The notes: generated from the sequence alone by a model not told the origin. A stretch of 64,000 bases of DNA from Squalus acanthias (GCA_030390025.1 CM059432.1:25856001-25920000), one strand, 5' to 3'. Shown: positions 1 to 64,000, numbered from the stretch's first letter. Translations and numbers: made by a program.

Positions 1-600
1 GAACCATTATAGAATCTAGGGAATTTTGGAATATCATAACCAATGCATCCACGATCTCTGCAGCCACCTCTTTTAGAACCCTAGGATGTAAGGCCATCAA
101 GTCCAGGGCATTTGTCGACTTTTAGTCCCATTAGCTTCTCAAGTATTATTTCTCTACTGATATTAATTTCTTTAAGTTCCTCACTCTTATTAGCCCCTAG
201 GTTCCTCACTATTTTTGGTATGCTTTTTGTGTCCTCTACTGTGAAGACAGGTACAAAATATTTGTTTAATGTCTCTGTCATTTCCATGTTTCCCATTATA
301 AATTTTCCTGTCTCAGCCTCTGATTGACCAAATTTTGCTACTCTCTTCCTTTTTACGTACTTATAGAAGCTCTTACAATCTGTTTTTATATTTCTTGTTG
401 GTTTACCCTCATATTCTATTTTCTCCCTTTTTATCAATTTTTTGATCATCCTTCACTGATTTCTAAAGCTTTCCCAATCCTAAGCCTTATTACTACTCCT
501 TGAAACATTATAAGCCTCTTCTTTTAATCTAATACTATCCTCAACTTCTTTAGTAAGCCACGGATGGATCACTTTTCCTGTGGAGTTTTTATTTCTCAAT

Positions 601-2274
601 TGTAAGATCCGGATCACAGGCCACACACAGATTACCCAAAAGGGTTTTAGAAGTTGTAAGGCTTTTATTAAAGAGCTAGGGGGGAAAAATTCAGTTGGTT
701 GCGCCTCCTGTTAGCGCCTTAAGAGTGCGCTAATGTGGCGCAAAGCATCTAGCGCCCAGGCGCGGCGAAGTTTGCGCCGCTCGCGAAATTAACTAGACAT
801 TTTGCGGCGGCGCTAAACACTACCGCCACGATCTCCTGCGCCGGCAGATCATGACGTCAGTCGAGTGTGCAATGCCCCGGTATCGCCCCGGAGCGGATAT
901 TGAGTGGCGCCCCCTGCCTTACCGCCTGACGCTAGCAACGACAGGTTGAGGGGAGCGTTCTGCAGTCATGAAGGGAAAGGGGGAGCGCTATTTAAAGGTG
1001 ACCGCTTCCTGCCTTTTATTGTTGGTGCCATTTTTGAACTACGCATTCTGAGAGAGAGAGGGAGAGACTTCTGGAGAGATTTAACGTTGTGTGAAGGAGT
1101 TTTGGGTACTGAGCAGCACTTTGCAGGTTCATTTTGATTTGCCATTCCTTGTATCGATTTAGCAGAGACTGTGGGGGCTGCACTCTGAGCTCTTTGCCTG
1201 GTACTCTCCATTGTTCTTTCCAGCACATTTGATGTGCAAGTCTCTCCAGGCTGAGATTCAAGGCTGCAATGAACAGGATGTGGATGGAAAGCAAGATTAA
1301 CCATCCCCTTTAAGAACAGGCCCGTGCCATTGTGTGTGTGTTCCATTGCTGACTGACATTACATGAGCTTCGCCAGCGCTCTGAGTTAGCGCCTCACTCC
1401 TCGGCCTTTGCGCCTTAAGACAGGTGTGCAGCACCTGATTTAGTGCTCCAATCACCTCCCGGGGCGTTAAAAGTGAAGTTTCCAGTCAGTGGCGATAATT
1501 AGCACCAGGCGCTAATTTTTGCGCCCGGATGATATTTGCGCCCCAAATGGGGCGCGACTGAATTTTTCCCCCCTACAGTTTTAAAGCATAATCAGGTATT
1601 ACATATGGTTTAAGCCGAGTATAATAGACATACAACCCGTGACAGTAGGAGCGATCTACGACTCCCGAATCAGAATGCCACGACCGGACGGACAGGGAGG
1701 CAGTACGGTGGTCTCGGATTGGGTGGATTCCTGCAGTCTGCTGCAGCGGTCACTTCCGTTGGGTCATCTCTCAAGCTGTTGGAGGTGTTAGGCCGACAGC
1801 CACCTTAGACGCTAAACTTGACTAAAGTGTTAGGCCGTAGCCACTCGGGGAAACCTTCGCCCCTAACTGCCTGATTTCCTCTCTCGGTCGTCTATATTTA
1901 TAGTTATTTCAGTGGGCTGGTAGTCACCTGGTGTCAATCATTTGATCCCCCATCCTATTATCCAATTGTGAAGCGGGAAGGCATCCCTCGCCGTCCCTTT
2001 CTGCATGACTGACGAGGCCTCCCTCTTATCTTTCTGAGGAATGTTTTGTTATGTTTCTTTAAGGACATTTTATGACTTTTCGGCTCCATTTTTGTCTATT
2101 ATCCCCCACCCTGTGTTGTTTTGCATTTTACGATTCCCTTATCACTTCTATTTGTGTTTTGATGCTTGATATTTGACCTTGCTCGCATTTCTGCAATCTG
2201 TTCCCGGCTGCATGTTGTCAGTCTCTGTTCTAAGAATTAAAACCCATCTTTGAATCTAACAGCTATTTCTTACA
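601..2274 (-). mobile_element. Solo LTR (~780 bp once the nested MITE is removed), ERV or Gypsy type
   Basis: Termini TGTAAGA...TCTTACA; 4-bp TSD CAAT (597-600 and 2275-2278); CR1 continues on both sides; minus-strand TATA-like TATAAATA near 1895-1902 and AATAAA at 664-669. Confidence 0.85.
679..1572. mobile_element. Non-autonomous Harbinger element (MITE-A), copy 1
   Basis: TIR GGGGGAAAAATTCAG...CTGAATTTTTCCCCC; probable TSD CTA; near-identical inverted copy at 41266-42144. Confidence 0.9.
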
Positions 2275-3058
2275 CAATGGAATGTATATTAGTTGAGAAT
2301 TTTGGAATATTTCTTTAAATGTTTGCCACTGCTTATCTACCGTCATACCTTTTAATCTAATTTTCCAATCTACCCTAACCAACTCACCCCTCATACCTAT
2401 GTAATTGTCTTTATTTAAGTTTAAGACTCTAGCATTTTACTCTGAAATCCAATGTGAAATTCTATCATATTATGATCACTCTTCCCCAGAGGTTCTTTAC
2501 TATGAGATAACTAATTAACCCTGTCTCACAATACAAGATCTAAAATAGCTTGTTCCCTAGTTGGTTCCACGATGTATTGTTCTAGGAAACTGTCTAGAAT
2601 CCATTCCATGAACTCATCCTCCAGACTATCTTCGCCAATTTGATTTGCCCAGTCTGTATGAAGATTAAAGTCCCCCATAATTATTTTATTACCTTTGTTA
2701 CAAGCTCCTATTAGTTGTTGATTCATACTCTGTCCAACCGTATAGCTACTGTTTGGGGGCCTATAAACTACTCCCACCAGTGTTTTCTGTCCCTTGTTAT
2801 TCCTTAGCTCCACCCATACCGATTCTACTTCCTGATCTTCCAAGCCGAGATCCTTTCTCACTACTGTCCTTGTGTCATCCTTTATTATCAGGGCTACGCC
2901 CACCCCACCTTTTCCATTCTGCCTGTCTTTTCGAAACGTCAAGTATCAGGGAACAGGGAGACTTGGAGTTTACTTTGAAATCTTTGAAGTTGACAGGACA
3001 AGTTGATAATGCTGTTAAATAAACCAATGGGATCCCTGGCTTTATAAATAGAGGCATT

Positions 3059-3870
3059 GGGAGGAATTCTAAACCCCCAAAATGGGTGGGATTGGGTCGG
3101 GTGGGAAGTAAAAATGTAAAAAATCTCAAACCCACCTCAAACCTGCCCACTCAAACCCGGTTTTAACAGCGGCGGGACTGGGGGCAGGCGACCAACCCGC
3201 TCCCAGGAGGTGGGTCGCTCATTTAACTATTAAATGAGACTGCCTCGGGAAACCCGGCAGCTAAAGGGAGGCGAGGACTGCTCCATGGAACAGGTAAGTG
3301 ACTTTACAACACTGCTTGTGAGCCAGGAGGAGCAGGAGTGCTTCCCTCCTGCCCCCTCAAGCACACCCGTTAACCTCCCCAGCGATCCAGTGCTCCCCTG
3401 ATGTCTTCCACGGCCAACAATCTCCTCCCGGCCCCCCATGTCCTCCAAGGGCCCTCGCGATATTCGCCCCTCCTCCGCTGATCTCTCCAACTCCCTGCAA
3501 CCTTCTCCCCTCCTCCCCTCCTCCCCAATATCTCCGTCACCCCCAGCGATGGCCCCCTCTGACCCCTGATCTCTCCACTCCCCCCATCGATGTCCCCCCC
3601 GTCCCCGACCCCAATCTCACCCTCCCTCCTCTATGCTACCCGATCGCGGCCTGGTCCCAAAGACCTACCCGCCTGACAGCCAGCCAGCCTCTCAATCTGG
3701 CTGGCTGCAGTCGGGAAACGGAGTCCAAAAATGGTAATCAGGTCCTGCCGTTAAATTCAGCAGGTCCTGCCGTTAAATTCAGCATGCCCTGAGGGAAAGC
3801 CCGTTGTACCCGCTTTCCTGACTGCAAAACTGCCCCTGCTCCCTCCCACCTTCCCGTTAATATCGGGGCC
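3059..3870. mobile_element. Harbinger-type MITE (MITE-B) with C-rich interior
   Basis: Ends GGGAGGAATT...AATATCGGGGCC; TSD ATT/ATA; interrupts CR1 (gaggcat|agag); related in reverse orientation to 47001-48601. Confidence 0.8.
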
Positions 3871-4601
3871 ATAGAGAACAAAAGCAAGTAGGTTATGTTA
3901 AACCTTTATAAATCAACGGTTAGGCCTCAGTAGGAGTATTGTGTCCAATTCTGGGCACCACACTTTAGGAGGGATGTCAAGGTTTGGAGAGGTTGTAGAG
4001 GAGATTTACGAGAATAGTACCAGGGAGGAGGGACTTCACATGTGGAGAGACTGTAGAAGCTGGGTTTGTTTTCCTTAAAGCAGAGAAGGTTAAGGAGATA
4101 TTTAATACAGGTGTTCAAAATCACGAAGGGCTTTGATAGAGTAAATAAGGAGAACCTTTTTCCAGTGGCAGAAGGATCGATAACCAAAGGACACCGATTT
4201 AAGGTGACCAGTAAAAGAGCCAGAGATGAGATGAGGAGAATTTGTTTTGTGCGGCAAGTTATTATGATCTGGAATGTACAAAATAGAACACTTCAACTTT
4301 AGATTACAGTGCCAGCAGAAGGGCAGTGGAAGCAAATTCAATAATAACTTTCAAAAGGGAATTGGATAAATAAATGCCAGGATATACATATCAGGAAAGG
4401 ATGAACAGGCTGGGTCTCTTTTCTCTTGAAAAGGAAGGCCGAGGGGTGACCTAATAGAGGTCTTTAAAATTATGAAAGGTTTTGATAGAGTGGATACAAA
4501 GAGAATGTTTCCACTTGTGGGAAAGAGCATAACTAGAGGCCATCAATATAAGATAGTCACCAAGAAATCCAATAGGAAAATCAGAAGAAACTTCTTTACC
4601 C

Positions 4602-6860
4602 AAACATAGAAACATAGAAACATAGAAAATAGGTACAGGAGTAGACCATTCGGTCCTTCGAGCCTGCACCGCCATTCAATGCGTTCATGGCTGAACATGC
4701 TACCTCAGTACCCCATTCCTGCTTTCTCGCCATACCCCTTGATCCCCCTAGTTGTGAGTGTTATATCTAACTCCTTTTTGAATATATTTAGCGAACTGGC
4801 CTCAACAACCTTCTGTGGAAGAGAATTCCATAGATTCACCACTCTCTGGGTGAAGAAGTTCCTCCTCAGCTCAGTCCTAAATGGCTTCCCCTTAATCCTT
4901 AGACTGTGACCCCTGGTTCTAGTTTTCCCTACCATTGGGAACATTCTGCCCGCATCTAATTTGTCTAAACCAGTCAGGATTTTAAATGTCTCTATAAGAT
5001 CCCCCCTCATTCTTCTGAACTCCAGAGGATACAAGTTCAGTTGACCCAGTCTTTCTTGATATGTCAGTCCGGCCATCCCAGGAATCAATCTAGTGAACCT
5101 TCGCTGCACTCCCTCAATAGCAAGAATGTCCTTCCTTAAGTTAGGAGACCAAAACTGCGCACAATACTCCAGGTGTGGCCTCACCAAGGCCCTGTACAAC
5201 TGCAGCATCACCTCCCTACTCCTGTACTCAAATCCCCTTACTATGAAGGCCATCATTCCGTTTGCTTTCTTGACTGCCTGCTGCACTTGCATTCCCACCT
5301 TCAATGACTGATGTACCATGATGCCCAGGTCTCGTTGCACCTCCCCTTTCCCTAATCTGCCACCATTCAGGTAATAGTCCGCCTCTCTATTTTTACCACC
5401 AAAGTGGATAACCTCACATTTATCCACATTGTACTTCATCTGCCATACATTTGCCCATTCACCCAACCTGTCCAAGTCACTCTGTAGCCTCCTAGCATCC
5501 TCCTCATTGTTCACACTGCCTCCCAATTTAGTGTCATCCGCAAATTTGGAGATATTACATTTAATCCCTTCGTCCAAATCATTAATATATAATGTAAACA
5601 GCTGGGGTCCCAGCACCGAACCCTGCGGTACCCCGCTGGTCACTGCCTGCCATTCTGAAAAGTACCCATTTACTCCTACTCTTTGTTTCCTGTGTGCCAA
5701 CCAGTTCTCAATCCACGTCAACACATTACCCCCAATCCCATGTGCTTTAACTTTGCTCACCAATCTCTTGTGTGGAACCTTGTCGAAGGCCTTCTGAAAG
5801 TCCAAATACACCACATCTACTGGTTCCCCCCTGTCCACCCTATTGGAAACATCCTCAAAAAATTCCAGAAGATTTGTCAAGCATGATTTCCCTTTCACAA
5901 ATCCATGCTGACTTGGACCTATCATGTCGCCACTTTCCAAATGGTCTGTTATGACATCTTTAATAATTGCTTCCATCATTTTACCCACAACCGATGTCAG
6001 GCTAACCGGTCTATAATTCCCTGCTTTCTCCCTCCCTCCTTTTTTAAAAAGAGGGGTTACATTGGCCACCCTCCACTCCATCGGAACTGATCCAGAGTCT
6101 AAGGAATGTTGGAAAATGATCGTCAATGCATCCACTATTTCCAAGGCCACCTCCTTAAGTACTCTGGGATGCAGACCATCAGGCCCCGGGGATTTTTCAG
6201 CCTTCAGTCCCATCAATTTTCCCAATACCTTTTCCCGACTAATAAGGATTTCCCTCAGCTCCTCCCTCTTACCAGATCCTCTGACCCCTTTTATTTCCGG
6301 CAGGTTGTGTGTGTCCTCCACAGTAAACACCGAACCAAAGTACTTGTTCAATTGATCTGCCATTTCCTTGTTCCCCATTATGACTTCCCCTGTTTCCGAC
6401 TGCAGGGGACCTACGTTTGTTTTTACTAACCTCTTTCTTTTTACATATTTATAGAAGCTTTTGCTGTCCATTTTAATGTTCTCTGCAAGCTTCCTTTCAT
6501 ATTTTATTTTCCCTGCCCTAATCAAACCCTTCGTCCTCCTCTGCTGAGTTTTGAAGTTCTCCCAGTCCCCGGGTTTGCTGTTACTTCTGGCCAATTTGTA
6601 TGCAACTTCCTTGGTTTTAATACTATCCCTGATTTCCCTTGTTAGCCATGGTTGAGCCACCTTCCCTTTTTTATTTTTACGCCAGACCGGGATGTACAAT
6701 TGTTGTAGTTCATCCATGCGATCTCTAAATGTCTGCCATTGCCCTTCCACTGATAGCCCCTTAAATATCGCTTGCCAATTTAACCTCGCCAATTCACGCC
6801 TCATACCCTCAAAGTTGCCCTTATTTAAGTTCTGGACCATGGTCTCTGACTTAACTGTTT
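4602..6860 (-). mobile_element. Young 5'-truncated CR1 LINE with (CTATGTTT)n tail
   Basis: Uninterrupted RT frame; 3' tail microsatellite aaacatag repeats at ~4601-4628; no TSD seen. Confidence 0.95.
4705..6860 (-). CDS. CR1 ORF2 reverse transcriptase portion (open, ~718 aa; endonuclease missing)
   Basis: KSPGPDG, NYRPVSLTS, QHGF, YLDFQKAFDKVPH, GVPQGSVLGP, KFADD motifs. The first ~28 aa of the ORF-track call (6861-6945) come from the flanking antisense CR1. Confidence 0.9.
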
Positions 6861-7694
6861 CCTGAGTGATGAGAATGTGGAACTCGCTGCCACAGGGAGT
6901 GGTTGAAGTGAATAGTATAGATGCATTTAAGGGGAGGCTAGACAAGCATATGAGGGAGAAGGGAATAGAGGGTTATGCTGATAGAGTTAGATGAGGAAAG
7001 ACGGGAGGAGGTTCAAGTGGAGCATAAATGCAGGCATGGACTGGTTGGGCCGAATGGCCTGTTTCTGTGCCGTATATCCTGTGCAATCCTATGTAATACT
7101 TGAAGGGGAGAAAATTGCAAGGCTATTGGGAAAGAGCAGAAGAGCAGGACTAATTGGATAGCTCTTTCAAAGAGCCGGAACAGGCACGATGGGCTGAATG
7201 GCTCCCTTCTGTCGTGGGTGTAAGATTGCATGGGTGAAAAATTCAGTTCCTTCGCGCCTCCCCTTTGGGCCAGCTGAGACGAATCCAGCGACGCACGGCA
7301 AACCTGCTCCCCTGTTGCGCCACCAGTACAAGGTACCTCCAGGGACTTCAACGCAGGCAGATTGTGACGTCAGTGAACGTGCAACGCTCACTGCCCGCCC
7401 GATCTGTGAAATTGATTGTCGCCACCTGCCTTAGCACCTCGACCAAACAGCGACAGGGAGAGCTGGTGTGAAGCAGCCGGAAGCCGGCTCTAGGGATGTT
7501 ATTTAAAGGGTTCATGAGTAATGAGCTGCAGCTGTCAGGTTCGTGATGTTTCATTGCTTTCCTGTCAGTTTGACATTGTGCAACAGTTTAATTCAGTAAT
7601 TTAAAGGTTATTTTGTATCAGGAGTGTTGTGGGAACTAAAAAGTAGTTATATTTATTCTTTAAAAAATCAAACCACTACACTTGGCTTACATTA

Positions 7695-8885
7695 ATGGGG
7701 GCTGTACTCGCAGTCGACCTGGCCCTCCAGGATCTACGGTGAAGGGAGCAGAGGCAGTGAGTAAGAGTGCAGCCAGAGGGAGGAGGAGGGCCATCACGGA
7801 TCTCAACAGGAGGCCTTACCCTCCGAGGGTATTCCAACAGCACTTCTCCTACCTCCAATTAAGTGAGGAACAGTGTATTAGAAGGCTCTGCTTCAACAAG
7901 GAGTTGGTCACAGAACTCTGCCACCTCTTGCAACCAGAACTGCAGCCTCGGGTCAGGGCAACCACAGCTCTCTCAGTGGCAGTCAAGGTCACCGTCGCCC
8001 TCAATTTCTTCACCAGTAGATCCTTCCTGTCTGCAGCAGGAGACATAGCTAACATTTCACCATTTGCCGTCCATCACTATATCGGGAGGTTACAGAGGCT
8101 CTCTACAGTAGAAGAAGGGATTACATTTCCTTCCCCATCACCAGAGAAGCAGAACGAGCGTGCATGTGGCTTTGCCAGGATAGCGGGCTTCCCCATGGTG
8201 CAGGGCACCATTGACTGCACCCACGTGGTTTTGCAGGGCACTGCATAAAAATCCTGACATCTTCCGTAACCGCAAAGGGTACCACTCACTTAATGTTCAG
8301 TTGGTGTGCGACCACAGACAGCGAATCCTCAGTATGAATGCCCGCTATCCTGGCAGCAGCCACGATGCCTTCATCCTGCATCAGACCGGTGTGCCAGAAC
8401 TCTTCCAGCCACCATGTCAAGCTGGTGGCTGGCTGGTCGGAGACCAGGGCTATCCACTCTCCACCTGGCTCAAGCCTTCCCTCCGCAATCCTAACACTCC
8501 TGCCCAGCACTCATATAATGACAGCCATGCTGCCACCAGGAACATCATCGAGGAGACCATCGGCCTGCTGAAGCAACGGTTCTGCTGCCCTGACTGCTCG
8601 GGAGGAGCCCTCCAGTACTCGGCTGAGCAGGTGTCCCATTTCGTGGTGGTCTACTGCATGCTCCACAACTTGGCCATCAGGAGGGCCCAGCCCTTGCCAC
8701 CAGGGATTGCGGGACCACCTCAGCAGGGGGAAGATGGAGAGGAGGAGGAGGAGGACGAGGAGGAAAAGGAAGACAAGGAGGATGATGAGGAGGAGGAGGA
8801 ACAGGAGCGAGGGAGGAGGCAGCCGCTCTATCGGGCTTCCCGAAGTGCGGTCCGTGATCACCTCATCAGACTGCGGTTCCAATAA
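7695..8885 (+). pseudogene. Harbinger (HARBI1-like) DDE transposase with frameshifts and stops
   Basis: VQGTIDCTHV, NRKGYHSLNVQLVCD, ARYPGSSHDAFIL, WLVGDQGYP and RNIIEETIGLLKQRF retain D-D-E; acidic tail; likely start ATGGGGGCTGTA at 7695; split between ORFs 7682-8248 and 8211-8885. Confidence 0.92.
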
Positions 8886-9050
8886 ATTAAACCCCAGATC
8901 CCCGTTGCTCACCACATCCCCATCATTTCATCCCTGTCGCAGGCCATATCACAGCGCAAAGCTGAAATGAGACACAACACAAAAGAATCCAAACTGAATG
9001 AATAAATTTATCAATAATAAGTGAACACATATTTACAACAAAAATATTAA

Positions 9051-10953
9051 CTATTCACCCTTATGCAATCCCTTAGTGCCTCTCGTTACTGTGCCTTTGC
9101 CTACTCTAGTGCTTCTACAAAGTGTTGGCCCAGTGGCTGCAGCAGGGCTGGTGGAAGGCTGCTGAGTGTCCGTGCGGGAGACTTTAGATGGCCTTGCAGG
9201 ACGCCCTCGACCAGTTCTGGGCCTGGAAGGCCAGGCTGTAGACTGCACCACCTCAGCATGGGTGGCAGCAGTCTGGGCTGGCTGGAGGACAAGCAACGAC
9301 AAGGGCAATGGTGGAGTGGCAGTGGTGGGAACAGGAATGCTATCATCCTGAGAGAGGACAGCAGGTTCCTGCTCCACTGACCCACTGCCACTCCCCCGGG
9401 GCAGCACCTCAGCATCCCTAGCAATCTGTTGGAGGACAGATTGCGGGCCTGCTGCGACATCGTGAAAACCCCGGTCGACGGTGGTAGACCCAGCCATGAT
9501 GGCAGCAGTCAGAGCTTGCGTGGCATCAAGCTGAGACTGCATGAGTGCAGTCTGAGATTGGATGCCACCAAGCATAGACTGCATTACAGCACTAAGGCAT
9601 TGCGTCGCTTCCGCCTGTGCTGCAATGGAAGCTGCCAGATCGCCCATCACACACGGCATCAGGTCTGGGTCACCACGGTCTCTCTGGGAGTCCACCATCC
9701 TTTGCAGACTGGCAATGATGGGCTCTATGGTGTGCGCAGAGCCTTGTGCAATGTTGGAGGCGGACTCCTCCACGCTCCTTATTATTGCCAAGAGGCTGTC
9801 AGGGCACCCTTGCCATTGCACCTATCATCTCCATGTGCATGCCCAGCACCCTTCTTCTAAACACCTCCCCATTGAGGTTCTCATCTGAGTCCTGTGCAGC
9901 AGAACTCGTGTGCGAACTCGCCCTCCAGGGAACTGGCCCCCGAGCTACCTCTTCCCCCTGGCCTTGCTGAAGCCCGCTCGTCCCTGGTGCTTCACCCTGT
10001 GCAGCTCCCACTACTATACTAGTCTCTAAAGAACGCGTAGTGCCAGTATCTGAGCTATTGCCTGCGGGTGAGACATGTATTAATGCAGTGTGTTCTTCCT
10101 CCTCCTCTTCTCCCACATCGCTCTCTATGGTGCCCTCAGGGACAGGCTGCTCAGGTGCTTGCTAATTATCTGAAAGCATAATGGCACAAGAGTCAGATTA
10201 AGGTGAGGGGAGGGGGGCAGAAAGGGAGAAATGCATGCATACAGCATGATTAGCTGGAAAGTGCGAAATGATTGTGGGATGAGGGGGAAGTGGAATGTGA
10301 GAAGAAGGAGTAGGGATGAACATACCGTTGTTGTCCCCAAGGGGGTCAACATCGCTGGTGGCCATGGCGCCCACCACCTGGCGCCCAATAATCTGCAGCA
10401 CTCTTTCCTCCAGCTCAGACAGTGGTTGGGTGTCAGCTTGTTCCCCGCCTGTGCGCTGCTGCTCCCTCCTATTGTGAGCCACCTTGCAAGAGAAAGAAAA
10501 GTGTGTGAGTGAGTGTGGAGCAATGTGTTTGGGTGATGTGCCTGTCATAGTTGAATAGCTGTCATTGTGTACAAGGTGTGAGATGTGGGTGTGAGTGTTG
10601 GTAGTTAGAGGTTGTTGGTGGGTGAGTGCTGGGGGTGTGGTGCTTTGGGCAGTGTGTGCAGACTGTGGTTCAGATGGTGGTATGCAGCATTTGTTGAAGC
10701 ATTGACTCACCCTGACCACCTGAGTGAGATCGTCAAATTTCTTCTTGCACTCTGTGTGGGTCCTGGAGACCACAGTGCTGCCCGAGATGTGCTGCGCTAC
10801 CTCCCTCCACATGGTGCGGAAGTCTTGTGGCGAGGGCCTCCTGCCACTTGCCGGTAGAGCATCGCCCTCCGTCTCTCCACAGTGAACACCAATGCCATCA
10901 AATGCTTGATCGCAGAATCTGTGGGCTCTCTCCCTGGGACGTGGATCTGCCAT
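9051..10953 (-). pseudogene. Harbinger Myb/SANT (trihelix, MSANTD/NAIF1-like) DNA-binding gene; exons ~10953-10711, 10482-10326, 10169-9051
   Basis: MADPRPRERAHRF...WREVA...RTHTECKKKFDDL then GTGAGT donor; exon 2 AHNRREQQRTGG then GTATG donor; exon 3 has an early TAG and a frameshift near 9810. Confidence 0.85.
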
Positions 10954-11719
10954 GAGTACAGCTGCTTCAGTCATCTGGCTCCTTATCCTTGACCTGTTGT
11001 TGCTTACTAAGGCAGCTGCACAGCCAACAATGCTGAGAATGAGGTTCTGCAGCATCAATGAACCTCCCCTTTAAGAACTGGAAATAGCCTGTGGCAATGA
11101 TGACTTGCGATTAGATTGCACACAATATTGGTCCACCCTTTGAGTGTAACGCCAATGAGCTTGGGCTTTAAGGCTTGAATTAGCGCTCCAATCATTTTTT
11201 TGAGCAGTGAGAATGAATTTTGCGTGCAGGTTAAAGCATTAGCGCCTGGCGCTAATTCCCCAACTTTTCTAATGATACCGCCCATTCCTGGCCTGTAATG
11301 AATTTCTAACCCATGATTCTATGGGGGGAATTTTAATGGGTTAGCATCAGGTGAGATGTTAAAATTTTTAAAATCTCAAACCCAACCCCAACCTGCCCAT
11401 GATGGAAAGTACACATGTGTAAAGTTGTTGGGTGCGGTCAGATTGTGATTGCTCCCTGTGCAGACACTTACTCCCTTGGCTTATACATGAAGAATGGTAA
11501 TTTGAGTAAACCAATAGAGGGCAACCACCAGTCGTGACTCTATATCTGAAAATATAACTTTGCTAACAGATCAAAGAAAATTAGATAGGGCAGAAGAGAG
11601 TCTTGAACTGATTTTCAGTCTTCTATCTGACTGGCAGCTGTCCGTTATTCCATATTAGAGAACACAATGAGTTATCAAGACCAAATGGAGTCTGTCAAGT
11701 AAAGAGACAGAGGTTATTT

Positions 11720-11800
11720 TCTTCTCACCTGATGAGGAGATTGATGTGATACCTAAAAGCTTGTGAGGAAAGAAACTGCTTTGTAATTGACAGTGAAATA
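11720..11800 (+). mobile_element. Degraded Penelope-like tail with a decayed hammerhead core
   Basis: cacCTGATGAggag...aaaaGCTTGT followed by aataaa, the same layout as the tail at 51776-51815. Confidence 0.45.
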
Positions 11801-12207
11801 AAGGGTTTTCTATTTGCTGCAACCTTAATTAAAAATAAGGGTTTTTATCTTTTTTCATTCAACCAGGCCAATGGAGAAATGTTTTTAGAATCAAACGGGG
11901 TTATTTGAAGGATAACAAGCATATTTCTACTTTCAGTGAAAACACAACAGTTAACATGCTTGTATAAAAGCATTTAACCATCATTTAATTACAGCACAAC
12001 ATTTCCTAAAGCTGTAAGAACATGTAGTTAAATTCAAATTTTTTATTTTTTTAGTTTTTTCCTCTCGCATGTCAGCTGTTGATGATTCTGCCATTGCCAT
12101 TTACACCTCATCTAGAGTCATCTTTTGTTCCTTAACTTGTCCCATTTCCATCTCCTTTTGCCTTGCACCATCATCCCTTTTGTCTTTTAATGTCTCCTGC
12201 CTTCCAT

Positions 12208-12624
12208 AGAAACATAGAATCTAGGAGCAGGAGTAGGCCATTCGGCCCGTCGAGCCTGTTCCACCATTCAATACGATCATGGCTGATCATCCAAATCCAG
12301 TACCCTGTCCCTGCTTTAATCCCCACAGTACACATATCCCACCCTACCCCCGTAACCCCACGTATTTAATTCCCCCTAACATATCCCATCCTATCCCCAT
12401 AACCCCACATATTTAATCCCCCCCTAACACTAAGGGTCAATTTATCATAGCCAAATCAACCTAACCCGCACATTTTTGGACTGTGGGAGGAAACCGGAGC
12501 ACCCGGAGGAAACCCACGCAGACACGGGGAGAATGTGCAAACTCCACACAGACAGTCACCCGAGGTCAGATTCGAACCCAGGTCCCTGGCGCTGTGAGGC
12601 ACCAGTGCTAACCACTATGCCACA
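12208..12624 (-). mobile_element. HE1/V-SINE-like tRNA-derived SINE with CR1-derived tail, copy 1
   Basis: Minus-strand tRNA head (GTGGCATAGTGGTTAGCACT...GGTTCGAATC), V-domain-like core, tail matching the CR1 3' end; 7-bp TSD CTTCCAT. Confidence 0.85.
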
Positions 12625-12728
12625 CTTCCATCCTATCACAGACCTTCCCTTTGTTCTTTTCTCCCCTCCTCCCTTTCCCTGCCCCACACTTGCTTAAAAA
12701 TCTGTCACATCTCTAACTTTTTCCAGTT

Positions 12729-12757
12729 CTGACGAAGGGTCATCGACCTGAAACGTT
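12729..12757 (+). ncRNA. Minimal hammerhead ribozyme core, disrupted by a Harbinger insertion
   Basis: CTGACGA-AGGGTC-ATC-GACCT-GAAAC-GTT, with AACTC resuming after the TSD at 14313-14315. Confidence 0.7.
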
Positions 12758-14312
12758 GACCGCAAATTTAATTCTGGAGGCGGGATGGGGGCGGGTCAGC
12801 TGGTTTCCGGGTTCCAGTCCCGCCCCCAGCTACCTCCGCTCTGCAGACGTGATTTTCCCTTGATTGGCCTTGTTAAGCCCGCCCTGCGGGCTTACCGGCC
12901 AATTAACAGGAAGTGGGTCTGATGACATCATTTGATGATGCGTCTTCTGCCGGTTTCCTTAAAGGGACCATGCACAATTTTATTTTGACAGTTGATCTGT
13001 CAGTGTTTGACAGCATTGAAGTGCTGCAAATACTGACAATCACTGCAAAGGTGAACACTTGCACACAGGCTCTCCAATGACTCCCTCCATATGCTTATGG
13101 AGGGAGCCACAGCATGCAGGAGGTTCTCTTCCCTTCCGAGGGTGGTAGAGACATCCCCAGAACACCAACCTCCACCCAACCCTCTCCATCTACTTTATCA
13201 CTTCCCCATCTCACTAGCAACCCCTCACCCTCACCCTCATCCTACTGCAAGCATACCAACTAACAACACACAAGGGTAGACACTTGAGAGGTTTAGCCAA
13301 TGTCCATGTGAAGTTTCTGGTAATGTGTTGTCATACAGTATAATACCGTTTTCCAAAAGTGCCCATAATTGGACAGATCTGAGTGCACATTGAGAAGTGT
13401 CTTACTGAGTTCCAGTGATTGTTCAGTCATAACTCCGCCGCCCCCCCCCCCCCACCACCCCCGCTATAGTGATGTGTGTGCATGGAATGGCTTGGACATT
13501 AAAGGGATGCTTCACGGTGCTGCTGTCGGATGGTGTCAACCTGGTAGCCAGGATTTACAGCATCAAGTGAAGAAAATCTGGCCATGGTGATGCCTCCCGG
13601 CCAGCAATTTTCGTCAGGTGCTGATGCCCTGTGTCCAGTGCAGCATCAGGTGGGTGAGGAGGAGGTTGGCGCTCCTGGTGCTGGTGCTGCTGTTGTGGCT
13701 GGTTGTGGTACTGCCGCAGCTGCACTTCCTCTGAATCTGACGACCAGGATGAGAGGATGTAAATGGTTCCCATCCCGTTGCTATAGATTTCAGTTGAGGC
13801 AAGAAGCTTGCAAGCGCACACTCAAAGTAGCCTGAAATTATTCCAATCAGGTAACACTGCAGATGGGTGTCAGCTTGAACAGTCACAAGGTCAGTAGATT
13901 TGCAAAATCTTATCCCAAACCTCCAACAACAAAGTTGTTGCATTTGAATGTCAGCCATGTTACAGGAGCGCTTTTAAAGTGCTGCACCAATGACTACAAA
14001 TCATGTCCTCCAGCAACTCATCTCCTTACAGCTGGCCTGTTTCTGACAAGACAGGAAACAGGAGCTAGAAGCCCGAAAATGGGAAACCACTTTCAAAATG
14101 GGATTAGCAAGGCAGTTAACAGGCTCTTAACTGCCTTAACTACCTGTCCCACTGGTTCCAGTCGGGTCAGTTTGGGAGCGGCTGACCCGACACTCACGAA
14201 AATCGGGTGGGGGTGGGATGGAGGCGGGTTGGGCATCTGAAGCCATTTTTTTCGATTTTCGCTGCCGACCCGCCTCCAAACCCGCCTCCTCAGGGCTATT
14301 ACAATCGAGCCC
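12758..14312. mobile_element. Internally deleted Harbinger (same family as 35238-38470)
   Basis: TSD GTT. Keeps the transposase-side N-terminus on - (MGTIYILSSWSSDSEE, ~13770) and a Myb N-terminal remnant on + (~13060-13140, SNDSLHMLMEG...EVLFPS). Confidence 0.85.
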
Positions 14313-14901
14313 GTTAACTCTGTTTCTCTCTCCACAATGCTGCCTGACCTGCTGAGTGTTTCCAGCATTTCCTGTTTTTATTTTAGTTAAATTCAACTAT
14401 TTGTTTTGTTGCTGCCTCCAATTGTGCAGCCAAGTTTATCCGACGAGAAACTTATAACACAAACCAGACAAGCTTCCAGGTTTGGTGGCTGCTCTGTGCT
14501 GATCTCAGCACGAGTGGTAATAGGAGACACTACAGTTGGTTTTAACATGACTTAGATAGTGAAAAAAATCAGCCAGAGGTCCTGCTTGCGATCATGCTTC
14601 CCCGCATTACAGCACTTCAAATAAAGCACTTCATTGGCTGTAATGCGCTTTCGGACGTCCTGAGATTGTGAACGATTCTTCTCACACAGTCCACCAGCTG
14701 CATAATGGGACAGCTGACAAAATTTAGATGAACCACAGGGGCCTACGAAGCCTGGTGCCAGCTTGTGAGCCTGCCCAGCCCCTCTATCTGCTTTGAGGTA
14801 CACTGAGCAACTCATGGACATTGTGGGCCTCAGGATCCCCTGCACCTGAGATTAGGGCGAAGCAGACTCCCAATACAACTCAATGCCTTGGGACCCACCA
14901 T

Positions 14902-15594
14902 GGGGGAGATTTTAACCCTACTCACTCAACAGAAACCTGGCGGGTGGGCAGTTAAAATCACCCTGCCTCTTATTTGTCAGAAAGCCGCCATGATCGCAAC
15001 ATCTGCAATTTTAAACTGCTCTCCTGAGCAGGCAGCGAGGACACGCGTCCGGAGCCAAAAGGGTCAAAGGAACATCGGAACAGGAGTAGACCATTCAGCC
15101 CCTCGAGCCTGTTCCGCCATTCAGTGAGGTCATGGCCGATCTGCAACCTAACTCCATATACCTGCCTTTGGCCCATATCCATTAATACCTTTGGTTAACA
15201 AAAAGCTATCAATTTCAGATTTTAAATTAACAATTGATCCAGCATCAATTACCGTTTGCGGAAGAGAGTTCCAAACTTCTACCAGCCTTTGTGTGTAGAA
15301 GAGTTTCCTAATTTTATTCCTGAAAGGTCTGGCTCTAATTTTTAGACTATGCCCCTTAGTCCTAGACTCCCAACCAGCTGAAATAGTTTCTCTCTTCCGA
15401 CCCTATCTATTCCCCTTAATATCTTGAAAACTTCGATCAGATCACCCCTTAACCTTCTAAGGTCTAGGGAATACAACCCTAATTTGGGTCCTTCTGTACA
15501 TATGCATGTTGCGGCCCTTTGGCATCATTGAGACCCGACTGTAATTTTAACTCAGGCCTGAGCAGGAAATCCACCTGGAGTTAAAATCGCAGCC
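14902..15594. mobile_element. Small Harbinger-type MITE interrupted by a CR1 3' end (15069-15490, minus strand)
   Basis: GGGGGAGATTTTAAC...GTTAAAATCGCAGCC ends; the CR1 tail is nearly the same as 18613-19030. Confidence 0.7.
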
Positions 15595-16813
15595 ACATCA
15601 GCCCCACAGACAGCTTTACTTTGACGAGACATTGTCAATCAGTTCATTATATCATTTTTAAAATTTCACACTTATAATGAATGAAGCAGAAGATAATGGC
15701 ATGTATGATATCAATTTTTACTTTACATTCTCCATTACATATTACAACAGTAATAGCCTCTAAATGAAGCTATAATATATGTTAATCATTCAAAGTGTGG
15801 GGGACTGAAAAATTCCAGTTAGACAATGGTTATTAAATGCATTTGGAGGCACTCTGAGGAACTGTGACTAAAATGTGTTGCTTTTGGATTATTTCAGCAT
15901 AATCAGTCCATCTACAAGCGTTTATCAGTCAGCATTACTGAAGTCACTGGAAAAATATTCCAGCGAGATTTAAAACGAGCTGCCGACTCGCTATCACCCA
16001 TCGTGATCGTTCAAAGACAAGATCTACCCCATTGTCTTGGTCCATACATGAAGAATGATCAGTTAAGTGAGGTAATAGAGAGCTTCTGGTATCTTTACAG
16101 CCAAATTCCACCATGAGATCACTCCTTCAGGAGAAAATGGCCACTTGTGCGAGGTATCAGTGGTCAGCTGGTGACAGTGGAACTGTGCCTCAGAAAGAGT
16201 TAATACCTTCAGGAGTGCAAGGCAGAAAATTGGGGAGGGCCTACAATATGCCAACTACTTTGAAAGAAATGCTGCAACAAACGCCTATTACTGTATCAAC
16301 TCTCCTCTGTAACCAACCTGGCTCCATTTCAGTTTAGCTTGCAGAGCAATTGGCCCCTGGCTGTTGTAGCGATTTCCCGCATGTAAGCTCCTATACATCA
16401 CACTTTTAATAACAATTCGAGGTGTCTCAAATAAAAACTTATATCCCCCACGTTATTATCTCCTATTCCACTCACTATGGGGTAAATTCACCATTCTTTT
16501 ATTTTCAATTCATTCTCGGGGTGTGAACCTTGCTGAAATGGAGCAAGGATTGCAGAATCAGTGTCACAGTGTTGTAGCCTCCTTATCTCTGGCCTGCATT
16601 CTCCTCAAGCATAGCTCTTGCTGGGAGCACGGGATCAGTGAATTTACCTCAACACGTGTGAAACTGTTGTAAGAATTAAACAGTTGAAATATAGCCATCT
16701 ACATTCCTATTGAATTGGCAGCAAGCATATCCTCACTGGCTTCACTTTCTCCAACATTCACGAACATCAGCTAATCCAGAATTCAGTCCCCCACAAAGTC
16801 GCATGCACTTATC

Positions 16814-17578
16814 GGCCTAGAAATTCGATTCGGAGGCTTGCCGCGGGGGTAAGGATCGCGCGCGATATCACTTACCGCGTCTGCCGTTCTTGTTTGCCCC
16901 CGCAGGAACTTCAGGTCCTGGGCCTCTCCCTAGTGCCGGCGCGCAGTGCTTGCGTGTTCCAGGGGCGCAGTTAGTGCGATGCGACCCCTGGGATCACGTG
17001 GGCCATGGAGAGCCAATGGCAGCAGACCATCTTTCATTCATAGATTTGACAGGAGACCTGTCAAATCTGTGAATTGAAATCGGCCCCAAAAGAACAGCTA
17101 AACCTCAAATAATTTTTTTTTAAAAACCATCACATTAATAAAATAACTATAGTTAAATAAATTAACCACTTTAAACAAAAATTTAAATTTTTGAAAAAAT
17201 TAAAATACTTTTTAAAAGTTATAAAAATAAACTTACCTTTCTTTAAAGTCTCTAAAAAAGATAAACCTGTTGAAAACATTTTAAAATTATACTTAATTAA
17301 CTACTTACCTTGTTCAAAAGGGGTCTTACGCCTCCTTTTTACTTGCGTAGAATCTTCCATACTTACCCTCGCGTTGAAACCTGAAAAAAAACCTAAGTGT
17401 GCTGCGTGCGCGCAGCCTCTAGTGCGCACGCGGTTCACCTAGGAACCACCCCCTTCGCCATACCGGAAGTGCCGGTTTCCCGCGCATGCGCAGTGCATGC
17501 AGGAAACCGACACTTCGGGAACGAATACGGGTGAGTACGCACTGAGTACTCACCCGAGAACGGCCGAATTGTTGGGCC
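16814..17578. mobile_element. Harbinger-type MITE (MITE-C) with AT-rich core, copy 1
   Basis: TIR GGCCTAGAAATTCG...CGAATTGTTGGGCC; TSD ATC; second copy at 56315-57025. Confidence 0.85.
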
Positions 17579-18612
17579 ATCAAGTTCCACCTGTTTCCTT
17601 TACCCAAGTGAATCCATTTAAAATCCCTGTCCTCATCTTCAAATCTTTCCATAGCCTCATCCTACCCCTTTTGACTGATCTTCTCCAAAGCACAGGTCCT
17701 TACAAATACCTCCTTACTCCTGCTTACTGCTTGAAATCTGCATCACCGTTAATCCTTCAGTCACTACTCTGGAATTCTCTTCTAAAAACCCTTCGGCTTA
17801 CTTGCTACCTCCATGTCTTCAAAAGCCTCCTAAAAATCCTTCCACGCTTTTAGTCGTTCCTTTACTTTTCCTCCTTTTTTCTGCTCCGCATTCACTTTTC
17901 TCCTCTTTGTTGAGTGATCTGATATGTTCCTTTTTTGCGACGAGCGTTACACAAACATAAGTTGCTGTGGTGCTTGTCATCATCGTCGTCATCCACAGTA
18001 AGTCGTTCACTGTCAAGGCTCGCACCTGAATAATGGGCACTTGGGCGACACATCAGAGGTAAGCTCGTGCCCGTGAAACTTTAACCCAGCAATTGTCAGC
18101 ACAGTCAAGAGAGGAAAGAGGAGAAAAAATAAACGTCAAAGGAGACCAGCTTGTCCGATGGTTCAGATGGCTCAGTGAGAAGCTGAGCCATTCAAGCCAG
18201 GCATAAGCCTTAGTCTGTGCTGACTCAGTTGACTGCAGGCACAATAAGAATGCAGCCACTAAGATCACCCTCAGCAGCCCTGGGCTAGGGAGAGGACAAA
18301 GAAAAAACAGTATCATGATATCTGTTGAAACGTGCATGAGATATGATACACTTTAATAAAAAAGAGCCATATTCTAAAATGTATCTTTAGATAAAGTTTG
18401 TTCGAAGGCTTATTCTGCAGTCCGATGAGCAATGAAATATTTGGCGCTTGCATCAGGATTTTGGATTTCAGTATTGTGCTTACATATTTTCATTCTCGGG
18501 ATGTGGTCATTTCTGGCAAGGCTGGCATTTATTGCCCATCCCTAGTTGCCCTGGGAAGGTGATAGTGGGACTTCTTCTTGAACCGCTGCAGACAAGTTTT
18601 TGTAGCAGTTTT

Positions 18613-19745
18613 AGGAACACAGGAACGTAGGAACAGGAATAGGCCATTCAGCCCCTCGAGCCTGCCAATCAATGAGATCATGGCTGATCTGCGACCTAAC
18701 TCCATATAACCTTGGCCCATATCCGTTAATACCTTTGGTTAACAGAAAGCTATCAATCTCCGATTTAAAATTAACAATTGATATAGCATCAATTGCTGTT
18801 TGCGGAAGAGCGTTCCAAACTTCTACCACCCTTTGTGTGTAGAAGTGTTTCCTAATTTCACTCCTGAAAGATCTGGCTCTAATTTTTAGACTATGCCCCC
18901 TAGTCCTAGAATCCCCAACCAGCAGAAATAGTTTCTCTCTATCTACCTTATCTGTTCCCCTTAATATCTTGAAAACTTCAATCAGATCACCCCTTAATCT
19001 TCTAAATTCTAGGGAATACAACCCTAATTTGTGTAATCGCTCCTCATAACTTAACCCTTGAAGTCCAGGTATTATTCTGGTAAGCCTACCCTGCAGTCCC
19101 TCCAAGGCCAATATATCCTTCCTGGTCTAACCAGGGTTTTCTATAGCTGCAGCATAACTTCTACCCCCTTGTATTCTAGTCCTCTAAATATAAAGGCCAG
19201 CATTCCATTGGCCTTTTTGATTATTTTCTGTACCTGTTCATGACATTTTAATGATCTATGTACCTGGACCCCCAAGTCTCTTTGCACCTCCACTGTTTTT
19301 AACCTTTCACCATTTAGAAAGTACCCTGTTCTATCCTTTTTAGGTCAAAAGTGGATGACCTCACATTTGCCTACATTGAAATCCATTTGCCACAGTTTTG
19401 CCCATTCACTTAATCTGTCGATAACCCTTTGTAATATTATGCTTCCATCTACACTGCCTACAATTCCACCTATCTTTGTGTCATCGGCAAATTTGGATGT
19501 ATGACATTCTATGCCATCATCTAAGTTGTTAATAAATACTGTGACTAGTTGAGGCCCCAACACAGATCCCTGCGGCGGACACCACTAGTCACCTCCTGCC
19601 AATTTGAGTACCTACCCATGATCCCTACTGCCTGCCTCCTGCCGCTCAGCCAATTTCCTAACCAGGTCAATAATTTGCCCTCAATTCCATGGGCTTCTAC
19701 GTTAGTTAACAGTCTCTTAAGTGGGACTTTATCAAATGCCTTCTG
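18613..19745 (-). mobile_element. CR1 3' fragment (RT C-terminal half plus tail)
   Basis: ORFs 18611-19111 and 19345-19563 (SKFADDTK, LEFRRLRGDLIE, WNALP). Confidence 0.9.
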
Positions 19746-20631
19746 TCTTTTGATACAACTGAGTGACTTGCTAGGCCACTTCAGAGTAGTTAAGTGCTAC
19801 CCAACTACCAGCAGTCACGCAATCTCCTGGGAAAGGCAAAAAACTCAATGTAAGATCCCTACTCCAATTGAGGGGAGGTAATCTGCTACATTATATGAAC
19901 CCCGAAGACAATCAAAATGAGTTCCTTGAGATCACAGCGGCCGTGAGTCATATCGCCCTCTCCCTTGTACACCATGATATCAGACACAGCCAGGAGCTCA
20001 CTCAGTTCCCTTTTGAATGTTTTCAGCGAATCTGCACTCGCTGCACGAGCCGGCAACTCATTCCAAAGGTCAATGACCTTCTGTGAAAGAGAAACCTCCT
20101 GCCATCTAACTTAGTCCTATGCTTACACAATTTATATGCAAGTTCCCTGCTTCTCTCTAACCTATCTAATTGGCTAAGTGAATTCTAGACAGTGTGAAAA
20201 GATTTGGTACATTTGAATTCTCTGCTAGGAAGGGAATAATGATTAGACTTAGTAATTAGAATTGTCTGCTTCCCTAAGTACTATACATTACGTGCACATT
20301 TTACCCCACTTTTCTCCCTTCCACAGTTCCACATGTGTCATACACTATCTGGTACCTTGTCCAAATTGTTATTCTTTGTGATTCAATCTAGGCAGTGAAT
20401 ATCGTCAGGTTATTCAAATATGGTGGGAATTCTAACCAAGCCTAATTCTGTCCTCACCCAACTTCTGCGCTTTCTAGCAGGGATCACTGGATAGCAACCA
20501 GGAGTATGAATCCTAGCTGTTTATTACTTTCCCCAGTCGGAAATATTAAGGCCAATTGTAGCACCCTACCACCATTCTGCCACCTATTGACATGAAATAG
20601 ATTGGATGGAGTCATACTGGAGCAAGTTACA

Positions 20632-21020
20632 CAAGAACATCAGAAATAGGAGCAGGAGTAGGCCATACGGCCCTTCGAGCCTGCTCCGCCATTCAATAAG
20701 ATCATGGCTGATCTTCTATCTCAACTCCACCTTCCGCACTATTCCCATATCCCTTGATTCCCTTAGTATCCAAAAATCTATCGATCTCTGTCTTGAATAT
20801 ACTCAATGACTGAGCAGCCACAGCTTTCTGGGGTAGAGAATTCCAAAGATTCACCACCCTCTGAGTGAAGAAATTTCTCCTCATCTCAGTCCTAAATGGT
20901 CAACCCCTTATTTTGAGACTGTGACCCCCTGGTTCTAGACTCCGCAGCCAGAGGAAACATGCTCCCAGCATCTACCCTGTCAAGCTCCTTAAGAATTTTG
21001 TATATTTCAATGAGATAACT
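20632..21020 (-). mobile_element. CR1 3' end fragment
   Basis: MRRNFFTQRVVNLWNSLPQ plus CR1 tail. Confidence 0.88.
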
Positions 21021-23459
21021 TGTAGAAGTCTGTGGGAGGAATGAGTTTTTTGGACTTAATGGCGTGTTATTGTTTCATACATTCTTAGGATTTCCCATTG
21101 GCCTCCACACAGAGGTCTAACAGTAGCCATTTATTGAATGTTTTTTCTCCCACACCAGCCAGCTTACATTTTCTCTGAGCAAGAATGCCAATTTATTGCC
21201 AACTGTGCCACATTATCGTTAATTTTGTGATAAGGACTCACAGTCTTCAGGAACTGGGTTGACTGCCCCAAAATCATTTTGCTTAGGACCATTAGAAAGA
21301 GTTTCATTCCATCAATGGTCCAGGTTGAAATTCAACTACCAGAGACGAAAGAACAGTGTTGCCCCCTCAGTTTAAAAAAAAAGTAAATGTTAAAAAGGAA
21401 TTAAAAAAACCTTCTGTTAATCAACTCAGAGCACTTCACATACAATAAATTACTTTGAAGTGATTGCTGTTAGATACCAAATTAGGCAGCCATTTTGCAC
21501 AAATCATTATCCCAAAATAAGATGAGTGGATAGCTAATCTGTTTGTGGTGGCATTGACTAGAAGAGCAATCTTGGTCAGGACACTGGGAGAACATACTGG
21601 TCCTTTTCTAATAATGTCTTGTGATTCTTAATGTTCACCTGACCTATTGTCATGGATAAAACCTTGGTTTATAGCTTCATCCAAACCTCCAACTATGCAG
21701 CACTCTTATATAATGTGTCTAACTCCTGAATTAGACTTGAACCTGCAGTCTTCTAATTCAGAGGCTAAGCCATCTTGACTTTTACAGTGAGAAACATACA
21801 ACTATATTGATTATTTGTAGTCACTGTAATTCCTCTTTACATTGGTGCTCAATTTTGATTGCATTCTTCAAGGGTTAGTCAACTGCTAAAAAAAAATCCA
21901 TTTATTTCTCTCTCTTCCTGAACAGACTGATCCTTGCTAAGGTATGGTGTATGGGGTCATTAATTCTCACCACCTCTCCTGCACCTCTCCTCCAGGATTA
22001 TGTTAGATTTCCTATTGCAGGGATCACAGCTTCATTGGCATTGTACACCTGATTGAGTGTTAGATATTGCTTCAAAGCAGTGAATTTTCCATTTTATTTT
22101 TACTCTAGTGCAGCAAAGCTTTGATTGATCTGTCCAATTCCCCCTTGAGTGGCCAGTGTTGCATTGTTCTCTGTACATTTTGTCAGCTTTTTATTTTTTT
22201 ATGAGTTCATGAAAATCTATTCCCTTTGCATAAAGAGATTTATTGGTAGCGAGACCCGAAGGGCCTTTTTAAAAAAAAAACACGCTGGTTATTATGGTTC
22301 TGTGATACCAGCAGCCCAGTGGTGCTTCACACAAGTGGCCATTCTTTATTTGTGAGCCTAAGCAATGAATGCAGCAAATTATTTGGGCATCACAGTTATG
22401 GCTGACCTGGTCCTCATTTGGCATTCACATATATGTACTTTTTAACAGGGGCCGCTGGATACTTAGAAACAACATTAACCCTAGACAGTTTTATACTGTT
22501 CTACCTCAGGGGCACTGATCCCAACTAGAGTACCACTTCCATAGCGGCTGCTGAGATTAATTAGCTAAGTTAGCACAGACCAGGAAGCTGAGCCTTCCAG
22601 TTCTACAGGACACAATGCTGCCCAGATGCAAAAGCATTGGTTTTTTTCCAAATACAATAGATGCCATGATGGTAGAGTTAATACACTAGAGAGATGAGCT
22701 TCAAATTTCTGGAGAGCCTCTTCTCATTCTTCGCTTTATTATATTCTCATGAGGCAGTAGACTTTCATCTCAACCGTTTAGGCTGGATTTGAGCCCAAGT
22801 CCCAGAGGCGAAAGAAGAGTATGCTAATAGTCCCCAATCCCTACAAAACCTAGTGCACCACCCTACTTTAACCCAAACCACTACCCTGTTCCCAGGAGGT
22901 TTTATTTTCATGCCAGCTTCTTGCCAGTATTGTTATTTTGGCTGGGTACTCCTGTGCTATTTTTGTACTGTTGGTCATCTTAGGAGAACTGAAAGATCAA
23001 TCAAATTCCACATCAGATATTGCATGTCAGATGTTCTGAAGAGCTTCCCCATGCTTTCCAAACAATGTGCCTCAGCCCCAGTCTCTGAATAGCTCCCATT
23101 GCTGCACCAGTGCAAGTTATAGTAAATATGGCAACAAATCATGTATCTCCAAATTTTTCAACCAACAACACCCTCTTATGGCTTCCTTGGAAGTTTAGAA
23201 AGTTTATAGAGCATTTGGATTATACAGCATATAGCTAATCCATGCAGACCAGGAAGGAAGGTCTTAAATTCAATCCCTACTCTATACTGAGTGATCGCAC
23301 CTTGAGTGTGATCAAACTACTGTGGTCGCAGCATCCCTGGGTTAGAAAGGGAAACATTCTCCAGAGTGCTATCCATTAACCTTTCATGAAAAGCACTTTT
23401 GTATTGATATTGGGTTAGGCCAGAAACTAGACATGAATGCAACTCCTCCACCCCTACAG

Positions 23460-23740
23460 TGCTCAAGAACTCTGTGTTCCTCCAACTCTGGAGTCTTATG
23501 CAACCACCACTTGGCCGTGCTTCAGCTGTCTAGGCCCTATGCTTTGAAATTCCCCCCTTAAACCTCTCTGCCTCTCTCTCCTCCTGTAAGACCCTCCTTA
23601 AAACCTATCTCTTTGACCAGGCTTATAGTCACTCATCCTAATATCGCCTTCATCAGCTCAGTGTTGATTTTCATCTGTTACACTCCTTTGAAACGCCTTG
23701 GGACATTTTTCTACATTAAAGGTGCTATATAAATGCAAGT
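23460..23740 (+). mobile_element. L2-like LINE 3' end
   Basis: Decayed WNSLP..FKTLLKTYLF-type end; tail aaggtgctatataaatgcaag. Similar remnants at ~17600-17860 and ~31440-31630. Confidence 0.6.
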
Positions 23741-23741
23741 A

Positions 23742-24200
23742 AAAGAAAGACTTGCATTTATATAGCGCCTTTCATGACCACCAGACGTCCCAAAGCGCTT
23801 TACAGCCAATGAGGTACTTTTTTGAAGTGTAGCCACTGTTGTAATATAGAAAACGTGGCAGCCAATTTGCGCACAGCAAGCTCCCACAAACAGCAATGTC
23901 ATAATGACCAGATAATCTGCTTTTTTAGTGACGTTGATTGAGGGATAAATATTGGCCAGGACACCAGGGATTACTCTCCTGCTCTTCCTCGAAATAGTGC
24001 CATGGGATCTTTTACGTCCACCTGAGAGAGTAGGCGGGGCCTCAGTTTAACGTCTCATCCAAAAGACAGCACCTCCGACAGTGCAGCACTCCCTCAGTAC
24101 TGCATTGGAACATAGATTTTTGTGTTCAAGTTTCTGGAAGTAGGACTTGAACCCACAACCTTCTGACTCAGAGGCAAGAAGTGCTACCAACTGAGCCACA
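23742..24200 (-). mobile_element. SacSINE1/DeuSINE-like tRNA-derived SINE
   Basis: Reverse complement of 43665-44130: tRNA-like head, Deu-like core, L2-type tail. Confidence 0.8.
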
Positions 24201-25277
24201 GTAGCTGCTGGCATTTAGTTTCAAGGTTCACTTGAGTGAAATAACTGAGGGAAAATGGCACTTGAGGAAGGCTAAAAAAATTGGCATTTTGACTTTTAAA
24301 CAGTTACAGTTTCCCTGAACAATTTAGTTAAATATACTGCAGACTTGTGTCTGCTTGGACCTACAATATAATTCCCTATACGAAAGAGAGATGAAACTTT
24401 AATCCCAGCTCTCTGGATTAAGTGTAATGCTTTGTAAAAAAAACAACGCATATTGTACCACCTCTATCTACTCAGAATTTAAAGGGACACTGAAACCTTG
24501 TTGCACAAAGCCTAATAATGTCAAAATACCACGCACTGACATCCTTAGCTGTCAGCTGAGATTAATGAAGCTTTATTCTGGGTGAGCCATTTGGTGCAGG
24601 GAAGTCAGGATGATTTAATGTGTGATAAAAGATAATAAAACAGGCAATAAATTATACAAGAGGCGCGTTAGCAACGCGGACTTAATTGATACTACTGCTT
24701 TTAAAAGTCTGCAAATCCAGAACCATTAAAAGTTAAAGCAATCTCTCAGGCAATGACTTGTCAGTTTGGGGCATAATTGACTTTTATGTTTCATATAAAG
24801 GGAGAAGGTAAATGATGCTTTCTCCGATAATATAATGCAAATGAACCAGCCAAGGGTCCCTCCTAATGGTAACATGTAATCAATAACTCATTCAAATCTT
24901 TACCTCTAACACTGGGAAATGATATTGTGTATCTGTCTCCATCCTCCTTAATCTTCTGAAACCCTTGGAACCACACTGAGGTGATTAAACTCCATTAGCA
25001 GATACTTTATTTGAATCCGGCTCTTCAATTGGCCAACCAGTAAGTACTAATTCTCGGTAAAAGCCTTGAACGCGATGAGTGCATCCTTTCCCCCAAAGGA
25101 GATTATACACTTTAACTACAACATCGAAAACTTTTTTTATGCTGTTCAATCTAGCCTGACGCTCCAGTGTACTATTCGAGTAGTGCCGAGAGGACATCCT
25201 ATGGATGAAATGTTAAACTGGGGGTCTGTTAGGGGGACATTAAAGATCTCGTGGCACTAGTCGAAGAAGAAGAGCAT

Positions 25278-27344
25278 GGGGGAGTGAAATTCGATAAGGC
25301 CCAAAAACGGGCATGGGCACCGCGATGCGAGATATGCCCGCACCCGTTCAGAAAGCACAGGCAGCACATCAACTTGGTGCTGCCTGCGAATGATCATAAT
25401 TGTAGCGCACAGCTTAGCAACTAACGCGCCACTGACAGGCTGTGCGCTCAACAGGGGGCCCAAGTTCGCGTCGCTGGAGCGAGGCTGGCTTTGCTTAAAG
25501 CTAGCCTGTTCCTTTTCAAGGCAGTCTGCAGCTCTTAAAGCTGAACTGCCTTCTGCACATGAAAAAAGCTAAAAGTGCTTCAGCACTAACAAAAATGACT
25601 CAATAGGCCAGGGAAAGGGCACCCAGGGTCTCGGACGCAGCACTCTAGCTTTGTGCAGGGGTCAACACTGGAAGAGAGGTCTTCTGCCCACAGGAAGCCA
25701 GGAGGCCCTCCAGAAAGAAGGATGTGGGACCAGATCACCAAGGCCGTCACTGCCAGCAGTGTTGCCTTTAGGATCTGACTCCAGTGCCCAAAGAAGTTTC
25801 ATGATCTCAGATGAGTGGTCAAGGTCAGTGACTGCATCTTCAAAAGCCGTCTCCTACCAACTGCACCACTAGCCTCACACACTGCTCGATGCATGACCCC
25901 ACCCCATCACTCACCTACCAATAATCTCTACCAAACATGAGGCACACTTGAAGAGACAGTGCTGGCCATTCTTAGCAGGGGTATGGCTGAGCCCTTGGCC
26001 AGCAGTGGGGCTGAAAGAATACAAGATGCTGGTATCCTCATACGTTACCCTCCTTCTCACATCCACTTCCCCCTCATCCCACAATATCTTCTCATTTACA
26101 AGCTGTACATGGTGTAAGCATGCGCCTCTTGCTTTACCCCCCCACCTCCCCTCACCACAACCCTACCCTGTGCCTTCCCCATTTCAGACACCCAAGAAAT
26201 CCAGTCTGCCCAGCCAGTAGGTGACCAAGAAGAGGGAGAGGAGAGTGAAGAAGAAGAAGAAACACAGTCACTTGATTTGACACTCCCAGCCACCAGCTCC
26301 TCGAGGTCGTCCTGCAAGGCCATCTGCAATGTCCCCCACTATATTCAGCAACCTTCCACCAGCCATGCTGCAGCCACTGGGGTAGCATTGCAAGACATCA
26401 GTAGGATAGGCAAAAGCACAGGCAAGACAGTCACTAAGGGAATGCACAAGGGTGATTCGTTGATTTTTTGATGTTGTATTGGATGCATATATGGATAAAG
26501 TTGGATTGGAAAGTTTGCTTTGTGATGGCTTTTATTTCAGCAATGTGGCCAAGAGGACACTGTGATGGTCAGTAACAGAGGGAAGATAAGGTGTGGGACA
26601 AATGTTGAAAGGGGAATTGGGGTTGTGGTCACTGGTACCATGGGTGGATGATTCAATCCAGGATATCCCGGCCAGAAAGGGGCTGTCTGGGTTGCCTCCT
26701 TCCTTCTGATTCCTCCTCTTCTGGTTTTTCCTCTTCTGCTTCCTCCTCTTCTGCGAGCAGCTTGTCCCCTTTGCTGCCTCTGCTTCATCTTCATGTGATG
26801 TTGCAGCCCAAGGGGGACTTCAACTAGAGCCCCTAGGACTAAGAGCAAGTGGTCTTCTCAGAGGCCTTCCTTTAACAGCCAAAGCCTTGCAAACATCCAG
26901 CAGCACTCCCTGCACACTTTAACAACTTTTTAAATGTATTGCACCAAGTCACTACTCCAATAAAATGTAAAACAAAAGTCCAAAAGCAAAAATCTAAATT
27001 TACCTGAAAGATGTGTGTGTCCCTTTAAGAAGCGCTGGCAGCATCTCTGTTAAACTGATGCACGCAATTTCTTCCATGTGTGGTTTGGAGAAGGCAGCAT
27101 CAAGAGCGGTGACGTCCAAAATCACAAATTGTGTGTCAATTCAGACGTTGCATGCCGATTGACGTCACTATCTGTATCATTTAATTGTGGGTGGTGAGGG
27201 CAGGCAACTACAGCGCTGCTGACCTGCCCAAAATGGCGGCTGCCGCGTTCCGCACTGGAAGCGAGGCAGCCGCCATTTTTTCAGCAAAACCGGCTTTAAC
27301 GGCCGGCACTACACCTCCCATTTTCGCAGGCACGAAGTTTTCCC
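25278..27344. mobile_element. Heavily deleted Harbinger inserted in a DeuSINE copy; same architecture as 7232-11312, reversed
   Basis: Myb start remnant on + at ~25595 (ARERAPRVSDA); Myb C-terminal remnant PRGRPARPS..KGMHKG at ~26300-26455; transposase C-terminal remnant on - at ~26640-26750; SINE halves on both flanks. Confidence 0.75.
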
Positions 27345-27804
27345 AGTGTCCTGGCTAACGTTTCTCACTCAACCATCACCATCAAAAACAGATTGACTGT
27401 TCATTCGTCTCAGTGCTGTTTGTAGCAACTCGCTGTACACCCAATGGCTGTTGCATTTGTCTATGTCAAACGGTCACTTTGTTTTCCTGGAGGGAGCACC
27501 ATTTACCTAATACAAGTGAACATGGGTTCATTTTAAGGGCTGGCAGCAATTCTGCCAGTGTGCTGTTGTTATCCTAATGTTATCACCTAGTTCAAAGATA
27601 AGAAGCATTTCTCATCTGTCACTTTGATCAGCAGGCCTTTACTTGCACTGACTACATCTGTGATATCTCTCTTTATCTTTCTTCTTTCAGTGATATCTCT
27701 CTTCTCCATCGCTCAACTTTCAGGTCATCTTCCAAGTCTTGAAGAGACCAAGTTCAGCACTTGAAAATACATGGCATGGGGTGGGGGTGGGGCGGAGCGG
27801 GGGT

Positions 27805-28278
27805 GGGTAGAAATTGTTATGGCCTGTTTTTGGGCACATAACCAACAGTGCACAGACAGCAAGTGCCCGAACTGGTAGGCCCGGGGTTCACCCTAAATTG
27901 GGCCTCAAGCCTCATTTCAACACTTCGAGTGAGCTGCTGACACCAGCTGCACATCCAGAGGGATCTTGCCCATTTCAAGGGAATTAATTTAGGACCGCTT
28001 GCCACGCGAGCAGCAGCACTCAGGTAAGTCCCAGGAGGGATGAGGACAACAGGAGGGGGGCCAATCATAGGCCGGCAGTGGCCCTCAGGAGTGCTGTGGA
28101 GCCAGGAAGAAAATTCCTGCTCCTCCTGACTCCACATCAAGTGTTAAAAAAAAAATGTACTTACATTTTTGTTCATGGCTGTCGCTTCGCTGAAGGCCCC
28201 TAACTTGGGGTTGGACCTATTGTCTTTTGAGCTGGTCTACGCCCAGAAATGGGTGTAGTGGAGTCCAATTTCTCCCCC
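27805..28278. mobile_element. Harbinger-type MITE
   Basis: TIR GGGTAGAAATTG...CAATTTCTCCCC with subterminal tttgggc/gcccagaa inverted similarity. Confidence 0.7.
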
Positions 28279-28309
28279 ACAGCATTGGAACAATAGTCAT
28301 CCTCCCCCT

Positions 28310-29500
28310 TCCACCCTGGTTTCAAATGTAGCGAAGCAATGAGTTCGGGGATGTTTCAAGCCATGTCCCAGTGAATGTGAATCCACGATGCAAAACCGCT
28401 GTTAATGTCAATTCTTTTAGTCTAAAAATTGCTATTGTGCTGATCATGGGTTGGCCAAATGTTATTTGAGGTTTTTGATCAGTGTAAAGAAAACTGCTTA
28501 ACATCTGATTTTAGTGAGTGAATAAATGTTCACTTGAACATCAGCACAGTAAGTCCTCAAATGGGAAGTCACATTAACTGATTAAGAGTCGCACTTGTTA
28601 AGTGCAATGATGAGCTTTTTAAATATCTGAAATACAGGGGAGGCCAGTCCAGCTGTTACTGCAGCAATTTTGATGGAAGTGCAGGCATCCAGACATACGA
28701 AAACTTGGTTTAGAGAGGAGGCTATGGAAAGCTTGGTTGAAGCACTCTATAGGATGGATGAGCATCACCCCTTCCACTCCCAGATGTGCCTGGTGCATCA
28801 GACATGGGAGAAATTCAGTGAAAAGTCTGCTGTCTTACGAACCCCCAGGACTTGGAAGAAAGAAGATGTCAGACTTGAAGAAATCCATGAAGGTGAGCCA
28901 ACAATCCTATTATGTATGACGAGCATTTCCATGTCATGATCAATCTCCTGCTCTGGCGTGGCTTTGGGACACGTAGAGTAGTGCAATATAATGTGGAGAA
29001 GGAATGGGTGTATGCACTCAGTGCAAGGATGCTGAAGGATGCTGAAGGATGTGGATGCACAGGAGATCTGGGCCTGCCTTCTCCTCCGCAATTTCGCCCA
29101 GCAACGGAAAATGAGCAAAAGTTCGGAAAATGTTCAGGCAGTGACGCCACCTCCCTTTTCTTGGATTCCCATCCACCCCGTCGCTGCCAGAATCCCTCCC
29201 CTTCCGCCACATGCAAATGGTGGCCTGGGGGCAGGACCTGGGTCCCTGGACTATTTCCTTCTCATCCACCCTATTTATTGCCACTTCCCGGGTCTGCCAA
29301 GTAGAAGGTAATGAATAGCCCTCGTAAAGGCCTCAATTTCCTCCAATGATGGGAGAGGGCCTTGTAGAAACCTCCTCTCCCTCTAAGTCGGACCCAGCAC
29401 TTACCTGCTGAAGACCTTGGTCTTAGCTGTGGAAAATAGGTTGGGATGGATTCAGAGAGGCGGGTGGATGTCCTGCCCCACTAGAACTCCACCCAAAGAG
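28310..29500. mobile_element. Old Harbinger remnant with a Myb N-terminal piece on +
   Basis: ORF 28670-28939 (WFREEAMESLVEAL...WEKFSE..LRTP) resembles the Myb exon 1 pattern; ends not resolved. Confidence 0.5.
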
Positions 29501-30618
29501 GAGAATCCCAGTATTAGGTTGAAAATACGTAATTCCCTGAAAGTGAAAGTGCAGGTAGATTAAGCCATAATAAGACCAATAAGCTTTTTGCTCTTTATAA
29601 GTTATGGCATTGAGTGCAGGAGTAAACAGGATATGATAAATTTGTACAAGACAATGATTAGGCAATGATTAGAGTACTGTAAACTGAGCAGTTGTGGGCA
29701 CTCCATTATGAAAGGCGCTATATAAATGCAAGTCTTTCTTTCAAAGGTAATACATTTTCATGTACCCATGACAAAAAATGAAAAGCTGACAAAATGTATA
29801 CGGAACAATGCTGCACTGGCCACTCAGGGAGGGGAGTGGGGAATTGGGTCAATCAATCAAAACTTTGCTACAATGGAGTGAAAATAAAATGGGTAATTCA
29901 GAGCATTGAAGTAATATCTAACACAATCAGGAGCGCAACGCCAGTGAAACTGGGATGACTGCAATGGGAAATCTAACATGATCCTGGAGGGGATGAGTAG
30001 GAGAAGTGCTGAGAATTAATGGGCTCAGACTTGTCAAGTTTCACTCAGTACAGATTCGCTATTGTATGTGAAGGAAACAAAACTTGTTCCTGCTGTTTCA
30101 TTGTAAAACTGAACCCACTTCAATGGGTTTCCAATCTGTCACACTGTAATAAATGTAGATCCTCTCAATTCAATCAGTTTATAATTTGCTTCACTGTTGT
30201 AAACACAGCTCTATTAACTTCCAATAGGTTCGTGACTTGTGTCTTTTCAATAAACATAGTTGTATTAAGTTCAAATGGTTTGGAATCTGCCTCACTGTAA
30301 TAAATCTTATCCTACATTGTGACAGTGACTACACTTCAAAAGTATTTCATTGGCTGTAAAGCACTTTGGGGCGTCCTGAGGCCATGAAAGGCGCTATATA
30401 AATGCAAGTCTTTCTTTTTCTTTCTAATGATCAGTTCGCTATCTGTCTCACTGGACGTTATTTTCAGACTGTTAGCCTTAAAGGCACTTCAAATAGTTTT
30501 TCCGCACAATTTACTGAATCTTAATTACTGCCGGTTGTACGTTATTAGGTGGGGGTGGGGGTGGGTGCACGGGGGGGGGGGGGGGGGGGGGCAGGGTGCA
30601 GGGGGGACGGGGGGGGCA

Positions 30619-31255
30619 GGGGAGAGAATTCTCCTCCATGATCCCACCTGAAATTGAGTGGCATCACGACAGAGAATTTATGAAAATTTAGGCAGTGGGG
30701 CCTACCCCCGCTTCATTGCCGCAAACAAGATTTCCCTCCACTGGCTCACGGGGCCTAACACTGGCTGCTCCTTCCCCTATCATTACATGCAAATGTTGGC
30801 ATAACACAGGGCCCTGGTCCCTGGAAGACTTTCCATATTTGTGCCCCAGTTACCAACACTTTCTGGGGCGGCCATGTGGAAGGTGGTGGTAGTAGAAGCT
30901 CAGAGTTCCTCCACTGGATGGAGAGGGCCTTGTAGTGGCCTCCTCTCTCTCTGCAGTCAGCCCCAAACACTTATCTGTAGAAGGCCTCAGTCTTGGCTGA
31001 AGCCATCAGTGGGAACCTTTCTTCTGATCTTCAACGCACTTTTGCTCCTTTAAGGTCCCTCGCAGCCTATTCTGGTGTTGGAACACCATCTGAGCTTCCT
31101 CACTCACACTGGTGGGCTCTGTCTTGCTGGCAGAGATCCCGCCAGAAGCTAGCTGTGCATGACCCAGCAAAATGGGCCACATTTGGGGCAGGTAACAAGG
31201 GTCAATTGAAAGTCCTTCTCCGTCGAACAGCACCCCAAAGAAGAGAATTCCTCCC
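30619..31255. mobile_element. Harbinger-type MITE
   Basis: GGGGAGAGAATTCTC...GAGAATTCCTCCC inverted ends. Confidence 0.65.
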
Positions 31256-32119
31256 ACCCACTCAGATATTAGTTAAAATTATGCAAATATAGAACTCTAC
31301 TGAGTAGAAGAGTCACTTGACCCACGCAAATGAGGGCTAATTATAATAAAGAGCAGAGAATAACAGTGAAAGCGAGCTCATTTTAGTTACAAAGATCTGT
31401 ACAGATGTGAGAAGCATCTAACTCGACCTTCCGCAGAAACCTACAGCCCCAATCACAGTGTCTACCTCTTGAATGACCCCAGAGTTTTTGGCTCCACTAA
31501 CCTACCTGGAAATCCTCCTGATCTCTCCCTTCCTGGCTCCATATCCGTTTCCTTATTTATTTCTAGTTTATGAAGTGCCTTAGGATGTTTTCATGTTAAA
31601 GATGCTATTCAAATGTGAGTTGTTGCTGCTGCAAGTATTAATCACTCTTTGTGTGAAGTGCAATCTGTTATCAGTCCTAAAGTTGCCTTTTATCAGTTTG
31701 TACCTATGTCCCCCTTGTCCTGTAGTTGCGCATTAATTTAAGATCGTGCTTTGGATTGACCATTTGTATTCCACTTAGTACCTTACATACCTGTATAAGA
31801 TCCTCTCATTTGCCTCCTTCCAAGGTTGAAGAGTCCAAGTTTTTCTAACCTTCTCTCACATCTCTGACACTCAATATTTTTCTCTTGGTCTTTCTCAGTC
31901 CTCTTAACTTTGACCTCAGCGATCAGCCTCGTGATCTTTCTCTGCATTGATTCCAGAGATTAGAGGTTTCCCTGGTGCCTTGGTGAAAAGAACTGCATGC
32001 AGTGTTTGTGATATGTGCCTGGCCACAGCACTGTACAGATTCAGCATGGCAGCTTCCTGCAGCTTTGTTGCACCTGGAGAAAGCTATCGTTTTGCTTTAT
32101 ACTGGGTTAAAATGGGGCT

Positions 32120-32550
32120 TGTTATATCACTCTCACCTCTGAGTCAAAGTTGTGGGTTCAAATCTCACTCCAGAGACTTGACCACAAAATCCAGGCTGAT
32201 TCTCCAGTGCAGTACTGAAGGAGTGCTACATTGTCGGAGCTGCCGTTAAACCGAGGCCCAGTCTGCACTCTCAGATGGACCTAAAAGATCCCAATGACAG
32301 TATTTTCAACAAAAAGGAGGGGAGCTCTTCCTAGTGTCCTGGTCAACATTTACCCCTCAACCAACACCAAAAACAGATTATCTGCTCATTATCACTTTGC
32401 TGTTTGTGGGAGCTTGCTGTGCGCAAATTAGCTGCCGCGTTTCCTACATTACAACAGTGACGACACTTCAAAAGTGCTTCATTGGCTGTAAAGCACTTTG
32501 GGACATCCTGAGGTTGTGAAAAGGTGCTATATAAGTGCAAGTGTTTCTTT
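32120..32550 (+). mobile_element. SacSINE1/DeuSINE-like SINE
   Basis: Colinear with 43665-44130. Confidence 0.8.
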
Positions 32551-33970
32551 CTATAATTTGTACATTAGCAGTGATTTTTTTTGACGGTCTTATTAAGAAT
32601 ATAAAGTATGAAATAGGATAAGCTCATTTCACCCACGAAGTACAACCCTTCTGCAGGCTATGTAAAATTAACCTTCCCTGGACTAGGAACACTAAAGCCA
32701 ATTGTGGCACCCCGGTTACTGCTACGGCCTGGATCACATGCCAGCAATCAAGCCTGTCTAACCAGTACATCAAGAGATGCCTTTACACACAAAGTCATCA
32801 GGGGGCTGCATTTATCTTTGGCATTTGACTTTCATTTCTCTTCAAGTTGCATATTTACAGATCTTCGCGTACTCAGCATGCACTTGCTGGCACAGATTAT
32901 CCTCACGTAAACCCTATCACAATCCATTGCTTGCCTCCGCTCCCCTCCCCCATCCTGCTGTGACAGTGTAGTTAATAACCCTATAAACCCAATGTAATTG
33001 TAAAACAGAAGCAGAGCAAAACTAATCTTTGCCATTAATGTAAATGAGCAGCACTTTTATGTAGTCTATTACCAGAGGACATGGAAGCATACTTTTATGT
33101 CTTGCATGTTGACCTTAAAAAATGTTGCACAGTAGTCAAGGATACAATTTATCACTTGGTTAAAGGGTTAGATTGGCTAATTATCTAGCTTCAGAGCACT
33201 TCCTCCTTAAGGAGGCCTCATTTCATCTCGCTCATACTTTCTTTGAACAGATGAGGAAATGTACTGATGCATCAAATGGAGACAATGCAGTTTTTACTTT
33301 GCTCCTCAGCATTTTGTTTTCATTGTTCACGTTTTCCCCCACAAGTGCTGGGAAGTGAGAGTTGCAATGGGGTTATTATTTGGCGATTATAATGTTTCTT
33401 TACAAATTTATTTCCATTTCAATGTTGTGCTGGTCAGCCATTTTCAAAGTTCAGGCACTCCCAATCGTGGTTAAGTGCACAGCAACAATTCTTCTGCTCC
33501 GCCCAGCATTGTTTCCTTCAGTCCCAGCTTCAGAAGGGGCCCTTTCCTGCCCCATTTCCATTCCTACATCAACCATACAGTGGCCTGTTGTGTGACATTG
33601 TCAATTTAGGTATAGTTTTGCACTCTACTCCAAAACCCACTAGAAACAAAGATAAGACCGCCAAGACTCAATTCACATAGGATCCTTACAGATAGAAGAG
33701 ACTTTCATCTCTGGGCTTGATTTGAACTGAAAACCCAGTAGTAAAAGACCAGTCCCTAAGCCACACATCACGCAATCCTCCTGTTTAATCCTTTTTTTAA
33801 TAGGTTACAGTGATGTGACTCCTTCGATAAAGATCTTAAGATCTGAAGTGCTTCGATGGTGTTTCTGAGAGATATGCTATATAAATATCAGTCTTTCTTC
33901 AGTATAACATGCAGACTGGAAAAAAAATTTTGTGGATAAAAATGTTAAAGAGGAATTGCCACTGGTACAC

Positions 33971-34310
33971 CAGTGTGTACCATCTACAAGATGCACTGCA
34001 GCAACTCGTCGAGGCTTCTTCGACAGCACCTCCCAAACCCGCGACCTTTACCACCTAAAAGGACAAGGGCAGCAGCCGCATGGGAACACCACCACCTCCA
34101 AGTTCCCCTCCAAGTCACACACCATCCTGACTTGGAAATTTCTCGGCTGTTCCTTCATCGTCACTGGGTGAAAATCCTGGAACTCCCTACCTAACAGCAC
34201 TGTGGGACTGCAGCGGTTCAAGAAGGCAGCTCACCACCACCTTCTCAAGGGCAATTAGCGACGGCCAATAAATGCTGGCCCTGTCAGTGCCACACACATC
34301 CCAGGAATTA
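33971..34310 (+). mobile_element. LINE (CR1/L2 group) 3' end of a different family
   Basis: CTIYKMHCSNS.RLLRQHLPNPRPLPP..., SWNSLP; tail ggc.ataaatgctggcc, also seen at 18490-18590 (-) and 59390-59445. Confidence 0.65.
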
Positions 34311-35237
34311 TTTTTTTTTTTAATTTGAAAGGGAAAAGACGAAGGGCCCTAAAATACATGAGTGGGCGCATCCCACATAAGTGCTGGAATGCACTGTTGC
34401 TGACCCTGCCAGTTTGGGGAGTCAGGGGGCAGAGCCACAAAAAGCAGGCGATGTACATGTCTGGCTGAGGGGATGGGGATTGGCAAGCCTCACCCAGAAA
34501 CAAAATGAAAGAGCTCCCCATGGGTCCCCTTTGTCAAGGGACCACTCCTACTTAAAAAAATGAAACCCTCATCTTTGGTACGGGCCAGGAAACCCTCCCC
34601 CGCTCTCCTTCTCCCACCCCCCCTCCACTTGTGTGGAACCCACTTGTGCTGGGATTGGATGTCGGTGTTCCATTTCTCCCTCAGCGTACCAGCCTCCGAT
34701 TTTATGCAAAGCCCTTGTAGGCCGAGGGAGCAGTTAACTCCTAGCGTTGGGAGCCTCCACCCTCCCCCCCCACCCCGCCTCCCTCCCCCCCCGCCCCCCC
34801 GCGGGAACTCCAGGAAATGGTGGGGACCTGGTGCAACCTCAGAGGAATTTGAGCCTTGAGATTTTATTCGGCATCACTATTTCACACTCAAGCGGCATGA
34901 ATAAACCTTTGCTAAACGCAGGGGAAGAGCTTCCCTATTGCCTTTACAGGGGCAAGGATGCCAGTTAAGGGCAACAGTTAAAAACAATCGCATTCGTAAA
35001 GGTTAGAATTAGGATGATTAATCGTCTTTTCATGCGCTTGCTCTATTTATGCAGGGACTGCAAATCTGCAAAAAAAGCTGCTGTTTTCATCATTCTGTAT
35101 TTAAAGAGCCATTCTGCAACATGTTATTGGTTTATACATGAAGTAACGTGATAGGTAATGAGAGAGCACCACCCACATCACTTGCAGCCTGGTCAAGTTT
35201 TTAATTCCCCTGGCGATTTTCTCGTCTTGAAGATGTT

Positions 35238-38200
35238 GGGCAGAATTTTCATTGACCCTTGGAGGCGTGTGGGGGGTTAAAATTGCGAAAACTGGCGGGC
35301 GGGCACAAGCCCGCCTCCATCCCGCCTCTACGCAATTTTCATTAAATCGTGTCTGCTGGTCCCGACTCCGTCCCGCCTCCAAGAGGCGGGATAGGCCGTT
35401 AAGGCCCTTAACAAGCACCAAATTGCCTCTATAATGCCATTTTGAAAGGCCTTTGTGATTTTAACCCTTTTTCCACGTGAAGCACGCCTGTTCTGAACCA
35501 CGAATGTGAAACCTGGCGGTAGCACATTTGGATTACTGACTATCAGCTGCAGCTCAACCATGAAATAGGAGATGTGATCAGCCATCATTTGCAGTTGGCA
35601 GGACTTTGTTGTCTGAGGTCTGGGGGGAACTTTTATATGGCATAACCACAGCTGTGGAAGTTTGGAGCCTGACACCCATCTCCAGTGTGACCTCCTGGGA
35701 AACCCCTCTCGCCACCTTGACTGAGAGCTTCCTCAACTGAGGCATATACCAGAAGCATGGGAACCATTTATTTCCTTTCCTCCTGGACATCAGATTCGGA
35801 CGAGGACCAGCCGTGTCAGCAGCAGAACCATGAACAACAGCACCATCAGCATCAACAGGAGTGCCAAGCTGCTCCTCACCCACCTGAAGCTGCACAGGCC
35901 AGAAGGCACCAGCACGCGACCACATTGCTGCCCGAGATGCAAGGGACGCACTTGACCAGATTTGCTTAGCCTGTACAATCAAACACTTTTGCCTCACACC
36001 TTCTTATCAGATCATCGACAATGGCCAGGAACCTGCGGATTCCTATCAAGCTGACCACCATACTGACAATTGCAAGTCATCCTAAGCCCTCAATGTGGAA
36101 GTCCCATTTGCGAAATGACAGACGCCACAACTTCAGCAGTTTGCCAGCAGAATTTTTAATCACACCAAGCAAGTGCTGGCATTTCAAGATTAAACACAAC
36201 ATTACACCCAAGTGACTACCCTTGTGACTACTTGTGCATTATTTTTCTTTTACGCGTGCTCCTACATGGTGCTTCCCCTGTGGCTTCAGCAGATGTGGAG
36301 GCCCCTTGCTCACTTTCTTGCTGCTCCTGCCTCGACACCTTTGGCGGGCGTCCTCTGGGGTTGCGAACCTGTGAGGGCTCGGCAACAGTCTGCTGCTCCT
36401 GCGGCTGTGCAGGGGTTGAGACGCCCATCTCAGTTGGGTGAGGACTCTGATGGGGCTCTGACCGAGGGCTTTGCAGTGGATTGGTCGTGTGAGCGCTTGG
36501 AGAGGAGCCCCCACTTCCTTGTTGTCTGCCACCAACATCCCTCTCATGGGTCAGCTCCCCCTCAGCACTTGCAAGTGGATTGAGAGCACCTTGCTGCACA
36601 TCAGGGGGGCCATGGGGACCCGTATCTGCACTGGAAGTCCTACTCAGAAGGACTTCCATGAAGGTCTGGTTTCTGTGTTCAATAGATGACCATCGCTCCT
36701 CAAGAGATGCCAGTCTATTCTGAACAATGACCATGTTTTCTACACTCTGGCGACTTATCTCCTCCATAGCCATAGCCATCCTCTCCTCTACTGTATCCAT
36801 CCTTTCCACGGAGGTTGCCATCCTTTCCGTGGTGATGGGTTCATGCGCCAATGACTCCACAAAGGCTCTGCTCATGTTCGCTATGGACTCCTCCAATCGC
36901 TCCACACTCACAGTGACCCTGGAGACAAAACCTGCCAGAGACTCCTGCATCTGTTCCTGGAGTTCCAGCACCGCTGATCTTATGGATGGACCCAGAGGCA
37001 GAGGGTCGACATGCAGCTGAGCCGAGCTAGGAGAGTCCTGCGCCCTCCGACTAGGACTCTCCACTGCTGTCCCTGTCTCCACTATCTGCTGATGCTCACT
37101 TGTGAGCTGTGATACACCAGGTGACAACACTACTCTATCTCACGATGTTCCCTCCGAGGTGTGAGTGTCTACGCTGGTGCTGGGTGTGCTGAATTCTGCT
37201 GACGCGGCGCCCTCAGAGGTTGCAGCTTCCTCTGAGGAGTAGTGAGGCTCATGCTCTTCCTCCTGGACGGTGGGGACGGCTGCTCGCAATGGTCCTGGGG
37301 GGGAGTAAAGGAAAGAGTCAGAGATGTGAGTCCAAGGTTACATGCACATTGCATATTGCAGATGATCATAAGACAGTCTGCTGGAGCATCAGAATCATTA
37401 TCAGTGACATGCAATGTCAATGAGAGAGATGATAAACTATTCTGTCACCAGCTTGCTCTGATGCACCCGTCTGTCCGTCCCCCACTTGCGCATCCTCCTC
37501 CACTCCCATGATCTCCACGACTGCCTCCTCCCAGGTGGTGAGCTGGGCTACTGAGGGTGGCCCTCCTCCTGTCCTCGCTCTTTCCCTCTTATTGTGAGCT
37601 CTCTTTTCCTGCAATGAGGGAGACAAGTGGAGTTTGAGTGAGAATGAAGGAGTGAGTGTAGAGAATCTATATCATTGATGGTTAGAAGGAGACAAATTCA
37701 GAGTGAGGTGGCAAGACCATGGGCCCTCCCTGTGTGTTTTAAGTTGTTTTCATAGCATCACAGCGATAGGGAGTGTGAGGGCTGCACAGTCGAATAGTTA
37801 GGTGAATGTGACCATACAGAGAGAGGGAATGGGTAAGGGTGCAGGGATGTCAGTGTCAAGTGGGATGTGGAGGAAGAGGTTGTCAAAGCTGAGTGCTGGT
37901 GAGGAGAGGCAATGGGGATCAGAATGAGGGTGATGGGAAATTCATACTCACTTTTCCAGTGCGCAGAAGGTCATGAAACCTCTTCCTGCACTGAAGCCAG
38001 GTTCTGTGGGTTATGGACAATGAGTTGACCTCCTCCGCCACCTGGATCCACACAGCCTTGGTTTGATGGGAAGGCTTCTTCCTCCCTGAAGAAGGGAAGA
38101 GCACCTCTTTATTAGCTCTGGCTCCCTCAATTAAAGCTTGCAGGGCGACGTCATCAAATCGAGGTGCAGACCTAGGTCTCTGGCTGGCCATTCTTCCTGC

Positions 38201-38470
38201 AGGTGCCTCTAACATGCAAAGGCAGAAGCTTGGCAGTCTGCAGAGGAAGCAAGGCTTGTTGCAGACCTTAAATGCTGCAGCAATGATGACGTCATCGGAA
38301 GCAACTTTCAGACTGGAAAAACTCACTGGCCATGGGTTCCCACACGTTGGAACTCAATTGGCCAATTATGTTAAAATCGCATCAATCTCCCACATCGATT
38401 TAGATTCGGGTGGCTAACACGAAATGCGGATTACACAACCCCAGCCCGCCCCTGAATCAAAATCCAGCCC
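35238..38470. mobile_element. Harbinger retaining the Myb gene; transposase largely deleted
   Basis: TIR GGGCAGAATTTT...AAAATCCAGCCC; TSD GTT; only the putative transposase N-terminus (35757, MGTIYFLSSWTSDSDED) remains. Confidence 0.9.
36228..38191 (-). pseudogene. Myb/SANT gene, exons 38191-37952, 37608-37449, 37294-36228 (~488 codons, one internal TGA at 37142-37140)
   Basis: GT-AG introns in phases 0 and 1 give a continuous frame: MASQRPRSAPRF...WIQVAEEV...QCRKRFHDL / EKRAHNKRERARTGGGPP / predicted coiled coil / PRGRPPK / RSTRKRK. Confidence 0.88.
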
Positions 38471-39493
38471 GTTGACTCCGTTCGGCTGCCCAACTCGATG
38501 GGCATGGAGCCCAATCCACAACCTTACCCAAGAAGCTGTTATTCAGGTGTCAGCCTTGACAGTGAGCATCGCCAGGCACATGGGGGCATCATAGCCAAGC
38601 CCAATCCTATCTTCATCCAATGTCCAGCCATGCAATCTTCCAACAGGTGATCACTGGATGGCAATCAAAAACGGGGACAGTGGGACATTTTCCTCTCCCT
38701 AACCCAAAGACCAACTGCAGCACACCTACCTCTACCCCAGTTAAAATCGAATAACACAACACAGACTCAGGATCAAGCCCCAAGCATTGCTGACCAGTGT
38801 AGATCGGTTACTCAAGGATAAACTAAGCCATTGGAGCACCTCGTGAAAAGTATTTTCAACCTTAGGTCAAAATAAGGTTTCTAACATATTAAGGCCATTT
38901 AAAAAAAATCTATTTTCCCATAACAGGATCAAACCTAGCTATAAAAATGTCTTCTGTATCTTCGAATGCCTTCATTAATATTTTTACTTGGAGACCGTTT
39001 TCAAAAGCCTGAGCTTTTAATTTATATTTTTTCCACCTGTCAGCCAAAGGGAATTATCAATTATCCATGTGCCTTCAGCTTCTAGAATGCCGGAGTCTGC
39101 ATGTGTGAAGTGTGGTGAATTTTCCAGTATGCAACATTTTAATTCTTTCAGTATAAGTGGAAATGTGCCATTTTTCATATTGTAACAAGATTTCTCAATT
39201 TCTTTGTTTGTGCCAAATGATTTGAAAGCATGTCTGGAAAATGAATTTAACAAGCATTTTTGAGTTTAAGCTTTATTTGAAAACGATTATCAGCTGCTTT
39301 TAGTTTTTTTCACTTTCAGAGGGAAAGCCTAGCTTATAGTGAGACAGGCAGATGGATTAAGAGAGAAAGATTTCCCAAGGTTGCCTTTCGACACATCCTG
39401 TTGAAGACGGGTAAAAAATACTCCTATGGCTCCCCACCATTGTAAAATGGCAACCGGAAAGAAATACACAAAATTCAGTAGAATCCAATACTA

Positions 39494-40190
39494 GATTGAT
39501 CCCTGGGATGAGAGGGTTGTCCTATGAGGAGAGATTGAGTAGATTGGGTCTATACTCTCTGGAGTTTAGAAGAATGAGAGGTGATCTCATTGAAACATAT
39601 AGAGGGTTAAATTGGGTGCCTTTGCGCATCCCCTTAGCTCCTCCGGGGGGCACTAACGGGGGGCGCAAATGGCTTTGTGACTGGGCGCGGCACTGACATC
39701 GACTCCTGCAATATTCGGCGGGAGTTTTGCAGCGGCACTACGGCGTTGCGCCCCGATCTCCTTCGCCCAGAGATCATGACGTCATCGCTGTGCGTATCGC
39801 CCCGTTAGCGCCCCGGACCCGAAATTGACTTCCGCCCCCTGCAGCAGCGCCGGTCGAAAACACCGACAGCTGCAGGAGGCGTGCATCGGGCGGCCGGCCG
39901 CTTAGGGGGCGATGATTAATGGCGAGGTGGCCGAGATAACTGAAAAAAAAACCTTACCTTCCCTGTTGTAGTGTTTTTCGTGGGTTCCTGCCCGCAATCG
40001 ATCAGCCCGGCACTCTGCTTGAGTGCCGGGCTGATCACGCAGGATCGCGGCTGCCTTGGTGGTCCAGGTAAGTAATTTTTAAATTGCAGAGCCTGCAGCG
40101 ATGGCCCTTCCCTTTAAGGGAGGGAAGGAGCCTTTGAACGCGGCAGCGCTGTACGGCCCAGTGTGTAGCGCTGCTGAAGTCTCCGCCCCA
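39494..40190. mobile_element. Short CR1 fragment (39494-39603) followed by a truncated MITE related to MITE-A
   Basis: IPGMRGLSYEERLSRLGLYSLEFRRMRGDLIE, then GGGTTAAATT and cgatctcc...gatcatgacgtca shared with 828-860. Confidence 0.7.
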
Positions 40191-40699
40191 CAAGTTGTTG
40201 TTGTTGGGATCTGCCTTAGCCAGGACTGGAATTATAGCTTTAATTATAGATTTAATTGTTGTCCAGGGACCAATCACACTCCAGACATTTTTGGGGGGAC
40301 ACTGTTTTCTTCCATAACACCCAAAATCAGGCGGGATTGCAGTGGAAATTGTGGGAAAATGGTGCCATGACGACTACCCCCTCCTCACCATTCTGGCCAG
40401 GGTTTCCTTCCCCCACCTGTTGACATCTGCTTCTTCCCCACCCACCACACACAACTGACAGCTGGAGTTGCGAGGCCTGGGTCTCCAGAAGCTTTTCCTT
40501 CTTTGCGCCCATGTTATCGTCGCTTTCTGGGGGCTATTGTGGGGCAGTGGGCCCTGGGAAATGATGGTAACAGTCCGAGGTGTCCCAATGGAGGAAGAGG
40601 GCAGTGTAGCCACATCCTCTCCTTCCACTGCACCCCAACACTTACTGTTGAAGGACCCGCTCACAGCCAAGGCCTTCAGTGAGACATTGGCCTGGATTT

Positions 40700-42206
40700 T
40701 AGGCCGAAGGAGCGTTCCGTGCAGGGGAGCAGTTTTGAGGTTAGGAAACCCGGAAGAACGGGTTTCCCAAATGTCCTGCAGTTTTTTTTTTTAATTTCTG
40801 TCGATTTCCCAGCCGGATTGACAGGAAGCTTGCAGCGCAAGACCGCAGCTCAGAAGATCAGGTAGGTCTAGCGGTCGGGGGGAGCAAATGGCAGTCAGAG
40901 GGTCCCATAGTAGTCGGGGGTTCCGCTGGTGGTCAGGGAGCAGTTGGTGGTTGGGTAGAGAAGATGGTGGTGGGGGGGTGCAGACAGATCGTGGGGAGGA
41001 GGGGGCGGGGTGGTTACTGGGTAGCTTGTTGGGTCTAGAGGAAACACTCCTCATCCTCCTGGCCCACAAGCAATGCTGGGCAACCCAGCCGACATGAGTT
41101 AAACATAGAATGACTGTTCAAACGATGGCAGGCAGCCTCATTATAATATTTAAATGACCAACTCACCTCCCGCGAGCAGATTGGTCACCCTCCCCTCGTA
41201 CCGCCTCCATTAAAAACGGAAGTGGGTGGGTTCAAGGCAGGTTGGGTTCTTGTTTTAGATTTTTTGGGGGAGAAATTCCGTATCGCCCCATTTGGGGCGC
41301 AATTATCGGCCAGGCGCAAAGATTAGCGCCTGGCGCTAATTATCGCCACCGACTGCAAACTTGACTTTTATCGCCCCTGTAGGTGATTGGAGCGCTAAAT
41401 CAGGCGCTGCACACCTGTCTTAAGGCGCAAATGCCGAGGAGCGAAGCGCTACCTCAGAGCGCTGGCGAAGCTCATGTAATGTCAGTCAGCAATGGAACAA
41501 ACACACAATGGCACGGGCCAGTTCTTAAAGGGGATGGTTAATCTTGCTTTCCATCCACATCCTGCTCATTGCAGCCTTGAATCTCGGCCTGGAGAGACCT
41601 GCACATCAAATCTGCTGGAAAGAACAATGGAGAGTACCAGGCAAAGAGCTCAGAGTGCAGCCCCCACAGTCTCTGCTAAATCGATACAAGGAATGGCAAA
41701 TCAAAATGAACCTGCAAAGTGCTGCTCAGTACCCAAAACTCCTTCACACAACGTTGAATCTCTCCAGAAGTCTCTCCCTCTCTCTCTCAGAATGCGTAGT
41801 TCAAAAATGGCACCAACAATAAAAGGCAGGAAGCGGTCACCTTTAAATAGCGCTCCCCCTTTCCCTTCATGACTGCAGAATGCTCCCCTCAACCTGTCGT
41901 TGCTAGCGTCAGGCAGTAAGGCAGGGGGCACCACTCAATATCCGCTCCGGGGCGATACTGGGGCGTTGCGCACTCGAGTGACGTCATGATCTGCCGGCGC
42001 AGGAGATCGTGGCGGTAGTGTTTAGCGCCGCCGCAAAATGTCTAGTTAATTTCGCGAGCCGCGCCTGGGCGCTAGATGCTTTGCGCCCCATTAGCGCCCT
42101 CTTAAGGCGCTAACGGGAGGCGCAACCAACTGAATTTTTCCCCCTTTATGTTTTAACCTCTGACACGACCCCAACCCACCCATTTTTGGGAGTTAAGATT
42201 CAGCCC
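40700..42206. mobile_element. MITE-B-like element hosting MITE-A copy 2
   Basis: cagcctcattataatatttaaatg and taaaa.cggaagtggg are shared with 48415-48600; the sequence resumes after 42144. Confidence 0.65.
41266..42144. mobile_element. MITE-A copy 2 (inverted relative to 679-1572)
   Basis: GGGGGAGAAATTC...GAATTTTTCCCCC; TSD TTT; near-identical ORF translations to copy 1. Confidence 0.92.
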
Positions 42207-42586
42207 ATTGTTTTTGATCTTCAGGCCGCTTCTGCCCTTTAAAGGTCCCTCACTGGGCCTTCTCATGTTACAGAAATCTCCCCACCGCAGCAGCACCAAG
42301 ATTCTTCTTCTTTACACTGGCGAACTCACTCTTGTCAGCGGGAATCCTGCCAGGCGCGGGGCTGGGTGGATACATAGGGTCGGCCAGAAGTCCTGCCCGA
42401 CCAGAACTCTGTCCCAAAGAGACGCAAAGTAATCTGAAAATGTTGAGTGCTTCTGAGCTGCAGCCTTAAACAGGGAAGTACTTTCCAATTTGAAAAGTTC
42501 CCTGACCAAACAACAATTGAACTTGGGTTTACCTAACAACAATTTAAGGCCTTTTGTGAAATTAAAGAGACACAGGTCCTCTTAAA

Positions 42587-42880
42587 GAAAGATTTATATA
42601 GTGCCTTTCATGAGCACAGGAGGTCCCTAACGCTTCACAATCAATGAAGTACTGTTGTAATGTAGAAAACACAGGAGCCAATAGTGCACAGCAAGCTCCC
42701 ACAAACAGCAATTAAATAAATGACCAGATAATCTGTTTTTGTGATGTTGGTTGAGGGATAAATATTGGCCAGGACATCAGAGAGAACTCCCATGCTCTTC
42801 TTTGAAATAGTGCCATGGGACCATTTATGTCCACCTGAGAGGGCAGACGGGGCCTCAGTTTAACGTCTCATGGAAAGACA
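42587..42880 (-). mobile_element. DeuSINE-like SINE, 3' part
   Basis: Matches 23742-24070. Other partial copies at ~21420-21760, 30310-30425 and 51056-51230. Confidence 0.75.
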
Positions 42881-43664
42881 TTGTTCATTATATCCGTACA
42901 ACACTCCTAATCTTATAAAACAGCCTTTTACCCAATATACCATGAGTAATGTCAAAGGAGAATCTCCAATAATTTGTTATACATTGATTAATTTGTTCAT
43001 TTGATTAATCAATTTGGTGAAATAGTCTATTTACTTACAAAGTATCAGAATAAAATCATTTCCATACTTTTGGTGTGTTTTTTATTTTGTTTTTGGGGGG
43101 GTGGTGGGGGCGGGGGGGGAAGTCCACCCAAAGGCAAAAAAGGGAAAGCATCCAGGAAGTACAAGGGAAACTTGAGGTCTAAGAAGATTGCAAACCACAT
43201 GTTTTTCCTCTCTTCTGTGCATATTACATACAGCAGTGGATACCCATTGATGTGTTACAGAGGAGAACACAGTATGGAGCCTAAAGCCAATGAGGGACTA
43301 ACGCGCCACTCAGTGCTATATCTCCAAACATCTGTTACTTTAGTTAATATATGTAGCATGTCAGATTTGATGGTTAGCCTGAGCTACAGTGTTTGGACAG
43401 ATTAATGTAATAAGAAGGCCACACAGGTGAACAGATGGCAACAAAAAAGACTGATTCAGTGACGTCAGAAAATAAATACGACAGGCTTGCCCTTGTGTCC
43501 TGTTAAGATAGCTTCTCACAAGTTCAGGAGAGTATAGAATGCTCCATATCATTTTCAGTGACAGTGTAAGCAGCAGTCTTTTATTGACAAACTTGGGTAA
43601 AAGGCCAAGGCTCAGAGTGCAGGACACCACCAAGGCTGACTGAGGAGGATAGGAGACAACATTT

Positions 43665-44130
43665 GTCAGCTGTGGCTCAGTTGGTAGCGCTCATGCCATT
43701 AAGTCAGAAGGTTGTGGGTTCAAGTCCCACTCCAGAGACTTGAGCACAAAAATCCAGGCTGACACTCCATTGCAGTACTGTGTGAGCGCTGCACTGTTGA
43801 AGGTATCGTCTTTTCGGATGTGACGTTAAACTGAGGCCCTGTCTGCTCTCTCAGGTGGACGTAAAAGATCCCATGGCACTATTTCGAAGAAGAGCAGGGG
43901 AGTTAGCCCTGGTGTCCTGACCAATATTTATTCCTCAATCACCATCACAAAAAAACAGATTATCTGGTAATTTTTGCATTGCTGTTTGTGGGAGCTTGCT
44001 GTGTGCAAATTAGCTGCTGCGTTTCCTACATTACAACAGTGACTATGCTTCAAAAAGTACTTCATTTGCTGTAAAGCGCTTTGGGATGTCCTGAGGTCAT
44101 GAAAGGAGCTACAAAAATGCATCTTTCTTT
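43665..44130 (+). mobile_element. Full-length SacSINE1/DeuSINE-like SINE
   Basis: A box TGGCTCAGTTGG, B box GGTTCAAGTCC, Deu-like core (ttgctgtttgtgggagcttgctgtg.gcaaatt), tail ending in (tctt)n. Confidence 0.85.
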
Positions 44131-44142
44131 GTTTCTATGGTG

Positions 44143-44780
44143 TTGATCTTTGACTTCCACCCAAAATGAGCGTGAAGCGGGCATCGGGAAGCCTGAATCA
44201 TTTTCAGTTCAAGCCTCAGTTGACTGCTGAGGATGAGAAACCAGCCAGCTCCCACACTGCCAGCCTGGCAGGTCGGGTCTGGGGAAGTGGGGGGTGTGGT
44301 GGGGGAGGGGGGGGGGGAGTGGGAGGAAGGGAGTCGCACGGGCTGGCAGCAGGCCAGAATTGTTTTGTGGGCCTAGTAGGAGCCCTCCTGGTCTTCCTGG
44401 CCCCACAGTAATAAAAAGTAAAGATTTCCTGGGCCTTTTTATGAGCGGCCTCCAGGAGTCTTTTTAATAACCAGTGGTTAGTCCGCTCACCAGCCAGTAC
44501 AAATGGGCAGAGCATGTACGGTGTACCCTCCGCCTATTTGAAACTGAAATTTTAACCGGGGTTCTAAGACCAGCGTGGAAATCTGATTTACATATTTAAG
44601 CGGCCTCCTGTCAAAAACCGGCGAGCGGGTTGCTTGCCCATTTACAGGCCGGCCTAAAAATTGCATCAAGCGGGCCTTGGGCGTCAATGGGCGGCCGAAA
44701 CCACCCCCCCTCCCCCGAATTTCAATGACTAGTTTCCCATTTTTCAGGCGAGAAGTGGCAATTGAAAATCATTTCCCCCC
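44143..44780. mobile_element. Harbinger-type MITE (degenerate ends)
   Basis: ttgatctttgacttccac.cc...ggcgagaagtggcaattgaaaatc inverted similarity; GC-rich interior with ctcctgg.cccaca motif shared with 28120 and 41055. Confidence 0.55.
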
Positions 44781-47000
44781 CACCCCCCCCACCCCCTGCA
44801 ACCCGCCATAATAAGTCAAGTAGGCAAGCTTACATTTAAAAACCTGTAGATTATAGAAGGAAAGGAAGAGAGAGGGAGGTAAGGGGTTCTAGAGTCTTAG
44901 GTTCTGGGAAAAAATGAGTTGGAGGATGTGGAGAATAGGAAAAGAACATATCTGGAGCCTAGGAGGACAACAGAGAGGTAGGTTCAAGAAGTAATTACCA
45001 CAGAAGTGTTGATTTTAGAAAGGGGTAAGAGTTCCACAGTTTTGAGGTGCTTTACTAATAGGAAACATTTTATGTGTTAGTTTGGATGGTCCAGTGTAAT
45101 GTTGGCTAGCACATATGGTATAGAACCTGAATGAAGGAGCTTAAGATGCTGGTGGCAACCTTGCTATGTTTTTGTCCTTCCTAAAAGTGAAATCACTCCC
45201 TGGGCATATAAATGGGTGACTTTTGCCACGAAATTACAAACACTGCCAGCCAGAAGAAAGTGGGAGGTTAGCTCATGGTGCCATGTTGTGACTCAGCTAC
45301 CAGTTCTAATGCAGAGTCTATCAGTTTATATGCGTGAATGATATCAAACTCAACCTTCTTAAGGTCCAGTGGAGTTACAATGTATGACACATGACCAAAA
45401 TGTGTCGCACGTGCTTTTGATGATATGCGATAACAAAATTCAAATAAAGCTTTCACGTTTTTGCTCAAGGTTATTGGTGAATTGCAGGCACAGAGAACAA
45501 AAAAACACTGAAAGGTCCTTCATAAATAACCTAATGAGGATTTAACTCTGAAATCAGCATCGGTAACTAGTGTGTTAGGGTAATCAAACACAGTTGATGA
45601 AAACAGCATGGAACATCCAGCAGGGATCACTTTAAGAATGTTATAGCATTTATGGAGATATCTATTTTCACAAGTAGGGTTTGTGATGCATGAAAAAGTT
45701 GTTCTGCTGGAGCCAGGCATAGGATTCCATTGCGGAACAAATTACGATGACATTGTAAGAAAATATCATGGTAGGTGAGGGGGGCAAATAAGGTAATCCA
45801 GGAACTGATCCTAACTGTGTTACTGAAAATTCAAATAGAGGCTCTGTATTCTAAATGTTGGTTCCTTAAAGACCATTCTGCTCCCTTTCCCAAAGGCCGA
45901 GTTGTACCGTTCTACTACCAATGCTCAGGAAATTAAAGAAAAATTGAACACTTGCCAGGAATGTTTTCCATGAGAACTGACATACAGTATAAAATCAGAT
46001 TAGTATCGAATATAGCAGTGCAATTGTAACAATGTCCTTGCTGTAATATACTTTCTCTGAAGATAAATCATCCTTACAGTATTGTAGCGACTGTAGAAGG
46101 GAATCACACGCCATGTCTCGGTCAACTCTCAAGTATTTCTGTTAAGCAACCAAATTTGAATACATAAGAACTTAATAAAGAATAAATTGAATAATAAAAA
46201 AGGGGCATTTGGCCCATCAACTCCACAGATATATGCAGTCTACCCTATCATGAACTCTTATCCCACTTATTTAATCTATGAAGAGAACGTTTTACAAAAG
46301 TACTCCCTGATTTGTAACAGTAGTCAAACAAGTCTTCAGAATCTCTCTCCAACCCCACGTCTCCACCATTCAATCTTGGCTGCTAGTTTTCCACTATTTT
46401 TGGGGACCCAGCAGCAGATCATCTTTCTTAGAAATGTAGGAAAGTGCCAGACCATGGCCCCAAATTTCCTCGTCTTTCTCGGTGCAACAACACGTAATGC
46501 CAATCTTCAGTGCAATAGATCAAGGAAATTCACACATAACACTGATTTTTATGCTATCCCTGTGTTTCCTCAATTTTTTGCACCGATTCAGTGAAATCTC
46601 CATCAAAAGCCTCCACCATTCATTAACATAGCTCCATTCCCATGCAGAAGACCAGAGAATGCGAGTTTCCTGCATTTATGCCAGTTCTGATCGGGCTGTA
46701 AATTTACACCTAATAAATCTGTCTTTTTTTTTTAGATGTCAACCCCATCTATCCTAACTTCTCACCATATTCTTCATTTACTTCTCATTCTAAGAAGCAT
46801 CTTGACCAATTTATAGCATTCTCCTTATCAACCAACTGTAGCCTCCCCATGCTCCTAGGGTAGAAGCAACTGGTTAAACACGCACCAGGGATTTAATATA
46901 CAGCCTTTCTCATCTGTTTGACTCAGTTCCATAATACTGCTGGCGTGTCTTTAGGGCTGAAGACTTTCCAATATATGGAATTCTTCCTAACAGTATTTAT

Positions 47001-48601
47001 GACCTGAATTTTAATGGGGAGGGCTCGGAAGCAGTCGGGAAACCCGGGAGAAGGGGTTCTCCGCAGGCCCTGCCGAATTTAATGGCAGGGCCTGATTTGC
47101 AAGGGAAACCTCTGTTTCCCACCCGCAGCCAGCCAGATTGAGATGCTGGCTGGCTGTGGGCAGGAAGGCCTGTGGCACTAGGTCACAGAGAGGAGAGAGG
47201 GAGGGATCACGTGGGAGCCGGGGGGCGGCCAGAGAAGCTCGGGGGGTGGGGTGGGTGTCTGAAATGATCGGGGGGCAGCAAGGGGGGAGTGCAGTCAAGT
47301 GATGATCGGGGGCCAGGAGTAGCATGGGAGGGGTAGTGGGATCAGGATCGGGGGCCAGGAGCAGCACGGGGTGGGGGCAGGAATGATCGGCGGCCAGAGG
47401 AGCAGGGGGGCGGGTGTCATGAATGGTCAGCGGATGGAGGAGCGGGGGGGTGGGAGGGAATATTAGGGAATGATCAGTGGCCAGAGGAGCACAGGGATGA
47501 CAGGGGAGGGGGGTTGCTGATTACAATCAGGGGGCAGAGCAACAGATCGGGGGCCGGAGGAGAAGGGGTGAGGTTCGGAGAATCATCAGAGGGGCAGGAG
47601 GAGCATGGGAGGCCAGGAGGAGCAGGGTTGGGGGAGGAGGAACTGTGGGGGAGGCAGACGACATCAGAGGGCCAGAGAAGCATGGGGGGCGGGAGGCCTC
47701 GTGGGGGGGATCAGAGGCCTGGGGAGGGGATTGGAGGCCTGGGGAGGGGATCGGAGGCCTGAGGAGGGGGATCAAAGAAAAATAGAAACATAGAAACTAG
47801 GAGCAGGCCATTCGGCCCGTCGAGCCTGCTCCACCATTCAATACGATCATGGCTGATCATCCAAATCCAGTACCCTGTCCCTGCTTTCTCACACCGAATC
47901 CCCACATCGAGCCTGCACCTATCCCACCCTATCCCCGTAACCCCACGTATTTAATTCCCCCTAACATATCCCATCCTATCCCCATAACCCCACATATTTA
48001 ATCCCCCCCTAACACTAAGGGTCAATTTATCATAGCCAAATCAACCTAACCCGCACATTTTTGGACTGTGGGAGGAAACCGGAGCACCCGGAGGAAACCC
48101 ACGCAGACACGGGGAGAATGTGCAAACTCCACACAGACAGTCACCCGAGGTCAGATTCGAACCCGGGTCCCTGGCGCTGTGAGGCACCAGTGCTAACCAC
48201 TATGCCACCGTGTTGCCCTTGTGTGGGGGGGGGGGGGGCTCCGATCACAGGGAGTTGGTTAGGTAGGGACGCTGGATCCAGGAGATACGTGTAAAGGCAC
48301 TTACCTCTTGGTTCCAGCTGTCCTCACCTTCCATTAGCTGCCGGGTTTCACGAGGCCTGCAAAACCCAACCAGCTAAACTTAAATTCCAAATGGAGGTTA
48401 AGTCAGAGGCTTCCAGCCTCATTATAATATTTAAATGGGCGGCCTGTCTTGGCAGCGGGTTTCCTGCCCGCTCCGTCCCGCCGCCATTAAAACCGGAAGT
48501 GGGCGGGTTGGAGGCGGGATCTCATCGGGATTCAGATTTTTAACACTTTAACCTCCCACCCGACACCAACCCACCTGTTTTTTTAGGTTAAAATTCCCCC
48601 C
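47001..48601. mobile_element. MITE-B copy with G-rich interior, interrupted by a SINE
   Basis: GACCTGAATTTTAA...TTAAAATTCCCCCC; TSD TAT; shares the CAGCCAGCCAG..CTGGCTGGCTG hairpin with 3677-3707. Confidence 0.8.
47780..48218 (-). mobile_element. HE1/V-SINE-like SINE, copy 2
   Basis: Near-identical to 12208-12624, with a complete 5' end (GGGCAACACGGTGGC). Confidence 0.88.
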
Positions 48602-49710
48602 TATATCTCTGAAAATGTTGTTCCCAGGAAGGAAGAAAGTAGTATCAAAAGCCAAGAAATGCAATTGTCAACAATATGGCCACTGATACTCAGCACCTAG
48701 CTAATTGAAATCCATCTTTAACTGTAGAAATTTCACACGTATCTAATGAATATTTCACTGCAGCAATATGACTTCATCCAGTAGTCTTGTTATTTAAGGA
48801 GTGAAAAGCTTGAGGCTACAGAACTCTCAAACGTCTTGTTTCTTCTCTGAAGCCTGAAACTCCATCGCAGCACTAACATAATCACGTCTCTTATTTACTC
48901 AATAAATTATGTTTATTACATTAATATTGAATATGTTCTATTATTAATCCTGTTCCTGCTGCTGAAACCCTTCAGATCTCCTTCACATCAACAGTAATTA
49001 ACACTTGGACTCGGCTTCCAAGTAGTGTACTGGAGACAAAAACCTTGGAACCATTTACGAAACAGTTTGTTGCGGGATTGGCTCTTTCTGGATGGGTGAT
49101 CTAAGATGGACTGAATGGGCTTCATCATCTGTGTCCATCTTGTGATGTTGTGAACAGCCATCGTGACCACTCAGACAGGGGGCCTTCACTGGGACATTGG
49201 ATTGTTTTGACTGGCACTCAGAGCTGTCAAAACTGGGTAAATATTAGGAATGATATTTATGATCAGCAAGAATAACACAGATTATGAACCCATTTAAAGG
49301 CTGTGTTTATTATTAGGAGTGACACACATCAAAGTAAGGGACATTTTAAACCATAAAAAGCAACTGGCGCTGCCAGCGCATGACACTTGATTCTCGGGAA
49401 TTTGCTGCTTTTCCCTGTTGTGTTAAAAAGTCACCAAATTAATTTGTTGAAGTGAGATTTAGCCATTTCTTGCATGATGAGCAAAAGAAAAAAAAATCGT
49501 ACATGCCAGAAATCTGAAATTAAAAACAGAAAATACAGCTGAGAGACAGAAAGAAAGAGAACGAAAAAGTGTCGAGTGGGACCCGACATCAAAACTGACT
49601 TTCCATCTCTTTCAAATGCTGACTGATATGTTCTGCCTTTCTAGAATTTTCCACTTTTCCTTTCTTGATCAAACCAGATTCCTCCAACTCCCATTTATGC
49701 TGCTCTCCAT

Positions 49711-49916
49711 GGGGTATAACTTTTCCTTGGGCGGTTGCTCAGAACAGGCGATAGCGAATCGGCAGTCTGTTTGCACTCCCCCCCCCCCCCCCACCCCCTC
49801 CCCCGATTTGCTTTTCCACTGACATCAATGGCAAAAGAAATCAGGCGGAGTGTAAAACAGGCTGCCGATTCGCTGCCGACCAGTTTGCACTGCCGCCCAA
49901 GACGGGTTTAGAGCCC
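49711..49916. mobile_element. Small foldback MITE with ~65-bp imperfect TIRs
   Basis: cttgggcgg...agcgaatcggcagtctgtttgcactcc pairs with ggagtgtaaaacaggctgccgattcgct...ccgcccaag. Confidence 0.75.
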
Positions 49917-51732
49917 TTTAACTCTCATTCTGTCCCTTGGAATGTTCTAGGTTGTCGGGACATACCCACCGCCTTTTCTCTTTCTAATTGCTTTCCAATT
50001 TCCTTCAGCTTGATGATGACTTTCGGCTCAGTAATCTGTCAGAAGCTTGCAACCACCACAATTAACAGATGGTGTTTCACTGCCAGGGCTTTGCGCCAAG
50101 GCCTCTGTTGGATCTGTTAAGCCAGTTTTCTTTACTGGTAATCAAAACCAGAGTTCAGGCATTCTTTGGTTCCCCAGTTACAGTTTGAATGCCCAACACT
50201 TTTGCCGAAGCTTTATTTAAATTAAAATGCGGCAGAACTCAACCCGGAATTTCTTAAAGAGCTTTCCATACAGTTTATTGTTCAATAGAGACATTGAAAA
50301 TAGGTTGCACACCATTTATTACGGATTTATGAAAAAAAACCACGACAAAGTTTAATGATGAAAAGGATTCAATGGTGACATTTTACCTCTTGAGAAGTGT
50401 CAAATGATGGGGAGAGTTTGATTATTTGCCCTGTGACCACTAGGTACTGGCTTTAATCCAAGTTCACGTCACTTTGGATCCCATAGTTGAAAGAGAGAGA
50501 AAAGAGTGTTTTGTCCCACCAGTTAGATTTAAAACCAGGGCACAGAGATTAAAAACAGGCCCATCATTTAATGGAATTTTACAAAACCAAAATAGATGGA
50601 ACTGATCTTCCGCTGTCAACAGATTTAGTAAATCTTATTTGTAAAGCATCTGAGGCATTATTATTATAACGACTTTATTTTTTCCTCTTGGACTCTTTGA
50701 ATCCAAGATTTGACTCTTGAAAATTGGCAAAAGAAGCTGAATAGACTCCTATATTTAGAACCTTAGATAGAACAGTGTGGAAACATTGACATAATTCAAA
50801 CCGTCACCATGTCACAGCAATACAATTCTACTTGATGTTTTGTTATCATCCTGGGCTGCCTATTGGATCAAGCGTTTGGTGTGGTGTCAGATGAGATTCA
50901 GAGAGCACAATATGAGGATTATGTAAAACAGGCTTCATTTTAGTTAATGGTACCATACAAGTCACTCAAACGACAGATCAAAAAGTATACTTCTCTTGCC
51001 GAATGACCCAGGTTATTAAGTTAGTTGGGGTGATCTGATCTGCAGAAAAAAAAAGATTTGCATTTATATAGAGCCTTTTATGACCTCAGGATGTCCCAAA
51101 GCACTTTACAGCCAATGAAGTACTTCTGAAGTGTAGTCACTATTGTAATGTAGGAAACGCGGCAGCCAATTTGCGCACAGCAAGGCTTCACAAACAGCAA
51201 TGAAATAATTGACCAGATTATCTGTTTTATCTACACAGGCCAGAAAGGTTCCAGGTTCAGTCCCTAGTCTCTTGCTTGTTTAGATGACTTCAGTGTTTCC
51301 AGGCTATAGAGAAGAAGATGAGCCTAGGTTGCTACTTCTGATCACTATCCAGACACCTGCTGGAAAGTAGATATGTGTAGACATCGGGTGAGTACAGATC
51401 AAGCGTGGCTGTGATGCTCCTCTGGCTGATCATCCTGTCGTACACTTACTGCTCAGATTCACACATAAAGGTTGTCAACTTGGAAGTGAGCACTCCTGCT
51501 CCTCCTGACCCAGAAGGAGTTCTGACAGAAGTCATTTTTACAACTGGCCTCTTCTGGTCAGTCGGCACCTCCCGCCTTGATTCTGCTATCGGACTGCAGA
51601 CAGTGCGGGACTCTCCCTGACCTTCAGTTAAGATCAAGGCATGAAGCCGATGACATCATCGAGCAGCGACTTTTGAATGTAAAGTAAGGTCCTGCCTGCT
51701 TAAGCGATAACCTCTGCCAACTTAAAAGTCAG

Positions 51733-52480
51733 AAGTCGCACAACACCAGGTTATAGTCCAACAGTTTTATTTAAAATTACAAGCTTTCGGAGCTCTGCTC
51801 CTTCTTCAGGTACAGGTACAGTGAGGGGATACAAATCGATTACACAGTATATATATACAGAGAACAATGTGTCTGCAGAGATACAATCTGTTAGGGAGGC
51901 ATTACATCAAAGACACATCAGAGTACAGCTAAGACAATGAGGTGGGTCACATGTCAAATGCTGCCGTCTGCAGTTAAGCTTTTAACTTTTTTTTTAAACT
52001 GGAAAAACAGACAACGATGTCGAGTCACGTTCTGTAGCGTGACATGAACCCAAGATCCCTGTTGAGGCCGTCCTCATGGGTGCGGAACTTGGCTATCAGT
52101 TTCTGCTCGATGATTTTGCGTTGTCGTGTTTCTCAAAGGCCGCCTTGGAGAACGCTAACCCGCAGATCCGAGGCTGAATGTCCTTGACTGCTGAAGTGTT
52201 CCCCGACTGGGAGGTAACAATCCTGCCTGGCGATTGTTGTGCGGTGTCCGTTCATACGTTGTCTCAGTGTCTGCATGGTCTCGCTGATGTACCATGCTCT
52301 GGGGCATCCTTTCCTGCAACGTATGAGGTAGACAACGTTGGCCGAGTCACATGAGTATGTACCATGTACCTGGTGGGTAGTGTCCTCACGTGTGATGATG
52401 GTATCTGTGTTGCTGATCTGGCATGTCTTGCAGAGGTTGCCATGGCAGGGTTGTGTGGTGTCGTGGTCGCTGTTCTCCTG
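51733..52480 (-). mobile_element. 5'-truncated Penelope-like element (GIY-YIG endonuclease plus tail)
   Basis: Minus translation PCHGNLCKTC...CDSANVVYLIRC..AWYISET.QTLRQRMNGHR...EQKLIAKF...GLN; 13-bp TSD ACTTAAAAGTCAG (51720-51732 and 52481-52493). Confidence 0.9.
51776..51815 (-). ncRNA. Minimal hammerhead ribozyme core in the Penelope tail
   Basis: CTGAAGA-A-GGAGC-AGA-GCTCC-GAAA-GCTTGT: conserved core boxes flanking a perfect 5-bp stem II. Confidence 0.7.
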
Positions 52481-52566
52481 ACTTAAAAGTCAGCAGTGAT
52501 AAGGGGGTGCCGGGCTGGAATGGAGCAACCTCAGGCCGGTAAGTTGACCCCTCCCATGCACCATTC

Positions 52567-52686
52567 TGTAATAGAGCCACCTGGTGGACTACTGATGTAT
52601 ATAATAATAAAGCCATATGCAGTACAGTTCTTACCAGAAGTCATGTTGTGCTGTTTTATATATATGCTGTGTCTCAAGATATCACA
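52567..52686 (+). repeat. 5' LTR (120 bp)
   Basis: TGTAATAGAGCCACC...GATATCACA, a direct repeat of 58281-58387. Confidence 0.95.
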
Positions 52687-52690
52687 GAAT

Positions 52691-52709
52691 TGGCAATGAG
52701 GATGCGATT
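52691..52709 (+). promoter_or_regulatory. Primer binding site, tRNA-Ser(GCU)-like
   Basis: TGGCAATGAGGATGCGATT compared with TGGCGACGAGGATGGGATT, the recalled complement of the vertebrate tRNA-Ser GCU 3' end; two of three mismatches are CpG-type. Confidence 0.7.
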
Positions 52710-52859
52710 GCGGATTCCCTGGCTGAAATTTTTGTTGGAGGATAATCCTGCCAACCGACGGAGAGACTGTTAGAGGTTCTTCATTTTGCAGAAAAACTTA
52801 AAAATCCGAGGTAAATTTCAAGCACACGTGGCTGAACTGTTGACATTGCCAGAGTCTTG

Positions 52860-54500
52860 ATGGCCATGCCTATGGGAATAATAGGGTCCTTGGGTGAGTT
52901 CCATCATGACCGAGAGACTTTCGGAGCGTATGTGGAGCGGCTAGAAATGTTTTTCACTGCGAATAGTATTGTCGAAGTCCCCGATGATGTAAACCGTAAC
53001 CCGGCGGTTTTAGAAATGAGGCTATTTCTTTTGACTGAAGCAGGCCCCCAGGTGTATAAAACCTTGAAAAATGTGTTTGTTCCCGCCAAGCCGAAGGACA
53101 CGCCACTGAAGGAGATCCTAACCAAGTTAGAACAGCACTACAGTCCTGAGCCCCTGGAAATTGCTGAAAGTTTTGGAACATGCGATCAATTAAATGACGA
53201 GGGTATCAGTGAGTACATTGTAGCATTAAAAAAGCTATCCATTCACTGTCATTTCGGAAACTTTCAGGACCAAGCTTTGCGTGACCGCTTTGTTTGTAGG
53301 TTGAAAAATGAACGTATGAAAAGTAAATTGTTGACAACCCCTAACTTGACTTTTGATTTAGCTTGTCAGACAGCTATGTCGATGGATATGGCTGACCGAT
53401 ACTCCCCAGAGTTCCGCACCATTTCCAGTTGTCAGACAACTGAGGTGAATTGGCTGCAGGCTAAAAGTAAAAGGCAGTTGGTCCCCAAGGCCTCAGCAAC
53501 TGGCCAAGGTAACAGTGCATTGACGTCGTGCTATCGGTGCCTGGGATAACACATCACTCAAAGCTGTCCATATGTGAAGGCAGAGGCCGGGATCTTACCT
53601 AAGGAGGCGCGTTGGGAGCGGGACTGCTGGTTTCCAGGTTCTAGTCCCGCCCCCAGCGACGTCTGATAAATAAACGCTATTTTCCCTTGATTGGCCTTTT
53701 AAAGCCCACCCTGCAGGCTTGCCAGCCAATTAAGGGAAAGCCAGTGTCAGATGACGTCAGTGCATGACGCTTCATCTGCCGGTTTTGTTAAAGGGACAGG
53801 CACCATAATTTTTTGACAGATGAATTGTCAGTGTTTGACAGCATTGAGGTGCTGTCAAACACTGACAATCACTGTCCAAAGGTGAGCCCTTGCTCCCAGG
53901 CTCACCAATGATACTCTCCTTAGGAGAAAACAGATGGCAGCTGCATGTGAGATTGCAGAAGCCATCTGTCAATTCTGCCGATCAGATGAGGCTTCACAGA
54001 AACATCAAATCTTGTCACCTGCAGATATATATAAACATAATAAAAATATTTCTCACTACATTCTCTCACCTGTCATACTTACCTGTGCACCATTGCACCT
54101 ATCACACTACCTCTGCAGCTGTCATTTGCACACTTACACTGCAGCAGACCCACAGCTCGCCTCGCTGACCCTGGCGGGGTTTCCCGCTGTCGGGAAGCTC
54201 GCATCAGCAGGCTGAAAATGGGGAAAAGTCTCTTAACTGCCTGTTAACTACCTGTTAACAGACAGTTAATTGGCTCTAATCCCCTCCCCGCCGCTAGGAG
54301 ACGGGTCCCTGTGCGAGTCGGGGACCCGCATCCTGGGAAGATGGTTCGGAGGCGGGTTGGGTGCGGGGTTGGGACCCGCTCCCAATTTTTCCCATTTTCC
54401 CAGCAGTCCCGCCTCCAAACCCACCTCCTCAGGGCTGGGAAAATCCAGCCCAGAGTGTTTCCACTGAAAGAAAACTGGGCATCTTGCGAAGGCGTGCCGA
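52860..54500 (+). pseudogene. Gypsy gag with two CCHC knuckles, split by a MITE
   Basis: IGSLGEF...YVERLEMFFTAN...LRDRFVC; CYRCLG*H...C then CFH*KKTGHLAKAC after the insert. Confidence 0.88.
53585..54451. mobile_element. Short Harbinger derivative (family of 12758 and 35238)
   Basis: TSD AGA; termini colinear with 12758-13090 and 14060-14312. Confidence 0.85.
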
Positions 54501-54579
54501 CAGAAGAGTAAACCGACTGGCAATGCTAGAAGTAGAAATGGCCAGACACTACATACCATTGGAGAGAAGCAGCAGGATG

Positions 54580-57500
54580 AGAAGTTTCTGGAGATTCATG
54601 TCATCAGGAGCACGAAGGTATCTAACAGCGATTCGCGAGGCATCGTCATCCAAGTAGATGTCGCAGGAACCAGGATACCCATGGAAATCGACACTGGTGC
54701 ATCCGTGAGCGTAGTACCGGAATCGCTATATCGTGACAAGTTGCATGATTATCGACTAGAGAAATCGAAGGTAGAGCTGCGAGGCTACACAGGACAGCAA
54801 ATCCCTGCAGTAGGACTGTCACCAGACCAGTGAAATACAAGAATCAGTGTCAGAGCTTGCCTCTCATAATAGTGGCAGGAGACAAGCCTGCCTTGATAGG
54901 TAGAAATTGGTTGGGATCACTGAAGCTGGATTGGAATGAGATTTTACATGTGGAAGCAATATTTGCATCGAAAGATGATGTCATCAAGCAGTATCCGAAG
55001 GTGTTCAGCGAAATGGGCAGTCCGATCCAAGACTTCAAGGCGAGTGTCATAGTGCAGAAGGACGCAAGCTACGTCCCATACTATACGCACTCAAGGAGAA
55101 AGGTGAGCAAGAACTCAAAAGACTAGAAACTGAGAACATTATCTCTAAGGTAGATCTGAGTAATTGGGCTACACCCATTGTTGTAGTACCTAAGTCAGTT
55201 GGTAAGATAAGGTTGTGTGGTGATTACAAGGTAACCGTAAACCAGGTTCTAGAGTGTAATCTATCCAATACGTTGCCAAATGTGGAAGATTTGTTCACTA
55301 TGCTGACAGGTGGCCAGATCTTTTTGAAGTTAGATCTAACAAACGCCTACCTACAACTTGAGTTAGATGAAGAGTCCAAGTCATGCTTGGCTATAAATAC
55401 TCACCAAGGCCTATGTCAGTTCAATAGGCTACCATTTGGAGTGTCTTCTGCCCCCAACATATTCCAGGGGGTGATGAACCAAATTTTGCAAGGGATTGAA
55501 GGGGTAGTGTGTTATTTGGATGACATACTCATTTCAGCACCAAACAGGCAAATCCATGATGAGGTGTTGAATGAAGTGCTCAAACGGCTAGAGAAGCACG
55601 GAGTACAAGTGACAGCTCACAAGTGTTAGTTGTTTCAAAACTCAGTGGAGTACTTAGGGCACAGAGTAGACAAAGATGGTTTACATCCACTCAAGGGAAA
55701 GCTGGATGCAATCAGAAATGCACCCACTCCCAAGTATGTCTCTGAACTTTGATCATTTTTGGGTCTTTTGAATTATTACAGAAAGTTCCTCCCAAACTTG
55801 GCTACATTGTTACATCCACTGAATGAGCTGTTGAGATAACAGGTCCCTTGGAAGTGGTCAAAAGAATGTGACACAGCATTCAAAGAGTGTAAAAGCCAGT
55901 TGTTTGGTCATAAGTTTACCATAGTTACTGACCATAAGCCCCTGACAGCAATCCTCCATCCAAAGTCTCCAGTTCCAACCTTAGCTGCAACCCGAATGCA
56001 GAGATGGGCTTTGATTTTGTCAGCGTATACGTATGACATTGAGTACAGATGATTAGCTGATCACAGTAATGCTGATGCCAAGTCCAGGTTGCCATCCCCA
56101 TCACAACTTACACCCAATAAGGAAGAAGTGTTCTAGTTCTCATACATTGATGAGCTGCCAGACACAGCTGAAGAGATTGGTAGGGCAACCAAACGTGACC
56201 CAATTATGTCAAAGATGTATGATTACATAGCAAATGGATGGCCAAACCAGATATCAGAGGAAGATATCCATCCATACTTCATTCGTAGGAATGAATTGTC
56301 AGTGGATAAATATTGGCCCAAAAATTCGTGCGGAAGCCTTCGTGCGAGGGTAAGGCTTCCCCGCGATCTCTCACTGCGCGTTGGCTTTTTCAGTTCCAGC
56401 TCGCATGAACTTGATGTGCTGGACAGCTGCTGTGCAGTGCTTTCGTATCCCACAGGCGTAGTTAATTCGTGCGAGCTGTGGGATCACGTGACTCAGTTAG
56501 AGCCAATGGCAGCACACCATCTTCCATTCATAACTTTCACATAAGTGCTGTGAAAGCTATGAATACTATAGCCCCCCAAAAGAACAGCTAAACCTCAATT
56601 AAATTTTTAAAAAAAACCATCACATTAATAAAATAAGTATAGTTAAATAAATTAACCATTTTAAATAAAAAATTAAATTTTTGAAAAAATTTAAAATCTT
56701 TTAAAAAGTTATAAAAATAAACTTACCTGTCTTTAAAGTCTCTAAAAAAGATATACCTATTAAAAAAAATTCAAAATAATACTTAATTCACTACTTACCT
56801 TGTTAAAAGTGGGTCTTACTCCTCCTTTTTTTATGTGTAAAATCTTCCATACTTACCTGCGCGTTGAAACCACTAAGTGCACTGCATGCGCGCAGCCTGT
56901 AGCGTGCACGCAGTTCACCTAGGAACCGCCCCCTTTTCCATTCACCAAGTGCCGGTTTTCAGCGCATGCACAGTGCATGCAGAAAACCGGCAATTGGAGA
57001 CAGAATACGCGAGAGTACACAGTGCGTTACATCATGTGGGGAGCAAGAGTGGTTATCCCAAATAGGTTCAGGTCTAAATTGTTAGGAGATCTTCATGACC
57101 AGTATTTGGGAATGTGCTTGACCAAGAGCTTTGCACGCAGTTACTTATGGTGGCCAGATTTAGATAAAGAGATAGAGTACATAGTCAGTCAGTGTACAAC
57201 ATGTCAATCAGTGAGCAAGAAACCACCAACAGTACCATTACAGCCATGGAAATGGCCTCCCAGTGTGTGGCAAAGGTTACATGTAGATTTTGCTGAGTTA
57301 GAAGGGCAGCAATTGTTCATAGTGATATGTAGTCACTTGAAGTGGGTAGAGGTGTTTCCGATGCGGATAATAACAATAAGCAAATGTTGTATCCAAATCC
57401 AAACAAACGTCAGTTGTCACTGGACTACAAACTGGCAAATTTCCTGATTACCTATCGGAATACTCCTCATACCACTACTGGTAGAAAACCAGCAGAGTTG

Positions 57501-58118
57501 TTTCTCAAACGACAGCCACGAACCAGGTTCTCGTTGTTAAAGCCAAACTTGGCACAGTCCGTAGAAGAGAAACAATAAAGGCAGAAAGAGAGTCATGATA
57601 AAGGTAGAGTTAGAGAGAGAAGTGTGAAGTTGAACTAGAAGGTTAGAGTGAAGAACCATCACCATAAATGGTTAAAGTGGTTACCGGGAAGGGTAGTGAA
57701 GATATGTGGCCCTCGTACATATTTGGTCAAGATGTTTGATCATGGAAAGGTTAGGTTTGTTCACATTGATCATATCTTATCTACAGATGTGGAAGGAGTT
57801 GAAAGCTGGGATGATTCAATTTATTCTGATGAGTCAGATAGTCTTGTTACAAGTAGAGTACCAGTAGCAAATCCTACATCAGACGTACCAGAAACAAGTC
57901 CAAGACAAAGTCAGAATTTAAATCTGAGCCCGAGTCAGGCAGACAAACAGTCTGAAAGTGTAAAGAGTCCAAATGTAGATCAAGGTCAGCCCTTGGAGAA
58001 AAATTCTCCGCAGGCTCAGCCTAGAATGAGCCAAAGTCCTACAAGATCTGAAAGTTCTGTTCAAGAAAGAAGGTATCCTCTTCGAAACAGAAAACCAGTG
58101 GTTAAGTTTAATCTGTAA
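54580..58118 (+). pseudogene. Gypsy pol (protease, RT, truncated RNase H and integrase)
   Basis: EIDTGAS; WATPIVVVPK, CGDYK, LDLTNAY, RLPFG, YLDD; HHCC region (LHDQY..WWP..CTTC); RLHVDFA; YRNTPHTTTG; stops and deletions throughout. Confidence 0.92.
56315..57025. mobile_element. MITE-C copy 2 in Gypsy pol; right TIR missing
   Basis: Colinear with 16814-17545; pol reads ELSVDK | IMWGARVVIP across it. Confidence 0.85.
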
Positions 58119-58280
58119 ATATGGAAAATAAGTTCATATCTTTTGTTTCTGTTACAGAATTCTATAGTAGAATTTGGAAACATAAAATGGGCTCCATTTG
58201 AGAAATGTATACCAAGAGTTGCGTGCACCAGGCAAGTCATATACAATGATTATTTGCTATGATCTATAAGGAGGGAGAAG

Positions 58281-58387
58281 TGTAATAGAGCCACCTGGTG
58301 GACTACTGATGTATATAATAATAAATCCATGAGCAGTACAGTTCTTACTCCCGGAAGCCATGTTGTGCTGTGTCTCAAGATATCACA
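58281..58387 (+). repeat. 3' LTR (107 bp)
   Basis: Follows the PPT and is followed by the TSD CATTC. Confidence 0.95.
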
Positions 58388-58519
58388 CATTCTCGCTAGG
58401 CGTAGGGGGTTAAAATCACGGCCATCCTGTTTGAGTCATCACTGAATATTTGAAAGAGATTCTGAAGATTGATAGTCCACGGGAAGATATCTCACAAGAA
58501 CTGCAGCAAAGGATAAAGA

Positions 58520-58820
58520 TGAAGCTCAGCTGGTAAATTCACTGTTCATTGTAGAACTGAACCAGCTGTGTTGTGATGAGTCAGTTGATCTCAGAGTGGC
58601 AGTGAGGTAGGTACAATTGGTCTAATTGCCCAGGGCTAGGCCAGGGAGAAAATATCAGTAGAACATCCTGCTCTTGATCATTACCCAGTGACTCCTTCTG
58701 GAAAGTTCAAATGTGCAGATGTCAGACAAGGAGAGCATTGGACTCAGCTCTGATGCCCCTGTCAACATTTATTGCCTCAGCTCACATCTATAGAATGGCC
58801 ACTCGGGCAGTGTTTCTGGA
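58520..58820 (+). mobile_element. Old tRNA-derived SINE (AmnSINE2-like by recall)
   Basis: gctcagctggtaaattcactg head; ccagtgac.cc.ctggaaag and gaatggccact motifs recur in about eight diverged copies in the window. Confidence 0.55.
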
Positions 58821-59464
58821 TCTTAGTATGGGTTAGCGCCTTCCTGAGAGGAATGGACTGGAGGAAAACAAAGACCAGGTGTGACAACCTAATGAGGAAG
58901 GTTTTCCCTGGTGACTATTTTCAGCGAAAGTATAAACACCTTCTAAAACTCGTAAACAAGTGGTTTAAAAAGAAGACTGGAGTTAGCACAAAGGAAATCT
59001 TTCCTCTACGTTTGCAGCAGGGGTGAACCAAAAATGCAGAGAGTACAGTAGTCTGGTTGGACCAGCAAACCTGTTGTGAGTTCAGTTCCAATAGTTTTAG
59101 TGCCTGTTGTTTTCTGAATATTGCACTCAAAAAAGAAGAGTTTTTTATATTTATTCTTGGGATGTGGACAGTATTTATTGACCTGGCAAGTTGTGAAATC
59201 GAATTCAATAAAGTCTGGTAATTTGAGAACTGGCACCAGAAAGAAATGGCCATGAAAGCTGCCGGATTGTTGTAAAAACACAACTACATCACTAATGTCC
59301 TTCAGGAAAGGGAACCTGTCACCCCTATCCAGTCTGGCTTACATGAGACTCCAGTCCCACACTATGTGCTTGAATCTTAATTCTCCTAGGACAACTAGGG
59401 ATGGGCATTAAATACTGCCTTGCCAGCACCGTCCACATCCCAAAAACCAATAAAAAAAATTCTT

Positions 59465-61361
59465 GCCCCACGGAACTTATCTCTTCCTATCTCGACTCTA
59501 TTTTTTCTCCCCTTGTCCAGTCTCTTCCCACCTACATCTGCGACTCTTCTGACGCCCTCCGCCACTTTAACAGTTTCCAGTTTCCTGGCCCCAACCGCCT
59601 CCTTTTCACTATGGACGTACAATCCCTCTACACCTCCATCTCCCACCAGGATGGCCTGAGGGCACTCCGCTTCTTCCTTGAACAGAGGCTCAACCAGTCT
59701 CCATCCACCAGCACCCTCCTCCACCTGGCTGAACTTGTTCTCACATTGAACAACTTCTCCGTTGAATCCACTCATTTCCTCCAAATCAAAGGTGTTGCTA
59801 TGGGGATCCGCATGGGTCCTAGCTATGCCTGCCTTTTTGTGGGATATTTGAAACACTCTTTGTTCCAGTCCTACTCGGGTCCCCTCCCTCACCTCTTTTT
59901 CCGGTACATTGATGACTGTATCAGTGCCATTTCCTGCTCTCGCCCTGAACTAGACAATTTCATTCACTTTGCCTCCAATTTCCACCCTTCCCTCACCTTC
60001 ACATGGTCCATCTCCGACTCTTCCCTTCCCTTCCTCGACTTCTCCGTCTCCATCTCTGGGGATAGGTTATTGATCAACATTCACTACAAGCCCACTGACT
60101 CCCACAGCTACCTGGACTACACTTCCTCCACCCCGCCTCCTGTAAGGACTCTATTCCATTCTCCCAGTTTCTCCGCCTCTGCCGCATCTGCTCCGACGAT
60201 GCCACCTTCCATACCAGTGCTTCCGACATGTCTTCCTTTTTCCTCAACCGAGGATTCCCCTCTACCGTGGTTGACACGGCCCTCGACCGTGTCCGTTCTA
60301 TCTCCCGCACTTCTGCCCTCACCCCTGCCCCTCCCTCCCGGAACCACGATAGAGTTCCCCTTGTCCTCACCTTCCACCCCACCTGCCTCCACATTCAACG
60401 GATCACCCTCCGCCATTTCCGCCACCTCCAATGTGATCCCACCACCAAACGCATCTTCCCCTCACCTCCCCTTTCAGCATTTCGTAGGGACTGCTCCCTC
60501 CGAGACACCCTAGTCCACTCCTCTATCACCCCCAGCACCCCTTCCCCCTCGCCCAGCACCTTCTCGTGCAAGCGCAGGAGATGCAACACCTGCCCTTATA
60601 CCTCCCCCCTTCCCACTCTCCAGGGCCCCAAACACCCCTTCCAGGTGAAACAGCGATTTACTTGTACTTCTTGCAATCTAGTATAGTGTATTTGCTGCTC
60701 ACGATGTGGTCTCCTCTACATTGGGGAGAGCAAACGCAGATTGGGTGACCGCTTTGCGGAACACCTCCGTTCAGTCCGTAAGGGTGACCCCGAGCTTCCG
60801 GTCGCTTGTCATTTTAATTCACCTCTCCACGCCCACTCAGACCTCACCGTCCTCGGCCTCTTGCATTGTTCCACGGAAGCTCAGCGTAAGCTCGAGGAAC
60901 AGCACCTCATCTTCCGATTAGGCACTTTACAGCATTCCGGACTCAATATTGAGTTCAACAATTTCAGATCATAACCTCGGCCCCTACCATATTTATATAT
61001 TTTTTATCCACACTTTTGGTTTGTGCCTTTTCTTTTTCTCTCTCCCACATGGCAGCTGTCTTTCATTCTGCCAGCGCATTTCACTCTTCATCTAGAGCCA
61101 TCTTTTGTTGCTTAACCTGTCCTATTGCCATCTCGTCTCGCCTTGAATATCTCTTAATGTCTCTTTACTTCTCACAGACCTTCCCTTTTGTTCTTTTATT
61201 CCCTCCCCCATTTCCCAGCCCCCAAACTTGCTTTTTCATCTGTTTCATTTCCTGCTTTTTTCTCAGCTCTGACGAAGCGTCTTCGACCTGAAACGTTAAC
61301 TCTGTTTCTCTCTCCACGGATGTTGCCTGGCCTGCTGAGTTTTTCCAGCGCTTTCTGTTGT
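59465..61361 (+). mobile_element. 5'-truncated Penelope-like element (RT plus GIY-YIG), frameshifted
   Basis: TMDVQSLYTSI, KGVAMG..MGPSYA, RYIDD, HYKPTD; CKRRRCNTC; LLYIGESKRRLGDRFAEH; GLN. 14-bp TSD TAAAAAAAATTCTT (59451-59464 and 61362-61375). Confidence 0.95.
61262..61305 (+). ncRNA. Minimal hammerhead ribozyme core in the Penelope tail
   Basis: CTGACGA-AG-C-GTC-TTC-GAC-CT-GAAAC-GTTAAC-TC. Confidence 0.7.
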
Positions 61362-61789
61362 TAAAAAAAATTCTTAGTTCAACTTTCAGAAAATAACAGG
61401 GATTAAAACTATAGGAACTGAGCAGAATCGTCTGAATAAGTGAAGGAGTTAAGGTCTATGTTGGTGGTTTACCAAAAGCACCATACAATAGCTAATGATG
61501 ATATCCTGAAAGCAATAGAGACTGAAGTCAAGAGACACAAGATCCTGATTCTTCCTTTGGGACATCGAAGCTATCACATTGTATCATTGTTGAATTGTTG
61601 TTATCCTGGGAATTCAAATTGCCACATTGTTTTTCGTTCCTATAAATTCACTGCAGAATACGAGGTGTGAGAGATGTAGTGACAGGCTATGAGCCCTCAC
61701 AGAGAGCCTAAAGACGAATAATGTATAATTTGCATGGTAACACTGGTGGCAGTGAGTTCACAGGTCAGTGTTAAGAACAAAAGAAAATC

Positions 61790-62840
61790 AGGGATGTAAA
61801 AAGGCCACTGCTCCCTAAAATCTCATCCTTCTGGCAATAACTCTCAGATTATTGCATCTAATTGTATTCTGAATAACCCCAATGTTTTTGCCTCTATTAT
61901 TTGGCGCAATAAATGGCTCCAAACATTTATTACTCTCAGTACAAAGGTTTTTCCTTTATTTTGAATTTACTGTTCACTAAATTTAATTTATCTTCTCTGA
62001 TTGTACTTTCCTCACGTACTTTGAAGTAATAATTTCTATTACTCTTAACCATTTAATATTTTATATACTTCAATGAGGTTCCCTCTTTATTCACCTCCAT
62101 TTTAGATGTTAAAGGTCAATCTTCTGTAATCTTTCTTTATACCTTTACACTTGGAATTAATCTTGTTCATCTTTTCTATTTCCAGCATTCTATGCTGTAG
62201 CATTGTCAGTAGAATTGAGCACAGTAGTCCAAGTGTGGTCAGACTGTGCATTGTAAAGCCTTTGTAGATTTTTACGGGTTGATTTTCCTCATCATTCAGT
62301 TCCAAAGCACGATGAAGTGGAAAAGGGGTGGTGACCTGCTCATTGGGTCTCCATCCGCTTTACATTGCCCTACAATTTCCAAGGCTCTTCATAGCAATCA
62401 GACTTGGGACTGCATCTGTAATAGGTGCAGACCCAGTAGCAATAGGAAAATGAAGTGTTGTCGGGCCTCTATTTTCTCTGCTTATGCTAATGGAATGCCC
62501 CAACAAGCTAGTGATGGGACTTGTACCAGGACCCTCTGGAACAGACTGAAGACTAACATATCCCAGATTAATTTCCATGTCTCCTTCAACCAATTCAATT
62601 TCATTAATTATATACTTCCGTACCACATTTTTTTTCAACCTGGTACTTTACATATTTAAATTCCATTTGCCTTTTGTCTGCCAACTTGCTTAACGCATCT
62701 AAATCAGGTTGCAAATCATTTCTGCATCTTGAGTCTCGATTGTTTTCTCTTTTTTTTTTGCATTAACAGCAATTCTCACCACTTTCTGTTGGTTTTGGTA
62801 GCCAGGTCTTTCACATCAATTATAAGCAACATGGGTACAA
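61790..62840 (-). mobile_element. Very old CR1-like 3' fragment
   Basis: gagcacagtagtccaagtgtggtc and aaattccatttgcc..ttgtctgcc resemble decayed CR1 RT C-terminal sequence. Confidence 0.45.
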
Positions 62841-62846
62841 GACCTG

Positions 62847-63795
62847 GGGCAGGTGTTTCTGATAGGTTGTGCTGGTTTTTTGAGCGCAAATCGCCCATAA
62901 TCAGCCAAACCAGCAAAAAAGATCGAGGAATTTCAAGCGCAAATTACATCCAGCGCAAATCGAGTTTCCGAGATATTTTACGCAAGTTTAAAAAAACTTT
63001 GCGCTAGAAGCTGGCCCCACACACAAAACTGGCCATGCCCCCCAGACTAATTTACTCACCATTGCAAGTTTCTGCTAATTGCGCCGGTTGGGTCCCTTTG
63101 AAGGAGGCCCTGAAAATTAAGCTTTTTTTGGCGCAAGGACACTAATAGGTATGTTTTAAAAGCTTTAAGTATTTCTTTTAATTTACTAAGAAACACCGAT
63201 ATAACTACAAAATATTGTGCGGGAAGCTGGCCCCGCCCACAAAACTGGCCATGCCCCCAGATCGAATTAATTAGCATGGCGAATTTCTGCCAATTGCGTT
63301 TGTTTGCGGTCCTTCGAAGAGGCTCTTAAAATGAAGCTTTTTTATTTTAGGTGCAAAGGCACGAATAGGCACCTTTAAAAAGTTTTTAAATATTAAAAAA
63401 TATTTGATTTACTAAGAAACTGACTAGTGTACACCAATGAAACTAGTAAATGGTTCTGTATTCTTTTTCAGTTTCAGTTATTTAAAATCGGGTTACTCAC
63501 AGTTGGTGGACTAGACACTCGGATTAAAAGTGCTTATTTTTTGTGAAAAACCCATTTTCAGCTCTATAAATAAAACTGCACCAACTTACCACACTTTATA
63601 TCAAGGAACATTTTTTTTTAATTACTTCCTAAAACGCTGCCCGATTACGCTGGTTCAAGGAAGATTTTACATTTAGTGATATGCAAATGACTTGAATGAA
63701 AACTTGAGCAATAAAAAACTTCTGGAATCTAGCGCAATTTTGAGCGCAATTTGCGCCCGGATCACCGATTGCACCCAAAGCGGAAACTCTTGGCC
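62847..63795. mobile_element. Harbinger-type MITE with an internal ~200-bp tandem duplication
   Basis: GGGCAGGTGTTTC...GAAACTCTTGGCC; probable TSD CTG; subterminal GCGCAA repeats. Another MITE begins at ~63845 and runs off the window. Confidence 0.75.
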
Positions 63796-64000
63796 CTGAT
63801 CTTTGCAGAATTTAATTTCACACGTCACTTCAGTCTGACATCAGGGTTGGGATTTTAACCCTCGCCCAGTGAGAATGGGGCATGGGAGGGGTTAAAATTT
63901 GAAAACTCTAACTCTCGGTTCGAATCCGCCACGTTTCCAGCCGCCATAATTAGTATGGCAGCGAAACATTCCATCGATGAGGCTCCCGCTAGTCAGATGG

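Follow-up and report, generated by a model that had tools for sequence, protein, structure and literature searches.

The origin of short non-autonomous Harbinger MITEs by internal deletion, and of derivatives that retain a single ORF, is documented in the available parts of several reports (PMC2836001, PMC2213677, PMC8437027, PMC13668399), which between them cover deletion series of Harbinger-Snek (PMC8437027) and mPing (PMC2836001) and series from Medicago (PMC2213677) and C. inopinata (PMC13668399). For Harbinger3, the excerpts available state that both element-encoded proteins are needed and that the Myb-like protein binds the element ends (PMC2836001, PMC9179366). The mPing/Ping pair and the Tourist-like MITEs are described in the accessible sections of PMC2836001 and PMC12595863 as short, non-coding, high-copy internal-deletion derivatives with inverted repeats, and the element reported here is likewise of this form. 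mPing is, according to the same sections, mobilised in trans by a transposase together with a Myb-like protein, and the same mode may apply here. Amongst cartilaginous fish, one survey, in the part available, recorded no Harbingers in the elephant shark and proposed other members of the group for checking (PMC9179366).

The window (the whole 64,000 nt stretch of DNA analysed) contains two copies, A and B, of an element which, judged by its sequence, is made up of both ends of a convergent Harbinger, which meet approximately 15 nt and 29 nt inside the genes (Table 1). This reading is based on the colinearity of both arms with the full-length relative H1, on the distances from the element ends to the gene starts, and on a sequence variant at the Myb-like start. 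We consider it likely that the element represents a high-copy non-autonomous PIF/Harbinger family which arose through one internal deletion of a convergent two-gene parent, with the promoters of that parent carried as passengers.

Table 1. Positions in the window of the element, its parts and related Harbinger-like sequences.
Feature	Position	Strand	Remarks
Copy A, non-autonomous Harbinger element	679..1572	+	extends to 1573 with a 2-bp duplication
Left terminal inverted repeat	679..695	+	matches 1573-1557 at 17/17
Transposase-side arm	680..1170	+	subterminal and promoter-like region, 5' leader; homology to H1 7232-7710
Four subterminal TTAGCGCC/GGCGCTAA motifs	711, 809, 1386, 1508 (711..1515)	.	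candidate Myb-binding sites
TGACGTCA palindrome	852..859	.	137 nt upstream of the TATA-like box; 7/8 window copies in Harbinger-like elements
TATA-like TATTTAAAGG, transposase side	989..998	+	putative; aligns with 7500 of H1
AATAAA	1015..1020	-	candidate poly(A) signal; sole AATAAA/ATTAAA in element; also in copy B
Transposase start remnant	1171..1185	+	5 codons (V)GAAL, then stop; 13/15 nt match to 7695
Deletion junction	1183..1185	.	CTC fits the end of either remnant; putative 3-nt microhomology
Myb-like gene start remnant	1183..1211	-	9 codons MESTR(Q/E)RAQ; ATG at 1211
Myb-side arm	1212..1572	-	leader, TTAAAGGG box (1306-1313), CCAAT (1448), subterminal region; homology to H1 11313-10925
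Right terminal inverted repeat	1557..1573	-	perfect partner of 679-695
Copy B	41266..42144	-	same junction as copy A; within A-run of another short repeat
H1, decayed full-length Harbinger	7232..11312	+	sister family; anatomy reference, not parent
H1 transposase, frameshifted	7695-8885	+	PF13359, E 3e-19
H1 Myb-like gene	from 10953	-	Myb/SANT domain matched weakly (PF13837, E 0.007, under the cut-off)
H2, Harbinger relic	about 25280-27330		Myb from 25595 (+), transposase start about 26836 (-); convergent
H3, Myb-only relic	35238-38470		3-bp GTT duplication; open first exon 38191-37949 (-)
H4	39603 to about 40300		left arm of the MITE at 66% over 263 nt
H5, shorter derivative	about 12760-14312		frameshifted Myb stub, ~13060-13150, z 4-7.5
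H6, shorter derivative	53585-54451		appears without gene start; AGA 3-bp duplication

The inverted copy B carries the same junction as copy A, as the original prediction had stated, and the two are 94.1% identical across 893 alignment columns, with 39 substitutions (15 of CpG type) and one 14-nt indel between them. The terminal inverted repeats, a feature of non-autonomous PIF/Harbinger elements, pair at every position and are also common to the ends of H1. Coding capacity for transposase or Myb protein is lacking, only five and nine gene codons being left in the element. Its longest ORF (126 aa, minus strand) gave no Pfam match and no exact database entry, and the same was true of an 81-codon frame (966-1211, minus strand) which is opened by the Myb ATG, runs antisense through the transposase leader and is open in both copies; we treat both ORFs as accidental. 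An Rfam search of the element returned no matches at E values up to 1, and its RNA fold (z -5.4, 20 shuffles) is attributed to the inverted ends and subterminal palindromes and was not taken as a structured RNA. The 10-mer GGAGAGACTT is present in both leaders, at 1061-1070 (+) and about 1240-1250 (-), and pairs in the predicted fold, and we estimate a shared 10-mer to be at about chance level at this length. The short-repeat family that surrounds copy B (41200-41265 and 42145-42215) also occurs at 3050-3150, 11323-11400 and 48500-48602, with nine A in the run around copy B versus 4-6 A in the paralogues.

The transposase and Myb-like genes of H1 are convergent, with AATAAA or ATTAAA signals between the gene ends at 8881, 8886 and 9001, and comparison of the two genes with shark proteins by tblastn gave best E values of 4e-117 and 2e-37, respectively. 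Relatives of the H1 transposase comprised 11 shark/ray proteins at 51-76% identity and six more distant ones, the closest (up to 76% identity) being HARBI1-annotated ‘putative nuclease’ shark/ray proteins (P0058-P0068). The N-termini of four of these 11 proteins read MGALL, MGADL, MGALV or MGVLL, similar to MGAVL at 7695, and position 7695 is therefore taken as the true transposase start. The Myb-like relatives open with M..R.RA[PK]RF or similar, all nine of those looked up by name being from sharks or rays, which makes an elasmobranch host probable, and the proteins closest to the Myb genes of the window are annotated as ‘myb-related transcription factor, partner of profilin-like’ (P0003, P0006, P0009, P0015). 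The N-terminal motifs that survive in the MITE also occur in the shark and ray proteins of both kinds, which confirm that the segments concerned correspond to gene starts, a point on which the original prediction could have failed; these proteins are gene annotations given without element context, and none was identified as the parent.

The transposase-side arm of the element aligned with the corresponding side of H1 at 64% identity (292/457 columns, z 15) and the Myb-side arm with the opposite side at 61% (220/359 columns, z 9.5). In local alignments the matched pairs of arms reached z values of 29.8 and 19.2, compared with -0.2 and 2.2 for the crossed pairs and at most 0.6 for two control regions. 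The distance from the element end to the transposase start is 491 nt, versus 463 nt in H1, and that to the Myb start is 361 nt, versus 360 nt. The ends of the element are thus homologous to those of a two-gene DDE plus Myb/SANT element, and the colinearity of the arms with the two sides of H1 bears out the earlier proposal that the starts of both Harbinger genes were fused with their upstream regions retained. Alignment to autonomous Harbingers had been suggested as the means of mapping the deletion: both breakpoints could be placed, but on a sister family, since the direct parent was not found in the window or in protein or DNA searches. The nearest arms in the window are 61-66% identical, and no coding continuation was marked at the junction among the 24 loose-end rows listed. 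Four weak searches were likewise negative: a DNA motif for the Myb start matched none of the metagenome contigs, a shark transposase gave 152 pattern hits in metagenome contigs with none confirmed, the 54 aa that run in frame up to the junction had three candidates in a protein search with none scoring, and the H3 Myb exon gave 88 candidates amongst longer proteins, again with none scoring.

That no parent was found would also fit a chimeric or multi-step origin, with arms drawn from different Harbinger families by a template switch during gap repair, or with successive deletions. Mosaic Harbinger derivatives are described from Medicago in the available part of PMC2213677, and the left arm of the element is closest to H4 (z 36.5), the other end of which misses the right arm (z 0.2). 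However, both arms match one and the same relative, H1, at similar identity and the inverted repeats are identical over their full length, and we regard such an origin as improbable.

At the junction itself, GTGGGGGCTGCACTC at + 1171 agrees, as originally predicted, with the transposase start at 7695, two of the 15 nt being different; when both strands of the whole window were scanned for sites with up to two mismatches to the 15-mer at 7695, copies A and B were the only ones besides that position itself. Both copies have GTG in place of ATG as the transposase-side codon, with a stop already at codon 6. From the minus-strand ATG the predicted MESTRQRAQ could be read directly, and is Myb-like when set beside the Myb starts MADPRPRERAH and MASQRPRSAP, placed at 10953 and 38191; the pattern M-x(2-5)-R-x-R-A follows five of the 2229 ATGs in the window, namely those of copies A and B, that at 10953 and two at unrelated sites. 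The nonapeptide MESTRQRAQ opens none of the 57 Myb relatives. A variant at 1196, by which RQRA becomes RERA as in H1 and H2, accounted for 64%, 29%, 57% and 66% of the summed depth in the public runs X1, X7, X11 and X15, respectively. The two remnants meet where expected (~1183-1186), overlapping at CTC, and the junction is bridged by record 14 of X11, a run guessed to be RNA, in a contig spanning 1104-1296. The description ‘head-to-head’ holds in that two 5' ends abut, but the layout is convergent, with the promoters pointing at each other, and not divergent.

It is highly improbable that chance accounts for these start-codon matches and that unrelated filler makes up the centre of the element. 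The remnants are admittedly short (15 and about 29 nt) and alignment is weak over the leader regions; neither remnant was reported by the gene-start profile HMMs, for which longer stretches are required. On the other hand, a match of this kind to the 15-mer is expected about 0.001 times per 894-nt element and 5e-5 times within 40 nt of the predicted start place, the Myb ATG lies no more than 1 nt from its predicted distance, and the RERA variant is common.

Under the preferred single-deletion reading, the parent would have been an autonomous element of about 4 kb, with transposase and Myb-like genes that started near opposite ends and converged. A single large internal deletion would have removed about 3.2 kb, including nearly all of the coding sequence and the shared 3' ends, joining transposase codon 5 to Myb codon 9-10, and this may have happened in one step if excision of the parent was followed by abortive gap repair in which the ends were joined at the CTC microhomology. 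Amplification would then have taken place in trans, with a related transposase and Myb protein acting at both the inverted ends and the TTAGCGCC motifs of the subterminal regions. TTAGCGCC/GGCGCTAA motifs number 13 in the window versus 0.9 expected, 12 of them in copies A and B, H1 and H4. The promoter regions and leaders would have been carried along as passengers, still facing inward as in the parent. It is probable that the majority of copies are methylated and silent, and a minority in open chromatin may yield non-coding transcripts.

The breakpoints are unusually tidy in that both lie near start codons, which is suggestive. In a uniform random-breakpoint model, 0.3% of derivatives of 0.7-1.1 kb have both breakpoints at most 30 nt downstream of the starts and 1.1% have them within plus or minus 30 nt, values at which mere accident cannot be taken for granted; the model gives about 6% for one or more among six families, and the closeness to the starts was noticed after the fact. 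The breakpoints may instead have been selected without any promoter role, the deleted form having been amplified because loss of coding sequence left a small target for mRNA silencing and because the full ends with their cis-elements were kept. The low model probabilities and the abundance of the family in several organisms are in line with this, and a review, in the part available, both suggests a link between the lack of coding sequence shared by mPing and Ping and silencing and states that internal sequences raise or lower transposition (PMC12595863). Yet this pattern was singled out in hindsight, and the breakpoints of other derivatives in the window lie at different places, with about 32 transposase codons left in H2 and seemingly no start in H4 and H6. 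The 5' leaders are, moreover, still common to the element and the parent mRNAs, and selection of this kind is conceivable but on the whole unlikely.

The other Harbinger relics of the window show how such derivatives may vary. H2 retains most of the Myb gene and has lost the transposase core, its transposase start being joined to the acidic tail, and in this it resembles solo-ORF variants of Harbinger-Snek; profile E values for its Myb start and its transposase start and tail were 5e-5, 3e-4 and 0.19. H3 has a 240-aa open C-terminal frame (36228-36950), and by eye its transposase appears to be reduced to a putative start plus tail (35757-35960), the start scoring z <2 against all seven relatives and the tail z 4.1 against one of the seven. 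The Myb stub of H5 faces a region that is 72% like the left part of H3 and by eye holds a putative transposase start. Profile HMMs reported neither the H5 Myb stub nor the supposed transposase starts of H3 and H5, and because scores did not confirm these starts the two are counted only as probable convergent derivatives. H5 and H6 are related (80% over 321 nt). Beyond its arm, H4 carries GGTAAG/CTTACC splice-donor-like motifs and a central hairpin, with similar motifs at 27805-28278. Repeats of other kinds in the window include a reverse-transcriptase ORF of 711 aa (PF00078; 4705-6840, minus strand), which we take to be CR1-like and which has many truncated relatives, e.g. at 11-594, a second reverse-transcriptase relic at 59401-60686, and a decayed LTR retrotransposon (52567-58371) with LTR-like repeats at 52567-52654 and 58281-58371.

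In order to follow the element beyond the window we used public sequencing runs, which consist of strandless contigs without start-site information; two of those treated as ‘RNA’ are only guessed to be so and may be DNA. The empty site of copy A was present in all four of the runs X1, X7, X11 and X15, as a joint 675->1573 with 897 nt skipped and three letters fitting either side, although this may stem from paralogues of the flanking repeat. Loose ends at 680 were found in 62 contigs of X1, and those at 1572 in 114, 28, 8 and 7 contigs of X1, X7, X11 and X15, respectively, with a low consensus agreement (0.40-0.54) that indicates many different flanks. With two copies in the window and 62 plus 114 contigs in X1, the family is thus made up of many dispersed copies of uniform structure. 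The empty sites, the many flanks and the shared junction of copy B together uphold the earlier claim that the deleted form itself transposed. Between 0.37 and 0.82 of sampled words of the element were recovered in 17 of 22 runs, which carried six organism labels (one run being unlabelled) and of which the one with the highest share may stem from the source sample, and three runs recorded as RNA held 0.04-0.07 of the element words.

The sequence skipped at copy A corresponds equally well to 894 nt plus a duplicated CTA or to 895 nt plus TA. Copy B had been credited with a target duplication of its own: its flanks do fit one, but the length is ambiguous (AAA or AA) inside the A-run. The flanks of H1 read CAT and ATG, and H3 and H6 have clean 3-bp duplications. 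Neither the site of copy A nor that of copy B reads exactly as TWA, the target of PIF/Harbinger elements in the strict sense (PMC4482050), and a CWG duplication of the NuwaI/Harbinger3_DR type was found at neither of the two window copies. The loose-end consensuses are AT-rich, with ATA on the left and TAT or TAA on the right at 0.4 agreement. In the MITE/H1 clade a 2-bp duplication (TA, AT, AA) accounts for the flanks at least as well as one of 3 bp. A 2-bp duplication would be unusual in a Myb-bearing Harbinger, and the comparison covers three sites only.

Each side of the junction retains a TATA-like motif, TTTAAAGG at 991 and TTAAAGGG at 1306, as originally noted, and 12 of the 18 TTTAAAGG/TTAAAGGG sites in the window fall within Harbinger-like elements. 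The TGACGTCA palindrome, presumably CRE-like, occurs eight times in the window versus 0.28 expected, and lies 137, 137, 135 and 137 nt upstream of the TATA-like motif in copies A and B, H1 and H2, respectively. Conservation of this spacing in three diverged families suggests that the motifs derive from ancestral promoters, and the TGACGTCA, TATA-like and CCAAT motifs were probably real promoters in the parent, as far as sequence comparison can indicate; they could also serve transposition. By homology and motifs, then, two promoter regions face each other within the element. The convergent promoter module of the original prediction therefore stands as regards its layout but not as something special, since H1 and H2 are already convergent and inward-facing promoters are the default of any central deletion; on this comparison the facing layout is inherited from a convergent parent and not created by the deletion. 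A literature search, with most subscription papers outside its coverage, turned up neither a MITE reported to have facing promoters nor an account of gene orientation in vertebrate Harbingers, and the accessible parts of PMC9392472, PMC9179366 and PMC9710019 held nothing relevant to gene orientation.

A more active role for the facing promoters is improbable. Both would fire, likely in the germline, giving sense and antisense transcripts that overlap at about 1020-1290, and the resulting dsRNA or piRNA to both parent leaders could silence the family, or transcripts could enter the flanks. The preserved TGACGTCA-to-TATA spacing is in keeping with such activity, as are the alignment of the Myb-side CCAAT and TTAAAGGG with H1, the intact TGACGTCA and TATA-like motifs of both copies and the contig of X11 across the junction, and according to the available part of PMC9179366 Harbingers are transcribed in fish gonads, with a testis bias in medaka. 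The left arm is moreover still CpG-rich (observed/expected 1.14 versus 0.44 for the window), and copies A and B differ less between the TATA-like boxes (5 substitutions in 320 nt) than in the arms, where there are 10 substitutions in 301 nt and 24 in 272 nt, a difference which the lower CpG content of the inter-box stretch may or may not explain. Against this, contigs of the runs guessed to be RNA also cover the arms outside both boxes (30/30 bins), as expected of passive or DNA-derived sequence, the transposase side begins with GTG and is stopped at codon 6, and H1 and H2 already have the same layout. CpG decay in copy A, which points to germline methylation, is a further argument against activity: with a private change defined as one at which copy A differs from >70% of depth in both DNA runs, 11 were found among the 40 positions listed, and seven of these 11 are CpG to TpG/CpA. 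Read-through into the flanks is also less direct than had been supposed, since the opposite promoter lies in the way of each transcript and an AATAAA is present at 1015-1020 on the minus strand. Two depth measures were dropped as evidence. Contig depth between the boxes relative to the arms came to 0.72 and 1.0 for the DNA runs, compared with 1.65 and 1.31 for those guessed to be RNA, but contig depth is unsuited to ranking the parts of a sequence, the RNA assignment is a guess, and much of the difference comes from one bin. The even depth over the junction bin (1.1-1.7 times the median) was disregarded on the same grounds.

It is very doubtful, further, that the deletion was fixed as a mobile dual-promoter unit, with germline promoters firing inward over about 270 nt of leaders to give dsRNA or piRNA against both parent mRNAs. 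If this were true, the MITE would act as a repressor of the parent it came from, having spread by itself to many sites in several shark-like species. Were both promoters active, the many copies would form a natural source of antisense RNA or dsRNA against both parent genes as well as a set of portable promoters, with a bearing on how DNA transposon families shut themselves down. With the promoters as passengers, the reading we favour, the element offers a clear example of a convergent two-gene transposon collapsing into a MITE, marks Harbingers as abundant in an elasmobranch-like genome and, through the conserved TGACGTCA-to-TATA spacing, provides a concrete promoter model for vertebrate Harbingers.

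Compared with mPing, the element is about twice the size (894 vs 431 bp), and unlike mPing it retains the start-codon regions of both genes of a convergent parent; near-identity of both arms to one autonomous element characterises the mPing/Ping type, and the best relative found for the present arms is 61-66% identical. Harbinger-Snek of sea kraits, in the available part of PMC8437027, provides a vertebrate series with one gene or none that parallels H1, H2, H3 and copy A, though in a different host and family and with no orientation of genes or location of breakpoints given in that part. As regards regulation, the accessible sections of PMC12676858 describe Harbinger-N12A_XT of Xenopus tropicalis, a MITE found at liver-specific open chromatin and hence a precedent for a regulatory vertebrate Harbinger MITE; it is proposed as an enhancer in 21 of 3,521 copies, is 342 bp long and palindromic, and is described in those sections without convergent promoters. 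NuwaI and NuwaII of the PHIS superfamily (PMC4482050) are two-gene animal elements with DDE and Myb/SANT proteins and GGG ends, as here; their targets are CWG for NuwaI, shared with Harbinger3, and C|TNA|G for NuwaII, whereas CTA/TA and AAA/AA at the present copies match no PHIS group exactly. The zebrafish pair Harbinger3_DR/Harbinger3N_DR, in the parts of PMC2836001 and PMC3016246 available, combines the same two genes, DDE and Myb/SANT, with GGG ends and a non-autonomous partner, as does the present system. On the features compared here, the element works like mPing or Harbinger3N_DR and is a known kind of non-autonomous Harbinger that forms a new high-copy family.
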